Counted from the stretch's first letter, positions 1 through 64,000 are shown. The stretch is DNA of 64,000 nucleotides from an uncultured Candidatus Saccharibacteria bacterium (GCA_964593805.1 CAZQHP010000001.1:389283-453282), one strand, 5' to 3'. Numbers and translations: made by a program. The notes: generated from the sequence alone by a model not told the origin.

Positions 1-153
1 ATTACAATACAAAACCACTTGGCTGTCTTTGGGTATCTCTTCCAAGCCCCGTGAATTATTCATTAGCCCGCTAAGCGGTATGTTCAGAGCCCCTTCCACG
101 TGTCCCAAAGCGTATTCACCAGCCTCCCGCACGTCAACAATAACTGTCCCCAT
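1..153 (-). CDS. Rhodanese-domain protein, N-terminal part (gene runs off the left edge)
   Basis: Minus-strand ATG at 153-151. My translation is MGTVIVDVREAGEYALGHVEGALNIPLSGLMNNSRGLEEIPKDSQVVLYCN, which fits the rhodanese pattern (DVRE..E...GH..GA.NIP...LYC). It is absent from the ORF track because it is truncated to 51 codons. A TATACT box (161-166, minus) lies 7 nt upstream of the ATG. Confidence 0.55.
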   Translation of the reverse strand, partial: MGTVIVDVREAGEYALGHVEGALNIPLSGLMNNSRGLEEIPKDSQVVLYCN

Positions 154-174
154 ATGAAAAAGTATAACAAATCG

Positions 175-197
175 TGGCTGGAGACGGGGGATTCGAA
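175..197 (-). repeat. 23-nt copy of the tRNA-Gln 3' end (att-like direct repeat)
   Basis: TGGCTGGAGACGGGGGATTCGAA (175-197) matches TGGCTGGGGAGGAGGGATTCGAA (1854-1876) at 20 of 23 positions in the same orientation. No matching 5' acceptor strand follows, so this is a fragment and not a gene. Confidence 0.6.
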
Positions 198-263
198 ACT
201 TTTCGTATGAATTTGCCGAAAGATACTTGCTGTTTATAATAAAAATGATATAGTATATTAATT

Positions 264-863
264 ATGTCACACTCTAGGCCGGGTGGAAGCTTGCAAGGAA
301 TCAACTGGTCTATTGAACGCGGCCTAGTTAAGCCAAGTCTTGCCGAAACGGCTGGGCTTGAAATATTAGGCGCAATTGCTACCGATCACCCTATGGTCAG
401 TTTTGACCATTCACAACCAGAGCATGGCTATACCGGCTATCTAATAGATGGGCTGGATGATATTAAGAAGAAAGATATTTCCGCCCCAGACTTTTGTTTT
501 AGTTCACTGATGGTAGTGAGGGGTGCGTTCACTCCGTTTAAAGATCCAGACTTGCTTGGGGATAAAGAGACATCGCACTACCACCAGGGCATGGTAAATG
601 TTCTTGAGCCCAGCGGCAGAGTGCCAGGCCATAGAGATAGTCAAACCTGGTCACTAGTTTTCGTAGCGCTGACGGCTAAAGCCAAAGCCAAGATAAAAGG
701 TCCGGGGGAAGGTGACTACACCGAAGAAATCCTTCGTCCAGGCGATGCGGTAGTAATTACGAATCCGAAGCAAAAAAGCCAACGTCCAAAACACGAAATT
801 ATAAATCTCTCTCGTTTACCGCGGGTATCTTACGGTGAATACACAACCCAACAAAGAAAATAA
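264..863 (+). CDS. Hypothetical protein, possible 2-oxoglutarate/Fe(II) oxygenase fold
   Basis: ORF track, 199 aa. Read by eye: H123-R-D125, then H177, then R187-V-S189. This is the HxD...H...RxS spacing of double-stranded beta-helix oxygenases. No other family recognised. Confidence 0.45.
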   Translation: MSHSRPGGSLQGINWSIERGLVKPSLAETAGLEILGAIATDHPMVSFDHSQPEHGYTGYLIDGLDDIKKKDISAPDFCFSSLMVVRGAFTPFKDPDLLGDKETSHYHQGMVNVLEPSGRVPGHRDSQTWSLVFVALTAKAKAKIKGPGEGDYTEEILRPGDAVVITNPKQKSQRPKHEIINLSRLPRVSYGEYTTQQRK

Positions 864-959
864 AAACACCAGCCAGGTTTAGAAATTACATACTGAAGGC
901 TTGGCTGGGGATCTAGCGAATGACTCTTGGCGAGGGATAGTTAACGAGGTGAGAATTGC

Positions 960-1838
960 TTAATCTGTAGGAGATGTCTTGACCGGTACATCTCCCAAAT
1001 TATGCCTCATCAATATATCTTTTGCTCTAGACTTTGCAGAGCCGGGCACATATACACCACTAGAGAGTTTAAGAACATGGTCTACGCTGAGGTTTTGAAG
1101 TATGTAACAGTTGTCCCTCACATTACATACCTGTCCGTTAACAGTGAATTTACCTTTTTTGAAGAACGAACTAATCCTACTAAGTTCCCTTTTTTCTGAT
1201 TCCGTAATTATTCGGGTATTTATTTTGTTTGTCATGTAGTTTTTGAAAGAGCTTGGTATTCTCCACTCATTCTGGTGGTAGTATGCAAGCTGCTTGTTGG
1301 TTTTTCCTGTAGGAGTAACCAATCTTATGAAGCCTTGTAAATTATCCGATAGAGTTTTAAAATTTACATTTTCTTGCCTGAATCGTATTAAATCAGGTTG
1401 ATGTTCATGCACGTACACAAGCACATCGTTTATATCCGCAAATGTTTTCATAAATAGACCGCTCATGGCTTCTGTGATGCTTGTACCTTGTGCGGTAAGT
1501 ACTGGTGATGGGGGTATGTAAATTGCTGGGAAAAGTCCAAGCTCATCTGTTGCCGTGGCATTGAACTCAATAGCAAATTCACCAAAAATTTTTGAATGTG
1601 CTTTTAGTTCAGATTTAGGGATACAGGTTAAACACAAGGTTGTTTCCAAATTCTCGACCGGGTTTCCGCGACTTCCGTCACGCAAAATCTGATAATACCT
1701 ATGTACTCGTGGTGTCAGTACAAAACCCAGCCGTGCCATAGAGTCCAGAACCTCAAGGCCTCTCTCAATTCTTCGTTCCTTGTTTAAGCCAGGCCTGCGG
1801 GGAAAATTATGATAAAAATACAATTTTGGTTGCGTCAT
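960..1838 (-). CDS. AbiGi-like abortive-infection family protein
   Basis: ORF track, 292 aa. Three blocks resemble the conserved blocks I recall for lactococcal AbiGi-type proteins (FCDIP......H...YG.YGI.....G..PV.Y and EREWR): FYHNFP near the N-terminus, LCLTCIPKSELKAHSKIFGEFAIEFN...GLFPAIYIP, and YYHQNEWRIP. Not verified by HMM. Confidence 0.5.
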   Translation of the reverse strand: MTQPKLYFYHNFPRRPGLNKERRIERGLEVLDSMARLGFVLTPRVHRYYQILRDGSRGNPVENLETTLCLTCIPKSELKAHSKIFGEFAIEFNATATDELGLFPAIYIPPSPVLTAQGTSITEAMSGLFMKTFADINDVLVYVHEHQPDLIRFRQENVNFKTLSDNLQGFIRLVTPTGKTNKQLAYYHQNEWRIPSSFKNYMTNKINTRIITESEKRELSRISSFFKKGKFTVNGQVCNVRDNCYILQNLSVDHVLKLSSGVYVPGSAKSRAKDILMRHNLGDVPVKTSPTD

Positions 1839-1853
1839 TTTAAATTGGCCTTA

Positions 1854-1927
1854 TGGCTGGGGAGGAGGGATTCGAACCCCCGATCGTGGAACCAGAATCC
1901 ACTGCCTTACCACTTGGCCACTCCCCA
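1854..1927 (-). tRNA. tRNA-Gln (anticodon CUG), CCA encoded
   Basis: The reverse complement is TGGGGAGTGGCCAAGTGGTAAGGCAGTGGATTCTGGTTCCACGATCGGGGGTTCGAATCCCTCCTCCCCAGCCA. It folds as a cloverleaf: acceptor TGGGGAG/CTCCCCA, anticodon stem GTGGA/TCCAC with loop TTCTGGT (anticodon CTG), T-loop TTCGAAT, discriminator G, then CCA. Confidence 0.9.
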
Positions 1928-2082
1928 ACGACTGCTACATTCTCTCAAATTATCGGGTTTTTCTCTAGTCTTGGCGCTGGGGCGGGCTGTGGTGTGAGGA
2001 AAATCACAGTGATTTGGTGCCAAGAAGCACGGATAAGTATTTTGAAATAGGTCACAATGTTGGGTAGGAAGGGAGAGTCATT

Positions 2083-2289
2083 ATGGCAGATTTAGAGAAT
2101 CAACAAACACCAGCCCAAGAACCTGAACTGGAATTGGCCAGCATTGCCGCGGCCGACACGCAGGCATCTTTTATTAGTGAATCTCCCGCGCTAGCGGCGC
2201 TTGAAGCCAAATTACTGCGGCGGCGCAAACGTGCCGAGCCCAACACTTACCGCCGGCCAGCCTACCTGCAATATATTGACTACGTTTAA
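2083..2289 (+). CDS. Small hypothetical protein (68 aa)
   Basis: ORF track only. GGGAGAG lies upstream of the ATG. No recognisable motif. Confidence 0.35.
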   Translation: MADLENQQTPAQEPELELASIAAADTQASFISESPALAALEAKLLRRRKRAEPNTYRRPAYLQYIDYV

Positions 2290-2303
2290 GCTACAATAGT
2301 GGC

Positions 2304-3197
2304 ATGCCCAAAAACGCTTCCAGGATTGCTGGCGCTGTCGGCACGGCCATATTCCTAGCCGTATTTATTCGTACGCCTAGTTTTCCCACGCCAGACAAAA
2401 TACTGGTGTTTGCCGCCCTGGCGGCTATGGCGTTTGGCCAGGCCAGGGAACTGCTCAAGCGATTTGTGCCGTTTGTGGCTTTACTGCTGGTATATGAATC
2501 ATTCAGGGGTCTGGCGCCTCAGCTGAACAGCTACGTCAACTACGGGTTTATGCCGGCGGCCGACAGGCTGCTGTTTTTTGGCCACTTGCCCACTACCCTG
2601 TTGCAAAATTTACTATGGCACGGGTACGTGCAATGGTATGACTTTGTGTTTTACGGCGCCTATACTCTGCATTTTGTACTGCCGTTTGCCCTGGCGGTGC
2701 TGATTTGGAAAACGCGCGAAAAACAATATTGGCGCTTTATCACTACCTTTTTGCTCGTTTCGTTCGCGGGGTTTCTAACTTTTCTGGCTTTCCCGGCCGC
2801 ACCGCCCTGGCTGGCCAGTGACAAGGGGCTGATAGAACCTATAGCCCATGTGTCATCCGCCATTTGGTACGCCTTTGGCATCCATGACTTTCCCAGCGTA
2901 TACAACAAAATTTCGCCAAATCCCGTGGCGGCCGTGCCATCCCTGCACGCCGCCTACTCCATGCTGTTCGCCTTGTTCCTGACCCGTATGTTCAAAACCA
3001 AATGGCGCTATTTGTCTTGGGTTTACCCGGCGCTCATCTGGATCGGCACCACCTATATGGGCGAACATTATGTGATAGACATAGTCATTGGAATCATCTA
3101 CGCGGTTTTGGGCTACTGGGCCGCCCCGTACGTACTGGCGCCAATCCAAAAAACCACCAAAAAACTTTTGCGTTTTAAAAATACCGTGCTACAGTAG
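2304..3197 (+). CDS. PAP2-superfamily integral membrane protein (AUR1/PAP2_3-like)
   Basis: 297 aa with multiple hydrophobic helices. PSLHAAYS and GEHYVIDIVIG match the PSGH and SRxxxxxHxxxD-type PAP2 motifs. TACAAT (2292-2297) lies 6 nt before the ATG. Confidence 0.7.
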   Translation: MPKNASRIAGAVGTAIFLAVFIRTPSFPTPDKILVFAALAAMAFGQARELLKRFVPFVALLLVYESFRGLAPQLNSYVNYGFMPAADRLLFFGHLPTTLLQNLLWHGYVQWYDFVFYGAYTLHFVLPFALAVLIWKTREKQYWRFITTFLLVSFAGFLTFLAFPAAPPWLASDKGLIEPIAHVSSAIWYAFGIHDFPSVYNKISPNPVAAVPSLHAAYSMLFALFLTRMFKTKWRYLSWVYPALIWIGTTYMGEHYVIDIVIGIIYAVLGYWAAPYVLAPIQKTTKKLLRFKNTVLQ

Positions 3198-3202
3198 GCG
3201 TA

Positions 3203-3380
3203 CTTTAACAACGTAAGAATATAAAGAGCGCAGCGAGAGATCTAGCTCAACGACCTGCCAGCAACCTATCTGAAAAGACAAGGTGCTCCATCTAGCCCGC
3301 CTGGCGGGAAAGATAAGTTTGCGCTGACATAAACGCATTATCAATCCTTTCCGCCGCTGTAGGCAGAAAGGATATTTTTT
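3203..3380 (+). promoter_or_regulatory. SAM-I-type (S-box-like) riboswitch, copy 1, upstream of split metE
   Basis: The core reads AAAGAGCGCAGCGAGAGATCTAGCTCAACGACCTGCCAGCAACC...AAGGTGCTCCATCTAGCCCGCCTGGCGGGAAAGATAAG. It aligns block by block with the S-box consensus AAGAG..GAGGGA.TGGCCC.ATGA....GCAACC...GGTGC.AATTCC.GC-hairpin-GAAAGATGAG. A second copy at 5434-5667 covaries in P2 and P4. A TGcTACAGT promoter at 3187-3195 overlaps the upstream stop codon. Confidence 0.7.
3344..3380 (+). terminator. Riboswitch expression-platform terminator
   Basis: ATCCTTTC (3344-3351) pairs with GAAAGGAT (3366-3373) and is followed by ATTTTTT and then the ATG at 3381. GGGAAAG at 3307-3313 can pair instead with CTTTCC as an antiterminator. 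Confidence 0.6.
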
Positions 3381-4295
3381 ATGTCAAACACTATTGAAGT
3401 GCTGAGCGCAGTCCACGGGATTGCGCCACGCAGCGACGAGCTGTTGCTGCTCGGCAGTGATCTGAGAAATGGTCGAGTTAGCCAATCAGCGTTCGACGAA
3501 CAAGTTGCTTTGGAGACAGAAGGCTGGCTGGCTTTGCAGGCCGAAGCTGGAATTAACCTCCGCGAAGACGGCAAATTGAGCTGGCAAGATCATTTGCGGC
3601 CGATAGTTAAAGCCACAAAGGGTTTTGCGCCACGTATTGATGACGCTCCCGTGACTCCATGGTACGAAGATAATCGATTTTATAGGCAGCCCACCGTCGT
3701 GAAAGAGCTGGATTTTGATGGCGAAGTGTTCGGCCGTTTGACGGGGCAACCAGGCGAATCGGTCAGCCTAATCGGGCCGCAAACGTTTTTCGAGCTTGTA
3801 AAAAGCAATCTATGGCCGGCCGAAACAGCCAAGGAAATAGAAAAACTGTACGTCCAACTCTGCGAGTACTATGCCGCCCAGGGGGTGCGCCATGTACTGT
3901 TCGAAGAGCCTGATGCTGGTTTGCAGCGGAAAAGCGCAGGAATTCAATTACACTCTTTCGTGCCCGTAGCTGAGGCACTCGGCATAGACATCGTAAAGAT
4001 ACCCTCTAGAATTTTTGAAACAGATGCGTCCGGACACGCCAAACGCACGCAGTGGAGCTACGGGCAAAAAAAGGCAGCGACGTGGCAGGCAACCACCATT
4101 GTCCGAGCGGTAGATGCTGGCAATACGGCTGAGGATGCACCGCTACAACCAACGATTGAAGTAGGCGGGCGCTATATACTTACGCACACTGTGGATTTGG
4201 AAAAAATACCGCTCAAACACGCACGTGACAAAGTAAAACGACTGGGTGAGTTTACCGCTAAGCTTCGTGGTGAGTTGGGGCAGCGCAATGACTGA
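3381..4295 (+). CDS. MetE N-terminal-domain homologue (Meth_synt_1-like) encoded as a separate polypeptide
   Basis: 304 aa. VTPWYEDNRFYRQPTVVKEL resembles the MTKWF.TNYHY.VPE block of the non-catalytic N-domain of cobalamin-independent methionine synthase. No zinc ligands. It sits directly behind a SAM riboswitch. Confidence 0.6.
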   Translation: MSNTIEVLSAVHGIAPRSDELLLLGSDLRNGRVSQSAFDEQVALETEGWLALQAEAGINLREDGKLSWQDHLRPIVKATKGFAPRIDDAPVTPWYEDNRFYRQPTVVKELDFDGEVFGRLTGQPGESVSLIGPQTFFELVKSNLWPAETAKEIEKLYVQLCEYYAAQGVRHVLFEEPDAGLQRKSAGIQLHSFVPVAEALGIDIVKIPSRIFETDASGHAKRTQWSYGQKKAATWQATTIVRAVDAGNTAEDAPLQPTIEVGGRYILTHTVDLEKIPLKHARDKVKRLGEFTAKLRGELGQRND

Positions 4296-5421
4296 AGCAT
4301 TACTAACGCAAGAAGTAGGAAGTCTGGCCAAACCAAATTGGCGGGTGGCAGCGGTTGCTGGACAAGAAATCACAGATGCCCACGTTGCTGAAGCGCTTGT
4401 TTGGGCAGAGCGTCTCGGTTTAGACAAGGATGAAATAGATTTTGCATTTAGCCGGATTCGCTCAGACGCTGATTGTTCTGAGGCGGAGTGTCGGGACTGG
4501 GCAAAGGAAAGCGCTCGGTTTTTGGCGGCTAGATTCGCGGTTAGACTACAGGAATCAGCTGGGCTGGACATCATATATGACGGAGAACAAGATCGCAGTG
4601 AAATGTATCAACACGCCGCCAGTCGGACTGAGGGATTTGAATGGCGTGGCCGGGTCCGAGTTTTTGACAATAATTCTTTCCGCAAGGCCGCGTGTACGGC
4701 ACAAGTAGGGATTTTGGAGCCGTGGCATACCGACGAAGTCGATCGTCTGGCAGAAATAGGAACCGATAAGCTCATAAAAGTGCCTGTTACCGGCGCTTAC
4801 ACACTGGCGGATTGGTCATATGACGAACATTACGGCAACCGGCGCGATTTTGTGCTGGACCTCGCCCGAAACGTAGTTCGGCCAAATGTAGCATCACTTT
4901 TAGAACAAGGTGTTTCGTGGGTACAGATTGATGAACCGGCAGCAACCACCAAGCCGGACGAAGTGCCGTTGTTTGTAGAAAGTTTCAACGAATCAGTTCG
5001 GGGTCTGCTGGGACAGTTTAGCGTGCATATCTGTTTTTCTGACTATTCTCTGCTCTTCCCGCATGTTGAGCAGCTAGAAAACTGTTCGCAGTTTTCGCTC
5101 GAATTTGCCAATCGCGACGACGCCCAGCTCGGCGTTGATGCCGCACATAGGCCGGCATACGAAATTCTTGCAGATCTGCGGCGGCATAACCCCGGTGCAG
5201 GTGTTGGACTTGGGGTTGTCAGCATTCACGAAGATAGTTTGGAATCCCCATTACTCGTGAGAGATCGCGTACTGCGGGCAGTTGATCTACTAGGCGATCC
5301 AGCCAAAGTTTTCCCTTCGCCGGACTGCGGTTTGCGCACCAGAAGCTGGGAGGTTACCTACGAAAAACTTGCCCGAACCGTGGCCGGAACTCAGCTTGCC
5401 CGCCAGGAACTTGGCGTGTGA
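4288..5421 (+). CDS. metE: Cobalamin-independent methionine synthase, catalytic (C-terminal) domain only
   Basis: Zinc-ligand motifs are VHICFSDY (HxC) and FPSPDCGLRTRSW (C). The GLDIIYDGEQDRSEMYQH block is also present. The ORF track starts at 4246. I prefer the ATG at 4288, which overlaps the upstream stop (ATGACTGA) and gives MTEALLTQEVGSLAKPNW. Confidence 0.8.
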   Translation: MTEALLTQEVGSLAKPNWRVAAVAGQEITDAHVAEALVWAERLGLDKDEIDFAFSRIRSDADCSEAECRDWAKESARFLAARFAVRLQESAGLDIIYDGEQDRSEMYQHAASRTEGFEWRGRVRVFDNNSFRKAACTAQVGILEPWHTDEVDRLAEIGTDKLIKVPVTGAYTLADWSYDEHYGNRRDFVLDLARNVVRPNVASLLEQGVSWVQIDEPAATTKPDEVPLFVESFNESVRGLLGQFSVHICFSDYSLLFPHVEQLENCSQFSLEFANRDDAQLGVDAAHRPAYEILADLRRHNPGAGVGLGVVSIHEDSLESPLLVRDRVLRAVDLLGDPAKVFPSPDCGLRTRSWEVTYEKLARTVAGTQLARQELGV

Positions 5422-5433
5422 TACAATGGGCTT

Positions 5434-5667
5434 ACTTAACAACTCAAAAGATATAAAGAGCGTGGGTTAGAGATCTAGCTCGATGCCTGTCCACCAAAGT
5501 ATTGGCGGCGGCGGAACCCACCAGCAACCCGTGGCAAGCAGCGTATCCCGAAAGGTTTACCCTGAGCTTGTCGAAGGGTGCTCCATCTAGTCCGCGTTAG
5601 CGGAGAAGATATTGACTCGCGATGAATATCCTTTCCGCTAGACATAAAGCTCAGAAAGGATTTTTTT
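5434..5667 (+). promoter_or_regulatory. SAM-I-type riboswitch, copy 2, upstream of metK
   Basis: It has the same core blocks as copy 1 (ATATAAAGAGCG, GAGATCTAGCTC, CCAGCAACC, GGTGCTCCATCTAG, AAGATA), with larger P2 and P3 insertions. P2 is GTGGGTT/AACCCAC (GCAG/CTGC in copy 1). P4 is TCCGC-GTTA-GCGGA (CCCGC-CTG-GCGGG in copy 1). A TGtgaTACAAT promoter at 5417-5427 overlaps the metE stop codon. Confidence 0.7.
5628..5667 (+). terminator. Riboswitch expression-platform terminator
   Basis: ATCCTTTC (5628-5635) pairs with GAAAGGAT (5654-5661). TTTTTT follows, then the metK ATG at 5668. Confidence 0.6.
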
Positions 5668-6783
5668 ATGACAAAAACAACTTTATTTACCAGCGAATCA
5701 GTCTGCGCCGGCCATCCGGACAAAATCTGCGACGCTATCAGCGACGCCCTGCTAGACGAAATTTTGCGGCAAGATCCACAGGGGCGTGCCGGGATTGAAT
5801 CGGTAGCCGGCGCCAATCAGATTTGCCTGTTTGGAGAAACAAAAACGACCGCAAAACTAGACAAAGAAGCCATTGTGCGCGAACTAGTCCAGCGGCTTGG
5901 CTATGCGGTGCCTGCCTGGGGGTTTTCCCAAGAATCCAGTTTTAGCGACGATATTCACCAGCAATCACCTGAAATTTCAATTGGGGTTGACCAAGAGGGC
6001 GCCGGCGACCAAGGCATGATGTTTGGCTACGCCTGCGACGAAACGCCGGAACTTATGCCGCTGCCAATCACGCTGGCTCACGCCCTGACTCGCCGTATAG
6101 ACGAAGTTCGCGAAAAGAAAATCCTAGACTACATTCGCCCCGACGGCAAAGCCCAAGTAACCATCCGTTATGAAGACGACAAACCAGTAGCAGTTGAAAA
6201 AGTTGTAATAGCAGTTGCTCATAGCGAAAACACCGACCCATCGACTGTGCACGCTGGAGTAGTCAAAGAAATCATCACGCCGGTTCTGGCCAAGTACAAA
6301 CTAGCCGTGCCAAGCGATGAAAACATCACCATAAATGGCACTGGTTTGTGGCACATCCCCGGGCCGGAATCAGACGCCGGACTAACTGGCCGCAAGATTG
6401 TGGTTGACGGCTACGGCGGCTACGCCCGCGTGGGCGGCGGCGCTTTTTCTGGCAAAGACCCGTCCAAAGTGGACCGTTCTGGCGCTTACGCCGCCCGCTA
6501 CATTGCCAAAAACATCGTAGCCGCGGGGCTGGCTACCAAGTGCGAAGTGGGACTGGCTTACGTAATTGGCCAGCCAAAACCGCTAATGCAAACCATAGAA
6601 ACCTTTGGCACCGCCACTGTTTCGGACGCGGAATTGCATGCTTTCAAAGACAAACTCATAGACACTTCCGTCAAAGGCATTATAGACACGCTAGACCTGC
6701 GCCGCCCCATCTATTCTCAAACGTCTGCCTATGGTCACTTTGGCAAAGACGGCTTGCCCTGGGAGAAGGTAGTAAAAGCTTAA
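5668..6783 (+). CDS. metK: S-adenosylmethionine synthetase
   Basis: 371 aa. FTSESVCAGHPDKICDAISDALLD, GAGDQGMMFGYA and GGGAFSGKDPSKVDRSGAYAARY are classic MetK signatures. Confidence 0.95.
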   Translation: MTKTTLFTSESVCAGHPDKICDAISDALLDEILRQDPQGRAGIESVAGANQICLFGETKTTAKLDKEAIVRELVQRLGYAVPAWGFSQESSFSDDIHQQSPEISIGVDQEGAGDQGMMFGYACDETPELMPLPITLAHALTRRIDEVREKKILDYIRPDGKAQVTIRYEDDKPVAVEKVVIAVAHSENTDPSTVHAGVVKEIITPVLAKYKLAVPSDENITINGTGLWHIPGPESDAGLTGRKIVVDGYGGYARVGGGAFSGKDPSKVDRSGAYAARYIAKNIVAAGLATKCEVGLAYVIGQPKPLMQTIETFGTATVSDAELHAFKDKLIDTSVKGIIDTLDLRRPIYSQTSAYGHFGKDGLPWEKVVKA

Positions 6784-6895
6784 ATTCTTTCCACGCCCGC
6801 AAAGAGGCTAAAACAGTTGTAGATATTTGACGCTTATGGTATAATGTTCCTTAGAATGTGAGAGCGCTTGCATAACGGGCGCTCTTTGAATTTAT

Positions 6896-8722
6896 ATGAC
6901 CCAAGATCCCAGCAAGATTAGAAACATCGCCATAATTGCCCACGTGGACCACGGTAAAACCACGCTGGTGGACGGTTTGCTCAAACAATCCCAAACTTTT
7001 CGCGACAACCAGGCCGAAATGAGCCAAGAACTTATCATGGACAGCGGCGACCAAGAGCGCGAACGCGGCATCACCATCACGGCCAAAGTCACGGCGGTAC
7101 AGCACGGCGACTACCGTATCAACATCATTGACACCCCTGGGCACGCCGACTTTAGCGGCGAAGTAGAGCGCACGCTCAACATGGCAGACGGCTGCATCCT
7201 GATAGTCGACGCCCAAGAAGGCCCGATGCCCCAGACCAAGTTTGTGCTCAGCAAAGCCCTGGCCAGCGAACTAAAACCAATCGTGATTATAAACAAAATA
7301 GACAAACCGGCCGCGCGAATTAAAGAAGTAGAAGACGAACTGGCCGACCTGTTCCTAGAACTGGCAGTCCACGCAGACCAGCTGCATTATCCGGTGTACT
7401 ACGCTGTGGGGCGCACCGGCAAAGCCTGGGTCAAGCCGCCTGAACACCCAGAAGCAGACGGCGACCTGGAAGCTATCTTCCAGGCTATCATCGAGCACGT
7501 GCCAGCGCCCCAGATTGAAGCCGACAAACCGTTCCAGATGCTAGTTACGGCACTGGCATGGGACAGCTTCAAAGGCAAATACGCCATCGGCCGCATCAGC
7601 CGCGGCAGCATTAAACCCGGAGACCCGATTACGTTGTGCAAAAAAGACGGCACACTGGCAAAGGGCAAAGTAGACAACGTCTACATGAGCCACGGGGTTA
7701 GCAAATTTGAAGTGCCGGGCGGAGTAGCTGGTGACATTGTCCAACTTACCGGTATCACTGAGGCGCAGATTGGTGAAACTGTTGCCGATGCCACAAACCC
7801 GGAAGCTTTGCCAGTGCTAGAAGTAGAAGCCCCTACGCTCAAAATCTATCTGGGTCCCAACACCAGCCCGTTCAAAGGCACAGAGGGCGAATTTACCACC
7901 AGCCGCCAGATTGGCGAGCGCCTGGCTAAAGAACTGGAAACCAACGTTGGCCTGCGCGTGGGCGAGCAAGGCATCGGCTTTTTGGTGTCCGGCCGCGGCG
8001 AACTGCACTTGAGCGTGCTGATAGAAACCATGCGCCGCGAAGGCTATGAATTTGAAGTTGGCCGCCCGCAAGTGGTTACGCGGGAGCACGAAGGCGTGAC
8101 CGAAGAGCCGTTGGAAGAACTTATCATTGAAGTGCCGGCCGAACACGTCGGCACAGTCCAGATGGAACTGGGCACTCGCCGAGCCGTGCTAAAAGAGCAA
8201 TTTGCCAGCCCCAAAGGCGTCACCAAACTGGTCTACGAACTACCCACTCGCGCTCTGCTTGGGTTGCGCAACATTTTGCTGACCAATACCAAAGGCACGG
8301 TTATTATGAACTCCCTAAGCATTGGCTACCAGCCGCTGGGCGCCGCCCTGCAACAGTTGCGAAACGGCGTGTTGATTGCGTTCGAAGCCGGTATCACCAC
8401 ACCGTATTCGCTGCAAACTGCCGAAGAGCGGGGCGTGGTATTCGCGGGCCCGGCCGAAAAAGTTTACGCCGGGCAAATAATCGGGCTCAACAAACGCCAG
8501 GAAGATATGGAAATCAACGTCTGCAAAGCCAAGCATCTGACCAATATGCGCAGCAGCTCCAGCGACGGCGTAGTCCAGCTGACCCCGCCAGTTATCTTTA
8601 GTCTGGAAGAGTGTCTGGACTTCATAGAAAACGACGAACTGCTGGAAGTCACCCCCAAATCGCTTAGACTCAGAAAAAAGGAACTGGACCCAAATAAAAG
8701 GAAAAGACAAAAGTCCGTATAA
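6896..8722 (+). CDS. typA: Translational GTPase TypA/BipA
   Basis: 608 aa. [27 protein letters not shown] and NKIDK are the GTPase motifs. Length and the C-terminal domain are typical of BipA. Confidence 0.95.
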
Positions 8723-8729
8723 TAAGCCT

Positions 8730-9113
8730 GTGATTGAAGTATCTGACGAACAATTTGACAAACTGATTGGGCAGTCCATGGACGAACTGCCGCAGGAATA
8801 CATAACGGGCATGAAAAACGTGGTGGTAACGTTTGAAAACAATCCCAGCCCCCAGCAGCGGCTCAAACAACAGCTGCGCCAAGACCAGACGCTGTTTGGT
8901 TTGTACGAAGGCATACCGCTGACCAGGCGCGGCGCCGGCTACAATCTAGTTTTGCCAGACAAAATTACTATCTTCAAAGGTCCTATTAGCCAGTCCAGCA
9001 CCGATATGCCGAGCCTCAAGCGGCAAGTCAAACACACGCTGTGGCATGAAATCGCTCATCACTTTGGGCTAGACCACGACCGGATTCATGAAATCGAACG
9101 CAACTGGCACTAG
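8730..9113 (+). CDS. Minimal zinc metallopeptidase-like protein (DUF1025/zincin-like)
   Basis: 127 aa with HEIAHHFGLDH (HExxHxxGxxH). GTG start. TATAAT (8718-8723) lies 6 nt upstream and overlaps the typA stop codon. Confidence 0.7.
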   Translation: MIEVSDEQFDKLIGQSMDELPQEYITGMKNVVVTFENNPSPQQRLKQQLRQDQTLFGLYEGIPLTRRGAGYNLVLPDKITIFKGPISQSSTDMPSLKRQVKHTLWHEIAHHFGLDHDRIHEIERNWH

Positions 9114-9132
9114 CTTTTGGTATCATAGATAG

Positions 9133-9546
9133 ATGTTTCATTACCGCAAAAACCTCAAAACCTACCGCAGCTATCCTAAGCCAGCGGTTTGTTCTTTTTG
9201 CGAAGCTGATTTAGCGGGCAGCAAGGTGCTAGAAACGGAGCATGCTTATGTGGTGCCAAACCGGACGTTTTACGACCTGTGGGAACTGCGAAGCGTAACC
9301 GACCACTTGCTGGTGGTACCCAAGCGTCACGTGGGCAGTCTTAAGCAATTGACCAAAAAAGAACGCACGAACGTCATGGATATTTTGTGCGATTACGAGG
9401 CTCGTAACTATAACGTCTATGCCCGGGCAGTAAACAGCAAACAGCGTTCTGTGGAGCACCAGCACACCCATCTAATCAAAACCCATGACAAACAAGCCCG
9501 CGGCACCATAACTATAAAAAAACCGTACCTACTTATAAAATTTTAA
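9133..9546 (+). CDS. HIT-family nucleotide hydrolase/transferase
   Basis: 137 aa with the histidine triad VEHQHTHLIK (HxHxHxx). Confidence 0.75.
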   Translation: MFHYRKNLKTYRSYPKPAVCSFCEADLAGSKVLETEHAYVVPNRTFYDLWELRSVTDHLLVVPKRHVGSLKQLTKKERTNVMDILCDYEARNYNVYARAVNSKQRSVEHQHTHLIKTHDKQARGTITIKKPYLLIKF

Positions 9547-9589
9547 CTAACAACTTGCAACATCTTGACACGTATGGTATAATATACAA

Positions 9590-10090
9590 ATGACAATACG
9601 TCTGCCTGACGGCAATAACCCAGAAAAACACCCGGCCAACTTTCCGGCAGAGGATAGTGCAGTAGCCCAAAAGCGGCTGCAATTGCTTTTAGAACTTAGC
9701 CAGCACGAAGGCAAACTAGATACCAGAAACTTGCACCCCTCGCACTTGCTGACAGTTGAAATAGTCGCCATAAAAGAAGGCGAGCTGCAGTTTGAGCAAG
9801 ACAGAACTGTAGTCACCCGGCTAGCAGACAAGCTGACTGGTACGATGGTGGTTGTTGGCGACAGCGCGGATGAGCATAATAGCTGGGTTGATTATCGCAT
9901 AAACCTAGGCTCATACCCCGCTTCCACGACCGGTCCGCTTAACAGGGTAGGCCTAGATCCAAACCAGCTGGTGCCAAACCAAGGCGTAGCCGTAGATACG
10001 GCGGGCGAGCGGTTTAAAAGCGACGTAGACACTTTATACTTGCACGCCAGATACGGCGAAATCTTCGTAAACGAAACTCAGGTATTCTAA
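9590..10090 (+). CDS. Hypothetical protein (166 aa)
   Basis: ORF track. It has its own promoter, TTGACA-7nt-TATAAT (9565-9583), with the ATG 6 nt after the -10 box. No recognisable motif. Confidence 0.5.
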   Translation: MTIRLPDGNNPEKHPANFPAEDSAVAQKRLQLLLELSQHEGKLDTRNLHPSHLLTVEIVAIKEGELQFEQDRTVVTRLADKLTGTMVVVGDSADEHNSWVDYRINLGSYPASTTGPLNRVGLDPNQLVPNQGVAVDTAGERFKSDVDTLYLHARYGEIFVNETQVF

Positions 10091-10189
10091 GCTCAAGCGC
10101 TAATCGGCTCCACAAAATCAACCGGGATTATCAGCAAGCAAACACTAGCACTTTTTGCAATATCCCCTAGATGTATAATGGGCAGGACT

Positions 10190-10642
10190 ATGACAGAGTT
10201 TTTCAAACCAACAGACGGGTTTTCAACGCCTAGATTTGTAACTATTTCAGCAGAAGCCCAAGCACTTACGCAAGAAGCGATGCGTCTGTTTAATTGTGTT
10301 TTGATAGACCCAAGCGCAGGGGTGCATGTTAGAAGCAAATTTATGGTAGAAAAACGCGTGCCCCATGCCAGGCAACAAGGAGTCACACTTCAAGTTATTC
10401 GAAGCAAATTTTCGTCTGTCGATGTGATCCCTGACGAATCAGCTCCTCCAGGATCCACCGTCTGCTACAGCGGCTTATACAGTGAGTTAGGCATATTTGA
10501 CCAAGACGGCGGCATGGTTCTGTTGCTGGAACACAGAAAACTGCCGGTGGTTGATCTAAGAAAAGATCCCTTCGCAGAACACATACTAGAGTCATTCCGC
10601 AGTCATCTAGACGCCGCAAGCCCCGCTCCACCAAACTCCTAA
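10190..10642 (+). CDS. Hypothetical protein (about 150 aa)
   Basis: The ORF-track start at 10178 overlaps the TATAAT box (10174-10179), so the in-frame ATG at 10190 (MTEFFKP..) is more plausible. No recognisable motif. Confidence 0.45.
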   Translation: MTEFFKPTDGFSTPRFVTISAEAQALTQEAMRLFNCVLIDPSAGVHVRSKFMVEKRVPHARQQGVTLQVIRSKFSSVDVIPDESAPPGSTVCYSGLYSELGIFDQDGGMVLLLEHRKLPVVDLRKDPFAEHILESFRSHLDAASPAPPNS

Positions 10643-10755
10643 CCCTACGAACTAAAGAAACTACCGAATATAATACGGGTTGACACTGCCTGTGCATAAC
10701 TGGGTTTACACTAGCGGTATAATGTACGTAGAGACAAAAGTAACAAAAGAAAACC

Positions 10756-11205
10756 ATGGCTCAACAAAAACCAGAACACTGGTTCCTCACGCCGGAAGAA
10801 CGCCAAGCAGCACGGCTGGCTGGCGTCCAGGCTTATTTGGCAGATAAAATTGGCGTAGAAACCTGCAAAGTACAGATACTAACCGCAAAAAACGAACACA
10901 TCGAAACCGCCGAAGGCCTGATTGGCCACATGACTGTAAGGATGGACTGGACTACTTCCGATGGCCACTGGCACATGCGCAATCTACGCTTCAACGGCGA
11001 ATTGCCTACGGGGCTAGAAGACATACCTAAACAATACGTTGATTTACTGGGCAGTTTTGCCATGGCCCGAGAAGTCCAATATAGAGATTACTCCTTTGAT
11101 CAAAACGGCTTGCCGCTGCCCGGCCGGATTTCAGACATGCCGGCCGATGTACAGGTAGACCACGCGCCCGAAACGCCGCCAGCACCAGTACTAGTAGCCG
11201 CGTAG
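10756..11205 (+). CDS. Hypothetical protein (149 aa)
   Basis: ORF track. Own promoter TTTACA-7nt-TATAAT at 10705-10723. No recognisable motif. Confidence 0.5.
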   Translation: MAQQKPEHWFLTPEERQAARLAGVQAYLADKIGVETCKVQILTAKNEHIETAEGLIGHMTVRMDWTTSDGHWHMRNLRFNGELPTGLEDIPKQYVDLLGSFAMAREVQYRDYSFDQNGLPLPGRISDMPADVQVDHAPETPPAPVLVAA

Positions 11206-11206
11206 A

Positions 11207-12016
11207 TTAGCGGAGCTGGAGGGATTTTAGGATGTCTTGGGCTTGTTTGTAGGCGTTGCTGGTTGCGATTAGATCAGGAGCCACGGGGTTGGTGGCTAAG
11301 TCGTCTTTGAGGTCTTTTGCAGAAAAGCCGCCGGTTATAATGTAGGTTTCTGCTTCTCTGCCATAGGCCGGCCCCAGCGTGTCGCCTTTGACCAGGTTAT
11401 AATTGCCGGCAATCAAGAAAAACGCAAAATTGTCTGGCGTGTCCAGGCCAAACAGCGACAGGTAAGTATCTGCCCGCTGGCCCGGCGCTGGCTGGGCATA
11501 TACCAGCTTTTCTGACGCCTGCATAGCGTAGCCGCGGCCAATGTATTTACCATCTACCTCCCGCGCCCCCTTGCGCACGTAGATGCGGAAATTGCCATTC
11601 ACGGTGGCATCGCTGGCGGCGGTGTAGCTAAAGTCTGGTGATTCCAGCCGCACGGCGTCTTTGTTTTCAGTTTCAGTGGCTGTCCAGTTAGATGGATAGG
11701 TTAGCTTAACACCCAAAAAACCGTTTTCATAAACTTTGGTGTCGGCGGTATCCGGCACGTCTTTTGCGGCCGGCACTACCGATGGCGACTGCGTATTTGA
11801 ACTGGCGGGTTTGGCAGTTGGCTTTCTGGAACCAATTTTGTATGACCCGTAGCCCAGGGCGGCCAGGAGCAAGATGAAAATAATAACAAAAGGGTATTTT
11901 TTGCGCTTTTTGACAGGATACACGTCTGTTAATTTCAGCGGCTGGTGCTGGTTGGTGTCTACTGGGCGCTCTGGAAGCGGTTCAGGGTTGGCTGGCTCCA
12001 TGCGTTCATTATGCAC
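11207..12016 (-). CDS. Membrane-anchored extracytoplasmic protein, unknown function
   Basis: 269 aa. It has a single N-terminal TM helix (YPFVIIFILLLAALGYGSY), a Pro/Ser/Thr linker and a beta-rich domain (LTYPSNWTATE). Confidence 0.55.
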   Translation of the reverse strand: MHNERMEPANPEPLPERPVDTNQHQPLKLTDVYPVKKRKKYPFVIIFILLLAALGYGSYKIGSRKPTAKPASSNTQSPSVVPAAKDVPDTADTKVYENGFLGVKLTYPSNWTATETENKDAVRLESPDFSYTAASDATVNGNFRIYVRKGAREVDGKYIGRGYAMQASEKLVYAQPAPGQRADTYLSLFGLDTPDNFAFFLIAGNYNLVKGDTLGPAYGREAETYIITGGFSAKDLKDDLATNPVAPDLIATSNAYKQAQDILKSLQLR

Positions 12017-12070
12017 CCTAAGCGATTTTTACAAAAGCAGTCACCCGTACTTGTAAAAATCCACCAATAG

Positions 12071-12820
12071 TTGTACGATATGCTTCATATGTCCGTAGAA
12101 GCCTCACCCGGTGTTTTAGATGTTGCCATAAATGGCGTAGTTCCCATACACGGCACGGTGGCGCCCGAAGCGTTTGATGAGGTAGTTGACATCTACAAAC
12201 ACCAAGCGCCTATTAAAAGCCCAAAAGACAGTTTGTATCTATTCGCAGTTTCGGGTTCACTTGGTCAAATACAGGAAGTTTTAGACGCAGAAAATTTGGA
12301 TCAACTATCGCCCGGCACCGAAACGTATAAAGGCGTGAGCCTCAGTACAGGGTGCGTAGCCTACGGCGGCTTAAAAATGTTTCGAGCTATGCGCCCCATG
12401 CTAGAAATAGTTGCTGATATTCCTGATATATCCGCCGACAGCCCCTGTTTGTTTGACGGTATGGTCTTGGGCAACTACACACGAACAGCATCTATCGCAA
12501 AGCTATGGCATATTGATGCTCTTGTGCCCAAAATACGCGAAGAGCACCAGAGAGAATTTTTATGCGGTTACCCTAACGGCGTTCGAACATATACTGGTTC
12601 GGAAATTGATACATCTGGCTACATAGACCAGTTTGGTGCGCTGCCTCTCGACGTGGCAATCAAACAGCTGCATAGTAGCGTAAAAGATTCTATACAACCA
12701 GAAGACACCATAACGCTTGGGCCTGGACAGGTTGGTGAAATTGACAAGTTTGTATTGCATAGTGCGCCCGCTAGCGCAGGTTTTCATGGGACAAGACCCG
12801 CCTTTAGGTTGTGCATCTAA
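12071..12820 (+). CDS. Hypothetical protein, possible DSBH oxygenase-like fold
   Basis: 249 aa. TTG start in the ORF track, so the true start is uncertain. Motifs are LWHIDAL (HxD), QPEDTITLGPG, FVLHSAP (H) and TRPAFRL (R). The arrangement parallels the product of 59754-60530. Confidence 0.45.
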   Translation: MYDMLHMSVEASPGVLDVAINGVVPIHGTVAPEAFDEVVDIYKHQAPIKSPKDSLYLFAVSGSLGQIQEVLDAENLDQLSPGTETYKGVSLSTGCVAYGGLKMFRAMRPMLEIVADIPDISADSPCLFDGMVLGNYTRTASIAKLWHIDALVPKIREEHQREFLCGYPNGVRTYTGSEIDTSGYIDQFGALPLDVAIKQLHSSVKDSIQPEDTITLGPGQVGEIDKFVLHSAPASAGFHGTRPAFRLCI

Positions 12821-12868
12821 CCATTTTTTCTGGCGTGTATAATGGTGGCATACTAAGCGGAGGGAGTT

Positions 12869-13270
12869 ATGAAGAATACAGGCGTAATTATTGCAATAAT
12901 CGCGGTCTTGGCATTAGCAGGTGGAGCTTTTGCTTTCACGAGAGGCGCCAACAAGCCAACTGACTCTAGCCCAACCCCAACCGCAAGTCCAGAAGCAACC
13001 AGTGCCACCGCTATCACTTACTCAAATGATGGTTTTAGCCCAAGCACTTTAACAGTCAAAGCCGGCACCACCGTGACAATCAAAAACAATTCGTCGCGCT
13101 TGCTTCAGTTAGACTCCAACCCGCACCCTGATCACACTGACAATCCGGAGCTAAACGTTGGTACGGTCAGCCCCGGCAAAAGCACTACCTTCGTAGTTAC
13201 AAAAACCGGCAGCCACGGCTACCACAACCATTTGAACACCGGCGACACCGGCACACTGATTGTGGAGTAG
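12869..13270 (+). CDS. Secreted or membrane-anchored cupredoxin-like protein
   Basis: 133 aa. It has an N-terminal TM/signal segment, LTVKAGTTVTIKNNS, and a C-terminal HGYHNHLNTGDTGTLIVE typical of small cupredoxin-fold domains. GGAGGGAG SD upstream. Confidence 0.65.
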   Translation: MKNTGVIIAIIAVLALAGGAFAFTRGANKPTDSSPTPTASPEATSATAITYSNDGFSPSTLTVKAGTTVTIKNNSSRLLQLDSNPHPDHTDNPELNVGTVSPGKSTTFVVTKTGSHGYHNHLNTGDTGTLIVE

Positions 13271-13291
13271 CCTCAATCTACAGGAGTACAG

Positions 13292-13393
13292 ATGAGAAAT
13301 CGTCACTTATCCACAGATTACAACAAAGTCGTTGTAGGTCGTACTACAGCAATTATTGACAAGTTTTTGCTACGGGCATATAGTTCTGGGTAG
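13292..13393 (+). CDS. Candidate micro-ORF (33 aa)
   Basis: Not in the ORF track because it is under 60 aa. AGGAG (13282-13286) lies 5 nt before the ATG. My translation is MRNRHLSTDYNKVVVGRTTAIIDKFLLRAYSSG. It lies directly after the cupredoxin gene. No family recognised. Confidence 0.25.
   Translation: MRNRHLSTDYNKVVVGRTTAIIDKFLLRAYSSG
13356..13384 (+). promoter_or_regulatory. Sigma-70-type promoter (TTGACA-17nt-TATAGT)
   Basis: TTGACA at 13356-13361, an exact 17-nt spacer, then TATAGT at 13379-13384. Confidence 0.6.
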
Positions 13394-13471
13394 TCACTGT
13401 GAGGTGATTAGTGATGATTCTAGCAATAGGATTATCACGGCAAAAGGAGACCCGTAAAAAGGTCTCTTTTT
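13391..13471 (+). ncRNA. Candidate small RNA or cis-regulatory leader (two hairpins plus an intrinsic terminator)
   Basis: It lies downstream of the promoter above. Hairpin 1 is AGTCAC/GTGATT (13392-13409). Hairpin 2 is GTGATGATTC/GGATTATCAC (13411-13438, 10 bp including 2 GU pairs). The terminator is GAGACC-cgtaaaaa-GGTCTC-TTTTT (13447-13471). No known riboswitch class recognised. Confidence 0.35.
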
Positions 13472-13772
13472 GTTATGCTATACCTACGTGAATTCAATAA
13501 AATCTATCGGCTCCTTAGTTTTTGGCAAACTATTTCGGGACAAAAACGGCCATGTTGCCGTGCTTCAGCTGCCTAACTTACCGTTAATAATATGGGGGGC
13601 GGCCACGGTGGGGACGCACTTTATGTCCGGGCGCTGGCAGGCCGCCAGCGGCTATGTGGCATTGGGCGCGATTATCATCTGGGCCGGCATGGAAATAATG
13701 GCGGGCAGCAGCCTGTTCCGGCGTCTGGTTGGAGCTGTGGTGCTAGCCGCCGTGTTATTTAACAGATTTTGA
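13470..13772 (+). CDS. Small hydrophobic membrane protein (about 95-100 aa)
   Basis: ORF track, 100 aa, with 2-3 predicted TM segments (LPLIIWGAATVG, YVALGAIIIWAGMEIMAG, LVGAVVLAAVLF). The start is TTG at 13470 or GTG at 13488; there is no in-frame ATG near the 5' end. Confidence 0.45.
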   Translation: MLCYTYVNSIKSIGSLVFGKLFRDKNGHVAVLQLPNLPLIIWGAATVGTHFMSGRWQAASGYVALGAIIIWAGMEIMAGSSLFRRLVGAVVLAAVLFNRF

Positions 13773-15011
13773 GTCGCTTACAATCATATCCGCGGAAGCG
13801 TGCTGGCGGCGAGCCAACAATATGAAGGGTAGAGCCAGCACTTGGACGCCTGCCCCCACTACATAAGACGCCCCATAGCCCCAGACATCGGCTACTTTAC
13901 CGAGCCCTGGCTGGATAACCACGCCACCAGATGACCCCAAAAGGTTATCGGACGACAATACCGTGGCACGCTGGGCAGAGGGGATTAGCTCGTTCAAATA
14001 AGCCTGCCGTATGGGGATACTAGCCGCGAACACAATTGCCCAGACTACCAAAAGCGCCAGCGCCAACCAGAAGCTGGCCAGCATGCCAATCGCGGCTAAG
14101 GCCAGGGAACTAAAGATCGCCCCCGTGAAAAGCACTGATGTGCGGCGTTTGAGGGCTCTGCGCACGTACGGTACGGTAAAGCCGCCAATAATTTGGGCGC
14201 AAGCTACAATCGCCGCCGCTAGCCCGGCAATAGCGTAGGAGTCGCTGCGCCCGTAGAGTTGTAACAGGTAGGGTTGCATGGCATAAAAAGCATAAAACCC
14301 CACACCAACGCTGAACGGCGCCGCCAGCATAACCCAGCGCACCGGTGGGTTGCGCAGGCCGTGGTCTAAAGAAGCTTTCAGGATGGCGCGCATTTCCTTG
14401 CCTATAGAGGCGCTTTTTCTAGGCGTGAAGCCGACATCTTTCATTAGAACATAAGCTACTACGAAGGTGATAGCCAGCATGACCGCCCGCAATATATATG
14501 GCACGCCCAAATTGGTAACTTGGGCAATCACTCCGCCGGTTACCGTACCGCTCAGCATGGCAATACCGCCGGCAATTTGGCCCTTGGCAAAAGCGGACTC
14601 CAACGTGCCTTTGTGTTTAGTGTGGTTCAGGCCGTCTACCAGCCAGGCTTCGGTAGCGCCAGAAAAAAACGTGAAACCCAGGCCTAGGAGCATGGATACG
14701 ACCGCCCAAGCCCAAAACGGCCCCTGAATCTGCCACAGGAACAAATACAACAGGGTAGACGCAAACAGCGTAGCCGAACCAAGCAGGTACGAAGTCCGCC
14801 GCCCCACCGTATCGGCTATGACGCCGGTCGGGACTTCAAACAGCACTTGCCCGACCGTGAAAAACGCGTTGGCGGCAAAAGCAGCCGTGATGCTGAGCCC
14901 GGCATCCAGCAAAAACAGCGTGTTGATACCCCATATAAATGATGAGGCAAAAGTGGATAGCAGCGTGAGCGTTACGTACGTTTTCAGAATCTGCTCGGCA
15001 GGCGTCTTCAT
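13755..15011 (-). CDS. MFS transporter
   Basis: 418 aa, about 12 TM helices. GVIADTVGRRTS matches the MFS loop 2-3 motif (G....D..GRR). Confidence 0.85.
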   Translation of the reverse strand: MKTPAEQILKTYVTLTLLSTFASSFIWGINTLFLLDAGLSITAAFAANAFFTVGQVLFEVPTGVIADTVGRRTSYLLGSATLFASTLLYLFLWQIQGPFWAWAVVSMLLGLGFTFFSGATEAWLVDGLNHTKHKGTLESAFAKGQIAGGIAMLSGTVTGGVIAQVTNLGVPYILRAVMLAITFVVAYVLMKDVGFTPRKSASIGKEMRAILKASLDHGLRNPPVRWVMLAAPFSVGVGFYAFYAMQPYLLQLYGRSDSYAIAGLAAAIVACAQIIGGFTVPYVRRALKRRTSVLFTGAIFSSLALAAIGMLASFWLALALLVVWAIVFAASIPIRQAYLNELIPSAQRATVLSSDNLLGSSGGVVIQPGLGKVADVWGYGASYVVGAGVQVLALPFILLARRQHASADMIVSDSKSVK

Positions 15012-15080
15012 TGGATTTATTGTACACCTAAGCGTCCTAGCACTAAAACAGGCTCGCGCCTAGCCCGCCAAAGGTGTGCT

Positions 15081-15656
15081 ATGCTTTATGTAAATAGGCA
15101 TAAGCGTCGCATGGTGAAGAAAAAGAATAGACTAAAGCTCAAACTCTCTAAGAAACAGCGCAAGCAGCTGATTCATTACGGCAAACCAGTGTTGGCCGGT
15201 TTTTTGGGTTTGCTGATTGGGATTGGTGCTACTAATCTGCTAGCCAGCCGCCGCGCACCGTCAAATTTGGTGTGGGCGGCCGATAGCACCGTAAAAGTCC
15301 CCAAAGATTTGCGGGCGTTTTTAGTGGCCAAAAATGATTGCAAAGCCTACCGCGGCGCGGGTTCGCCAACCGGCGTTGGTTTGTGGGGGGTGTATCAGGT
15401 TTCCAAAAACCAGTACGCCAAAATTGCCTACGGCTGTTCCTGGAATTTGTCCAGCTACGTTATGGCCGTCAAACAGAAAGGATCCTGGCAGCTGATTAAG
15501 CCTACGGAATACTTCGCGCCGTTCAAAAATGGCGTGGATCCCAGCAAAGGCGCTCTGCCGTTTTGCGCCGTTTTGGAAAAATATAAAATTCCCAAAGACA
15601 TTGAACCGTTTTGCGTAAAAGCCGATGGTGCGGCCCAGAGTAACGGAAGCGCCTAA
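15081..15656 (+). CDS. Membrane-anchored hypothetical protein
   Basis: 191 aa. It has a Lys/Arg-rich N-terminus, one TM helix (VLAGFLGLLIGIGATNLLA) and a Cys-containing extracytoplasmic domain. The start may be the ATG at 15111 (MVKKKNRL). Confidence 0.5.
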   Translation: MLYVNRHKRRMVKKKNRLKLKLSKKQRKQLIHYGKPVLAGFLGLLIGIGATNLLASRRAPSNLVWAADSTVKVPKDLRAFLVAKNDCKAYRGAGSPTGVGLWGVYQVSKNQYAKIAYGCSWNLSSYVMAVKQKGSWQLIKPTEYFAPFKNGVDPSKGALPFCAVLEKYKIPKDIEPFCVKADGAAQSNGSA

Positions 15657-16306
15657 TGCGATTAGCGCCTGAAGGCTCTAAAAAAACCGCCACGCCGTTT
15701 CTGGTGATTGCGGCCGCCAGCGCGGCGCTTTTGACCTGGTCGGCATACACGGCCGCGGCGCGCACTGTAACTGGCGCCGAGCTGGACGTGTTCAGGTATA
15801 TCAACAACTGGCCGGACGGGCTCAGGGGCGTATTTTTGGTTATCACCCAGCTGGGTAGCGCCTGGATGGTTTTTGCGGTCACGCTTGTTGCGGCTTGGAA
15901 GAAATACTACCGTATGAGTTTGCGTATTTTCAGCCTGGCTGCGACGGCGTTTGTAGTCACCGAACTGCTGAAGCAATGGATAGGGCGTCCCCGGCCCCCG
16001 CTGCTGCTGTCTGGCGTAGAGTTGCGCCAAACTTTGCCGCTTGGATACGGCTTTCCGTCGGGCCATAGCGCGCTGGCTACCGTGTTGTCGCTAGTACTTG
16101 TTCCGCTGTTGCCCAAAAAGTGGCGTTGGCTACCACTGATGGGAGTTGTACTGGTCGGCCTATCGCGTATTTATTTAGGAGTCCACGCGCCGCTTGACGT
16201 ATTGGCTGGTATTGCCATTGGCGCCGGCGTAGTCAGCGCCTCCCAGTTAGTTCGCGGCAAATTACGATTTGTGACAAAAATCACACGTCTGAAACTGGCT
16301 GATTAA
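15656..16306 (+). CDS. PAP2-family phosphatase (BcrC/PgpB-like)
   Basis: 216 aa. KQWIGRPRP, FPSGHSA and SRIYLGVHAPLDVLAG are the three PAP2 motifs. Confidence 0.75.
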   Translation: MRLAPEGSKKTATPFLVIAAASAALLTWSAYTAAARTVTGAELDVFRYINNWPDGLRGVFLVITQLGSAWMVFAVTLVAAWKKYYRMSLRIFSLAATAFVVTELLKQWIGRPRPPLLLSGVELRQTLPLGYGFPSGHSALATVLSLVLVPLLPKKWRWLPLMGVVLVGLSRIYLGVHAPLDVLAGIAIGAGVVSASQLVRGKLRFVTKITRLKLAD

Positions 16307-16387
16307 CAGATGTAATTCATACAATTTGGAGGCTTGCAAAACTGCCCACGCAGGCATAAGCTGAAAGTGGAAGTGTGAGGCTTCCAC

Positions 16388-16413
16388 AAGCCCCGGTTTT
16401 TTACCGGGGCTTT
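16388..16413 (+). terminator. Intrinsic terminator-like hairpin
   Basis: AAGCCCCGG-ttttta-CCGGGGCTT followed by TAT. A second hairpin, TGGAAG-tgtgag-gCTTCCA, precedes it. Confidence 0.55.
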
Positions 16414-16420
16414 ATGAATA

Positions 16421-16460
16421 TGATTAACCACAAAGCGGTAGGTATCGGCATTGTTAATCA
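16421..16460. promoter_or_regulatory. 8-bp inverted repeat abutting the ZIP-transporter promoter (possible metalloregulator site)
   Basis: TGATTAAC (16421-16428) and GTTAATCA (16453-16460) are perfect reverse complements. The right arm ends 2 nt before a TATACT -10 box (16463-16468). Confidence 0.35.
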
Positions 16461-16490
16461 GTTATACTGTATTTAACTAAAAGGACAGCA

Positions 16491-17249
16491 ATGGCAAATT
16501 ATTATCACGTTATATTTTTTTCACTGATTGGCGGCGTCGTTTCGCTGATTGGCGGTATTTTATTGCTCAGCCGTAAAAACAGCGCGCTGGCCATGGCCAA
16601 GTACGCCACGCCATTTGCGGCCGGCGCTCTGCTGGCAGCCGTCTTTCTGGACTTGCTTAAAGAAGGAATTCATGAAGCCGATGTGAACACGGTACTCATG
16701 TCCACGGTTATCGGTGTATTGATATTTTTCTTTGCCGAGCGGTTTTTGCACTGGTTTCACCACCACCATCAGCATCAGGGCGCTCCCGACCCAACAACAG
16801 GCTTAGTGGTTGCGGGTGATACGATTCATAACGCTTTGGATGGCGTGGCGATTGCTGCGGCATTTTTAATCAGCGTACCAACAGGCATTGTAACTACGTT
16901 TGCCGTAGCAGCCCACGAGATACCGCAAGAAATCGGCGATTTTGGCCTATTGCTGCATAAAGGCATGGCGCGGCGGAAGGTGTTGCTGGTAAACATAATT
17001 AGCGCGCTGGCAACTACTGTCATGGCGGTAATCACATTTGCACTCGGCAGTACCGAGAAATTGCCTATAGGCGTAGTACTAGGCTTAAGCGCCGGCTTTT
17101 TGCTGTATATCGCCATGAGCGACATTATCCCGGAAATTCACGAAAACTCATCAAAAAAGCGTCTGTTTGACTGGCAGCCAATAATGTTGCTGCTGGGTGT
17201 GGTTGTGGTCGCGCTGTCTATCCAGTTAGCCCAACGCCTAGCCGGTTAG
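16491..17249 (+). CDS. zupT: ZIP-family divalent metal transporter (ZupT-like)
   Basis: 252 aa. It has HHHHQHQ in the loop, and HNALDGVAIA and HEIPQEIGDFGLLL, which are ZIP signatures. Confidence 0.8.
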   Translation: MANYYHVIFFSLIGGVVSLIGGILLLSRKNSALAMAKYATPFAAGALLAAVFLDLLKEGIHEADVNTVLMSTVIGVLIFFFAERFLHWFHHHHQHQGAPDPTTGLVVAGDTIHNALDGVAIAAAFLISVPTGIVTTFAVAAHEIPQEIGDFGLLLHKGMARRKVLLVNIISALATTVMAVITFALGSTEKLPIGVVLGLSAGFLLYIAMSDIIPEIHENSSKKRLFDWQPIMLLLGVVVVALSIQLAQRLAG

Positions 17250-17265
17250 CTGATACAATATAGCC

Positions 17266-18327
17266 ATGCTTGCAGCCGTAATAATTTTGGGGATAGCCGT
17301 GGCCGTTTTGGCGGCGCTACTGCTGCGTAAAAATTCCACGCCAAACAGCGGCGATGCCGCCCTGTTGCTCAAACAAGACCTGACAACCCTGAGTGAAAAT
17401 TTGACGAGTTTTAAAGACGGCTTTCAAAAAGAGCTGAGCGACAGGCTAGAAAAAAACAGCGTACAGATGCAGCGGCAATCCACCGATACTCAAAATGTTA
17501 TCAAAAACATCACCGAAAAACTGACATCGCTTGAAAAAACTAACCAGCAAGTCGGTGATATTGCCGGCGAACTCAAATCGCTTCAGAACGTGCTGCAAAA
17601 CCCCAAACAGCGCGGCGTGCTGGGTGAGTTTTACCTGAAACAGATTCTGGAAAACATGCTGCCGCCGGGAGCGTTTGAACTGCAATACCGTATGAGCGAG
17701 GGGCTGATTGTGGACGCCATAATCCGGCTGGATGACAAAATACTGCCGATTGACAGCAAATTTAGCCTGGAAAATTACAATCGCCTGGTAGAAGCCAAGG
17801 CCGAAGCCCGCCCGGCGTTGGAAAAAGCTTTCAAAGAAGACCTCAAAAAACGCATAGATGAAACTGCCAAATACATCCAACCCAAAAAAGGTACATTGGA
17901 GCAGGCGCTGATGTTTATACCAAGCGAGGCCATTTACTACGACCTGCTGGCCAACAAAGTCGGCGCCGGCGGAGTCAACGGCCGCGATCTCATGCAATAC
18001 GCGGCGGTGGACAAGCGCGTTACGGTGGTAGGCCCCAGTACGCTTTCGGCCATGTTGCAGATTATTTCGCAAGGTTTGAGCAGCCTGGAAATTCAAAAAG
18101 ACACTGAAGTCATACGAAAAAATGTGGAACAGCTGGGTAAGCATTTGCGCGGTTTTGACGCTTTCATGCAGCGGCTGGGCAGCAGCCTGGGTGCCAGCGT
18201 GGGGCATTTCAATAACGCGCACAAAGAATTGGGCAAAGTAGACAAAGACGTGGTAAAAATAGCCGGCGGCAACGCCGAAATTGAACCGTTACTACTAGAC
18301 CGCCCAGCGGACACAGACGATAACTAA
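17266..18327 (+). CDS. rmuC: DNA recombination protein RmuC
   Basis: 353 aa. An N-terminal TM helix and coiled coil are followed by QRGVLGEFYLKQILENMLP, LPIDSKF and MFIPSEAIYYDL, typical of RmuC. Confidence 0.8.
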   Translation: MLAAVIILGIAVAVLAALLLRKNSTPNSGDAALLLKQDLTTLSENLTSFKDGFQKELSDRLEKNSVQMQRQSTDTQNVIKNITEKLTSLEKTNQQVGDIAGELKSLQNVLQNPKQRGVLGEFYLKQILENMLPPGAFELQYRMSEGLIVDAIIRLDDKILPIDSKFSLENYNRLVEAKAEARPALEKAFKEDLKKRIDETAKYIQPKKGTLEQALMFIPSEAIYYDLLANKVGAGGVNGRDLMQYAAVDKRVTVVGPSTLSAMLQIISQGLSSLEIQKDTEVIRKNVEQLGKHLRGFDAFMQRLGSSLGASVGHFNNAHKELGKVDKDVVKIAGGNAEIEPLLLDRPADTDDN

Positions 18328-19664
18328 CTTTTTAGCAAATCAATGGTGAGGGCGGCGGTCCAGCTGAAGTTGGCGGCGCCCGCCGGCGAGCCGTCAAGCG
18401 GGCTAAAGTACTCGTAACAGCCAGCCTGAGCGACCATGGCTACGGTTGATTCGGTTAAAGCGGTGGCGTGGTCGTTGTAACCCATGCGTTTAAGCCCGTC
18501 AATGATGAGCCAGTTGGTATTGACCCAAGACGGGCCTTGCCAGTAAGCGTGCGGCTGAAAAGACGAGGAATTTACGGGTACGCTTGGCACGGGGTAGTGC
18601 GCGCCAAAGACGTGCTGGTTTTCTAGCATGCGAACCAGCTGATCGGCGCGGTCTTTGCTGATGGTCCCGGCGTACAGCGGCATCAGCGTGGCAATGCTCG
18701 GCTCTTTGAGCAGGTTGTGCGTTACAAAATTACGCGAATAGTACTGCCCAGAATAAGGATCCCACAGTTGCTCCAGCGCTTTTTCGGTTTTGGCCATTGA
18801 TTGAGCCAGTTCTTCTGGCACGTCCTCTTTGAGCAGTTTGGCTATCTCTGCCAGGTGCTGGTTGGCGCGGATTAAAATACAGTTGAAAGTCAGGTCTTCT
18901 ATGGCAAACAACGAATGCGACAAAATTTTGTCTATGTCATAACTTTTGCGGCGCAGCCGCCGGAGCGCGCTATAAAAAGCCAAAGCTTCTATCGGGTCAA
19001 GCCGTTCCTCTGCCGGGACAATTTTGGTATCGCGTCGGAACAGGTTAAACAGCCAGCCTGCTTTGAGTTTTTTGAGTACGCTAATCCAGGCTGCCAGCTG
19101 GTGTTCGTGGAGTTCGTGCATCCACGGCGGCGTGTTGTCCAAGCCCGATTCCCAGGGGTGGATTTGTAGCACCAAGCCTTCGTTGTGCGGGTCGCGCTCG
19201 GCGTACAGCCAGCTATGATACGCCACAAGCGCCGGATAAACTTGCTTGTACCAGCTGCGGCGTTCGGCTTTTTTGAGCCGTTCGCCGACTCTGACCACGG
19301 CTTCTGCCAGCATGGGCGGCTGGGTGATACCGCTGGTAGCAACGTCATCCGGCGAACTGGCATTGAGCCAACTGCGCCAAAGGTTGCGGTCGCGAACGTA
19401 ACGGTCGCCTTTGGCAAAAATCATGTTTGGCAGCATGCCGTTGTGCCATTGGCCGCGTAGCAAACTAAGCAGTTCTGCCTGGGCGCGGTCAACGTCCAGA
19501 TGCCGCAGCCCAATAGCTATAAAACAACTATCCCAGAGCCACTGATGCGAATAAAATTCGGCAGGGCCTGTGTATTGTCCCTGGTCGTTCATCTCAAGTA
19601 CAGCCTTGGCCTGCTCCAAAATATCCGGTTTTGCGCCAAGCTCTTCGTCCAGCTGCTCATCCAT
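18324..19664 (-). CDS. (alpha/alpha)6-barrel glycoside hydrolase (GH63/GH37-like glucosidase/trehalase family)
   Basis: 446 aa. The blocks WLWDSCFIAIG, IHPWESGLDNTP and YWQGPSWVNTNWLIIDGL are typical of the GH63/trehalase-like clan. Confidence 0.65.
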   Translation of the reverse strand: MDEQLDEELGAKPDILEQAKAVLEMNDQGQYTGPAEFYSHQWLWDSCFIAIGLRHLDVDRAQAELLSLLRGQWHNGMLPNMIFAKGDRYVRDRNLWRSWLNASSPDDVATSGITQPPMLAEAVVRVGERLKKAERRSWYKQVYPALVAYHSWLYAERDPHNEGLVLQIHPWESGLDNTPPWMHELHEHQLAAWISVLKKLKAGWLFNLFRRDTKIVPAEERLDPIEALAFYSALRRLRRKSYDIDKILSHSLFAIEDLTFNCILIRANQHLAEIAKLLKEDVPEELAQSMAKTEKALEQLWDPYSGQYYSRNFVTHNLLKEPSIATLMPLYAGTISKDRADQLVRMLENQHVFGAHYPVPSVPVNSSSFQPHAYWQGPSWVNTNWLIIDGLKRMGYNDHATALTESTVAMVAQAGCYEYFSPLDGSPAGAANFSWTAALTIDLLKS

Positions 19665-19682
19665 GGCTGTTAGTATAAAGCG

Positions 19683-20180
19683 CTAGCGGTAGTTTGTGAA
19701 ACTTAAAGGGAAGTCAAAGTCTTGAGATTTGAGCAGCTGCATGACGGCTTGCAGGTCGTTTTTGCTACCGCTGGTCACGCGGACTTCTGCGCCCTGAATC
19801 TGGGTTTTCACTTTTGGATGGTTGTCTCTAATCAAGCTGGTGATTTTTTTGGCTTTTTCCTGGTCCAGGCCACGAACGAAAGGCACTTCTTTGGTGGTTT
19901 TTAGGTTGGCAACCACCGGTTCTTTGGACGTATCCAATACTTTTTGGGATTGTTCGCGGCTGGCCAGTTTCTTGCGCACAATGTCCAGGATAGAGTCTAT
20001 CTGCCAGTCGCCGCTGCCAGTCACTTTCAGGCCAGTTTTGTCGGTGTTTAGCCACTCAATCTCGGCCGGCGTACCCTTGAAGTCGTAGCGGTTGGCCATT
20101 TCACGCTGCGTCTGGTCAAAAACGTTGTTCATTTCCGCTACGCTGTAGTCGGATACAATATCAAATGAAAAGTTTGCCAT
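19683..20180 (-). CDS. yajQ: YajQ-family nucleotide-binding protein (UPF0234)
   Basis: 165 aa. MANFSFDIVSDYSVAEMNNVFDQTQREMANRYDFKG is the characteristic YajQ N-terminus. Confidence 0.85.
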   Translation of the reverse strand: MANFSFDIVSDYSVAEMNNVFDQTQREMANRYDFKGTPAEIEWLNTDKTGLKVTGSGDWQIDSILDIVRKKLASREQSQKVLDTSKEPVVANLKTTKEVPFVRGLDQEKAKKITSLIRDNHPKVKTQIQGAEVRVTSGSKNDLQAVMQLLKSQDFDFPLSFTNYR

Positions 20181-20209
20181 ACTCTCAACAGTATAACAAA
20201 ATCACATCC

Positions 20210-20243
20210 TTCTAAAAAACACGCTATAGCGTGAATTATAGAA
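20210..20243. promoter_or_regulatory. 34-bp palindrome, copy A (putative operator)
   Basis: TTCTAAAAAACACGCTA|TAGCGTGAATTATAGAA is symmetric about 20226/20227. It has a perfect ACGCTATAGCGT core and TTCTA/TAGAA outer arms exactly 17 nt from the centre. It lies upstream of yajQ on the minus strand. Confidence 0.55.
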
Positions 20244-20269
20244 ATATACTATTCAGTTCCAGGATTTGA

Positions 20270-20839
20270 TTAGGGTAGAAGATGTTTAAACTTTGTTACG
20301 TAAGCGTTATGTGCGTCTAATTCAGCATTGGGTATGTAAATAATATCGTGAGCGATAGTCGGGAAAATGTCTTTGAGCATTTCAACAAAATCGTCAACCG
20401 GATAAGGGAAGACAAATACACTTCGTTGAAGCTGCTGAAAGCCAAGTTTCTTCATGTGGCCTGCAACATAATCACGCGTTGTCTTATATTCTTCGGGAAT
20501 ATCAAACATAACAACACGCCATTTCCGATCCCATTTGCCAGTCGGTAGCACCAGCCGGTCAAAGTGTGCTCGATGCGCACGCTGTTTGCCTTTTTCGGTT
20601 GCAATGATCTGGTAGCTGCCGTCTTCGTTGCTTTTTACCTCAACCAGTTTTTGCTGTTTCAAATATTTTGCCAATCGATTCGCGTCACGGCGCTTTTCTT
20701 TTCCGCTCAATAACTTAAGCAGGGGCTTTTCCAGCGCAACCAGACTATTAGGCGCGACAATTACAGCCACTGCTAATCCCGAAGCAACAGCTGTCATGAG
20801 AAAAGAATCAAGCACAAACGTAGATGTTGTTCGTTTCAT
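20270..20839 (-). CDS. PaaX-like regulator (winged helix plus Cas2-like ferredoxin-fold domain) with a hydrophobic N-terminus
   Basis: 189 aa. The middle segment ANRLAKYLKQQKLVEVKSNEDGSYQIIATEKGKQR is wHTH-like. KWRVVMFDIPEEYKTTRDYVAGHMKKLGFQQLQRSVFVFP is the Cas2-like block seen in PaaX-type proteins. Confidence 0.5.
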   Translation of the reverse strand: MKRTTSTFVLDSFLMTAVASGLAVAVIVAPNSLVALEKPLLKLLSGKEKRRDANRLAKYLKQQKLVEVKSNEDGSYQIIATEKGKQRAHRAHFDRLVLPTGKWDRKWRVVMFDIPEEYKTTRDYVAGHMKKLGFQQLQRSVFVFPYPVDDFVEMLKDIFPTIAHDIIYIPNAELDAHNAYVTKFKHLLP

Positions 20840-20843
20840 TCCT

Positions 20844-20877
20844 TTCTAAATTATACGCTATAGCGGGATTTTTAGAA
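20844..20877. promoter_or_regulatory. 34-bp palindrome, copy B (putative auto-operator over the -10 box)
   Basis: TTCTAAATTATACGCTA|TAGCGGGATTTTTAGAA is symmetric about 20860/20861 and has the same architecture as copy A. On the minus strand it contains TATAAT and ends 5 nt before the regulator ATG (20839). Confidence 0.55.
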
Positions 20878-20924
20878 GAGGGTTCTGAGAGAATACTAAC
20901 AGATTTGGTATAATTGTCAGCAAG

Positions 20925-21956
20925 ATGAGTTACAAAATTCCGCGAATTGCTGAGGTTGCTGAGCTGCTTACAAAACGGGTGGCTAGGCTTGGTAATAAAT
21001 CTGAAATTCTGAAAGCTGCGGAATTGAAAGCGCTGTACGCTGAAATTCCTGACTTGCCGGTGAAAAATCGTGCCGGATTTGGCAAAGAAATCAATCTGTT
21101 GAAAGCAGAACTTGAAAAACTCGTTAAACAGACTCGGGACTCTCAGCCCTCAGTTCTCGGTTCGATTGACGTGACCGCCCCGTTTGACGTGAATGTTTCT
21201 GAACATCCTTCGCTTTTGCCAGCCGAACACGGCAGCCAGCACCCGCTCATGACTGAACTGGAAAAAATCTTGGATATCTATTACCGGATGGGCTTCAAGG
21301 CGCTGGAATCGCGGCAGATAGACGATGACTATCATATGTTTAGCAGCCTCAATTTTCCGGAAGACCACCCGGCTCGGGATGAGTACGACACGTTCATTAC
21401 CACTGAGGGCTTGATAGCCCCCGCCCATACCAGTGTCATGCAAACGCGCGTGATGTCGGCAGACAAAGGCGAGCTAGCAAAAGGCAAACCGATAGCTTAC
21501 GTGGTGCCTGGACGAGTTTTTCGCAACGAAGACTTAGATGCTCGCCACGAGCACACGTTTTACCAGCTGGAAGGCGTTTATGTGGGCGAGGGCATTCACG
21601 TCGGCAATTTGATAGCCGTGCTGCAGACGTTTTTTGAGGAATACTACGGCAAGAAAATGGAAGTCAAAATCCAGCCGTTCTACTTCCCTTTTACCGAACC
21701 AAGTTTTGAATTTGCCATTGCCTGCCCTTTTTGTGACAAAGCTGGCTGCCACGTGTGCGGCGAGGGCTGGCTGGAAATGCTGGGCTGCGGCATGATACAC
21801 CCCAACGTGCTGAAAATGGCCGGAATTGACCCCGTAAAATACAGCGGTTTTGCATGGGGCGGCGGGATTGACCGGCTGGTGATGATTAAATACGGGATAG
21901 ATGACGTACGCTATTTTGAATCCGGAAAATTGGAATTTCTGAGGCAGTTTTCATGA
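20925..21956 (+). CDS. pheS: Phenylalanine-tRNA ligase alpha subunit
   Basis: 343 aa. HPARDEYDTF, FRNEDLDARHEHTFYQLEG and GWLEMLGCGMIHPNVL are PheS class II motifs. Confidence 0.95.
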   Translation: MSYKIPRIAEVAELLTKRVARLGNKSEILKAAELKALYAEIPDLPVKNRAGFGKEINLLKAELEKLVKQTRDSQPSVLGSIDVTAPFDVNVSEHPSLLPAEHGSQHPLMTELEKILDIYYRMGFKALESRQIDDDYHMFSSLNFPEDHPARDEYDTFITTEGLIAPAHTSVMQTRVMSADKGELAKGKPIAYVVPGRVFRNEDLDARHEHTFYQLEGVYVGEGIHVGNLIAVLQTFFEEYYGKKMEVKIQPFYFPFTEPSFEFAIACPFCDKAGCHVCGEGWLEMLGCGMIHPNVLKMAGIDPVKYSGFAWGGGIDRLVMIKYGIDDVRYFESGKLEFLRQFS

Positions 21957-22123
21957 GTGATACAGAAACACTTTTTCAATGTCCAGTTTGCAAACTGCAT
22001 TATCGGAGCAGCGAACTAGCCAAACAGTGCCAAGACTTCTGCAGCGCCAATAAAGCTTGTAGTCTGGTAATCATCCAGCAATCAATTGAAAATGAAAAAG
22101 CGAGGCTGATTCATGAAAATTAG
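21953..22123 (+). CDS. Candidate 56-aa Cys-rich zinc-ribbon micro-protein between pheS and pheT
   Basis: Not in the ORF track because it is under 60 aa. The ATG overlaps the pheS stop (ATGA at 21953-21956). The stop TAG at 22121-22123 overlaps the pheT start by 11 nt. My translation is MSDTETLFQCPVCKLHYRSSELAKQCQDFCSANKACSLVIIQQSIENEKARLIHEN (CxxC-x12-CxxxC). Confidence 0.45.
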   Translation: MSDTETLFQCPVCKLHYRSSELAKQCQDFCSANKACSLVIIQQSIENEKARLIHEN

Positions 22124-24611
22124 CATAGACACGCTACGCTGGATGAATCATCACTACCAGTCCACGGGTGAAATTATGCCGGACGGCATTGACGCATTGG
22201 TGGACAAAATCGGTGCCCAGCTAGGTGCCGTTGAGGAAGTGATTAATCTTGGGCAGAAATACCAAGGCATTGTGATTGCCAAAGTCGTGTCTTGTGTCAA
22301 GCACCCCAATGCCGACAAACTCAGTCTCTGCACAATTGATGACGGTGGTGTGGTGAAAAAGGTTAAACGGGACAAAGACGGTTACGTACAAGTGGTCTGC
22401 GGCGCGCCAAATGTACGCGCTGGCCTGTTAGTCGCCTGGCTGCCGCCGGGCGCAACGGTGCCGAGCAGTTTTGGTAAGGAGCCATTTGTGCTGGAGGCGC
22501 GCGAGCTGCGGGGCAAGGTGAGCAACGGTATGATTGCCAGCGCCCAAGAACTAGCACTCAGCGATGACCATAGCGGGATATTGGAAATTACCGAAAACTT
22601 CAAACCTGGTGAGGATTTTGCCAAGGCTTATGGCCTGAACGGGCACGTCGTGGATATAGAGAACAAAATGTTCACTCACCGGCCGGACTGTTTTGGTTTT
22701 CTGGGCGTGGCGCGCGAACTGGCTGGGATTCAACAGATGTCATTCAAAAGCCCCAAGTGGTATGTTCAAAATCCTAAGTTCCCCAAGCCCGAAGCCGATG
22801 AGCTAAAATTCCAAGTCAAAAACAGTGTTCCTAAACTAGTGCCGCGCTTCACGGCGATGGCTATGACGGGCGTACGTGTTACTAAGAGCCCCGCGTGGCT
22901 ACAAGTAGAGTTAGCCAAAGTAGGCTCGCGTTCAATAAATAACATCGTGGATTACACCAATTTCTTCATGCTGGAAACTGGCCAGCCTCTCCACGCTTAT
23001 GATGCCGACAAGTTGCCAGCACCGAGCCTGGAAACACGCCTGTCGAAAAAAGGCGAAAAACTAAAGCTGCTAAACGGCAAAGAAATAACGTTCGAAGACA
23101 ACAGCACCGTACTGATAACTTCCGGTGGCAAGGCTGTGGGAATCGGTGGTGTCATGGGCGGGGCTGACACCGAAGTAGACGCTAACACCAAAAATATCAT
23201 CATAGAATGCGCAAATTTTGACATGTACAACATACGTCGTTCAAGCATGAAATACGGTTTATTTACAGATGCCGTTACGCGGTTCAACAAAGGCCAGAGC
23301 CCGCAGCAAACCCTGCCCGTGCTGGCCAAGATTGTGGCCGAGATTCGCAAAACAGGCAGCGGTAAAGTGGCGTCCAAAGTTATCGATCACAACCACGCTG
23401 ACAAGAAGCCGCCATTGGTGCGCGCCAGTGCCCAGTTTGTAAACGGCCGGCTTGGCCTGGACCTGCTGCCGGACGATATGCAAGCGTTGCTTACTAACGT
23501 GGAGTTCAAAGTCGAACGCACTGACAACAAAGACGAGCTAAAGGTAACACCGCCTTTTTGGCGCACCGACATAGAAATCCCGGAGGACATAGTTGAAGAG
23601 GTTGGCCGGCTGTACGGCTATGACCATGTGCCGCTCGAACTGCCAAGACGTAGTATCTCGCCAACCGCGCCAGATCCAATGCTCGGCCTAAAGCAAAAGC
23701 TGCGGGAAGTGTTGGCCAAAGCCGGCGCCAACGAACTGCTAACCTACAGTTTTGTGCACGGCAATTTACTGGACAAAGTCGGCCAGGACCGCAAACTGGC
23801 TTACGAACTCAGCAACGCTCTGAGTCCGGACTTGCAATACTACCGCCAAAGCCTAACGCCAAGCCTGCTGGACAAAGTGCACATGAATATCAAAGCCGGT
23901 TACGACCAGTTCGCTTTATTTGAAATCAATAAAACTCACATAAAAGGCAAAACCGACCCCAGCGAACCAAAAATTCCTAAAGAATTTGAAAACCTAGCCG
24001 TAGTAGTAGCCAGCTCTGACAAACTGAAACAGCGTGGCGCCGCCTATTTCCAAGCCCGGAGCTATTTGGATTATTTGGCCGATTCTTTTGGCATCACGGT
24101 GCGTTACGAGCCGCTTACCGAAGCGCCAGCCTACCCGGCGGCAGCGCCATATGATTACAAGCGCTCGGCTCGCGTCTATATAGGCGACAAGCTGATTGGT
24201 TTGGTTGGAGAATTTAAGCCGTCTGTCCATCAGCCGCTTAAATTGCCCGCTTACTGCGCCGGATTTGAGATAGGAATTGCGTCTCAATTCTTCAGCGCTT
24301 CTGCCGGGCGGTACCGGCCGATTTCCAAGTACCCAAGCGTGCAGCAAGACGTTTCGCTCAAAATCCCAGCCCAGCTGCCTTTTGCCGAGCTATACGGTTT
24401 TGTGCAAAAAAACCTGAACCCCCCAGACCATACCCAAGCGGCGCTCATGCCAATAGATATTTACCAAGGCTCTGACAAAAAGCACAAAAACGTCACCCTC
24501 CGGCTCGTAATTTCTTCGTTCCAGAAGACTTTGACCGATAGCGAAGTCAACAGTCTGCTGGACGATGTAGCCGCTGTAGCCCGTAAAAAACTTGGCGCTG
24601 AAAGGCTTTAA
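22113..24611 (+). CDS. pheT: Phenylalanine-tRNA ligase beta subunit
   Basis: 832 aa. It has an N-terminal tRNA-binding domain (VVSCVKHPNADKLSLCTID), B3/4 and B5 domains, and a C-terminal FDX-ACB-like domain. Confidence 0.95.
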   Translation: MKISIDTLRWMNHHYQSTGEIMPDGIDALVDKIGAQLGAVEEVINLGQKYQGIVIAKVVSCVKHPNADKLSLCTIDDGGVVKKVKRDKDGYVQVVCGAPNVRAGLLVAWLPPGATVPSSFGKEPFVLEARELRGKVSNGMIASAQELALSDDHSGILEITENFKPGEDFAKAYGLNGHVVDIENKMFTHRPDCFGFLGVARELAGIQQMSFKSPKWYVQNPKFPKPEADELKFQVKNSVPKLVPRFTAMAMTGVRVTKSPAWLQVELAKVGSRSINNIVDYTNFFMLETGQPLHAYDADKLPAPSLETRLSKKGEKLKLLNGKEITFEDNSTVLITSGGKAVGIGGVMGGADTEVDANTKNIIIECANFDMYNIRRSSMKYGLFTDAVTRFNKGQSPQQTLPVLAKIVAEIRKTGSGKVASKVIDHNHADKKPPLVRASAQFVNGRLGLDLLPDDMQALLTNVEFKVERTDNKDELKVTPPFWRTDIEIPEDIVEEVGRLYGYDHVPLELPRRSISPTAPDPMLGLKQKLREVLAKAGANELLTYSFVHGNLLDKVGQDRKLAYELSNALSPDLQYYRQSLTPSLLDKVHMNIKAGYDQFALFEINKTHIKGKTDPSEPKIPKEFENLAVVVASSDKLKQRGAAYFQARSYLDYLADSFGITVRYEPLTEAPAYPAAAPYDYKRSARVYIGDKLIGLVGEFKPSVHQPLKLPAYCAGFEIGIASQFFSASAGRYRPISKYPSVQQDVSLKIPAQLPFAELYGFVQKNLNPPDHTQAALMPIDIYQGSDKKHKNVTLRLVISSFQKTLTDSEVNSLLDDVAAVARKKLGAERL

Positions 24612-24612
24612 C

Positions 24613-26391
24613 ATGAAGCGGCTGTTACAAAGCATGCTTGGCGTAGGGATTGGGCTGTTTTTGCTAGCCGCGATAATCCCGCGTGCTCACGCCGGCGTAA
24701 ATGATTTTGTAGTAAACAGTTTCACAGCCGACTATAATCTGACTCGGGACGACCCACAAGGAAAGCTTCGTGTCGTTGAAAACATCGACCTGACGTTTTC
24801 TGACAACAACCACGGTATCTTGCGAGCCTTGCCAGACAGCTACAAAGGCAAATCGCTAAAGTTGAAAGTATTAAATGTTGCCTCTGACTCCGGCGCTCCT
24901 AGCCAGTACTCCACTTACGGTGACAGTGGTAACACCGTGCTGAAAATTGGCGACCCCAACCAAACCATCACTGGAAATCAGCATTATAAAATTGAATACA
25001 CCGTGCAGAACGTCGTTACTTTTTATGACGGCTACGATGAACTGTACTGGGACATAAACGGCGATCAATGGCCGCAACCCTTCACACGGGTAGAAGCCCG
25101 GTTTCATCTGCCGACGGAACTTATGCCAGAAGAGCAAAAATGTTTCGCGGGCAGCTTTGGCAGCACCAATCAAGAATGTGTAATTACCAGAGAAGAGAAT
25201 TTGGTGTCCACCAACACTGTTCAGCCAATGGGACCATACGAAACTCTGACTGCTGTGATTAAGCTGCCAACCGGCTACTTCGCCAAACCAACTATGGCTG
25301 ACTGGTGGAAGGACAACATCGGCAAAGTTCTGGCGGTTTTGCTGCCGCCGACGTTGATTGGTGGTTGGGGCTACTTTCGGTGGCGACGACTGGGCAAAGA
25401 CAGCAAAGGCCGCGGGACTATAATTGCCGAGTACGAACCGCCAGACGGCCTGAAGCCGCTAGAAGTCGGTGTGATTTTGGATTACCGGGCCGACAACCAG
25501 GACATAACGGCCACGATTGTCGACTTGGCCATACGAGGCTACCTGAAAATTATCGAGGAAAAGAAAGACAGGTTAATTGGAAAAGACAAAATTGAATACA
25601 GTCTGGAACTGAGGAACGCTGATTTTAGCAAGTTAACTGAATTTGAAAAATCGGTCATGGAAGGGATTTTTGTAGACATAGACTTGGTCGCTGCGGCCGG
25701 AAAACCAGGTTATTTGCCTGATAAAAAAGTAGTCACGCTCAAAAGTTTGAAAAATAAGTTTTATAAAACTATCACTACCGTGCGAACCGATGTGTTGAAG
25801 GGCTTGACCGAAAAAGGCTACTTTCCATCCGACCCAGCCAAGGCCGGAGCCGGTATGTGGGTCTTGGCTGTAGGGCTGTTTGTGATTAGCTTTTTCTTCC
25901 GTAGCTGGTTGACAGTTGGTTTGATTTTGGCGGCAATGTTGACGGCAGTTTTTGCGGCTCTCATGCCCAAACGGACTGAAAAGGGAGTTGCCGCTAAGGA
26001 AAAGATTGAGGGTTTGAAGCTGTACATGAACACGGCGGAAAAAGATAGATTGGCTATGCTGCAAAGTCCAACCTCGCCCTACGCGCAAAAATCAGAAGCA
26101 CCGTCGCAAACCGTCGAGTTGTTTGAAAAACTTCTGCCGTTCGCAATTGTCTTGGGTGTGGAGAACGATTGGGCTAAACAGTTCGAGCACATTTATAAAA
26201 CTCCGCCAGATTGGTACGGCGGCAACTGGACTACCTTCAACGCCATTTATCTTACGAACAGCCTGTCTGGCAGTGTCAATGCCATGGCCACCAACTTTGC
26301 CGCGCCTAGTAGCTCCGGCGGCAGCGGCTTTTCCGGTGGTGGTGGATTCTCCGGCGGCGGCGGAGGGGGCGGCGGAGGGGGCGGCTGGTGA
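24613..26391 (+). CDS. DUF2207-family membrane protein with a Gly-rich C-terminal tail
   Basis: The ORF track starts at 24592. The ATG at 24613 (MKRLLQSMLG, signal-like) lies just after the pheT stop. It has a large extracytoplasmic N-domain, 3 TM helices and a GGSGFSGGGGFSGGGGGGGGGGGW tail typical of DUF2207. Confidence 0.7.
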   Translation: MKRLLQSMLGVGIGLFLLAAIIPRAHAGVNDFVVNSFTADYNLTRDDPQGKLRVVENIDLTFSDNNHGILRALPDSYKGKSLKLKVLNVASDSGAPSQYSTYGDSGNTVLKIGDPNQTITGNQHYKIEYTVQNVVTFYDGYDELYWDINGDQWPQPFTRVEARFHLPTELMPEEQKCFAGSFGSTNQECVITREENLVSTNTVQPMGPYETLTAVIKLPTGYFAKPTMADWWKDNIGKVLAVLLPPTLIGGWGYFRWRRLGKDSKGRGTIIAEYEPPDGLKPLEVGVILDYRADNQDITATIVDLAIRGYLKIIEEKKDRLIGKDKIEYSLELRNADFSKLTEFEKSVMEGIFVDIDLVAAAGKPGYLPDKKVVTLKSLKNKFYKTITTVRTDVLKGLTEKGYFPSDPAKAGAGMWVLAVGLFVISFFFRSWLTVGLILAAMLTAVFAALMPKRTEKGVAAKEKIEGLKLYMNTAEKDRLAMLQSPTSPYAQKSEAPSQTVELFEKLLPFAIVLGVENDWAKQFEHIYKTPPDWYGGNWTTFNAIYLTNSLSGSVNAMATNFAAPSSSGGSGFSGGGGFSGGGGGGGGGGGW

Positions 26392-28172
26392 AACAAATTT
26401 GGCGCATTATCCGGTTCACTAGTTCTTTGAAGCGCTATTATGTAGCGATTTCTATCATGACCATTCTGCTGGCTACCATGAGCCAGCTGGTGCCTCTGCT
26501 CACCAAAGCCGCGATTGATCAGATTACCAAAACAGCCAGCGGCGGCCAGGCCAATGTGAGTCTGGTAGCGTTTTTTGCCTTCCTGATTTTTCTGACAGAC
26601 ATTGGGCAGACTTACCTCGGAAACATCAGCGGCTACTGGGGCGATATGCTGGCTATCAAGCTACGCAAATACCTGAGCAGCCGGTACTATGAGCACCTGC
26701 TCAGCCTGCCTCAGCGCTATTTTGATACCGAACTTACCGGTACCATCATCAACCGCATGCACCGCGGCATCCAAGACATTGGTGACTTTGTGCAAATGTT
26801 TAGCAACAACTTCCTACAATTTATCTTCAGCACTGTTTTCACCCTGGCAATCGTGGCCTATTATTCCTGGCCGGTGGCGCTTATGCTGGCAGCTCTGTAC
26901 CCCGTGTATATCTGGATGACCGCCAAAACCAGTACCAAGTGGCAGGATTATCAAAAACAGATTAATGAAGATCTGGACATTGCCAGCGGCCGCTTTGCCG
27001 AAAGCATCGGCCAGGTCAAAGTGGTCAAAAGCTTTATACAAGAAATTCGAGAGCTCAAAGTTTTTGACCATTATCTAGACAAGGCCGTTAAGAACGTTGA
27101 CCCTCAGAGCCGGTATTGGCACAAACAAGATAACCGTCGGCGTAGTGTGCTGGCGCTGATTTTTTTCGCGGTATTTATGTATATTTTTGTGGAAACCGCC
27201 CGCGGCTCTTATACAATCGGCACCATGGTTTTGCTGATACAATACGCTGCCTTAATACGGATACCAATTTTCAGCATTAGTTTTCTGGTGGACCGGACGC
27301 AGCGCGCAATTGCTAACAGCAAAGACTACTTTGAAGTTATGAATGAGCGTCCCGAAATCAGTGACAGAGCGGGTGCACCCGAGCTGGAAATCAGCCAAGG
27401 CGCCATAGGCTTTGACGGCGTTTCTTTTAGCTATGACAGCTCTCAGGCGGTGCTCAAAGACATTACGATAAACATTGAGCCAGATAGCAAAATTGCGCTG
27501 GTGGGCGAAAGCGGCGAAGGCAAAACCACGCTGACCAATCTGTTGCTCAGGCTGTATGAACCGGAAGAAGGCGTCATACGCATTGACGGCCAAGACATTA
27601 GCTCCGTAACCCAGCGCTCCTTGCGCGAAAACATCGGCGTGGTTTTCCAGGATCCGGCGCTGTTTAGCGGTACCATCCGTGAAAACATTGCCTACGCGCG
27701 GCCCGGAACTGGCAACAAGCAAATAATTGCCGCTGCCAAAGCAGCTAACGCTGACGAATTTATAGACAAGCTGGACAAAGGCTATCAAACCGAAATTGGC
27801 GAACGCGGGCTAAAACTCAGCGGCGGCCAAAAACAACGGATAGCAATTGCCCGGGCTCTGCTGAAAGACGCGCCTATTTTGATCCTAGACGAAGCCACCA
27901 GCAGTCTGGACAGCAAGTCTGAGGCTATGGTACAGGAAGCGTTGGAACACCTCATGAGAGGCCGGACTACCATAATCATCGCCCACCGGCTCAGCACCAT
28001 CCAAAATGTTGACCAAATCATTACCATCCGGGGCGGCAAGGTTGACGAAGTTGGCTCTCCCGAAGAACTAGCCCGTAGCGGCGGTATTTACGACCAGCTG
28101 CTCAAACTGCAGCATGGCAAAAACAAAGAACAAACTCAGAAAAAACTCCAGTCATACGATATTGCCAGCTAG
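26388..28172 (+). CDS. ABC exporter, fused permease/ATPase (MsbA/ABCB-type)
   Basis: 594 aa. Six TM helices are followed by Walker A GESGEGKTT, signature LSGGQKQRIAIARAL and Walker B ILILDEATS. The GTG start overlaps the upstream stop (GTGA). Confidence 0.9.
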   Translation: MKQIWRIIRFTSSLKRYYVAISIMTILLATMSQLVPLLTKAAIDQITKTASGGQANVSLVAFFAFLIFLTDIGQTYLGNISGYWGDMLAIKLRKYLSSRYYEHLLSLPQRYFDTELTGTIINRMHRGIQDIGDFVQMFSNNFLQFIFSTVFTLAIVAYYSWPVALMLAALYPVYIWMTAKTSTKWQDYQKQINEDLDIASGRFAESIGQVKVVKSFIQEIRELKVFDHYLDKAVKNVDPQSRYWHKQDNRRRSVLALIFFAVFMYIFVETARGSYTIGTMVLLIQYAALIRIPIFSISFLVDRTQRAIANSKDYFEVMNERPEISDRAGAPELEISQGAIGFDGVSFSYDSSQAVLKDITINIEPDSKIALVGESGEGKTTLTNLLLRLYEPEEGVIRIDGQDISSVTQRSLRENIGVVFQDPALFSGTIRENIAYARPGTGNKQIIAAAKAANADEFIDKLDKGYQTEIGERGLKLSGGQKQRIAIARALLKDAPILILDEATSSLDSKSEAMVQEALEHLMRGRTTIIIAHRLSTIQNVDQIITIRGGKVDEVGSPEELARSGGIYDQLLKLQHGKNKEQTQKKLQSYDIAS

Positions 28173-28249
28173 GGTTGTTGCGCAAAATACCTTGGCGGCG
28201 TATGTGCCAACGACGTATACTATGGCAAGTTTAAAAGGAGTGATTAATA

Positions 28250-28795
28250 ATGGCGAAAACGCACGAACGCGTCTTTGCGCTGGTGATGGCATTTCTGTTT
28301 TTTGGCACTACGGCCGCAGTCAGCGTAATAATATTTTTACAGGCTCGCGATCAGAGCCGGGCGGATAAAGCGGCCGAAACCACCCAGCAAGCAACAACAA
28401 ATCAACAACCAAAGGAGGGGGCATTGCAAGGAACTAAATTAGCGGATTTTGCACCGCTAGACAAGATTGAGAGCCTAAAGGCTATTGATATACAAGAAGG
28501 TACCGGCGATGTCGTTAAGGCAGGCGATACAATCACCGCCCATTATACTGGCGCGGTCGCTAAAGATGGCGTAATTTTTCAAAGCTCGCATGACACCGGT
28601 GAACCAGCAACCTTTCCATTGAGCGGCGTTATAAAGGGTTGGACTGATGGAGTGCCTGGGATGAAAGTTGGCGGCAAACGCCGTTTGCTCATCCCCGCAG
28701 ACTTGGCATATGGTGCCACCCCGCCCCAAGGTTCTGGCATTCCAGCCAACGCTGACCTCGTGTTTGACATAGAATTAGTCAAAATCGGCCAATAA
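28250..28795 (+). CDS. FKBP-type peptidyl-prolyl isomerase, membrane-anchored
   Basis: 181 aa. An N-terminal TM helix is followed by HYTGAVAKDGVIFQSSHDTGEPATFPLSGVIKGWTDGVPGMKVGGKRRLLIPADLAYG. Confidence 0.85.
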   Translation: MAKTHERVFALVMAFLFFGTTAAVSVIIFLQARDQSRADKAAETTQQATTNQQPKEGALQGTKLADFAPLDKIESLKAIDIQEGTGDVVKAGDTITAHYTGAVAKDGVIFQSSHDTGEPATFPLSGVIKGWTDGVPGMKVGGKRRLLIPADLAYGATPPQGSGIPANADLVFDIELVKIGQ

Positions 28796-28891
28796 AGGCA
28801 AAAAGCACAACATATAGGGTCTTTACAATTACCATAAACACTAGATATAATAGGTACGAATCGTTTAAAAATCACAAAAAAGGGGAAAATC

Positions 28892-29140
28892 ATGGTCAAA
28901 AACATCACTATTTTCACTACTAACACCTGTGCCTATTGCGGCATGGTCAAAAAATGGCTGGGGGCCAAAGGCTACCAGTACGAAGAGGTCAACTTGGACT
29001 TGAGCCCAGAGCGCCAAAAAGAAGCGTTTGAGCTCAGCGGCGCGCTGTCTGTGCCGGTGACGGTGGTTACTAAGACGGATGACAGCCAGGAAGTGGTGAT
29101 AGGCTACAACTTGGCTAAGTTGGCACCGGCGATAGCCTAG
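28892..29140 (+). CDS. Glutaredoxin-like protein (NrdH/YruB type)
   Basis: 82 aa. ITIFTTNTCAYCGMVKKWL (CxxC) and SVPVTVV. A TTACAA-17nt-TATAAT promoter lies at 28823-28851. Confidence 0.75.
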   Translation: MVKNITIFTTNTCAYCGMVKKWLGAKGYQYEEVNLDLSPERQKEAFELSGALSVPVTVVTKTDDSQEVVIGYNLAKLAPAIA

Positions 29141-29261
29141 GTAATTTAACATTTGACATTTGCCAATTCACAATTATTTTCCAGATAACATTTCCCAGAC
29201 AGAAATGCCTTAAATCTGTACAATGGTAAATGGCAAATAAATGAATAATGAGAATTGATAA

Positions 29262-30209
29262 ATGATAAATCGAGAAGTGCATGATTTGGTAATAGTCGGT
29301 GCAGGGCCGGCTTCATTGACAGCGGCTATCTATACTACACGGGAAGACATAGACACGGTTTTGTTTGAAAAAGGAGCGGTCGGCGGCTTGGCGGCAGTAA
29401 CTGATTGGGTAGACAATTATCCGGGCTTCCCAGACGGTATTGCCGGTCTGGAATTGGCCGACAACTTGCAAAAGCAAGCCGAACGCTTCGGCACGGATAT
29501 ACGCTACGGAGAAGTGCTGAGCGTAGCAGACGAAGGCAAGCTCAAAAAACTAACCACGACCGACGGCGACGTTTACGCCAAAACAGTACTGATTGCTACG
29601 GGCAGCGATTATAAAAAACTAGGCATACCAGGCGAACAAGAATATTACGCCAGAGGCGTACACTACTGCGCCACCTGTGACGGTGCTTTCTACCGCGACA
29701 AGCGACTGGTAGTCAGCGGCGGCGGCAATTCGGCCGTGCAGGAGGCTATATTTTTAACCAAGTTTGCCAGCCACATAGACTTGTTAGTGCGCAGCACCAT
29801 AAAAGCCAGTGAAATCCTGCAGCATGAACTAAAAAAGCACACAGACAAAATTACGGTGCACTTAGGTACTACTACCGATCAAATAATTGGCGCTGAAGTT
29901 GACGGCATCAACAAAGTCGTGAAAGTCACAGGCACCCGCGCCGGCAAAAAAGTAGAATTTGAAACGGACGGTATTTTTGTATTCATCGGCCTAATGCCCA
30001 ACACGCAGTTTCTAAAAAACGGGCCGGTTAAACTAGACGCGATCGGCATGGTGGAGACAACCCCAGACTTACGCACAAACGTCCCCGGCATCTTTGCTGC
30101 CGGCGATGTTCGTAGCGGTGCGAATATGCAGATTGCCAGCGCCACGGGCGAAGGCGCTACCGCCGCCATGATGATACGCAAGTATCTAGAAGATCTCGAA
30201 CGAAACTAG
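29262..30209 (+). CDS. trxB: Thioredoxin-disulfide reductase
   Basis: 315 aa. VIVGAGPASLTAA, the redox-active CATCDG, GGGNSAVQEA and the GIFAAGDV motif. Confidence 0.9.
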   Translation: MINREVHDLVIVGAGPASLTAAIYTTREDIDTVLFEKGAVGGLAAVTDWVDNYPGFPDGIAGLELADNLQKQAERFGTDIRYGEVLSVADEGKLKKLTTTDGDVYAKTVLIATGSDYKKLGIPGEQEYYARGVHYCATCDGAFYRDKRLVVSGGGNSAVQEAIFLTKFASHIDLLVRSTIKASEILQHELKKHTDKITVHLGTTTDQIIGAEVDGINKVVKVTGTRAGKKVEFETDGIFVFIGLMPNTQFLKNGPVKLDAIGMVETTPDLRTNVPGIFAAGDVRSGANMQIASATGEGATAAMMIRKYLEDLERN

Positions 30210-30277
30210 GATAAAACTTTACAACCTGAAGTTTTTTTGCAAAGCTGGGTATAATGGAAAAATTTGCTTCGCCAAGC

Positions 30278-30694
30278 ATGCATGAACTTTGTCTCATGCT
30301 CACCCGGTCCGACCGAGCTATGCGCGCAGTGGTTTCTAGTAAATTGGGAAAACAAAGGCTCACCATGATGGAATGGCTGGCGCTTGGCGTGGTGGCGCGC
30401 GGGGGCAAAGAAGGTTTGAGTATGACGCGGATTGCTAATAGCCTGGACGTTACTTTACCGCAAGTTACGGCGCTTGTAACTGGTCTATTGGAGCGTAAAT
30501 TTATAAAGCAAAAGGTGTTATCTAGCGATCATCGCGGCCGCCAAGTCATGATTACTCTCAAGGGCAAACGGGTTTTGGGTAAGCTGGAGACTGCGATTGC
30601 TAGTTCCATACGAACTTTGGCAAAAGACGTGCCCAGCAGGCGATGGCAGGCATATATCCGCACGGTCGAACAGCTTTCGGCGCAGGCTGATTAG
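30278..30694 (+). CDS. MarR-family transcriptional regulator
   Basis: The ORF-track ATG at 30254 lies inside the TATAAT box (30250-30255), so the in-frame ATG at 30278 is preferred. The wHTH reads LSMTRIANSLDVTLPQVTALVTGLLERKFIKQKV..DHRGRQVMITLKG. Confidence 0.7.
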   Translation: MHELCLMLTRSDRAMRAVVSSKLGKQRLTMMEWLALGVVARGGKEGLSMTRIANSLDVTLPQVTALVTGLLERKFIKQKVLSSDHRGRQVMITLKGKRVLGKLETAIASSIRTLAKDVPSRRWQAYIRTVEQLSAQAD

Positions 30695-31395
30695 ACTGGC
30701 GGGTAGCCCGGGAAAAAATCCAGCACCAGTTTTTCTTTGGCAACTCCGCTTGCCAGCAATCCAGCTTCTAGAGCTTCGGTCATAGGTTCCGGCCCGGAAA
30801 CATAAACCAGCTGCTCAGAACTAGAGCCAGCCAGCTCCAGGATGAGTTGGCTGCTAAGATGCCCCGTCCGTCCGGACCAGCCCAAAGATGGCTCTGACAC
30901 CACTGTGTCCATTTTGGCTCCATAAGCTTCAAACAAATCAACAAAAGCCGCTTCTTCCGGGGTCTTAACACCGTACACGAGCCGTATCGGGCGCTTTTCG
31001 CCGCTATCTAACAACCACTTTGTCATACTGCGCATGGGCGTAATTCCAATTCCGCCGGCTACAAAAACAAGCGGGATGGCAGTGTCTTTTGGCAGCACGA
31101 AATCACCCATTGGTTCGCTCACCGTTATGATTGCGCCGGGTTCCAGGCCGAACAGGCGCTGTTTGAACGTACTAACTCTATCTGTGGCATGTTTGGTTGT
31201 GACGCTTATGAGCTTTTCTGTTGGAGACGAAGACAGCGTGAACCAATGTTTCTGGCCGCGTGCGTCAGCCTTATCATGAGGCAGGTACATTTCAATAAAT
31301 TGCCCGGCCACGTAGTCCACAGGTTTTTCTGGTTCAAACCAAAAAGTTTGAATGTTTTTGGCAACTACTTCAGTGTGGTCAAGCTTAATTTGCAT
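30691..31395 (-). CDS. FNR-family FAD/NAD(P)-binding oxidoreductase
   Basis: 234 aa. HWFTLSSSP (RxYS-type FAD motif), VFVAGGIGITPM (NAD(P) motif) and VYVSGPEPM. Confidence 0.75.
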   Translation of the reverse strand: MQIKLDHTEVVAKNIQTFWFEPEKPVDYVAGQFIEMYLPHDKADARGQKHWFTLSSSPTEKLISVTTKHATDRVSTFKQRLFGLEPGAIITVSEPMGDFVLPKDTAIPLVFVAGGIGITPMRSMTKWLLDSGEKRPIRLVYGVKTPEEAAFVDLFEAYGAKMDTVVSEPSLGWSGRTGHLSSQLILELAGSSSEQLVYVSGPEPMTEALEAGLLASGVAKEKLVLDFFPGYPPV

Positions 31396-31404
31396 TGGTG
31401 CTAA

Positions 31405-32097
31405 TTATAACGCTTTAGGCCTTCTATGCCGCCCGGCGATAAATCGCTCGGGATAGTCGGTGCAAATAGCAACGTCAGGGTAGAGTTTGCCTAAAAAGGC
31501 GGCCTGAAAAGGGCGGTTTACCGTGTAGACGTATAAACCTAAGCCGGCCCGTTTACTCAGCCAGTACGTCAACGGGTTTAGCAGCCAATAGTTTAGGCCA
31601 ACTCCATCCAAACGAAGCTGCTTAGCCAGGTGGATAATGTCAAACGGTTTTGTGCGCTCCAAACCATAGAGGATTAAGCTGGGCGCTTGTTCGCGCAACG
31701 CGGCCAGTTCGTCTAAGTCAAAAGAAGCAATCTGGACGCGAGCTTTGGGAAAATCTGCCAGCACCGCCAAAAGCAACTGGCCGCAGCCGCCGTCTTTGAG
31801 CTCTATAAAAACGGGTTTTTCCCCGATAACTTCCAAAGCCTCGGCCAAAGTAGGGACATTTGCGCCGCTCAACAGTGGAATTTTTTGTATTGCTTTCAGA
31901 GACAGATCGGCAATCCGGCGCTTGTCATCGGCAATCCGCCCCAGGTCGGCGTCATGGCAGACAACCAGCTGGTTGTCTTTGGTTTTGCGGACATCAAGCT
32001 CAATTGCGTAAACGCCCATATCTATAGCAGTCTGCAGGCTGGCCAACGTGTTTTCTAACTCCGTGCCAGCCGCACCGCGGTGTCCGATAATTTTCAT
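31405..32097 (-). CDS. Glycerophosphodiester phosphodiesterase
   Basis: 230 aa. IIGHRGAAGTELENTL, IELDVRKTKDNQLVVCHD and the VYVYTVN block are GDPD signatures. Confidence 0.8.
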   Translation of the reverse strand: MKIIGHRGAAGTELENTLASLQTAIDMGVYAIELDVRKTKDNQLVVCHDADLGRIADDKRRIADLSLKAIQKIPLLSGANVPTLAEALEVIGEKPVFIELKDGGCGQLLLAVLADFPKARVQIASFDLDELAALREQAPSLILYGLERTKPFDIIHLAKQLRLDGVGLNYWLLNPLTYWLSKRAGLGLYVYTVNRPFQAAFLGKLYPDVAICTDYPERFIAGRHRRPKAL

Positions 32098-32144
32098 ACT
32101 TGCTAATAGTGTACAATATCAGAGAAGTAAATGGAGAATAGTAA

Positions 32145-32678
32145 ATGGCAGATTTCAATCAAATCCTAGACGCCGGTGACGTGGCTGGAGGTATCATCAA
32201 TACGGTTATTGAAATTCCAAAGTGGTCAACACTAAAGATTGAGTGGAATCGCAAGCTGGCAGTTTTTGAGCTGGACCGGGTAGAGCCGAGTATTTTTGCC
32301 AAACCGTGCAACTACGGCTTTATTCCCCAGACGCTTGACGAAGACGGCGACGAACTAGATACTCTGGTGCTTACCAACGACCCTATACCTATGGGCGTGT
32401 ACCTGAAAGGCCGCGTGATTGGCGTACTGAACTTTGAGGACGACGGCGAAATGGATCACAAAATTGTGGTTGTGCCGGCAGATGACCGCAACACCGGCGA
32501 TGCAATTGCTTCGCTGGATGATTTGCACGACCAATGGAAGCAAAAGATCGAACATCATTTCAACCACTACAAAGACCTCAAAAAACCCGGCAGCACCAAA
32601 GTGCTCGGTTGGGGCAACGCCAACGACGCCAAAAAAATCATCCAGGAATGCATAGAGCGCTATAAAAAAGAAGCCTAG
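32145..32678 (+). CDS. ppa: Inorganic pyrophosphatase (family I)
   Basis: 177 aa. NYGFIPQTLDEDGDELDTLVL and DHKIVVVPADD. Confidence 0.9.
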   Translation: MADFNQILDAGDVAGGIINTVIEIPKWSTLKIEWNRKLAVFELDRVEPSIFAKPCNYGFIPQTLDEDGDELDTLVLTNDPIPMGVYLKGRVIGVLNFEDDGEMDHKIVVVPADDRNTGDAIASLDDLHDQWKQKIEHHFNHYKDLKKPGSTKVLGWGNANDAKKIIQECIERYKKEA

Positions 32679-33266
32679 ATGAAAAAAATTGTTCCCGATG
32701 ACGCCGTATTAATACCCGACAAAGCGCAGCAAGTTTTTTCAGGCCAGATTTTTGATGTTTATCAGTGGCCACAAGAGATGTTTGATGGCAGCCAAGCGAC
32801 GTTTGAGATGCTAAAACGACCCGATACCGTAACCGTAATTGGTGTGGCGGACGATAAAATTATCGTGATTGACGACGAACAGCCTCATAGTGGTTTGCGC
32901 AAAAGTTTCCCCGGCGGCCGAGTAGATGAGGGCGAAGCAACTTTACCTGCGGCAAAAAGAGAAGTGTTGGAAGAAACGGGTTATGAATTTCAGGACTGGA
33001 AGCTTGTCAGGGTTTGGCAGCCACACCCTAAGCTAGAGTGGTTTATTTATCTTTACATAGCTCAGAATGGACAAAAAATTAGTGAACCACATGTTGACGC
33101 TGGTGAAAAGATAGACGTTGAGCTACTGGATTTCAACACCGTTAAAAATCTGAGTATCACTAAGTCGGGTTATTTGGGCGAAAGCAAAGAAATCTTTGAA
33201 GATATAGAAAACCTGAACGAGCTGGTGTCATTGTCAGAATTCCGTGGACGAGAAGTCGATAGATAA
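32679..33266 (+). CDS. NUDIX hydrolase
   Basis: 195 aa. The Nudix box is GGRVDEGEATLPAAKREVLEETGY. Confidence 0.8.
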   Translation: MKKIVPDDAVLIPDKAQQVFSGQIFDVYQWPQEMFDGSQATFEMLKRPDTVTVIGVADDKIIVIDDEQPHSGLRKSFPGGRVDEGEATLPAAKREVLEETGYEFQDWKLVRVWQPHPKLEWFIYLYIAQNGQKISEPHVDAGEKIDVELLDFNTVKNLSITKSGYLGESKEIFEDIENLNELVSLSEFRGREVDR

Positions 33267-33338
33267 ATATTGCACTTCTGTAGGCCACCTCGTACAATAG
33301 CTCCTGAATATGCTAATGCTAAAAGAGTGGGATAAAAC

Positions 33339-34379
33339 ATGAAAACACGAGTGGCGATTAATGGTTTTGGGCGGATTGGGCGCAATGCGTTCAAGGTGGC
33401 GTTTGACAGAACGGATTGCGAAATTGTGGCCATAAACGACCTGACAGACACCAAGACACTCGCTCATTTGCTCAAACATGACAGCAATTACGGGGCTTAT
33501 GAACACGAAGTTGGTTTTGATGAAACCAGCATAATTGTCAAAGGCAAACACATCAAAGTATTGGCAGAAAAAGACCCCGCCGCATTGCCGTGGGCTGAAC
33601 TGAAGATTGACGTAGTTATAGAATCAACCGGATTTTTTGTGGATCCGGCCAAGGCGAAGGCGCACATTACTGCCGGAGCGCATAAAGTCGTCATCAGCGC
33701 TCCAGCCAAAGGCGAAGGCGCGACTACGGTTGTGCTGGGGGTCAACGAAGATGCCCTGGATGAGTCGGAAGACGTCGTCAGTAACGCGTCATGCACCACC
33801 AACTGCATTACGCCCGTTGCGGCCGTGATTGAAAGCCATTTTGGAATAGAAAAAGCCATGATGACCACCATCCACAGTTATACCGCCAGCCAGAAGCTGC
33901 AGGACGCGCCTGCCAAAGATTTGCGCGAAGCCCGCAATGCGGCCGAAAACATCGTACCCACAACCACTGGCGCGTCTATTGCCGCCGCCCAGGCATTGCC
34001 GGCTCTGCAAGGCATATTTGGCGGCTTGAGCGTGCGCGTGCCCACGCCCGTGGTTTCGCTGAGCGATTTTGTCATCATCACCAAGAAAAACGTCACCGTA
34101 GACGAAGTAAATGACGCTTTCCGAAAAGCAGCCAAAGAGCCGTTTTATCAGGGAATTCTGGCCGTTACGGACGAGGAACTGGTTAGCAGCGACTTCATAG
34201 GCAACAGCCACTCGGCAATCGTGGACACGCACCTAACGGCCGTGGTGGATGGAAACATGCTCAAAGTAGTGGCCTGGTACGACAACGAATGGGGCTACAG
34301 CAACCGTTTGGTAGAAGTGGTTGCAGACCTGGGCCGGATTTTGCACGGAAAAGTTGACCACACCGCCCACCACGACTGA
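33339..34379 (+). CDS. gap: Glyceraldehyde-3-phosphate dehydrogenase
   Basis: 346 aa. VAINGFGRIGRN, the catalytic SNASCTTNC and the WYDNEWGYSNR tail. Confidence 0.95.
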   Translation: MKTRVAINGFGRIGRNAFKVAFDRTDCEIVAINDLTDTKTLAHLLKHDSNYGAYEHEVGFDETSIIVKGKHIKVLAEKDPAALPWAELKIDVVIESTGFFVDPAKAKAHITAGAHKVVISAPAKGEGATTVVLGVNEDALDESEDVVSNASCTTNCITPVAAVIESHFGIEKAMMTTIHSYTASQKLQDAPAKDLREARNAAENIVPTTTGASIAAAQALPALQGIFGGLSVRVPTPVVSLSDFVIITKKNVTVDEVNDAFRKAAKEPFYQGILAVTDEELVSSDFIGNSHSAIVDTHLTAVVDGNMLKVVAWYDNEWGYSNRLVEVVADLGRILHGKVDHTAHHD

Positions 34380-34400
34380 GGCGTGTGATAAAGTTAGTGT

Positions 34401-34895
34401 ATGAAAATTGCCCTAAGTACTGACCACGCGGGTTTTGAAGCACTAAAGACACTTAAAGACTTCTTAGTATCGAAGGGCCATGAAGTTTTAGATTTTGGTC
34501 CAAAAGCGTTTGAGCCTGATGACGACTATCCAGACCTAATATTACCGGCAGCCAGAGCTGTTGCGAGTGGTGAGGCCGAAAGAGGAATTATTATGGGCAG
34601 CAGCGGTCAAGGCGAAGCCATGATAGCCAACCGGGTAAAGGGAGTTCGCTGCGCGCTGTACTATGGTCCGGCAACACCGCCAGGAGCTGTTGATGTTGAC
34701 GGCAAAGCTGCCGAAGATGAGTTTGAAATCCTGCGCCTCAGCCGGGAGCACAACAATGCCAACATGCTCAGCCTAGCCGCCCGATTTTTAAGCCCTGCGG
34801 ACATAGAAAACGCTGTTTCGATTTGGCTTGATGCGCCATTTGCGGGCGTAGAACGTCATGCTCGCCGTATCAAAAAACTTGACGAGTTGAGTTAA
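34401..34895 (+). CDS. rpiB: Ribose-5-phosphate isomerase B (RpiB/LacAB family)
   Basis: 164 aa. MKIALSTDHAGFE, GIIMGSSGQGEAMIANR and REHNNANMLSL. Confidence 0.8.
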   Translation: MKIALSTDHAGFEALKTLKDFLVSKGHEVLDFGPKAFEPDDDYPDLILPAARAVASGEAERGIIMGSSGQGEAMIANRVKGVRCALYYGPATPPGAVDVDGKAAEDEFEILRLSREHNNANMLSLAARFLSPADIENAVSIWLDAPFAGVERHARRIKKLDELS

Positions 34896-35524
34896 TGGCT
34901 ATCATCTGTCCCACAGTCACGGCTTTTGACGCGCATGCCTACCGGGAGCAAATGGAACGGGTCGCGCCATTTGCGACACGCGTCCATATAGACCTGATGG
35001 ACGGAGAGTTTGCGCCTACAAAATCGCCTGATCTTGCGCAGATTTGGTGGCCGCATTACGTTCACGCCGACATACACCTCATGTACCAAAAGCCAATGGA
35101 TTACCTAGGCCAGCTCATAAAACTCAACCCGCGCATGGTAATCATCCATAGCGAAGCCGACGTGGATCATATGCGTTTTGCGGAGGAGCTGCACAAAGAA
35201 AACATTTTGGCAGGACTTGCTATCCTGCAAGATACGACTACCGAGAAAATCTATGAAATTGTGCACAGCTTTGACCAGATACTGGTCTTTAGCGGCAGCC
35301 TAGGCCGTCATGGCGGCGTAGCCAACCTAGACTTGCTGGCTAAAGTCCAAAAAATAAAAGAGCATTATCCAGACGCGGAAATTGCCTGGGACGGCGGCAT
35401 CAGCGACCAAAATGCCAAGCAACTGGTAGAAGGCGGCGTGGATGTGCTGAATGCGGGCGGATTTATCCAGAAATCCGAAAACCCCAAAAGTGCTTATGAT
35501 AAACTGTTATCAGTAATTACTTAA
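34895..35524 (+). CDS. rpe: Ribulose-phosphate 3-epimerase-like protein (divergent)
   Basis: 209 aa. VHIDLMDGEFAP, IIHSEA and WDGGIS blocks on a TIM-barrel-sized protein. The start overlaps the rpiB stop (TAATG). Confidence 0.65.
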   Translation: MAIICPTVTAFDAHAYREQMERVAPFATRVHIDLMDGEFAPTKSPDLAQIWWPHYVHADIHLMYQKPMDYLGQLIKLNPRMVIIHSEADVDHMRFAEELHKENILAGLAILQDTTTEKIYEIVHSFDQILVFSGSLGRHGGVANLDLLAKVQKIKEHYPDAEIAWDGGISDQNAKQLVEGGVDVLNAGGFIQKSENPKSAYDKLLSVIT

Positions 35525-35535
35525 GAAGTAGGGGC

Positions 35536-36399
35536 ATGGGCAAAAAACTGACGATTGAAGAGCTTGAGCTCAAAGCTAATGCCATTCGCGAAGACATCAT
35601 TCGCATGCTTGAGCATGCCGGCAGCGGGCATAGTGCCGGGCCGCTTGGTTTAGCTGACGTTTTTACAGCGCTTTATTTCGACATAATGAAACACGATCCC
35701 AAAAAACCAGATTGGGACGAGCGAGATATATTTCTGCTCAGCAACGGCCACTGCGTGCCGGTGCAGTATGCCACCATGGCTCACGCCGGCTATTTTGACC
35801 GCCAAGAACTCATAACATTACGCCAGTTTGGCTCGCGTTTGCAAGGCCACCCTGAGCGCACCAAATTACCCGGTCTGGAAACAACCAGCGGTCCGCTCGG
35901 TTGTGGGTTGAGCCAGGCCTGCGGTATGGCGCTGGCGATGCGCATGAACAAAGATATGCACCGCTGGGTATACGTAGTCATGGGCGACGGCGAACAAGAC
36001 GAAGGCAACGTCTGGGAAGCCGCCATGCTGGCTAGCAAATATAAACTCAGCAACATAATTGCTATCACCGACCGCAACAACATCCAAATCGACGGCCCTA
36101 CAGAAACAGTTATGCCGCTAGAAGACTTTAAGTCTAAATGGGAAGCCTTTGGCTGGCACGTTATAGAAATTGACGGCAATAACATGGAAGCCATAATCGA
36201 TGCTTGTGCTATGGGCAAGGCAATTGTAGAAAAGCCGGTAATGATAATTGCCCACACGGTTCCGGGCAAGGGCGTGGACTTTATGGAATATGACTTTCAC
36301 TGGCACGGTGTTCCGCCAAATCATGAGCAAGCAGTCAAGGCGTTGCACGAACTTAGAACACTTGGCGGCAAAATCAGGAGCGAACATGAGCAAGACTAG
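35536..36399 (+). CDS. Transketolase, N-terminal (PP-binding) subunit
   Basis: 287 aa. GSGHSAGPLGLADV, SNGHCVP and VVMGDGEQDEGNVWEA (TPP motif). Confidence 0.9.
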   Translation: MGKKLTIEELELKANAIREDIIRMLEHAGSGHSAGPLGLADVFTALYFDIMKHDPKKPDWDERDIFLLSNGHCVPVQYATMAHAGYFDRQELITLRQFGSRLQGHPERTKLPGLETTSGPLGCGLSQACGMALAMRMNKDMHRWVYVVMGDGEQDEGNVWEAAMLASKYKLSNIIAITDRNNIQIDGPTETVMPLEDFKSKWEAFGWHVIEIDGNNMEAIIDACAMGKAIVEKPVMIIAHTVPGKGVDFMEYDFHWHGVPPNHEQAVKALHELRTLGGKIRSEHEQD

Positions 36400-36532
36400 A
36401 AACAAATACTCACAGAAAACCTGGCTCGTATCGTTTGTTGTTGCTTTCGTTGCCATCGGGCTAATAATTTTTGGTTTTTTATATTTTCAAGCCCTTGTTC
36501 TACAAGACACCTTTAAGGACATAACTTTTTAG
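36386..36532 (+). CDS. Candidate 48-aa single-pass membrane micro-protein between the transketolase subunit genes
   Basis: This is an internal ATG of ORF-track entry 36248-36532. It overlaps the tktN end by 14 nt, and its stop lies 3 nt before the tktC ATG. Translation: MSKTRNKYSQKTWLVSFVVAFVAIGLIIFGFLYFQALVLQDTFKDITF. Confidence 0.4.
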   Translation: MSKTRNKYSQKTWLVSFVVAFVAIGLIIFGFLYFQALVLQDTFKDITF

Positions 36533-36535
36533 ATT

Positions 36536-37516
36536 ATGATTAATTTGCATCTCGTAGCAGAAATACTTGCCAAAGACATTGCCAAAGAGCCGATTCGCAA
36601 AGGCTTTGGCAAAGGATTGTTGGAAGCTGGCAAAAGAGACGAGCAAGTCGTGGCTGCCTGCGCTGATTTGACCGGCTCAACCAACATGAATCTGTTTGCC
36701 GAAGCCTTTCCCGAACGGTTTGTGCAGGTTGGCGTGGCCGAACAAAACCTGGTAACCATGGCTTCCGGCATGGCGGCAATGGGCAAAATACCTTTCGTCA
36801 GCAGCTACGCGGCCTTCAGCCCGGGACGCAACTGGGAACAGATCCGCACAACAATTTGCATTAATGACCGACCGGTTAAAATAATTGGTTCGCACGCTGG
36901 CGTTTCGGTTGGACCGGACGGCGCGACGCACCAAATGCTAGAAGATGTTGCGCTTATGCGCAGTCTGCCAAACATGGTGGTGATTGCCCCGGGCGATTCA
37001 GTAGAGGCCGCCAAAGCCACGCTTGCTATGGCAGCAGATAGCCGCCCAACTTACATGCGGCTGGCCCGCGAAGAGACGCCGATTATTACCACCGCCGGTA
37101 CGCCGTTTGAAATTGGCAAAGCCTATGTATTCGAACCCGGCACAGATGTGACCATCATCGCCACCGGCACCATGACATATCAGGCGCTGGTTGCGGCCGA
37201 GCGGCTGTTTAAAACCGGCATAGACGCGGAAGTAATCCACTGCCCAACCATCAAACCGCTTGACAGTGAAACCATTCTAAAAAGCGTGCGCAAAACCGGA
37301 GCGGTCGTAACCGCCGAAGAGGGTCAGATTATTGGCGGGCTTGGAGGCGCAGTCTCTGAACTTCTAAGCGAGCAACTGCCGGTGTATGTCAGCAGGGTAG
37401 GCATGAAAGACCGATTTGGCGAATCGGGCAAGCCAGACGAATTGCTGGAACACTTCGGTTTGACCGCCAAACACATTATGATGGCCGCGCATAGCGTGGT
37501 GGATAAAAAGAAATAA
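36536..37516 (+). CDS. Transketolase, C-terminal (Pyr-binding) subunit
   Basis: 326 aa. FVQVGVAEQNLVTMASGMA, GPDGATHQMLEDVALMR and PTIKPLD. Confidence 0.9.
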   Translation: MINLHLVAEILAKDIAKEPIRKGFGKGLLEAGKRDEQVVAACADLTGSTNMNLFAEAFPERFVQVGVAEQNLVTMASGMAAMGKIPFVSSYAAFSPGRNWEQIRTTICINDRPVKIIGSHAGVSVGPDGATHQMLEDVALMRSLPNMVVIAPGDSVEAAKATLAMAADSRPTYMRLAREETPIITTAGTPFEIGKAYVFEPGTDVTIIATGTMTYQALVAAERLFKTGIDAEVIHCPTIKPLDSETILKSVRKTGAVVTAEEGQIIGGLGGAVSELLSEQLPVYVSRVGMKDRFGESGKPDELLEHFGLTAKHIMMAAHSVVDKKK

Positions 37517-37526
37517 GGAAAACAAT

Positions 37527-38441
37527 ATGCCCCTAACGCTAGAACAAATCAGGGAAAATTGCCGGCTGGCTCGAAAGGCCATGGATAGGGCCCGCAGCCA
37601 GCATTTTGCAATCGGAGCGTTCAACATAGACAACCAAGAAACCTTGGTTGCTGTCGCCAGAGCTGCCGGCAAAAAGAAAGCGCCCGTCATGGTAGAAGTC
37701 AGCCGGGGCGAAGTCGATGCCCTGGGACTCGAGAACGTCCGAGACATGGTTGATAATTATAAACAACAGTACGGCATTGAAATCTACATAAACCTGGACC
37801 ATAGTCCAACAGTCGCCGGCGCGATAGCTGGTATTGAGGCCGGTTTTGAGTTCGTCCACATTGACATCAGCCAAGCGCGTCCAGGCGCGTCCTTAGACGA
37901 AATCATTACCGAAACCAGACAGGTTGTAGATTACGCCCGCCTAACGGGCGCATTAGTAGAAAGTGAGCCGCACTATTTTGGCGGCAGCAGCAATCTGCAC
38001 ACCGAAAAGATTGATTATGATGAAATACGCAAAACTTTTAGCACGCCTGAAGCCACGCAGTCTTTCGTAGAAGCAACTGGGATTGATACGTTTGCCGCCG
38101 CCGTAGGTAATTTGCATGGCAAGTATCCTGTGCCTAAAAAACTTGACTTGAAACTACTAAAGGAAATTCGTAATGCGGTTGACTGCAACATTTCGCTGCA
38201 CGGCGGCAGCGGTACGCCAGGTCACTATTTTGTTGAGGCGGTGAAAATCGGCGTGAGCAAAATCAATATCAATTCAGATATGCGGGTAGCCTATCGCCGT
38301 ACCCTAGAACAAGTACTCGACGATAACCCCACCGAATACGCGGTGGTAAAACTCATGGACAACGTGATTGATGCGGTTCAAGCAGTCGTAGAAGAAAAAA
38401 TTGATATGTTTAATGCGAGCGGCAAGGCCATGATAGACTAA
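37527..38441 (+). CDS. fba: Class II fructose-bisphosphate aldolase
   Basis: 304 aa. AIGAFNIDN, NLDHS, AAAVGNLHG and ISLHGGSG. Confidence 0.85.
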   Translation: MPLTLEQIRENCRLARKAMDRARSQHFAIGAFNIDNQETLVAVARAAGKKKAPVMVEVSRGEVDALGLENVRDMVDNYKQQYGIEIYINLDHSPTVAGAIAGIEAGFEFVHIDISQARPGASLDEIITETRQVVDYARLTGALVESEPHYFGGSSNLHTEKIDYDEIRKTFSTPEATQSFVEATGIDTFAAAVGNLHGKYPVPKKLDLKLLKEIRNAVDCNISLHGGSGTPGHYFVEAVKIGVSKININSDMRVAYRRTLEQVLDDNPTEYAVVKLMDNVIDAVQAVVEEKIDMFNASGKAMID

Positions 38442-38463
38442 ACATAAGCATGGGTGGAACAAA

Positions 38464-39465
38464 ATGAGTGAAATTGAAGTACTAGCTATAGGGGACGTAG
38501 TAACTGATGCGTTCATAAAGCTACTCGACGACCGGGCTAGTACGTTCGAAAATGAACATGGCAAATTTTTGGCCATGCCGTTCGGCATGAAAGTGCCCTT
38601 TGACTACGCAGAAGTGGTGGAAGCTGTCGGCAACGCGGCCAACGCGGCTGTCAGTTTTGCCAAACTTGGCATAAGTAGCGGCTTGATATCTAACGTTGGC
38701 GGCGACTCGCACGGGCGCGACATCCTGAAGTCGCTCCATGACAAAAAAGTAGATAGCCGCTTTGTCATAATCAACCCGAACAAGCGAACTAACTACCATT
38801 ACGTGCTGTGGTACAAAGAAGAACGTACTATTTTAATCAAGCACGAAGAGTACGATTACCATTGGCCGCGGTTTCGCGCTATTGACATACCAAAATGGGT
38901 GTACTTTAGTTCGATTAGTAAAAATGCCCTGGAGCATTATCACGATCTGGTATCTGACTGGCTGGAAGAAAATCCTGAAGTCAAACTGGCTTTTCAGCCG
39001 GGTACTTATCAATTGGAGGCTGGCGTGGAGCGGCTCAAGCAGCTATACAAGCGCACCGAGGTGCTAGTATTTAACCGCGAAGAGGCCGTAAAAGTAACTG
39101 GCGGGGATTATGACAATGTTCACGAGCTGCTGGACAAACTGCACGGCTACGGGCCAAAAATTGTCTGCATAACGGACGGCCCCGCGGGGGCGTACGCCTC
39201 TGATGGCACTATGCGCCTAAAGATGCCGCCGTACCCCGATCCGGCGCCGCCTTTTGAACGTACCGGCGCCGGCGATGCTTTTGCCAGCACGTTCGTAGCC
39301 GCCCTAATCCAGGGCAACAATATTGAAGGAGCATTGCAATGGGCGCCGATTAATTCCATGAACGTCGTCCAGCACATGGGCGCACAAGCAGGCCTGTTAT
39401 CCGAGTCCGAAATAGAGGAACTGCTCAAAAAAGCCCCCGAATGGTACAAACCCGAAAAATTCTAA
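38464..39465 (+). CDS. PfkB-family carbohydrate kinase
   Basis: 333 aa. The N-terminal GDVVTDAF, a diglycine region, and the C-terminal TGAGDAFASTFVAAL (PfkB signature 2). Confidence 0.8.
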   Translation: MSEIEVLAIGDVVTDAFIKLLDDRASTFENEHGKFLAMPFGMKVPFDYAEVVEAVGNAANAAVSFAKLGISSGLISNVGGDSHGRDILKSLHDKKVDSRFVIINPNKRTNYHYVLWYKEERTILIKHEEYDYHWPRFRAIDIPKWVYFSSISKNALEHYHDLVSDWLEENPEVKLAFQPGTYQLEAGVERLKQLYKRTEVLVFNREEAVKVTGGDYDNVHELLDKLHGYGPKIVCITDGPAGAYASDGTMRLKMPPYPDPAPPFERTGAGDAFASTFVAALIQGNNIEGALQWAPINSMNVVQHMGAQAGLLSESEIEELLKKAPEWYKPEKF

Positions 39466-40145
39466 TTTTTATGGTTGGCGGCCGATAGTTGCTCTACGTT
39501 TCGCGTAAAGGCACGTTCGCCCAGCAGTCCGCTCACGGTTCCTAAAGTTGTAAGCGCTAAACCAGCCAAACGCACTTCTCGACGTCTTGACAGCGGGCTT
39601 ACAAGTGCCAATTTACCGCCTACTTGCAGTATCATCTTGACCTTATTCAACCTGTTCGCTTTCAGGGCGTCAGCGTCCAGCCCTTCGTCTTTTATTCTTT
39701 CGCGAAGCGCATCCATCCTGCTATCGCGCATGCGTGAAACAATCCCGTTTGCTGCCAGAATGGTAGTGCTCGTAATGTCTCCGTTTCGCAAATAACGCAC
39801 CGCCAAACCGGCGAACATGGCCTGTGTAAGTTTATGATCAGCGCGAGGGTCGTCTTCGGCGCCAGTCGTCTGTTTATGATAGCCCCGGATAGCATCGGCT
39901 TTTCGGACGGGTATGCCCTCCATATCCGTTGCGACCACCGCGGCCGTCAAAGCAAATACTGGCCAATTTTCAGAAGTAGTGGCAATTGTAGCTCCAACAA
40001 ATGGGGCCGCGTTTTCTCTAAAGTGCGTTAGCCTATCTGCAAAATCCTGCAAGCGATCAGCTTTGACTTCTGCTAGGTATTGTTTTGATTCTGCTACTGA
40101 CATCTGTGTCACTCTAGCTATGCCTACTGAAAATTGCAAGCACAA
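39462..40145 (-). CDS. Hypothetical membrane protein with a degenerate CDP-alcohol phosphatidyltransferase-like motif
   Basis: 227 aa; the start may be the ATG at 40103 (MSVAESKQ). TDMEGIPVRKADAIRGYHKQTTGAEDDPRADH loosely fits DxxDGxxAR...GxxxDxxxD, with E in place of the second D. Several hydrophobic segments. Weak call. Confidence 0.3.
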   Translation of the reverse strand: MCLQFSVGIARVTQMSVAESKQYLAEVKADRLQDFADRLTHFRENAAPFVGATIATTSENWPVFALTAAVVATDMEGIPVRKADAIRGYHKQTTGAEDDPRADHKLTQAMFAGLAVRYLRNGDITSTTILAANGIVSRMRDSRMDALRERIKDEGLDADALKANRLNKVKMILQVGGKLALVSPLSRRREVRLAGLALTTLGTVSGLLGERAFTRNVEQLSAANHKN

Positions 40146-40171
40146 GCTTTACCAGAGAACTCACTAGTGTT

Positions 40172-41461
40172 ATGCTTATGGTAGAAATAAGGATAACCAA
40201 AAAAGTGTGTAAACTAGTTGCCGAGCTGGTGGGTGCAGATAAACAAGTCGTTCGCGAGATGTTTGCGCGGCTTGAGCTGCAATCGGGCAACCCAGATGTT
40301 GATTTACGACTAACTGGGGAGATTTACGGCAAACTCCATATGAAAATGCGCGCCTTGGGTCTGGACCCTGGCGACACGACCCCGCGAGAGCTCTATCAGG
40401 CGCTTGTGAACCTTGCGGCTCGCCATGACCTGTTTCTTGCCACCCGGCTGGGCATAGACCATCCTCAAGATGCCAAAGAAGTTGCCGGCGCTGTTGTCAA
40501 ACTTGTAGGGCGCATGCGTTTGCCCAAACACTCCTGGGCGCTGAAACCGAGCGCCGCGCGGCGTTTGCTCAAGGCGACCCCCCCAAAAGGTCTGATGAAG
40601 CTGCTGCATTACCGGTCGCTAGATTCAATGCTCAAGCGCGAATCAGCCACCACGCTTCTGGCGGTCGCGCGCCATAGCGAACCTGCGCAGTGGCAAGAAC
40701 GTTTTGTGCATACTTATAAAAAACTGCAAGCTAATGACTTTGAAGTTCGGGACATTGAAGTGGCTTTTTTGTCAGAAAAACGCTGGGAAGCGGTGGGGCG
40801 CATATTTGGCGGTACTAAGCACAACAACATCGTCCACACCCCCGAAGCCGGCGCGATTGTTTTGCTGCCCGTGCAGGTCGAAAACCGCCAAGGGCTGACT
40901 TTGACCAGCCTATTGCTCACGCTCCACTACATCAATGAAATCAGGGCGTTTAGCACCTATGGCAAGTTTGTACACATGCGCCCGGATTTTGGCAGCTTGC
41001 TGGTAGAGCACCTGTTGCACCAAAAGCAAGATCACGTGTCTGTGGCAGGGCAGCCAGTCCATTGGCGGATTGTCCATAGATACTACGGTACGACCGACCG
41101 CGTTAACCATCCGGAAATTTTTGAACCGCATGTCCAGCCGGAAGATTTGGCTTATCGCAAAGCCGAAGCGGTTCTATATCATTTGGAGCCCGCGCTTCAT
41201 TTTTGGCACGACACAGACTATGTTGGGCTGCCCAGGACAGATGGCCCCATCAGCTTTAGCCTGACCGACGCGGCCATGAACTTGGTCAACGGCCTGCCGT
41301 ACGAAAAGCGCGCGTACTACCATATGCAAGACGCCCTATGGAACGAAGTCTATAGCCGCTACGTTGGCCAGCGTAATTTTGAAAAGCAAATTCTTCAGCA
41401 ATTGGACGAACACGCTGTACTGGAAACCCAGCCCGTGCAGGACATGGAATTCGTATGGTAA
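40172..41461 (+). CDS. Hypothetical protein (429 aa), no family recognised
   Basis: ORF track. The stop overlaps the start of the next gene (ATGGTAA at 41455-41461). His-rich C-terminal half (HWRIVHRYY, HPEIFEPH, HFWHDTDY). Confidence 0.55.
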   Translation: MLMVEIRITKKVCKLVAELVGADKQVVREMFARLELQSGNPDVDLRLTGEIYGKLHMKMRALGLDPGDTTPRELYQALVNLAARHDLFLATRLGIDHPQDAKEVAGAVVKLVGRMRLPKHSWALKPSAARRLLKATPPKGLMKLLHYRSLDSMLKRESATTLLAVARHSEPAQWQERFVHTYKKLQANDFEVRDIEVAFLSEKRWEAVGRIFGGTKHNNIVHTPEAGAIVLLPVQVENRQGLTLTSLLLTLHYINEIRAFSTYGKFVHMRPDFGSLLVEHLLHQKQDHVSVAGQPVHWRIVHRYYGTTDRVNHPEIFEPHVQPEDLAYRKAEAVLYHLEPALHFWHDTDYVGLPRTDGPISFSLTDAAMNLVNGLPYEKRAYYHMQDALWNEVYSRYVGQRNFEKQILQQLDEHAVLETQPVQDMEFVW

Positions 41462-42078
41462 AAAAAGGGATACCGCTGCAATACTCAATTTGTGTTTCAG
41501 GAGCCGCCAGCGGATCTACCGTGGAAGAAAATGAGCGGCTGGCAATGCGCCTGGGCGCGGCAATCGCTAAACGCGGCCACGTAACTACTACCGGCGCCAC
41601 TGTGGGGTTGCCATTTTTTGCCGCCAAGGGCGCTCAGGAGGCAGGCGGAGTGAGTGTTGGCTTTTCGCCCGCCGCTAACGTACGCGAGCATATGCGCAAA
41701 TACCGCTTGCCGCGCGAACACTTTGATTTTATCAACTACACCGGCATGCAGTATGTTGGACGAGACTTTCAGTTGATTCAGTCGGCTGACGCGGTGGTGA
41801 CAATAGGCGGGCGTTTCGGCAGTTTGCACGAGTTCGTGACCGCGCTAGAGGCTCACAAACCGTGCGGTATTTTGACAAATAGCGAGGGTGCCGCCGACAT
41901 TATCCCGGAACTCATGAAGGTGCTGGAACCGCCGCGCGAACACCTGGTTATTTACGATGAAAACCCCGAAAATCTAATTGAACGCATTGTAAGCGTGCTG
42001 GACGAAGAATACGCCGATGTACTCAAACAGTTAAAGCACGACGAACACTGGTTTTTGAAAGGCGAGCATAAAGGCTAG
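41455..42078 (+). CDS. TIGR00725/LOG-like (SLOG Rossmann) protein
   Basis: 207 aa. [37 protein letters not shown] and [19 protein letters not shown] match the GGxxGxM...GG..IG..P and GGxGTxxE pattern of the LOG/TIGR00725 family. Confidence 0.65.
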
Positions 42079-42128
42079 AGAACTCGCCCAGCCAACAGCG
42101 GTTGCGGAATAGTTGGTACAATAGACAG

Positions 42129-44093
42129 ATGGCTAAGTTTCGGATTACATCGGATTATAAGCCCACAGGCGATCAGCCGGGGGCTATTGCCCAGTTAACC
42201 CAGGGACTGCAAAAAGGCGTTCGGGAACAGACTTTGCTTGGGGTTACCGGTTCTGGCAAAACGTTTACCATGGCAAATGTCATCCAAAACGTGCAAAAGC
42301 CCACGCTGGTACTCAGCCACAACAAAACCCTGGCGGCTCAGCTATACAATGAGTTCAAAAGCTTTTTCCCAGACAACGCGGTGCATTATTTTGTGAGTTA
42401 TTTTGACTACTACCAGCCGGAAGCTTACATCCCGCGCAGTGACACTTACATAGAAAAAGACAGCCAGATAAATGAAGAAATCGACAGGCTGCGCCACGCG
42501 GCGACCGATTCGCTGCTGACGCGCCGCGACGTAATTATCGTGGCCAGCGTCAGCTGTATTTATGGCATTGGCTCTGTGGAAGACTACGGCAATCTAGCCG
42601 TGGTGGTAAAAAAGGGCGAACGCCGAGTGCGGGACAAGCTGTTGCGCCAACTGACGGACATCCAGTACCAACGCAACGACGTAGACTTTCACCGCGGTAC
42701 CTTCCGGGTGCGCGGCGACGTGCTGGATGTATTCCCCGCCGGCGAAGAAGTTGCCTATAGAATTGAACTGTTTGGCGACGAAATAGATCGGATTACCCGG
42801 ATTGATCCGCTAACAGGGGAAATTTTGGCAAATTTGGAAGAACTAAAGGTTTTCCCCAGCAGCCACTACGTCACGCCGCAAGATAAGCTTAAAGGAGCGT
42901 TAGGGCAGATTGAGCGCGAACTCGATGAACGCCTGGCATACTTTAACAAGCACGGGTTATTGCTGGAAGCGCAGCGTTTGCAGCAGCGCACGCGGTTTGA
43001 CCTGGAAATGCTGGCAGAAACAGGTTTTGTTAAAGGCATCGAAAACTACAGCCGCTACCTGACCAATCGCGAACCGGGCGAACAGCCAGCCACACTGCTG
43101 GATTATTTTCCAGACGACTACTTGCTTCTGGTGGACGAATCGCACATGAGCCTGCCGCAGGTGCGCGGTATGTACAACGGCGATCGCGCCCGCAAAGAAG
43201 TTCTGGTAGAGCACGGGTTTCGCCTGCCAAGCGCGCTAGACAATCGCCCTCTCACTTTCACGGAGTTTGAAAAGCACATAAATAAAGTTATATACGTTAG
43301 CGCTACCCCGGCGGAATATGAACTGTCGCGCAGCCCGGAGCCGGCCCAGCAAGTAATCCGCCCCACCGGACTAACCGACCCGGAGATTGAAGTCCGACCC
43401 ATAGAAGGCCAGATTGACGATCTGCTGAATGAAATCAAAGCAACCGTAGACAAACACCAGCGCGTGCTGGTCACAACGCTTACCAAGCGGATGTCAGAGG
43501 ACTTGACCGATTACCTGAAAGACCTCAACATCAAAGTTACCTATCTGCACAGCGACGTAGATACGCTGGACCGCACCGATATATTGCGGGATTTGCGGCT
43601 GGGCGTTTACGACGTGGTTGTGGGGATTAATCTGCTCCGCGAAGGTTTGGATCTGCCAGAAGTGAGCCTGGTCGCCATTTTGGACGCCGACAAAGAAGGA
43701 TTTTTGCGCAGCGAACAAGCCTTGGTTCAGACCGTGGGGAGGGCTGCTAGACACATCGAGGGCCACGTAATTATGTATGCTGACCACATGACCAAGAGCA
43801 TGCAGCGAACAATTGCCGAAACCAGCCGCCGCCGCAAAATCCAGGAAGACTACAACAAAAAACACGGTATCACACCCGCCGGTATATCACGCTCGGTAGG
43901 AAAAGGCATGCGCCCAGACCTGCCGGAAGAAGCCAAAAAAGCCAAACTTGACCTCAAGAAAATACCCAAAGACGAATACGGCCACCTAATCCGCGACCTG
44001 ACCGCTCAAATGGAACTAGCTAGCGCCAACCTAGAATTCGAAAAAGCCGCCGAACTCCGCGACATAATCGCCGACATAAAATCCAAACTCTAA
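42129..44093 (+). CDS. uvrB: Excinuclease ABC subunit B
   Basis: The ORF track starts at 42102. The ATG at 42129 ([20 protein letters not shown]) is the conserved UvrB N-terminus and lies 6 nt after TGgTACAAT. It has [12 protein letters not shown] and a C-terminal UVR domain. Confidence 0.95.
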
Positions 44094-45232
44094 GCGGCGT
44101 TGTTCTGTTGTTCTTCGAATCGTAGATCTTCGCGAGCACTTAATACGGCTTGAGCAGTCAGATCGGCACGGACTTGTGGCATAAGATGACCGTATTTAGG
44201 GAACAACACGTATTTGTCAACATATGCTTTAAAATCAAATGCAAATGCGACAAGTGGATCCCGTCCGGCCTCAATGCCAATGCGTTTGGTGCCTTGATCG
44301 CCAATTGTAGACAGTGACTCGCGAGTATTGGCAAATAGACATGATAAACCCTCGCCAATTGCTCTCGTTGGACGTCTATCGTTCATGATGGGCCAGCCGA
44401 CACCCAGATACCTTGCCATTCGAGCAACATTTTTCCAGTTAAGTTCAATCTCACCACTTTTTAGATAGGGAATTAGTTCGTGCCTGCCTGCGCCAACTGC
44501 GGTGCCGTCAAGCGCGGATTTAATAATATGCAGGAGAATGGGTTTGTTCACACCAACCGTTTTCAGAAGTGCGAGTGTTTCAGCCTCGTCTGGATGAGCT
44601 TCTACGAAGCGAGTAGACCCAAGTCCTCCCATCGAGTGTGCGCTGACCAGCCATTGCTCCTCCACGGCTTGTTGTCCATCTGGCATTTTATGGGTGATTT
44701 CACGGTTATGCCCTAAATCTGAAAACACGGCTTCCGCTGTTGCTACGTGAAGGGCTTGAGCATCTGTTATGTCCTCGTATGCCGAGGCACTTAAATGTGA
44801 TTGGTCTACGACTACGTTTGCCAAACCCGCTCGTGCTAAAGCTCTTCCGTAAGGCTCTGAGGACTTTAAAAATCCCATATACCCATGGAACAAATATCCG
44901 ATACCGTTGTGATTTCTTTCTTCCGGGAAAAATGCTTTGTAATGTGTTGTTCCTAAGCCTACAGCAACTTCGCCATGTGCTTCATAGATTTTAGGTTCTT
45001 CATCTGAAAGATCGAGCTCAGCGATAATTTCAACTTCTTCATCGAGCTCCCCTATGGGCTCATCTGTCAAATCTAAATGCTCAACAACACGTATATTGGG
45101 AGGAGAATTGGCTTCTCTGTCCGCGGATTGGGGCGGATCAAAAACACCCCCGTTTTCACGAGGGTGTTGGCTGCCTGGCTCAATGGCGGTTTGGAAACCG
45201 CCGGTTTCTCCAAGTGTTTCTGCTATAGACAT
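44090..45232 (-). CDS. Alpha/beta-hydrolase-like protein with an acidic N-terminal extension
   Basis: 380 aa. The nucleophile elbow is VSAHSMGG (GxSxG). The N-terminal roughly 90 aa are Asp/Glu-rich. The 3' end overlaps the uvrB stop by 4 nt (convergent). Confidence 0.5.
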
Positions 45233-45336
45233 TTTGGTGTGCTATTTTCCGCTTTATTTTACACTTATGCTTATCGTAGCCCTCAACCCAGGGTTTGTAA
45301 AGCATAATCTTGCGACCTTTGTTATACTAGTATGAA

Positions 45337-45630
45337 ATGGCAAAACTATCGCGCGAGGACGTCTTAAAATTGGCTCGGTTATCACGGCTTCATTTGACCG
45401 ACGAAGAAATTGAACAATTTACCTCTGAAATTAGCGCCATATTGGGCTATGTGGAGCAGCTACACGGCGTTGATTTAAAAGATATGGAGCCTACACATCA
45501 AGTTACCGGCCTGACAAACGTGACGCGCAAAGATGAAGTTCATGATTATGGCGCCTCGCCAGCAGAACTACTTAAAAACGCCCCCGCGACTCATGGCGGC
45601 CATATAAAAGTCAAAAGAGTACTGCAGTGA
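45337..45630 (+). CDS. gatC: Glu/Asp-tRNA amidotransferase subunit C
   Basis: 97 aa. LSREDVLKLARLSRLHLTDEEIEQFTSEISAILGYVEQL. Confidence 0.9.
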   Translation: MAKLSREDVLKLARLSRLHLTDEEIEQFTSEISAILGYVEQLHGVDLKDMEPTHQVTGLTNVTRKDEVHDYGASPAELLKNAPATHGGHIKVKRVLQ

Positions 45631-47051
45631 GTAGTTGGCCAAGCATCCAGACACTTGCCAAAGACGTCCAAGCTGGAAAGGTTACAGCCAACGAGTTGGT
45701 TGATAAAGCTCTGAGAACAATCGAAAAACATAAAGAATTCAATGCAGTCATCGCCACCGTAGATAAACGAGCCCACGAGCGCGCCAAAGAAATCGACACC
45801 CGTGTCAAAAAGGGAGAAAAAGTCGGCAGACTGGCCGGAGTGCCGTTTATAGCCAAGGATAATTTTCTGACGTTCGGTTCGGAAACCACGGCCGCCAGCA
45901 ACATCCTCAAAGGCTTCAACGCCCCATATCAGGCAACGGCGATAGAACTGCTGGAAGGTGAGGGCGCTATCTGCGTAGCCAAAGCCAACCTTGACGCTTT
46001 TGCCCACGGTTCCAGCACTGAAAACAGTGATTTTATGACCACCAAAAACCCGCACGACGTCACACGGGTCCCCGGCGGGTCATCTGGCGGCTCGGCGGCA
46101 GCGGTGATACTGGACATGGTGCCGTTTGCTCTGGGAACAGATACGGGTGGGTCAATCCGCCTACCTGCGGCTTTTTGCGGGGCGGTGGGCTACAAACCAA
46201 CTTATGGCTTAGTTTCTCGCAGCGGCGTAGTGGCCATGGCCAGTAGTACGGATGTAATCGGCCCGCTCGCGCGCACGGTGCAGGACGCGGCCGCTGTACT
46301 GGACGTAATATCAGGCAAGGACGCGCTAGACAGCACCACGATTGACAGGGCTAAGACCCCGTATACCGATCTAGAGTTTGACATTAAAGGTAAAAAAATC
46401 GGTGTTATCAAAGAGTACATGGGCAGCGGTCTGGACGCTGGCGTTAAGCGGCAAATAGAACAATCGCTAGACGTGCTTAAAGAGGCCGGAGCACAGGTTA
46501 GTGAAGTCAGCCTGCCCTCGCTGCCATTGGCGCTGGCCTGTTATTACATTATTTGCCCGGCCGAAGTAAGTAGCAACTTAAGCCGCTACGATGGCCAGCG
46601 CTACGGTTTTTCACATCCCGATGCCAAGAATCTTGAAGACAGCTATAACTGGTCCAGAAGCGAGGGTTTTGGCAAAGAAGCCAAACGCCGCATTATGATT
46701 GGCGCCTATGTGCTGAGCAGCGGCTACTACGACGCCTATTATAAAAAAGCCCAGCAGCTGCGTACCAAACTAATCAAAGAGTTTGAAGGCGCCTTTACTA
46801 AAGTGGACTTTTTGTTAGGGCCAACGGCCCCAACGACGGCTTTTGAGATCGGCGCCCACAGTGACGATCCCCTGCAGATGTATCTGACGGATATTATGAC
46901 TGTTGCTGTTAATTTGGTTGGCGTACCAGCTATCAGCATACCAGCCGGCAAAGTAGGCGGTTTGCCGGTTGGCTTGCAGCTTATGGCGCCTCAGCACCAT
47001 GACCGGGCCCTGCTGGCTCTGGCTCAAAAAACCGAGGAGCTGCTGAGATGA
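45627..47051 (+). CDS. gatA: Glu/Asp-tRNA amidotransferase subunit A
   Basis: 474 aa. The amidase signature is GGSSGGSAAAV...GTDTGGSIRLPAAFCG. Confidence 0.95.
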   Translation: MSSWPSIQTLAKDVQAGKVTANELVDKALRTIEKHKEFNAVIATVDKRAHERAKEIDTRVKKGEKVGRLAGVPFIAKDNFLTFGSETTAASNILKGFNAPYQATAIELLEGEGAICVAKANLDAFAHGSSTENSDFMTTKNPHDVTRVPGGSSGGSAAAVILDMVPFALGTDTGGSIRLPAAFCGAVGYKPTYGLVSRSGVVAMASSTDVIGPLARTVQDAAAVLDVISGKDALDSTTIDRAKTPYTDLEFDIKGKKIGVIKEYMGSGLDAGVKRQIEQSLDVLKEAGAQVSEVSLPSLPLALACYYIICPAEVSSNLSRYDGQRYGFSHPDAKNLEDSYNWSRSEGFGKEAKRRIMIGAYVLSSGYYDAYYKKAQQLRTKLIKEFEGAFTKVDFLLGPTAPTTAFEIGAHSDDPLQMYLTDIMTVAVNLVGVPAISIPAGKVGGLPVGLQLMAPQHHDRALLALAQKTEELLR

Positions 47052-47488
47052 GCTTTGAACTTCTACTCAGCCTGGCTGGAGGCGTGCTCCTGCTCGTTGT
47101 GTTGCTTACGACATTTGTAATTAAGCGTCCCAAAAAACTCAAAGTCAGCCGCTTTGTAGCCAGCTGGCGGGAACTACAAGGTTTTTGCCGAGACAAAGCC
47201 ACCTGGCCGCAAGCCATTACCCAAGCCGATAAACTGTTAGACGCGGCGCTCAAAAAACGCAAACTCAAAGGCAAAACCATGGGCGAGCGCTTGGTATCGG
47301 CACAAAGGCTTTTTACGGACAATGACGACACGTGGTTTGCCCACAACTTGGCCAAAAAAATTACTGCCCAGGCGGATTTAAACCTCAAAGAATCGGACGT
47401 CAAAGACGCCCTGATGGGATTTCGCCAAGCCCTAAAAGACATTGGAGCATTGCCAGACACCGGCAAAGAGGCAACAGATGATAAGTAA
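47048..47488 (+). CDS. Membrane-anchored hypothetical protein inserted between gatA and gatB
   Basis: 146 aa. An N-terminal TM helix (LLLSLAGGVLLLVVLLTTFVI) is followed by a helical soluble domain. The start overlaps the gatA stop (ATGA). The stop overlaps the gatB start by 11 nt. Confidence 0.5.
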   Translation: MSFELLLSLAGGVLLLVVLLTTFVIKRPKKLKVSRFVASWRELQGFCRDKATWPQAITQADKLLDAALKKRKLKGKTMGERLVSAQRLFTDNDDTWFAHNLAKKITAQADLNLKESDVKDALMGFRQALKDIGALPDTGKEATDDK

Positions 47489-48932
47489 AGAAACGCTGGC
47501 CAAGTACGCCGCGACTATTGGCATAGAATGCCATGTGCAGCTTAAAACCAAGACAAAGCTGTTTTCTGCGGTGGGAAACGACGCCCGCGAAGCCCCGCCT
47601 AACACGCTCATCAGCCACATAGACCTAGGTATGCCCGGCGCTCTGCCAGTCCTGAACGAACAGGCTGTGGAACTTGCCATGAAAGCATCATTCGCCCTGG
47701 GCGTGCCGCCGCAGAAATTTAGCAAATTTGACCGCAAGCACTACTTTTACCCCGACTTGCCAAAAGGTTATCAGATTACCCAGTTTGACGAGCCAATCAT
47801 TGTTGGCGGCCACGTAGATATTTTGGTTGACGGCAAGGCAAAAAGAATTAATCTCACGCGGGCTCATCTGGAAGAAGACGCCGGCAAAAGCACTCATCCG
47901 GCCGGCAAAGACTACAGTTTGGTAGATCTAAACCGGGCTGGCACGCCGCTGCTGGAAATTGTGTCGGAACCAGAAATGCACAGCGCCCAGGAAGCCAAAG
48001 CCTTTGCCCGCGAACTGTATCTGCTGATGCGCTACGCCGATGTGTCTGATGCCAACCTGTACTATGGCAACATGCGTTTTGACGTCAATGTCAGCGTTAG
48101 CAAAACCAAAGAACTAGGAACGCGCAGCGAGACCAAAAACCTGAATTCTTTCAAGAGCGTAGAAAAAGCCGTTGAGTATGAGATTAAACGGCAAATCGAA
48201 CTGCTTGAAAAGGGGCAGAAAATTGTCCAAGAAACGCGCGGCTGGGACGATGCCAAACAAAAAACGTTCAGCCAGCGCAGCAAAGAAGACGCCCACGACT
48301 ACCGCTACTTCCCCGACCCAGACATCCCGCCTATTGAGCTGAGCGACGCGGCAATAGAGCGTGTCAAATCCGCCATGCCGGTTTTGCCAAATCAACTTCG
48401 GACGCGCCTGGAAGATTTACGCCTGGGCAAATCCACCATAGAAACACTGGCCGAAGAAATACCAGCGGGCAAACTGATACACAATTTGCTTGAAACGGAG
48501 TCTTCGCCCGGGCTCGTTAAGCGGGTGGCTAATTGGCTGGTCAGTGATGTGCAGGCCGTACTAGCGGATGGCAACACGGACTGGGGAGACCTGAAACTCG
48601 ATCCAGGAAACCTGATAGAGCTGGCACATTTGGCTGAAGCCAACAAAATCAGCTCTACTGGCGCCAAAACCGTACTGCTGGAAATGATCAAAACTGGCGC
48701 CAGCCCGCTCAAAATTGCCGAAGCCAAAAACGTCCTGCAGGTTTCAGATGAAGGTGAAATTGCCAAAATAGTCCAGCAAGTACTGAAAGACAATCCCCAG
48801 GCTGCAAGCGACGTAAAAAACGGTGAAATCAAAGCCATCGGCTTTTTGGTGGGCCAAGTTATGCAAGCTAGCAAGGGCAAAGCCAACCCCGGCCTAGCCC
48901 AAAAGCTCATAAAAAAACAACTCAATCAGTAA
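47478..48932 (+). CDS. gatB: Glu/Asp-tRNA amidotransferase subunit B
   Basis: The ORF track starts at 47442. The ATG at 47478 (MISKETLAKYAATIGIECHVQLKT) matches the conserved GatB N-terminus. It has a C-terminal YqeY-like domain. Confidence 0.95.
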   Translation: MISKETLAKYAATIGIECHVQLKTKTKLFSAVGNDAREAPPNTLISHIDLGMPGALPVLNEQAVELAMKASFALGVPPQKFSKFDRKHYFYPDLPKGYQITQFDEPIIVGGHVDILVDGKAKRINLTRAHLEEDAGKSTHPAGKDYSLVDLNRAGTPLLEIVSEPEMHSAQEAKAFARELYLLMRYADVSDANLYYGNMRFDVNVSVSKTKELGTRSETKNLNSFKSVEKAVEYEIKRQIELLEKGQKIVQETRGWDDAKQKTFSQRSKEDAHDYRYFPDPDIPPIELSDAAIERVKSAMPVLPNQLRTRLEDLRLGKSTIETLAEEIPAGKLIHNLLETESSPGLVKRVANWLVSDVQAVLADGNTDWGDLKLDPGNLIELAHLAEANKISSTGAKTVLLEMIKTGASPLKIAEAKNVLQVSDEGEIAKIVQQVLKDNPQAASDVKNGEIKAIGFLVGQVMQASKGKANPGLAQKLIKKQLNQ

Positions 48933-48962
48933 ACCGCAAACAGCCATGTTACAATTTAGGCG

Positions 48963-49853
48963 ATGGATAGGCCAAAAGTAAGAAAAGCAGTGATTGCGGC
49001 TGCGGGGTTTGGAACGCGGTTTTTGCCGCAAACCAAAGCCATGCCCAAAGAAATGCTGCCGCTGGTGGACAAGCCCATAATCCAATACATCGTGGAAGAG
49101 CTGGTAGAAGCGGGCATAGAGGACGTCGTGATTGTTACCGGCTACCATAAACGTTCAGTCGAAGACCACTTTGACAACATGAGCGCCGACCTGAAAGCAA
49201 ACCTAAAACAAGGTGGCAAAGAGGAATTGCTAGAAGAAACTCAGCGTATTTCCAATCTGGCCAATTTTGCTTATGTGCGCCAAAAAGGCCCGTATGGTAA
49301 CGGAACGCCGCTAATTAATGTTGAACATTTGATTGGCGATGAACCTTTTATATATACGTGGAGCGATGACTTTTTTGTGGCCTCGCCGGTTCGGTTTAAG
49401 CAGATGATTGATGTTTATAACGAATTTGGCTGTGCCGTAGTCGGTACCGTAAAAGCCACAGAAAAAAAGGATTATGATAGGTATGGGTATGCATCCGGTG
49501 ACCCAATTAGAGATGGTCTGATTGATGCAAAAAGCATAATTGAGAAACCTGGTGTAGAAAATGCCCCCTCCAATCAAGCGACTAACGGTGGTTTTCTGTT
49601 GACGTCAGAAATTTTCAAACACTTACACGATGTAGAAAAAAATCTAGATCCAAGCAAAGAACTTTATGCAAATGACGCGCTTATGAAAATGCTAAGTAGC
49701 GGCGGACGAGTAATTGCAGCGGAAATTCAAAACGCAAAATATTATGATGCTGGCAACAAACTGGAATATCTCAAGACAGTTGTTGACTTTGCCCTCAATC
49801 GTGACGAAATCAAAGACGAGTTTCTTGACTATTTACGTACAGTGGTACAATAG
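48963..49853 (+). CDS. galU: UTP-glucose-1-phosphate uridylyltransferase
   Basis: 296 aa. KAVIAAAGFGTRFLPQTKAMPKEMLPLVDKPIIQYIVEE. Confidence 0.85.
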   Translation: MDRPKVRKAVIAAAGFGTRFLPQTKAMPKEMLPLVDKPIIQYIVEELVEAGIEDVVIVTGYHKRSVEDHFDNMSADLKANLKQGGKEELLEETQRISNLANFAYVRQKGPYGNGTPLINVEHLIGDEPFIYTWSDDFFVASPVRFKQMIDVYNEFGCAVVGTVKATEKKDYDRYGYASGDPIRDGLIDAKSIIEKPGVENAPSNQATNGGFLLTSEIFKHLHDVEKNLDPSKELYANDALMKMLSSGGRVIAAEIQNAKYYDAGNKLEYLKTVVDFALNRDEIKDEFLDYLRTVVQ

Positions 49854-49862
49854 TAATCACAT

Positions 49863-50135
49863 ATGGGAAACGCCGAACAGACTCTAGTTGTTTTTTTGTC
49901 AGCCGCCTTGGCCGTTTTTCTCTTGCTTTCTATCATTGCCGCCGTAAAACTTATCCAAGTCCTAAATCACCTCAAGAACATTTCTGAAAAAGCCGAAAAA
50001 CTGGCCAATACCGCCGAAACCGTCGGCGAGTTTTTTAAATACACCGCCGGCCCTGCCGCTCTGGGCAAGCTGGTGTCCAACATAAGCGAAGCGGTTTTCA
50101 AGCACCATAAAAAAACCAAAGGAGACAAGTCATGA
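49863..50135 (+). CDS. DUF948-like small membrane protein
   Basis: 90 aa. It has one N-terminal TM helix and a helical tail, and is coupled to the next gene (ATGA). Confidence 0.5.
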   Translation: MGNAEQTLVVFLSAALAVFLLLSIIAAVKLIQVLNHLKNISEKAEKLANTAETVGEFFKYTAGPAALGKLVSNISEAVFKHHKKTKGDKS

Positions 50136-50536
50136 CCAAAAAAAGCACAGCGGCAATTGGAACAGTCCTGGTAGCGGCCGCGGGTTACGTCGCCGGCTTG
50201 CTGACCGCGCCCAAAAGCGGACGCGAAACACGCAAAGACATACGCAAAGCCGCCCAAAAAGCCAAAAGCGAAGCCGAGCGAAAGCTCAAGCAAGCCCATA
50301 GCGAACTCAACAACCTTTTAGACGAAGCATCCGCTCTGGCCAGCAAATCAAAGGGCAAGGCGAGTGATGAATTTGAAAAAGCCCGCGCCCAGGCCGAAAA
50401 AATCCGCCAAAAAACCCGAGAGCTTTTGTCGGCGGTACATGAGGGAGAAGCCGAAGACCGGGATCTGCAAAAAGCCATTGACGACATAAAGAAAGCCTCC
50501 AGCCACCTAAAAAAGTTTGTCGCTAAAAAGAGCTAA
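50132..50536 (+). CDS. YtxH-domain protein
   Basis: 134 aa. GLLTAPKSGRETRKDI followed by a Lys/Glu/Ala-rich helical region. Confidence 0.65.
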   Translation: MTKKSTAAIGTVLVAAAGYVAGLLTAPKSGRETRKDIRKAAQKAKSEAERKLKQAHSELNNLLDEASALASKSKGKASDEFEKARAQAEKIRQKTRELLSAVHEGEAEDRDLQKAIDDIKKASSHLKKFVAKKS

Positions 50537-53500
50537 ATGGCCAAAGACAGCTCACTGATAGCTGCGGACTACGTGCACTTGCACAACCATACGCAGTACA
50601 GCCTGCTGGACGGGTTGACACGCGTTGATCAGCTGATGGATTATGTGGTCGAACAGGGCATGTCCGCGGTCGCCATGACTGATCACGGCACGCTATCGGG
50701 TACGATTGAATTCTACAAAGAAGCAGTCAATCACGAAGTAAAGCCTATTATAGGTATTGAAACGTACGTGGCGGCGCGCGGGCATACAGACAAAGACCCG
50801 GCCAAAGACAAAACCCGCTTTCACCTAATTTTGCTGGCCATGAACGAAGCGGGCTATCAGAATCTAATGCAGTTGAGTACAATCGCCAATCTGGACGGTT
50901 TTTACTATTTCCCGCGCATAGACCATGAACTGCTGGAAAAGCACAACGAAGGTTTGCTGGTACTAAGTGCTTGTATGGGCGGAGAAATTGGCAATGCACT
51001 CAAAGAAAATCAATACGAAAAAGCCAAAGAAATTGCCAAATGGTATAAAAATGTTTTTGGCGACCGTTACTATCTGGAAATTCAAGACCATGGCCATCCA
51101 AAAAATCCCATGCATAATGCCGAGCAGCAGGCAATCAATGAGCAAATTCTCAAACTTGGCAAAGAGCTGGCAATCGAAGTGGTTGTGACGTGCGACGCTC
51201 ACTATTTGCGCCATGAAGACCAAGACGCCCACGAAATATTGCTGTGCGTTGGCACCGGGTCGTTCCTGGCAGACGAAAAACGCATGTCTCTCAAGGAATT
51301 TCCCCTCCACGTTACGCCTCCTGGCGAAATCATCAAACGCTGGGGCGCCACCCACCCCCAAGTTATAACCAACACCAAAGCCATAGCCAACCGCTGTAGT
51401 TTGGAGATAGATCTTGGCAAAATTCTGATTCCAAAGTTTGAGGTACCGAAGGGCAAAACCGAAAAAAGCTACCTGCAGGAACTGGTCTACCAAGGCTTGG
51501 CTTGGCGCTACGGCAACGTAAAGCGCGAAGCCGCCGCAAAACTCAGCCAGGATGCCGCCGTAAAAGGTTTGCCCCCAGAAGTCAAAAAGCGCGCTGAATA
51601 CGAACTGGGCGTGATTGGACAAATGGGTTTCAACGGCTACTTTCTGATTATCCAGGACTTCATAAACTGGGGAAAAAATAATGGCATCGTGTTTGGCCCG
51701 GGCCGCGGTTCGGCGGCCGGCTCTATTATTTCTTACGCCTTGAATATCACCGAACTTGACCCGCTCAAATACGACCTGCTGTTTGAGCGTTTTCTGAACC
51801 CCGACCGAATTTCCATGCCGGATATTGACATAGACATTCAAGACACGCGCCGGGATGAAGTAATCCAGTATTGCGTACAAAAATACGGCAGCGACCGTGT
51901 TGCCAACATCGTAACCTTCGGGCGGATGCAGGCCCGCAATGCCGTGCGAGACGTTGCCAGGGTCTTGCAAATGCCGTACGCCGATGCCGATCGCTTGGCC
52001 AAAATGATTCCGCCGCCCATCCAGGGCCGGCACATCCCGCTGGAAGCGTCTCTGCGCGAAAACAGCGAACTAAAAACGGAGTATGAAACCAACGAGGCTT
52101 CCAAACAGGTGCTTGATCAGGCGGTTCGGCTGGAAGGCACGATTCGAAGCCATGGCGTCCATGCCGCGGGCGTGGTCATAGCTCCAGATAAATTAGTCAA
52201 ATTCGCGCCGCTGGAAATGGCCCAAAAAGGCGTAGTAGCTACCCAATACTCAATGGGCCCAATCGAGGAACTAGGACTGCTCAAAATGGACTTTTTGGGC
52301 TTGTCAAACCTCACCATCATCAAAAACGCCCTGCGCATTGTGAAAAAAGTCTACGGCAACGACCTCGCGGTCAAAGATATACCGCTAGATGATGCCAAAA
52401 CGTTCAAACTGTTCCAGAGCGGCGACACAACCGGCTTGTTCCAGTTTGAATCGGCTGGCATGAAGCGTTATCTCAAACAACTTAAACCAACGGTTTTTGA
52501 AGACCTGATTGCCATGAACGCGCTGTACCGTCCCGGCCCAATGCAGTGGATAGAAGATTTTATTGCCCGCAAACATGGCGAAAAAGAAATCAGTTTTTTG
52601 CACCCGGCCATGGAACCGGCGCTTAAAAACACCTACGGCATTATCGTCTACCAGGAACAAGTTATGCAGATTAGCAAGGAAATGTGCGGCTTCACCGGCG
52701 GCCAGGCCGACAGCCTACGCAAAGGAATTGGCAAAAAAATTCCAGCCGTTTTGGCCAAATTCAAAACCGAGTTCATAGAAGGCGCCGTAAACACCGTTGG
52801 CGCGGATCGGGCGCTCATGGAAAAGTTTTGGAAACAACTGGAGGCCTTTGCTTCGTACGCCTTTCCCAAAGCGCACTCTTCTTGCTATGCTCTAATCGCC
52901 TACTGGACGGCTTACTTAAAGGCCAACTATCCAGACGTTTTTATGGCGGCTCTCATGACCAGCGATTATGACGACATTGACCGCCTGGCAATCGAAATCA
53001 CAGAGTGCAAGCACATGGGTATTGAAGTTTTGGCTCCAGATATCAACGAATCTTTTAACGAATTTGCCGTGGTTCCCAGAAAAAAACAAATTCGGTTCGG
53101 GCTTAGGGCGGTCAAAAACGTCGGCAGCAACGCGGTCGATGAAATTCTGCGCGCCCGCGATCAAATCGGCAGCTTCAAATCGTTGGAGGACTTTTTTGGC
53201 AGTGTCAATGTGCGGACGGTTAATCGCAAGTCTTTAGAAAGCCTCATGAAAGCCGGCGCGTTCGACAGCCTGGGCGAACGGTCGGTCTTGCTCGGCAACA
53301 TAGACGTACTGCTGGCCTACGCCAACAAGACTCAGAAAGATGCCGCCAGCGGACAAACTGATTTGTTTGGCAAGCTTGCCGGCCACGTTAAGCCGCGGCT
53401 GGCGCTAAATACAGCCGTCCCAGAAATTAACCAGCACGAACAGTTGCTTTGGGAGCGCGAACTATTGGGGCTGTATCTTAGCCAACACCCGTTGTCGCAG

Positions 53501-54145
53501 TACGACGCCGTGCTTTCCGAGCAGGCGGTGGCTCTCAATACGCTCAAACCCGAACACGACGGCAAAACGGCACAAATAGGCGGCGCGATTACTGACATGC
53601 GCGAAATCACCACCAAAAATGGCCAAAAAATGGCTTTTGTCAAAATGGCTGACCAGTTCGGAGAAATCGAACTGGTGCTTTTCCCGAGTATTTACCAGCA
53701 AACTACCGGAATTTGGCAGCGCGACAGAGTGGTGATTGCCAAAGGCAAAGTTACCACCAAAGACAAAGAAGGCAACGCCACAGAGGATATAAAATTACTG
53801 GTAGACGATGCCCGCGAAATCACCCATGACCAAGCAGTCGCCTACCAGGCAACAGGCAAAAAACCCAAAGCCATCAAAGCTTCTAAACCAGTAAAGGGCA
53901 AAGGCGCTAAGGCTACGGTAGCAATCTCCGCCCGGGTCTACGTGCGTTTGCAAAACAGCGGCAACCCTAAAGAATTACTGTCTTTGAAACAAGCCATAGA
54001 CGCGCACCCTGGCGAGACTGAGGTGGTGCTGGTGATTGGCGAAGCAGACAAACAAATCATCCGGCTGCCAAATCGTATTGCCCACGAAACCGGTTTGGCG
54101 GAACTGCAATCAGTAATTGGCCACGACCACGTAAAGCTTCAATAG
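50537..54145 (+). CDS. dnaE: DNA polymerase III alpha subunit
   Basis: 1202 aa. It has the PHP domain (HLHNHTQYSLLDG), the palm (GPGRGSAAGS, MPDIDIDI), and HhH and OB-fold regions. Confidence 0.95.
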   Translation: MAKDSSLIAADYVHLHNHTQYSLLDGLTRVDQLMDYVVEQGMSAVAMTDHGTLSGTIEFYKEAVNHEVKPIIGIETYVAARGHTDKDPAKDKTRFHLILLAMNEAGYQNLMQLSTIANLDGFYYFPRIDHELLEKHNEGLLVLSACMGGEIGNALKENQYEKAKEIAKWYKNVFGDRYYLEIQDHGHPKNPMHNAEQQAINEQILKLGKELAIEVVVTCDAHYLRHEDQDAHEILLCVGTGSFLADEKRMSLKEFPLHVTPPGEIIKRWGATHPQVITNTKAIANRCSLEIDLGKILIPKFEVPKGKTEKSYLQELVYQGLAWRYGNVKREAAAKLSQDAAVKGLPPEVKKRAEYELGVIGQMGFNGYFLIIQDFINWGKNNGIVFGPGRGSAAGSIISYALNITELDPLKYDLLFERFLNPDRISMPDIDIDIQDTRRDEVIQYCVQKYGSDRVANIVTFGRMQARNAVRDVARVLQMPYADADRLAKMIPPPIQGRHIPLEASLRENSELKTEYETNEASKQVLDQAVRLEGTIRSHGVHAAGVVIAPDKLVKFAPLEMAQKGVVATQYSMGPIEELGLLKMDFLGLSNLTIIKNALRIVKKVYGNDLAVKDIPLDDAKTFKLFQSGDTTGLFQFESAGMKRYLKQLKPTVFEDLIAMNALYRPGPMQWIEDFIARKHGEKEISFLHPAMEPALKNTYGIIVYQEQVMQISKEMCGFTGGQADSLRKGIGKKIPAVLAKFKTEFIEGAVNTVGADRALMEKFWKQLEAFASYAFPKAHSSCYALIAYWTAYLKANYPDVFMAALMTSDYDDIDRLAIEITECKHMGIEVLAPDINESFNEFAVVPRKKQIRFGLRAVKNVGSNAVDEILRARDQIGSFKSLEDFFGSVNVRTVNRKSLESLMKAGAFDSLGERSVLLGNIDVLLAYANKTQKDAASGQTDLFGKLAGHVKPRLALNTAVPEINQHEQLLWERELLGLYLSQHPLSQYDAVLSEQAVALNTLKPEHDGKTAQIGGAITDMREITTKNGQKMAFVKMADQFGEIELVLFPSIYQQTTGIWQRDRVVIAKGKVTTKDKEGNATEDIKLLVDDAREITHDQAVAYQATGKKPKAIKASKPVKGKGAKATVAISARVYVRLQNSGNPKELLSLKQAIDAHPGETEVVLVIGEADKQIIRLPNRIAHETGLAELQSVIGHDHVKLQ

Positions 54146-54238
54146 CCCAAGGCGGCAAGATAGGGAAAAGAGCAGCCCGCCAAAATGTATTCCATTTTGC
54201 CGGCGCGATGAGAAAAACCGTAGGTTTGTCTCATGGTT

Positions 54239-55219
54239 TTAGCGGATGAAACCGGTGGTTTGGCTCAGGAAGCTGCCCGCTAGTACCAGGCTTACCAGCA
54301 CGCTGTCCAGCAGTGGGTGGTGCAGTACAAACCGTTCGCTGTCTCTTATGAGATGGCGCAATCCGGCGGCGTGTTTGATAAGCAGTATGGCCACGGCCAA
54401 GCCCGTTATGAGTCCGACTCCAAACAGTGCCCAGGGGGCTTGGCCGTTTGTCAGCGTTTGGATACGGGCTACCGCCGTTGTAGCCGGTTCGGTCACGACT
54501 GCAAGATCACTTGTAACGGGGGTGGACTGGCTTGGTTCGGCAGTACTGGCTACCGGTTGTGCGGCCGGGGTCTGTGCTACTTTGGTCTGAGCTGGCGCGG
54601 GAGCCGCCGCTATGGGAGCTGGGGCGCTTGCCGCCAGGACTTGCGGCTTGGCGTACATGGCCACTACCACAGTTTCCTCGCCGTCATTGTTGAAGTTTTC
54701 GCCATTGGCAAAACCGAACCCTACCTCTGTATACGTGGCGTCAAGCATATTGGCGCGGTGGGATGCGCTGTTCATCCAGCCTGTTACCGTGTCGTCGCTC
54801 GTTAGGAAGCCGTAAGCTAGGTTTTCGCCCGCCTTTTGGTATTTGTAGCCGGTATTGTCCACAAAAACCCAAGGCTGTTGGCCGTCAGGGGTGGTGTGCG
54901 ACCAGTAGTTGCGCGTAACCATATCATTGGCTTTGGCTTGGGCCGCCGATGACAAGCTGGTATTGAGTTGCAGGCTACCCGCACCGTTCTGGGTTCGTTG
55001 GCCGTTAGTGGCTTGCAGCAGCCCGCTGCCGCTCACACTGGTAGCATAAGCCAGCACGCCGCGCCTTTGGATTGGCTGGGCTATGTTTAAGAAAAAGGTT
55101 CCAATTACCAGCAAAAGCAGCGGCATATACGGCCAGTAGTGCCGATATTCGTTTTTACGGAGTTGTTTTGGTTTGCTGAGCGCACGAAAATTGTGCGGCC
55201 GGCCCAGCTTTTGCGCCAT
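54239..55219 (-). CDS. CAP/SCP/PR1-domain protein with N- and C-terminal TM helices
   Basis: NYWSHTTPDG, GENLAYGF and WMNSASHRANML are CAP-domain blocks, followed by an Ala/Pro-rich linker. The ORF track starts at 55225. The ATG at 55219 lies 6 nt after TGgTAGAAT (minus strand). Confidence 0.75.
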   Translation of the reverse strand: MAQKLGRPHNFRALSKPKQLRKNEYRHYWPYMPLLLLVIGTFFLNIAQPIQRRGVLAYATSVSGSGLLQATNGQRTQNGAGSLQLNTSLSSAAQAKANDMVTRNYWSHTTPDGQQPWVFVDNTGYKYQKAGENLAYGFLTSDDTVTGWMNSASHRANMLDATYTEVGFGFANGENFNNDGEETVVVAMYAKPQVLAASAPAPIAAAPAPAQTKVAQTPAAQPVASTAEPSQSTPVTSDLAVVTEPATTAVARIQTLTNGQAPWALFGVGLITGLAVAILLIKHAAGLRHLIRDSERFVLHHPLLDSVLVSLVLAGSFLSQTTGFIR

Positions 55220-55231
55220 AAGCATATTCTA

Positions 55232-55400
55232 CCACATCTTCGCACCGGTCACCCGGCCTATTGGCAGAGCCAAAAGCCCCGCTGACCTCTTGGCACCGGG
55301 CACAATTTTCCTCTGCGATGCTCGCAAGTAGTACTTTTCGTACAACTTGCTCCGCTTCTCGAGAAGAAATTACGCCCGGCACTCAAGTGCGAAGATGTGG
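55232..55400. other. 169-nt structured intergenic element closed by a perfect 14-bp inverted repeat
   Basis: CCACATCTTCGCAC (55232-55245) pairs with GTGCGAAGATGTGG (55387-55400). Internal hairpins include GCAAGT-a-GTAC-ttttc-GTAC-a-ACTTGC (55334-55360), CCGGGC/GCCCGG, TTGGC/GCCAA/TTGGC alternatives, and the palindrome CTTCTCGAGAAG (55365-55376). Confidence 0.5.
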
Positions 55401-55407
55401 GTCCGTC

Positions 55408-55902
55408 TTAGCGGAAGCGGCAATGATACAAGCCCATAGCCGCGGCCTGAACCACGTTGAAAGATTCTTTTTTGCCGAGCATGGGTATTTCTAGTGCTAA
55501 GTCGCAAGCTTTAAGCACTTCTGGTTCAATTCCTTCGGTTTCGCGGCCAACAACCAAGGCTATTTTTGGCGTAGGAGACCACTTGGTCAAATCAACCGAT
55601 TCAGGAGTTTGCTCGAGCCCGGCAACAGTGTATGCGCCAGCCCGCAACGCTTCTATAACGTTCATAATATCTGGGTCATGCGCCCAGGCGACCGTTTCCT
55701 CGGCGCCAAGTGCTGTTTTTTGAATTTGCTTGTGTATTTTGGTGGCAATATGCGGCAGCCGAACGTCATCTTTTTGCTTGGGATAAGGCGTGTATCCAGT
55801 CAAATAGACTTTGGTCACTCCCAGCCCATCAGCAGTCCGCAACAAAGACCCCACATTGTGGCAACTCCGTAAATTATGAGCAATCAGTACAATATCCCGC
55901 AT
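55408..55902 (-). CDS. SpoU/TrmH-family RNA 2'-O-methyltransferase
   Basis: IVLIAHNLRSCHNVGSLLRTADGLGV, LVVGRETEGI and IPMLGKKESFNVVQAAAMGLY are the SPOUT motifs. The ORF track starts at 55968. The ATG at 55902 (MRDIVLIA) is preferred because TTTACA-16nt-TACACT-6nt precedes it. Confidence 0.8.
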   Translation of the reverse strand: MRDIVLIAHNLRSCHNVGSLLRTADGLGVTKVYLTGYTPYPKQKDDVRLPHIATKIHKQIQKTALGAEETVAWAHDPDIMNVIEALRAGAYTVAGLEQTPESVDLTKWSPTPKIALVVGRETEGIEPEVLKACDLALEIPMLGKKESFNVVQAAAMGLYHCRFR

Positions 55903-55961
55903 AACCCCAGTGTATAAACTTCCCAAACTTTGTAAAGCTCTATAATCTCCCTCGTCTACAG
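55817..55961. repeat. Direct repeat copy 1 (trmH promoter plus the first 30 or so codons)
   Basis: About 145 bp, matching 57276-57421 in the same orientation. By hand alignment I counted about 18 differences including 1 indel. Confidence 0.75.
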
Positions 55962-56006
55962 TAACCAATCTTTACATGGTTAAGTATTGGAATATACTCA
56001 TTAACG

Positions 56007-56585
56007 ATGAGTGGCGAAACTATTCCAAAAGCAACACCAAGACAAAGAGTCTTTGCGGGAGTTGCCGTACTTGGTCTGTTCGGAAGCCCCTTTGCAGCCC
56101 ATGCGCTTGAGCACAAACTTGACTCTCAGTATCGGCCTCCCGAGACGGTTGCTAAAGAGCATGCCATGCAAGAGGCTGTTAGACGGGGCGACTGTTATCA
56201 AGTACTCAGAGATAATTATGATAGCAATCGAGGAGCTTCGGTCATCAGATTAGCGAGCATGACTGACCAAGAACGAACGGCATGCGGTGTCAGGGTCACT
56301 AGAGACACACTTGGAAACCTAAATGTCGATGTGGAATTAGGAGGGCAACAGCTTGAGCGTAACTCTAACCCATTGTTGCAGCTTCCCGATGAGCAACAAG
56401 TATCAGCTGCAAATAATGAGGTATACGAAAGGATCCAATCTGGTTACTGGGACGGTACGCCCTATCAACAGAGGAGCTGGGAGCTCTACGCGTTCATTGC
56501 AAGCTTCGTATTCGCTGGAGCCACAGGCGCTGGAATAGAAATAATAAACATGAGAAAAGGGCAGAAGCCAGTACCCAGCTACTAG
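56007..56585 (+). CDS. Hypothetical exported protein with a C-terminal TM anchor
   Basis: 192 aa. Signal-like N-terminus (VFAGVAVLGLFGSPFAAHA) and C-terminal TM helix (LYAFIASFVFAGATGAGIEI). It lies inside the repeat-bracketed insertion and is AT-richer by eye. Confidence 0.5.
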   Translation: MSGETIPKATPRQRVFAGVAVLGLFGSPFAAHALEHKLDSQYRPPETVAKEHAMQEAVRRGDCYQVLRDNYDSNRGASVIRLASMTDQERTACGVRVTRDTLGNLNVDVELGGQQLERNSNPLLQLPDEQQVSAANNEVYERIQSGYWDGTPYQQRSWELYAFIASFVFAGATGAGIEIINMRKGQKPVPSY

Positions 56586-56661
56586 CTCAATAACTTTTGC
56601 ATTCCAGACACGAATCTCCCATCCCCAGCTAATTTTTAATCGTATGCATTATACTTAGGCA

Positions 56662-57189
56662 ATGGATTACAGACTGCCGCTAATACTGTCGGCTTTGTTG
56701 ATAAATGGAGTGCACGGTTCGTTACTTGTATTTCATAAAACTAAGCGAAAATGGACTATCAGCGAACACGCAATTTTGGGTAAAAAATCCTTCCTTGTTT
56801 ACGTTATCGGCCACTTGCTGAACGGTATATTGTTTTTAATCTTTGCTAGAAACTATTTCCTAGGCGTTGTGAGCATGAAAGGTATATTTGCTTTGAGCGT
56901 CTGGACCGTGGCATTTGAATATATACAGGCCTTGCTGCCAGCAAAGGGTAAAACAAACGTGCCTCACACAATCGCAGCTTTAACTATGTGGGTTTCGTTT
57001 CTGTCATTAGGGTTGCTCTGTATAGCTTTCCTGCCTGTGGGAGCTTCCAGAAAAATATTAGCGTCGGTGACGTATTCTTGCATACTTGCTGTTTTGGTTT
57101 ATGCCAACAGCCATAGGCAAGAAACATATTCATGTCAGATGCTCATGGTTTTATTGTTCTATGCAGCAATGCTAGTACTTGTGGCTTAA
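56662..57189 (+). CDS. Hypothetical polytopic membrane protein
   Basis: 175 aa with about 5 hydrophobic helices. It lies inside the repeat-bracketed insertion. Confidence 0.5.
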   Translation: MDYRLPLILSALLINGVHGSLLVFHKTKRKWTISEHAILGKKSFLVYVIGHLLNGILFLIFARNYFLGVVSMKGIFALSVWTVAFEYIQALLPAKGKTNVPHTIAALTMWVSFLSLGLLCIAFLPVGASRKILASVTYSCILAVLVYANSHRQETYSCQMLMVLLFYAAMLVLVA

Positions 57190-57247
57190 CCAAAAATCCC
57201 AACCTCGTTAACTGCCCCCAGCCAATCTATTTTGCACAAAATAACAC

Positions 57248-57361
57248 CTACAGAGGAACGTCCACTTTTTTGCCCACGCCCAGCCCGTCTGCGGTCCGCA
57301 GCAAAGACCCCACATTGTGGCAACTCCGCAAATTATGAGCAATCAACACAATCTTTCGCAT
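57248..57361 (-). pseudogene. Truncated 5' fragment of a trmH paralogue (37 codons, then stop)
   Basis: My translation is MRKIVLIAHNLRSCHNVGSLLRTADGLGVGKKVDVPL*. The intact gene reads MRDIVLIAHNLRSCHNVGSLLRTADGLGVTKVYL. The upstream promoter copy has a degraded -10 box (CACACT). Confidence 0.65.
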
Positions 57362-57421
57362 AACCCCAGTGTGTAAACTTCCCGCACTTTGTAAAGCTCT
57401 ATAATCGTCCCTTATCTCCAG
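57276..57421. repeat. Direct repeat copy 2
   Basis: See 55817-55961. Confidence 0.75.
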
Positions 57422-57429
57422 CCAGTTTT

Positions 57430-57909
57430 TTAAAAAGTCTCAGACTCCCCTACAGGAACTGGCTTACAATATTCCACTACGTTACTAGAAATAACGTCGT
57501 GTACCGATACGAAGGCTGGATACCACGTTTCGTAGCCTTCGTCGCCAGTGAGTTCAACGTAGTCATCAAGAATATCATGTAGATTGGTGGCAAACTTTAC
57601 TTGATCCTCGGAAGCTAATGCTGGTCCGAAAGCAAATTCCACAGTGTACTGCCCACCACCAACATCCGTCACTAGAATATCCGACTGGCTACAAGCAAAG
57701 TACCCAGCAGCAAAACTGAGCTTTGCCCATGTTTCCGCATCCGGGAGCGCTCGCATCATCTCAGCGATACCAGCGTCTGAAGGTTCAAAATGTTGAGCTA
57801 TTTCAGGAAAAGTATCTTTCGGGGGGAGTTCGGCCTCTTCTCTTGAGCTACAAGACCCAGCAACCAAACCAAGAGCAGCGCCTACCACTAGACTTCTTAA
57901 ATATTTCAT
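57430..57909 (-). CDS. Putative lipoprotein, unknown function
   Basis: 159 aa. Signal peptide with the lipobox-like LVAGSC. Acidic mature domain. Confidence 0.5.
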   Translation of the reverse strand: MKYLRSLVVGAALGLVAGSCSSREEAELPPKDTFPEIAQHFEPSDAGIAEMMRALPDAETWAKLSFAAGYFACSQSDILVTDVGGGQYTVEFAFGPALASEDQVKFATNLHDILDDYVELTGDEGYETWYPAFVSVHDVISSNVVEYCKPVPVGESETF

Positions 57910-57967
57910 TGACTTTATTTATATCATTTATTATGCGCCTAGACTAATCACAACATTTTGATAACGT

Positions 57968-57991
57968 GGTTCGAATCCTGCACCCCCAGCC
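57968..57991 (+). repeat. Orphan tRNA 3'-end fragment (T-loop plus acceptor strand), possible att remnant
   Basis: GGTTCGAATCCTGCACCCCCAGCC consists of a T-loop, 3' T-stem, 3' acceptor ACCCCCA, discriminator G and CC. No complementary TGGGGGT or 5' T-stem lies in the preceding 75 nt. Confidence 0.5.
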
Positions 57992-58036
57992 TGGAACACT
58001 TAGCTTTATGAACTAGCTATGGTTATAATAGGCGCT

Positions 58037-59635
58037 ATGAGTCAAGATGCTAGGGCGGACGAAGAAGCCAATACGCTGCGGCGAGCGCAGATTCTGAATC
58101 TTCAGTATTCTGATACCTCTGCCAGCCAGAAACAGCTGTACAAAGACCTGCTGCCACTGCCGGATATGTACAATTTGCGTGTGGTTCCGCTTGTGGCGGA
58201 TGATCACAATGTAACTTTTGGCGTCACCAACACGACTTCACAGCAAACCATGACCCGGATGCGCCAGCAATTTTTGGATCAGCGAGTTACTTTCATGCTG
58301 ATTTCTGACACCGGCTACCGTGAATACATGAAGCTTTACGACCCGCCAAAAGCCGTAGAATACCATAACATTTCGCTGGCGCGGAGCGGCAATGATGACC
58401 GATCTGCCCAGGTATCGGCCACGCTTGAACAAGTCCGCGCCGACGATATGTTGGCTTATTTGGTACAGCAAGCGCACGGACTGAACGCTTCAGACATACA
58501 CCTAGAAACTCAAAAAGATTTTACCCGCGTGCGGTTTCGAGTAGACGGCGTACTGCACGCTGTGGCACGGCTCAGCGCTGAAAAATACCGCGTCCTAATC
58601 GCGGCCATTGCCAGCGCCGGCAACATATCCACTTCTGCCGCCGATGCCCAGCAGGGGCACATAGCCCAAAAAGTCAAAATGGCCGACGGAGCGGAAGTAG
58701 ACGTAAATGTTCGCCTGGAAACCGTGCCTACCATCAACGGCATAGATGTGGTCATGCGCCTGTTTAACATGGACCAGGCCATGTACAGCCTGGACCGGCT
58801 TGGCCTGTCGCCGCCCGAACGGCAAGTAGTGGACGATATTATTGCCAAACCCAGCGGCCTGGTGCTGGCGGTGGGTCCGACTGGTTCGGGCAAGACGACC
58901 ACCCTGTACTCTATGCTGAACAGCCTGAACATAGAAGAACGCAAAATTATCACCATTGAGGACCCGGTGGAATACCAGTTTGCCGGCATCACGCAGATTT
59001 CGGTAACGTCTCAAAATTCTCAGGAAACCAACTTTGCGGACAAATTGCGCGCGGTACTGCGCCTGGATCCGGATATTGTGATGGTGGGCGAGATTCGCGA
59101 TGGCGACACGGCCAAAACGGCCCTGCAAGCGGCTCTAACTGGCCACCTAGTGCTTTCTACCTTTCACGCCAGCTCTGCCGCCGCGGCGCTTACCAGGATG
59201 ATGGACGTGATTGGGCAAAACCCGCTGTTTGTGTCCGCCATACGCCTGGTGATGGCCCAGCGCTTGGTGCGTCGTTTGGATGACCAAACCAAGCAAGCCT
59301 ACCAGCCAGACCAAGCCGCGCTAGGCAAAATTCGCGAAGTTTTGGATACTTTGCCGGCTGGCGTCCAAAAACCAGCGCTCGAAGGGTTACAGCTTTACAA
59401 ACCCGGTTCATCAGATGAAAACCCCTATGGTTTTAAAGGCCAGTTGGCTCTCCGCGAACAGTTTATGATGAAAGGCAAGGTAGCTGAATTGCTAAGCGAA
59501 GGCCACAGCCCTACTACGCAGGACATAGAAGCCGCGGCCATCGCCAGCGGGATGACTACCATGCTGCAAGACGGTATCCTGAAAGTCGTAGCCGGCCAAA
59601 CGACCCTAGAAGAACTCTACCGCGTCATCGGATAA
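58037..59635 (+). CDS. pilB: Type IV pilus / type II secretion ATPase (PilB/GspE family)
   Basis: Walker A GPTGSGKTTT, the Asp box and Walker B (IVMVGEIRD), the His box (LVLSTFHA) and an N-terminal GspE_N-like domain. The ORF track starts at 58019. The ATG at 58037 lies 7 nt after TATAAT. Confidence 0.85.
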   Translation: MSQDARADEEANTLRRAQILNLQYSDTSASQKQLYKDLLPLPDMYNLRVVPLVADDHNVTFGVTNTTSQQTMTRMRQQFLDQRVTFMLISDTGYREYMKLYDPPKAVEYHNISLARSGNDDRSAQVSATLEQVRADDMLAYLVQQAHGLNASDIHLETQKDFTRVRFRVDGVLHAVARLSAEKYRVLIAAIASAGNISTSAADAQQGHIAQKVKMADGAEVDVNVRLETVPTINGIDVVMRLFNMDQAMYSLDRLGLSPPERQVVDDIIAKPSGLVLAVGPTGSGKTTTLYSMLNSLNIEERKIITIEDPVEYQFAGITQISVTSQNSQETNFADKLRAVLRLDPDIVMVGEIRDGDTAKTALQAALTGHLVLSTFHASSAAAALTRMMDVIGQNPLFVSAIRLVMAQRLVRRLDDQTKQAYQPDQAALGKIREVLDTLPAGVQKPALEGLQLYKPGSSDENPYGFKGQLALREQFMMKGKVAELLSEGHSPTTQDIEAAAIASGMTTMLQDGILKVVAGQTTLEELYRVIG

Positions 59636-59753
59636 GTTAAACACACTAAATACTTACCAAATAATACTCGGACACATTCCCGACTTTTAGAGGTCCGCCC
59701 ATTATGTTCCATAAACGCTTGTATTAGCAATGCAATTGTTGTATAATATAACT

Positions 59754-60530
59754 ATGGCAACCCCTGAGCGCTTCGTGCGTGACCCCGGCCAACCCGTAAA
59801 TGCAGTGGATTTTGCAGCATATTCACGTGGTACGAAAGAACCTCTTTGGGAAGATCGCAAAATTTTATCGTACCCAGTTGCTGACTTGGGCGTTATCCCA
59901 CTGTTACATGTTGTTAAGGCGCTCCCTTACGGCATTATAGATTTTAAAACTATGGTTTCTGGTAATGGAGAAGTTGGTGGAGTAAAAACAAGTTACGACG
60001 ATTGGGCGCCTGATGGCAGACAACCACAGAAAGACGAAAAGCTTGGCGAACAAATTGAAGAAAGACTAGCCTACGCAAGACTAGCGCACGCTGCATTAAC
60101 GCCGAGTATTGCAATTGTTGCTAATGATTATCGAGAACGACTTGAGCTAAACGGCTGGGATATAAGCGTAGATATTCAAGGTGCTAAGCACCAAGTAACT
60201 GAGGCTACTGATTTGACAGACCCTAACCTTGATAATGCTCAGTGGCCGCATCTAGACATACGAGGTTTATGGTACTTTGCTTCAATCGGTAAATCTACTC
60301 GCTATTGGCCGGGTGCGTTTAATGTAAGCCTGAAAGATATTGAAGACGACCACCCATTTTACGAACAACAAATTGCCGCCCAACAATCGCCTGAATGCTC
60401 ACTGCCAGAAGATAGCATTGTTTGCGTAGACCGACATCTACTCCATGCAATACCGGTATTCACACCAGAAGAGGTTCCTGCCGATCGGCTAATGGTTTCA
60501 CTTAGCCCAAATCACTCAACCCCACTATAG
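59754..60530 (+). CDS. Hypothetical protein, possible DSBH oxygenase-like fold
   Basis: The ORF track starts at 59730. The ATG at 59754 lies 6 nt after TATAAT. Motifs are WPHLDIR (HxD), LPEDSIVCVD, LLHAIP (H) and DRLMVSL (R). Confidence 0.45.
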   Translation: MATPERFVRDPGQPVNAVDFAAYSRGTKEPLWEDRKILSYPVADLGVIPLLHVVKALPYGIIDFKTMVSGNGEVGGVKTSYDDWAPDGRQPQKDEKLGEQIEERLAYARLAHAALTPSIAIVANDYRERLELNGWDISVDIQGAKHQVTEATDLTDPNLDNAQWPHLDIRGLWYFASIGKSTRYWPGAFNVSLKDIEDDHPFYEQQIAAQQSPECSLPEDSIVCVDRHLLHAIPVFTPEEVPADRLMVSLSPNHSTPL

Positions 60531-60650
60531 TTCTTTATTCCAAGAGTTACCCTTGGGAAGTCGCTTGGATGGGGCAAAGATAAAAGTATTTTAAGATTTG
60601 TAGGACTGCACGAGTACGCTACGTTGCATCTAGCGCAAAAATAAGCCTGC

Positions 60651-61784
60651 TTAGGTTATGATTTTGGCGATTTCGGGGACTAGGCGTGGGTCTAGTAGGC
60701 TGGGTATTATATTTTCTGCAGTTGGGTTTTCGACCAGACCGGCGATTACTTCGGCGGCGGCCACTTTGTGTTTGTCGGTGATTTTGCTGACTTTATTGTC
60801 CAGTGCTCCCCGGAAAATACCGGGGAAGGCCAGGGCGTTGTTGACCTGATTTGGAAAATCGCTGCGGCCGGTGGCTATTACGGCCACGCCGGCCAGCTTG
60901 GCTTCGGTGGGCATGATTTCCGGCACCGGATTCGCCATGGCAAAAATCACTGGATTTTTTGCCATTTTTTGGATCATTTTGGCCGTCAACAAGCCGCCTT
61001 TTGAAACCCCTATAAAAACATCAGCATCTACCAACGCGTCTTCTAAACTGCCATCCAAACCCATTGAATTCGTAAAGCTCAGCAATTCCCGCTTTTCCAA
61101 AGTCAGTCCTTCGCGGTTGCGGCTCACAATCCCCTGGCTATCCACTGCCAGAATCATCGGCTTGGCGTACACGTCAAGCAGCTTCATGACCGCGGTGCCG
61201 GCCGCGCCAGCGCCCACCACCACAATACGGCAGTCATGCAAGTTTTTGCCAACCACTTTCATGGCGTTGATCAGTCCTGCCAAAACCACTACCGCCGTAC
61301 CGTGCTGGTCGTCATGCATAACAGGTATGTTTAGCGCGGAAATAAGCTCAGCTTCAATCGAAAAACACTGCGGGGCAGCAATATCTTCTAGGTTAATCGC
61401 CCCAAAACTAGGGGCAATGGCTTTCACGGCGGCCACAATTTCGTCCACTTTGTGGACGTCCAGCACAATCGGCACGGCGTCTATGCCCGCAAAATGCTTA
61501 AACAGCATGGCTTTGCCTTCCATGACGGGCAGTGCACCATACGGACCGATGTCTCCCAGCCCCAGCACGGCCGAGCCATCAGAGACGACAGCCACGGAAT
61601 TGTTCAGCCAAGTATATTCACGAGCCTCGTCGGGGTGCTCCGCCACGTATGACGATACGGCGGCTACGCCGGGCGTGTAGTAAGTGCTCAGCTTTGCCTG
61701 CGTGTCCAAAGTATCTTTGAGCGTAACCTCAATCTTGCCCTTCAGCTCTTTGTGCTTTTTTAGCGCTTCTTCCGCAAAATCCAT
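60651..61784 (-). CDS. NAD(P)-dependent malic enzyme (short bacterial form)
   Basis: LSTYYTPGVAAVS, VVSDGSAVLGLGDIGP and VVVGAGAAGTA. The ORF-track start (61802) is a TTG. The ATG at 61784 (MDFAEEALKKH) lies 6 nt after TATGAT on the minus strand. Confidence 0.9.
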   Translation of the reverse strand: MDFAEEALKKHKELKGKIEVTLKDTLDTQAKLSTYYTPGVAAVSSYVAEHPDEAREYTWLNNSVAVVSDGSAVLGLGDIGPYGALPVMEGKAMLFKHFAGIDAVPIVLDVHKVDEIVAAVKAIAPSFGAINLEDIAAPQCFSIEAELISALNIPVMHDDQHGTAVVVLAGLINAMKVVGKNLHDCRIVVVGAGAAGTAVMKLLDVYAKPMILAVDSQGIVSRNREGLTLEKRELLSFTNSMGLDGSLEDALVDADVFIGVSKGGLLTAKMIQKMAKNPVIFAMANPVPEIMPTEAKLAGVAVIATGRSDFPNQVNNALAFPGIFRGALDNKVSKITDKHKVAAAEVIAGLVENPTAENIIPSLLDPRLVPEIAKIIT

Positions 61785-61870
61785 GCACCTATCATACTTC
61801 AAACTACCCAGGGCTTAAAGTGTTGCAAAAGACTATAATATAGTATATTGTAAGTCACAATGGAGAATTT

Positions 61871-62470
61871 ATGAGTACATTCCAAGATGGTGGTTATGAG
61901 CGGGAGCTTGATGAAGTATTTTCTAGACGTCAAGCCGAACACCTTGAAGGTCTGGATAGTATATGGGCTGTAGCTGACAGTAGACTGGCTCAATATGCGT
62001 TAAATAGCGGCCTGTCCGCTGATGCTGTTGGAGGAGAAGCGCGCTATGATGAAAAAAGTGCAGCTCTTGCTTTTGCCAACGAAATGAAAGAAGTCCAAGG
62101 AATCATACGAAGCATAGACGATGAAGATTCAGGCGACGCAACAGCAAAGTCCGAACTTGTATATTCAAAAATGAACAGATTGGCACAGCTTGGGCCGCTT
62201 GTTGAGGGTGTTATGGTTTCTGGTTCAAGGTGGCGACAACTTTACTTTGCTAAAGACGAAGCTGATGAATTTGTCAGCAAAGGAAGCCCCTTTAGTAACA
62301 TGCCATTTCACGGATCACTTGCTGGTGCCGAAGTTGTCATAAAAGGAGACGCTCCATACGTATGCTTGGTTGTTGATTTGTCAGCCAACAATCCTCATAT
62401 GCATAACCGTACCAGTCCTGGCCAGAGAGTTTGGATACCGGTGGGTGGTCTTGAATTTCGCGTAGATTGA
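61871..62470 (+). CDS. Hypothetical protein (199 aa)
   Basis: ORF track only. No recognisable motif. AT-richer by eye. Confidence 0.45.
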   Translation: MSTFQDGGYERELDEVFSRRQAEHLEGLDSIWAVADSRLAQYALNSGLSADAVGGEARYDEKSAALAFANEMKEVQGIIRSIDDEDSGDATAKSELVYSKMNRLAQLGPLVEGVMVSGSRWRQLYFAKDEADEFVSKGSPFSNMPFHGSLAGAEVVIKGDAPYVCLVVDLSANNPHMHNRTSPGQRVWIPVGGLEFRVD

Positions 62471-62527
62471 CAACTTGTCATATAGGCGTTGCAAAAATTA
62501 ACAGAGTGGTGTAAGCTATTTTGGTCT

Positions 62528-63067
62528 ATGGAATCCGTAATTCGCAAAATTGAAGCAAAGTATAAAAAGGCACAAGTCGTTGACGTGCGGTCTGGCGATA
62601 CCGTAAAAGTGCACCAGAAAATCCGCGAAGGCAACAAAGAGCGGGTTCAGATTTTTCAGGGCCTGGTTATCCGAACCGACCGCAAAGGCAGCCACACCAG
62701 CCGCATCACCGTTCGCCGCATTGCTAGCGGCGTGGGGGTAGAAAAGGCCTTTATGCTGCACAGCCCGCTGGTTGTGAAGATTGAAGTTACCAAACGTAGC
62801 AAAGTCCGCCGCAACTACCTGACATATATGCGTGAGCGTACCGGCAAATCAGCTCGCCTGACAGGTATGAATTTTGACAAAGACGCTGTAAACACCGTGC
62901 AGGATGACACTGCCGAAGTCGTTGAAAAACTAACCAAAGAAGAAGCTACCAAGCAGCACGAAGCTGAAGCCGCTGAAAAAGCCGCCGAAGCCGCCAAAGA
63001 AGAAGCCAAAGTAGCGGCGGCACTCAAAGCGCACGAAGCCGCAGCCGAAGAAGCCAAAACAGAATAA
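62528..63067 (+). CDS. rplS: Ribosomal protein L19 with an Ala/Glu/Lys-rich C-terminal extension of about 65 aa
   Basis: The ORF track starts at 62489. The ATG at 62528 gives MESVIRKIEAKYKK...GDTVKVHQKIREGNKERVQIFQGLVI...VRRNYLTYMRERTGKSARL (L19 core). The extension reads AEAAEKAAEAAKEEAKVAAALKAHEAAAEEAKTE. Confidence 0.9.
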   Translation: MESVIRKIEAKYKKAQVVDVRSGDTVKVHQKIREGNKERVQIFQGLVIRTDRKGSHTSRITVRRIASGVGVEKAFMLHSPLVVKIEVTKRSKVRRNYLTYMRERTGKSARLTGMNFDKDAVNTVQDDTAEVVEKLTKEEATKQHEAEAAEKAAEAAKEEAKVAAALKAHEAAAEEAKTE

Positions 63068-63092
63068 AGCACTTGGCATTATTGTAAAATTT

Positions 63093-63121
63093 AACCATCC
63101 GCGGCGGCGGATGGTTTTTTT
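63093..63121 (+). terminator. Intrinsic terminator after rplS
   Basis: AACCATCCGC-ggcg-GCGGATGGTT followed by TTTTT. Confidence 0.8.
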
Positions 63122-63135
63122 GATACTATAAATAC

Positions 63136-63702
63136 ATGAGTTTGCTTGTTGGGATTGACGAAGTAGGCAGGGGTTGTTGGGCAGGGCCATTACTGGTCGT
63201 GGCGGCACGGGCAAAGCGCGATTTGCCTGATGGCCTGGCAGACTCCAAGACGCTGACCAAAAACAAACGAGAGGCATTGCTAGGGGCAATCGTGGATGCC
63301 TGCGACTTGGGCGAAGGCTGGGTGCAGCCGCATGAAATTGACCAGATAGGACTTACGAGAGCCATGCGCCTAGGGGTAAGCCGGGCGCTGATGGAACTTG
63401 GCGCCATGCTGGACGACCGCATCATCATGGACGGCCTTATAAACTACTGCCCCGCTGAGTTTATCAATGTTGAAACATTGGCAAAGGCCGACAGCCTGAG
63501 CCCAATTGTCGGTGCCGCCAGTATTTACGCCAAAGTCATGCGAGACCGTCACATGGCGCGGGCGGCGCGGTTCTACCCAGAGTACAGTTTTGAAAAGCAT
63601 GTTGGATACGGCACAAAATTACATCTGGACATGTTAAAACGATACGGCGTGACGCAAATCCACAGGTTTTCCTACAAACCCATTCAAGCACTCCTGGCGT
63701 GA
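63136..63702 (+). CDS. rnhB: Ribonuclease HII
   Basis: 188 aa. VGIDEVGRGCWAGPLLVVA, DSKTLT and the ADSLSPIVGAASIYAK blocks. Confidence 0.9.
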   Translation: MSLLVGIDEVGRGCWAGPLLVVAARAKRDLPDGLADSKTLTKNKREALLGAIVDACDLGEGWVQPHEIDQIGLTRAMRLGVSRALMELGAMLDDRIIMDGLINYCPAEFINVETLAKADSLSPIVGAASIYAKVMRDRHMARAARFYPEYSFEKHVGYGTKLHLDMLKRYGVTQIHRFSYKPIQALLA

Positions 63703-64000
63703 CCAATTTTCAGACAGGCCATGACGCCGAAAAACAGGCCGCTGAATTTATCAAACAACAGGGCTATAAAATTTTAGAGTTAAACTGGCGCACAAAATAC
63801 TGCGAAATAGACATAGTGGCCAGCAAAGGCCAGACAATCTACTTCACAGAGGTAAAATACCGCAAATCAGCCGCGTACGGCGGCGGCATGGAGTACATAA
63901 CGCCCAAAAAACTGAACCAAATGAAATTTGCCGCCGAAATGTGGGTCAGCAATAATAAGTGGCCCGGCGAATACCAACTGGCCGCCATAGAACTAACCGG
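63699..64000 (+). CDS. yraN: YraN-family (UPF0102) endonuclease-like protein, 3' end beyond the window
   Basis: The GTG start overlaps the rnhB stop (GTGA). My translation is VTNFQTGHDAEKQAAEFIKQQGYKILELNWRTKYCEIDIVASKGQTIYFTEVKYRKS, which is the YraN pattern (E.D.V......vFvEVK.R). Confidence 0.8.
   Translation, partial: MTNFQTGHDAEKQAAEFIKQQGYKILELNWRTKYCEIDIVASKGQTIYFTEVKYRKSAAYGGGMEYITPKKLNQMKFAAEMWVSNNKWPGEYQLAAIELT

What the first reader, a model, noticed from the sequence alone, without database searches (positions are those of the whole stretch)
55817..57421. 1.3-kb two-gene insertion bracketed by ~145-bp direct repeats made of the trmH promoter and 5' coding region
Seen directly:
- 55817-55961 and 57276-57421 are direct repeats of about 145 bp, with roughly 18 differences by hand alignment.
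- Each copy spans a TTTACA-16-TAcACT promoter, a start codon and about 30 codons of a SpoU/TrmH methyltransferase.
- Copy 1 continues into the intact gene (55408-55902).
- Copy 2 is a 37-codon stub ending in a stop (57248-57361), with a degraded -10 box.
- Between the copies lie two + strand genes of unknown function: 56007-56585, exported with a C-terminal anchor, and 56662-57189, polytopic membrane. Both look AT-richer than their surroundings.

Inference: this is the footprint expected from Campbell-type single-crossover integration of a circular DNA carrying a copy of the trmH 5' region, or from an element that targets and regenerates the 5' end of trmH. No recombinase is present. That makes the mechanism, and the origin of the cargo, the interesting part.
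Basis: partly seen in the sequence, partly recalled or inferred. Interest (0 to 1): 0.65.

Follow-up and report, generated by a model that had tools for sequence, protein, structure and literature searches.

The report
Stacked gene cassettes beside trmH
A 140-bp duplicate of the trmH promoter and gene start in a Saccharibacteria genome marks where small mobile gene cassettes, normally attached at a glutamine tRNA gene, were stacked into a recurrent insertion hotspot by recombination with DNA from a sister lineage.

Summary
The repeat is real: 55810-55961 and 57269-57421, about 88% identical, the same in two assemblies.

- **Ancestral state.** In 115 related Saccharibacteria loci, pilB and trmH are divergent neighbours 11-186 bp apart, with one exception at 613 bp. 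The window has 2,116 bp there.
- **The lipoprotein gene is itself inserted.** It is flanked by CCAGCC. It ends in a 24-nt tRNA-Gln 3'-end fragment that matches exactly the repeat next to a tyrosine integrase on a prophage contig.
- **The cargo comes from tRNA-Gln cassette arrays.** Cargo1 and cargo2 are separate cassettes bounded by similar tRNA-Gln-like fragments. The closest cargo2 homologue (81%) sits in such an array next to tRNA-Gln in a relative.
- **The site is a hotspot.** A sister genome has the same pilB-trmH site, with the same junctions, filled with different genes. Another has it empty.
- **The two copies are separate alleles.** They differ as much as orthologues of sister species (dS 0.52, dN 0.06).

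My reading: foreign DNA carrying its own trmH start plus cassettes recombined through trmH homology, either as a circle by single crossover or as a linear fragment with one-sided homology. This left a 31-codon stub. No recombinase lies within 75 kb. This is a new variant of known processes and of moderate interest.

The parts
55408..55902 (-). Intact trmH (SpoU-family RNA 2'-O-methyltransferase, 164 aa)
   Evidence: Pfam PF00588, E=3e-28. Orthologues lie next to pilB in 115 related loci.
55810..55961 (-). Repeat copy 1: trmH codons 1-31, the 6-nt GGGGTT, promoter TTTACA-16-TACACT, and about 25 nt upstream as far as the spacer site
   Evidence: The promoter scan hits 55936-55909.
55956..55961 (+). 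CTACAG at the left edge of the 1,292-bp cassette block. It occupies the same position as the CCAGCC site of copy 2.
   Evidence: Read from the sequence. The same hexamer ends a cassette in L172.
55962..56634 (+). Cassette 1: own promoter TTTACA-16-TATACT (55971-55998), ORFan cargo1 (56007-56585, 192 aa; N-terminal and C-terminal hydrophobic segments), and a terminal tRNA-Gln-3'-like fragment (56607-56630)
   Evidence: Promoter scan 10 of 12 matches. No homologue in 5.8 billion proteins. R1 model hit, E=0.011.
56635..57224 (+). Cassette 2: cargo2 (56662-57189, 175 aa, helical membrane protein) and a terminal degenerate tRNA-Gln-3'-like fragment (57193-57224, ...CTGCCCCCAGCCA)
   Evidence: 38 homologues. 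79% nt identity over 605 nt to L168 7426-8030, inside the tRNA-Gln array of a relative. AlphaFold pLDDT 97.
57225..57248 (+). First 24 nt of a third cassette ('flankX'). In relative L168 this sequence directly follows the intact tRNA-Gln gene.
   Evidence: L168 6910-6939 matches window 57220-57248 at 97%.
57248..57253 (+). CTACAG at the right edge of the cassette block, a 6-nt direct repeat of 55956-55961
   Evidence: Read from the sequence.
57248..57361 (-). trmH stub: 31 homologous codons followed by 6 poorly alignable codons and a stop
57269..57421 (-). Repeat copy 2: stub codons 1-31, promoter with a degraded -10 box (CACACT, 57368-57373; -35 at 57390-57395), and the upstream spacer
   Evidence: 89.5% identical to the single copy in the empty-site relative L171.
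57418..57423 (+). Spacer pseudo-att site S2, left copy of CCAGCC (attL-like junction of the lipoprotein cassette)
   Evidence: The same junction is present in L172...CATCCCCAGCC|AAGAG. The reconstructed spacer aligns with the empty L171 spacer.
57424..57991 (-). Cassette 3: ORFan lipoprotein-like gene (57430-57909, minus strand) plus the tRNA-Gln 3'-end fragment GGTTCGAATCCTGCACCCCCAGCC (57968-57991, plus strand), which ends in the right copy of CCAGCC
   Evidence: No homologue. The 24-mer is unique in the window and matches exactly the att repeat next to an integrase on a viral contig. The junction is shared with L172.
57992..58018 (.). Ancestral pilB-proximal part of the spacer
   Evidence: Alignable to L043, L171 and L172.
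58019..59635 (+). pilB-like T2SSE ATPase, the ancestral divergent neighbour of trmH
   Evidence: Pfam PF00437, E=3e-89. Synteny.
1854..1927 (-). Genuine tRNA-Gln(CTG) of this genome, heading a small array of the same kind: AbiGi gene 960-1838, short fragment at about 903-912, 199-aa ORF 264-863, and a 25-nt fragment at 175-200
   Evidence: ARAGORN. Sequence. AbiGi Pfam assignment. R1 hits at 1854-1879 and 175-200.

Best explanation
The repeat is the scar of a recombination that stacked two different versions of one insertion hotspot.

**The hotspot.** In this Saccharibacteria clade the short pilB-trmH spacer contains a pseudo-attachment site, which I call S2. It reads CCAGCC/CCCCAGCC, lies about 55 nt upstream of the trmH start codon, and resembles the 3' end of tRNA-Gln.

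**The cassettes.** Small cassettes, each carrying its own promoter and ending in a 25-30-nt tRNA-Gln 3'-end-like fragment, normally pile up next to tRNA-Gln. They are also found at S2. They were presumably placed by a tyrosine integrase supplied in trans by a phage or another element.

**The event.** The resident chromosome carried the lipoprotein cassette at S2. DNA from a sister lineage carried its own trmH start and promoter. At its own S2 it carried cargo1, cargo2 and the first 24 nt of a third cassette. This DNA was then joined in, using the trmH 5' region as the homologous arm. Two routes would give the same product:
- a 1.46-kb circle integrating by a single crossover (Campbell type);
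- a linear fragment taken up by natural transformation, with one end recombining in trmH by homology and the other end joining illegitimately near codon 31-38 of the resident gene (homology-facilitated illegitimate recombination).

**The outcome.** One complete trmH with a working promoter remains. A displaced 31-codon stub keeps a promoter whose -10 box has decayed.

**Shown:** the insertion, its cassette make-up, its link to tRNA-Gln arrays and to an integrase-associated att sequence, reuse of S2 in another genome, and species-level divergence of the two copies.

**Inferred:** the joining mechanism, which copy is foreign, and the action of an integrase in trans.
For: 1. **Ancestral state.** pilB and trmH are divergent neighbours with a median spacer of 50 bp (11-186, one at 613) in 115 related loci. 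None has a second trmH 5' piece or any homologue of cargo1, cargo2 or the lipoprotein. The closest relative, L171, has an empty 96-bp spacer.

2. **Lipoprotein cassette.** Removing 57424-57991 leaves an 89-nt spacer that aligns with the spacers of L171 and L043. The insertion is flanked by CCAGCC.

3. **Same site, different cargo.** Relative L172 has the same two junctions but carries a 273-aa gene, KARI and an 80-aa gene.

4. **Link to integrases.**
   - The 24-mer at 57968-57991 occurs exactly twice in IMG/VR, both on one 55-kb contig. The two copies lie in a 127-bp direct repeat 52 kb apart, and a PF00589 integrase (E=8e-33) ends 33 nt from the second copy.
   - The L172/L168 variant of the fragment is the 3' end of tRNA-Gln(TTG). 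In 13 proviral contigs it appears either as a full tRNA or as a displaced 3' fragment.

5. **Cargo2 origin.**
   - L168 7426-8030, inside a tRNA-Gln-adjacent array, matches window 56624-57226 at 79% identity.
   - The 24 nt after cargo2 match the sequence that directly follows tRNA-Gln in L168.
   - A sequence model of the fragment hits the 64-kb window only at the tRNA-Gln locus and inside the insert. It also finds two further intergenic sites in the L168 array that were not used to build it.

6. **Boundary of the repeat.** The homology ends on the promoter side exactly at S2, where each copy adjoins a different cassette.

7. **Divergence of the copies.**
   - Copy 1 against copy 2 gives 9 synonymous and 4 nonsynonymous differences in 31 codons (dS 0.52, dN 0.06).
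   - This equals between-species dS for pilB (0.69-0.76), the malic enzyme gene (0.48-0.52) and CAP (0.29-0.74).
   - The stub against L171 gives dS 0.38 and dN 0.03.
   - Neither copy is closer to the other than to the L171 or L172 orthologues.

8. **Competence.** Saccharibacteria are reported to be naturally competent (PMC10633639 and PMC10187176, abstracts). One-sided homologous integration is documented in competent bacteria (PMC3240628, abstract).
Against: - No donor genome is known. Cargo1 and the lipoprotein have no homologue anywhere, so the 'sister-lineage allele with cassettes at S2' is inferred, not observed.
- No reads were available, so neither a circle junction nor population variants could be examined.
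- The right junction is untidy. About 20 nt (57249-57268) align only weakly, about 50%, to trmH codons 32-38. The 6-nt CTACAG at both edges of the cassette block could point to a site-specific step rather than homology.
- Conditioning only on the 13 coding differences, a model with a neutrally evolving stub is not strongly excluded (P=0.11). The stronger rejection (about 15 nonsynonymous differences expected, 4 seen) assumes equal mutation rates at all sites.
- Three derived sites shared by the two copies are also compatible with an old duplication inside this lineage.
- No integrase lies within 75 kb. The host of the prophage contig is unknown.
Confidence: 0.55

Rival explanations
1. A site-specific element targets trmH. 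A circular element, whose attachment region includes a copy of the trmH promoter and first ~31 codons, integrated through a tyrosine integrase at a core inside or next to trmH. It regenerated the gene start and displaced the original one, as the dusA-specific islands and SXT at prfC do. The trmH piece on the element could have been picked up earlier by aberrant excision from S2, as in lambda gal/bio transducing phages.
For: - The geometry matches: an intact gene with an element-adjacent 5' end, and a displaced 5' remnant at the far end. [quoted passage not shown]
- A core-like CCCAGCC lies in trmH codons 26-28 in both copies.
- CTACAG bounds the 1,292-bp block on both sides and also ends a cassette in L172.
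- The cargo clearly derives from integrase-type cassettes.
Against: - None of the 120 or so related loci has a second trmH 5' piece, so trmH itself is not a recurrent target.
- There is no integrase in the element or within 75 kb.
- The shared segment is 140 bp at 88%, not a short semi-conserved core. Its left end lies 10 nt beyond CCCAGCC, and those 10 nt are trmH-derived (9 of 10 match L171).
- The block ends 24 nt into a third cassette, not at an att fragment.
Confidence: 0.2
2. In situ tandem duplication. A ~190-bp segment (trmH promoter plus first 31-38 codons) duplicated in this lineage, and the cassette block later inserted at the duplication junction. The divergence between the copies then arose in place.
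For: - Removing 55962-57253 and one CTACAG leaves two head-to-tail copies.
- The copies share three derived sites against L171, L172 and L043.
- Conditioning on 13 differences, the 2 amino-acid changes seen are not very improbable if half the changes fell on a neutral stub (P=0.11).
Against: - Synonymous divergence between the copies (dS 0.52) equals between-species values, while nonsynonymous divergence is ten-fold lower. A stub that had been neutral for that long should carry about 15 nonsynonymous differences rather than 4, and probably indels or stops.
- The copies are no closer to each other than to the orthologues in L171 and L172.
- No relative shows the intermediate.
- The promoter-side end of the homology coincides with the cassette attachment site S2, which a random duplication would not explain.
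Confidence: 0.1
3. Assembly chimera. Two co-occurring strains with different cargo at the hotspot were joined at the shared trmH 5' sequence.
For: The copies are diverged alleles, as would be expected from two strains. Both assemblies may derive from the same sample.
Against: - Two different assemblers give 100% identical sequence over 5.8 kb.
- The longest exact match between the copies is about 40 nt, far below k=139.
- The stub is joined to unique sequence on both sides (flankX and the lipoprotein cassette), and the contig continues for 776 kb.
Confidence: 0.03

Closest known systems
Genomic islands seeded at tRNA genes, with displaced partial tRNA copies: Islander-type islands (PMC4383910) and the tycheposon islands of Prochlorococcus (bioRxiv 10.1101/2020.12.28.424599)
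   Same: - Cargo is bounded by same-strand 3' fragments of a tRNA.
- Successive units are stacked next to the intact tRNA-Gln (window 175-1927; L168 6841-9528).
- An identical fragment lies next to a tyrosine integrase on a prophage contig.
[quoted passage not shown]
   Different: - The units are single genes of 0.5-0.9 kb with their own promoters, and there is no integrase in cis.
- The array studied here is not at a tRNA gene. It sits at a pseudo-site in the pilB-trmH spacer.
- The host is a reduced-genome Saccharibacterium.
Islands that integrate into the 5' end of a protein-coding gene and supply a new 5' end: dusA-specific GEIs (PMC4482086), and SXT at prfC (from my own knowledge)
   Same: The gene stays intact because the incoming DNA carries a replacement promoter and 5' coding part. 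The displaced original 5' end remains as a remnant at the other side of the insert. The target is also a tRNA-modification gene.
   Different: - Those islands have 17-21-bp semi-conserved att repeats, a dedicated integrase next to att, and the same site occupied in hundreds of genomes.
- Here the repeat is 140 bp of diverged homology, no integrase is present, and no other genome has the trmH 5' end occupied.
Campbell-type insertion-duplication, homology-facilitated illegitimate recombination (PMC3240628) and transformation-generated merodiploids (PMC3784515)
   Same: A segment homologous to the chromosome serves as the only anchor for bringing in non-homologous DNA. The product has the homologous segment on both sides of the insert. 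The host phylum is naturally competent (PMC10633639).
   Different: Those are laboratory observations with near-identical anchors. Here the anchor is about 12% diverged, the event is ancient enough to be fixed in the assembled population, and the foreign part is itself a piece of an integrase-type cassette array.
Integron gene cassettes (from my own knowledge)
   Same: Single-gene units are each followed by a recombination site, arranged in arrays, with different contents at the same site in related genomes.
   Different: There is no IntI, no attI and no hairpin-forming attC. The recombination sites mimic a tRNA 3' end. The cassettes carry their own promoters and occur in both orientations.
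Specialised transducing phage formation (lambda gal/bio; from my own knowledge)
   Same: This would explain how mobile DNA attached at S2 could come to carry the adjacent trmH promoter and 5' end from a previous host.
   Different: It is purely an analogy. No excision product or phage genome carrying trmH sequence was found.

Membership tests
Campbell-type (single-crossover) integration of a circle | Direct repeats flanking the insert are homologous to a segment that is single-copy in the empty site | tested here: met
   L171 has one copy, in a 96-bp spacer with no insert. The window has two copies, 1,459 bp apart.
Campbell-type (single-crossover) integration of a circle | A circular form consisting of the insert plus one repeat exists or existed | not testable with these tools
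   No read data. This needs outward-facing pairs or split reads joining about 57253 to 55962 in SRR8863434.
Homology-facilitated illegitimate recombination | One end lies in homology and the other is joined at a short microhomology, in a naturally transformable host | tested here: inconclusive
   - The homologous side runs seamlessly into trmH.
- The other side ends 24 nt into a cassette and shares CTACAG / ATAAC-like microhomology with the trmH codon 36-41 region, but about 20 nt are poorly assignable.
- Competence is known for the phylum from the literature only.
Gene-5'-end-targeting integrative islands (dusA-GEI / SXT-prfC type) | A tyrosine integrase is encoded next to one att end | tested here: not met
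   No PF00589 or any other recombinase family in the insert or in contig positions 630,275-705,900.
Gene-5'-end-targeting integrative islands (dusA-GEI / SXT-prfC type) | The same site inside the gene is occupied in many genomes | tested here: not met
   No related locus has a second trmH 5' fragment: the 115 loci with pilB and trmH adjacent, and L171-L177.
Gene-5'-end-targeting integrative islands (dusA-GEI / SXT-prfC type) | The incoming DNA supplies a replacement 5' end and the displaced remnant is left at the far end | tested here: met
   An intact gene and a 31-codon stub flank the cassette block. Which copy is incoming is unresolved.
tRNA-seeded genomic island / array of integrated elements | Same-strand partial copies of the tRNA 3' end bound the cargo units | tested here: met
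   - Model R1 hits at 56607-56630, 57968-57991, 1854-1879 and 175-200.
- A degenerate copy at 57193-57224.
- Hits in the L168 array that were not used to build the model.
tRNA-seeded genomic island / array of integrated elements | An intact target tRNA gene sits at one end of the array | tested here: not met
   - Met at the window's tRNA-Gln locus and in L168.
- Not met at the pilB-trmH locus. ARAGORN and Rfam find no tRNA there, and relatives have none.
- The pilB-trmH site is therefore a secondary site.
tRNA-seeded genomic island / array of integrated elements | An integrase recognises this att sequence | tested here: inconclusive
   - The exact 24-mer lies in the 127-bp att-like repeat next to an integrase on one IMG/VR contig.
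- tRNA-Gln(TTG) 3' fragments mark provirus ends in other contigs.
- No activity was tested, and no integrase was found in this genome segment.
Integron | IntI integrase, attI, and attC sites with hairpin potential | tested here: not met
   No integrase in the region. The fragments are tRNA 3' mimics, and in the window copy the 5' half of the T stem is missing, so there is no hairpin.

The most novel reading that the evidence does not exclude
Saccharibacteria may run an integron-like gene-shuffling system with the recombinase supplied in trans. Promoter-bearing single-gene cassettes, mostly ORFans and defence or toxin-antitoxin genes, each end in a 25-30-nt mimic of the tRNA-Gln 3' end. They would be exchanged among the tRNA-Gln gene and pseudo-att sites such as the pilB-trmH spacer. 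Occasional aberrant events would carry along flanking core-gene ends, such as the trmH start seen here. That would be a dedicated route for ORFan gene flux in ultra-small, naturally competent genomes.
Probability: 0.2. Interest if true: 0.7.

Novelty: new variant of a known kind. Interest (0 to 1): 0.42.

Why it matters
Patescibacteria have tiny genomes, few recognisable mobile elements and many ORFan genes, and how they gain genes is poorly documented. This locus gives a concrete, sequence-level example.
- tRNA-Gln-type integrative cassettes also use a pseudo-site between two core genes.
- The same site holds different cargo in sister species.
- DNA from a sister lineage has been stacked in through homology with a core gene, keeping that gene intact.

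The locus also supplies testable sites: S2, the att-like fragments, and the CTACAG junctions. These could be used in recombination assays in the now genetically tractable Saccharibacteria. It is not a new principle. Each step has precedents.

Tried and rejected
1. **Foreign trmH body.** I considered that the whole trmH gene in the window is foreign. TrmH is only 72% identical to L043 against 87% for DnaE. Calibration on other genome pairs shows TrmH always diverges faster. The pattern WIN > L171-L172 follows the species tree. Synonymous divergence in trmH is raised in all pairs. I do not claim this.

2. **Polarising with L043.** Polarising the 16 differences with L043 suggested the stub is more ancestral (10 against 3). 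With the closer L171 and L172 the signal vanished (7 against 5 in -45..+93).

3. **Repeats around other insertions.** I looked for similar long repeats or att-like fragments around the other lineage-specific genes, 59730-60530 and 61871-62470. There were none.

4. **Cargo homologues in mobile collections.** None in IMG/VR, INPHARED phages or PLSDB plasmids. The cargo2 family alignment was too variable for a viral scan.

5. **Functional assignment of cargo.** Nothing from Pfam, PHROGs or PADLOC beyond a borderline DUF2768 hit. The cargo2 model (pLDDT 97) has no significant PDB fold match. The afdb50 library was unavailable.

6. **'Circular permutation' as proof of a circle.** Cargo2-att-flankX in the window against tRNA-flankX...cargo2-att in L168 looked like a permuted order. 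I rejected this as proof because cassette order simply differs between arrays.

7. **Host of the integrase-bearing viral contig.** Only its integrase has a relative among the fetched loci.

8. **Rfam.** No match on the insert or on the hairpin element.
Full report
**1. Observation**

The repeat exists as described. The repeat finder reports one two-copy family, 55810-55947 and 57269-57406 (138 nt, 88%, period 1,459 bp). MAFFT extends it with one indel to about 55961 / 57421.

- Each copy holds TTTACA, 16 nt, TACACT (CACACT in copy 2), GGGGTT, ATG and 31 homologous codons. The start codon lies only 6 nt after the -10 box.
- Copy 1 continues into a 164-aa SpoU/TrmH gene (PF00588, E=3e-28).
- Copy 2 is a 37-codon ORF that stops at 57248.
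- The promoter scan accepts copy 1 and the divergent cargo1 promoter (55971-55998) but not copy 2.
- A Logan assembly of SRR8863434 is 100% identical over 5,794 nt across the structure. Exact matches between the copies are far shorter than the assembly k-mer.

**2. Organism and ancestral state**

The window lies on a 776-kb contig of a Saccharibacterium. I scanned species-representative genomes and JGI metagenomes with TrmH.

- In 115 loci pilB and trmH are divergent neighbours. The median spacer is 50 bp, range 11-186, with one locus at 613 bp.
- The window has 2,116 bp there.
- No related locus contains a second trmH 5' fragment. None contains any homologue of cargo1, cargo2, the lipoprotein, or the neighbouring ORFs 59730-60530 and 61871-62470.

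**3. Closer relatives**

TrmH homologues of 74-82% identity led to Logan contigs. Flanking genes give the tree ((L171,L172),window),L043.

- L171 has an empty site: pilB, 96 bp, trmH.
- L173-L177 and another contig are also empty.
- L172 has the spacer filled with 3.1 kb of different genes: a 273-aa ORF, a ketol-acid reductoisomerase and an 80-aa ORF.

**4. The lipoprotein cassette and site S2**

- The lipoprotein segment is flanked by CCAGCC (57418-57423 and 57986-57991).
- Its pilB-side end is GGTTCGAATCCTGCACCCCCAGCC. This comprises the T loop, the 3' T stem, the 3' acceptor strand, a discriminator G and CC of a tRNA-Gln. No tRNA is detectable there.
- Removing 57424-57991 leaves an 89-nt spacer that aligns with L171 and L043.
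- L172 has the same two junctions:
  - ...TATAATCGTCCTTCATCCCCAGCC|AAGAG on the trmH side;
  - ATATTCGAATCCTGCCGCCCCAGCC|TGGAACACTTAGC on the pilB side.
- The spacer therefore contains a reusable attachment point, which I call S2.

**5. Link to integrases**

- The window's 24-mer occurs exactly twice in IMG/VR, both on one 55-kb contig. The copies lie at the 3' end of a 127-bp direct repeat, 52 kb apart. A 280-aa tyrosine recombinase (PF00589, E=8e-33) ends 33 nt before the second copy.
- The L172/L168 variant is the 3' end of tRNA-Gln(TTG). In 13 proviral contigs it occurs either in a full tRNA-Gln or as a displaced 3' fragment. One contig has both, which is the classical attL/attR arrangement.
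- No integrase, transposase or resolvase family is recorded for any gene in contig positions 630,275-705,900. Any recombinase must therefore act in trans.

**6. The 'cargo' is a piece of a tRNA-Gln cassette array**

- Cargo1 and the lipoprotein have no homologue among 5.8 billion proteins.
- Cargo2 has 38 homologues.
  - The closest (81%) lies in L168. This relative is about 81% identical to window 1916-8690 at the nucleotide level and comes from the same sample as L172.
  - There the gene sits in the array just downstream of tRNA-Gln(CTG).
- L168 7426-8030 matches window 56624-57226 at 79% identity.
- L168 6910-6939, the tRNA 3' end plus the 25 nt that follow it, matches window 57220-57248 at 97%.
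- Units in L168 are separated by same-strand tRNA-Gln-3'-like fragments at 7041-7072, 7405-7433 and 7997-8027.
- The window has equivalent fragments between cargo1 and cargo2 (56607-56630) and after cargo2 (57193-57224).
- A sequence-only model of these fragments hits the 64-kb window only at the tRNA-Gln locus (1854-1879, 175-200) and in the insert. In L168 it finds two further intergenic sites, 8844-8865 and 9503-9528, that were not used to build it.
- More distant cargo2 homologues lie at other loci. One (L170) sits between about 40-nt direct repeats.
- The window's own tRNA-Gln heads a small array of the same kind, with an AbiGi gene and a 199-aa ORF.
- The block 55962-57253 is thus cassette 1, cassette 2 and 24 nt of a third cassette. 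It is bounded by a 6-nt CTACAG on each side. The same hexamer ends a cassette in L172.

**7. The two trmH copies are different alleles**

Identities over -58..+93:

| Pair | Identity |
|---|---|
| copy 1 - copy 2 | 0.83 |
| copy 1 - L171 | 0.85 |
| copy 2 - L171 | 0.87 |
| L171 - L172 | 0.87 |

- The copies are no closer to each other than to the orthologues of sister species.
- In the 31 codons, copy 1 against copy 2 has 9 synonymous and 4 nonsynonymous differences (dS 0.52, dN 0.06). The stub against L171 gives dS 0.38 and dN 0.03.
- Between-species dS of the flanking genes is 0.29-0.76.
- If the stub had been a neutral pseudogene for that long, I would expect about 15 nonsynonymous differences. 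Four are seen.
- With all 13 differences treated as neutral, P(2 or fewer amino-acid changes) is below 5e-5. With half on a neutral stub it is 0.11.
- The stub therefore belonged to a functional trmH until recently, and one copy is xenologous.
- On the promoter side the homology ends at S2, where copy 2 adjoins the lipoprotein cassette and copy 1 adjoins cassette 1.
- On the coding side the homology ends at codon 31. About 20 poorly alignable nt follow before flankX.

**8. Mechanism**

The simplest account has four steps.
1. The resident chromosome carried the lipoprotein cassette at S2.
2. A sister lineage carried cargo1, cargo2 and further cassettes at its own S2.
3. DNA from that lineage, containing its trmH start and promoter plus the cassettes, recombined with the resident through the trmH 5' homology.
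4. The result is one intact gene and a stub.

A 1.46-kb circle with a single crossover would give this structure. So would a linear fragment with one homologous end and one illegitimate end near codon 31-38. Homology-facilitated illegitimate recombination is described for competent bacteria (PMC3240628). Saccharibacteria are naturally competent (PMC10633639).

The linear route explains why the block ends 24 nt into a cassette. The CTACAG pair and the CCCAGCC in codons 26-28 leave room for an integrase-mediated step (rival 1). In situ duplication and assembly chimera are disfavoured (sections 1 and 7).

**9. Comparison with known systems**

- The arrays are like tRNA-seeded islands with displaced partial tRNAs (PMC4383910; tycheposon islands, bioRxiv 10.1101/2020.12.28.424599).
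- The gene-start replacement resembles the dusA-specific islands (PMC4482086). The defining integrase, short att site and recurrent occupancy of the gene are not met here.
- The locus is best filed as a secondary-site cassette array combined with a homology-anchored insertion-duplication.

**10. Composition and function**

- GC3 values are lipoprotein 0.377, cargo1 0.432 and cargo2 0.443, against a window mean of 0.526 (sd 0.078). The other lineage-specific ORFs and AbiGi are the lowest in the window.
- No function could be assigned to the cargo.
- Cargo2 is a confidently modelled helical membrane protein with conserved His, Ser and Gln residues and no PDB fold match.

**11. Verdict**

The mechanism is inferred with moderate confidence. 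This is a new variant of known processes in an under-studied phylum.

Noticed in passing
window 175-1927: The genuine tRNA-Gln(CTG) (1854-1927, minus strand) is followed on the same strand by three things. First, an AbiGi abortive-infection gene (960-1838). Second, a short TCCCCAGCCA copy at about 903-912 and a 199-aa ORF (264-863, plus strand). Third, a 25-nt tRNA-Gln 3' fragment (175-200). This is a small array of integrated units with no integrase.
   Followed up: partly
window 55232-55400: A 169-nt element with perfect 14-nt terminal inverted repeats sits between trmH and the CAP gene. It folds into one long hairpin (-98 kcal/mol, z=-9.6). Relatives have only 7-70 bp at this position. An 85%-identical 108-nt copy lies at another place in L172 (1108-1215, between the malic enzyme gene and pilB). 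It looks like a MITE-like mobile structured element and has no Rfam match.
   Followed up: partly
window 59730-60530 and 61871-62470: Two further lineage-specific ORFs (266 and 199 aa) are inserted between pilB and the malic enzyme gene, and between the malic enzyme gene and L19. They are absent from L171, L172 and L043. They have the lowest GC3 in the window (0.339 and 0.322), no homologue in the fetched loci, and no att-like fragments or flanking repeats.
   Followed up: partly
L168 6801-6914: In the relative, the orthologue of the window's tRNA-Gln survives only as a 5' part (TGGGGAGTGGCC...TAAGGCAGT). It is directly followed by a complete but different tRNA-Gln(CTG) (TTCGGGATCG...). An incoming element seems to have replaced the tRNA rather than only its 3' end.
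   Followed up: no
L172 2946-5802: The same pilB-trmH hotspot in a sister genome holds a 509-aa ketol-acid reductoisomerase gene between two small ORFans. The units are separated by T-loop-containing fragments that end in CCCTCTACAG / CCCTCTAAG, a second type of cassette end.
   Followed up: partly
window 54239-55225 (CAP-domain gene) against L172: Part of the CAP gene is 96-98% identical to L172, while neighbouring genes are 86-90% identical. Synonymous divergence of flanking genes ranges from 0.29 to 0.76. Together these suggest frequent homologous exchange between these lineages around the hotspot.
   Followed up: no
window 55903-55936 and 55971-56006: Both trmH and cargo1 have a -10 box only 6-8 nt before the start codon and no Shine-Dalgarno spacing, which suggests leaderless transcripts. 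In some relatives the pilB and trmH start codons are only 11 bp apart.
   Followed up: no
L164 / L165 (contig just left of the window): This Saccharibacterium encodes a cytochrome oxidase cluster (COX1, COX3, COX_ARM, UbiA) a few kb from the tRNA-Gln array, which is unusual for the phylum's reduced metabolism.
   Followed up: no
L166 / L167 (IMGVR_UViG_3300036859_000189): This 55-kb viral contig has a 127-bp direct repeat at 1-127 and 51973-52099. The repeat ends in a tRNA-Gln-like 3' end but contains no intact tRNA. An integrase lies beside the second copy, and a further tRNA-Gln(TTG) 3'-half fragment lies 2.2 kb beyond it. The host is unknown.
   Followed up: partly
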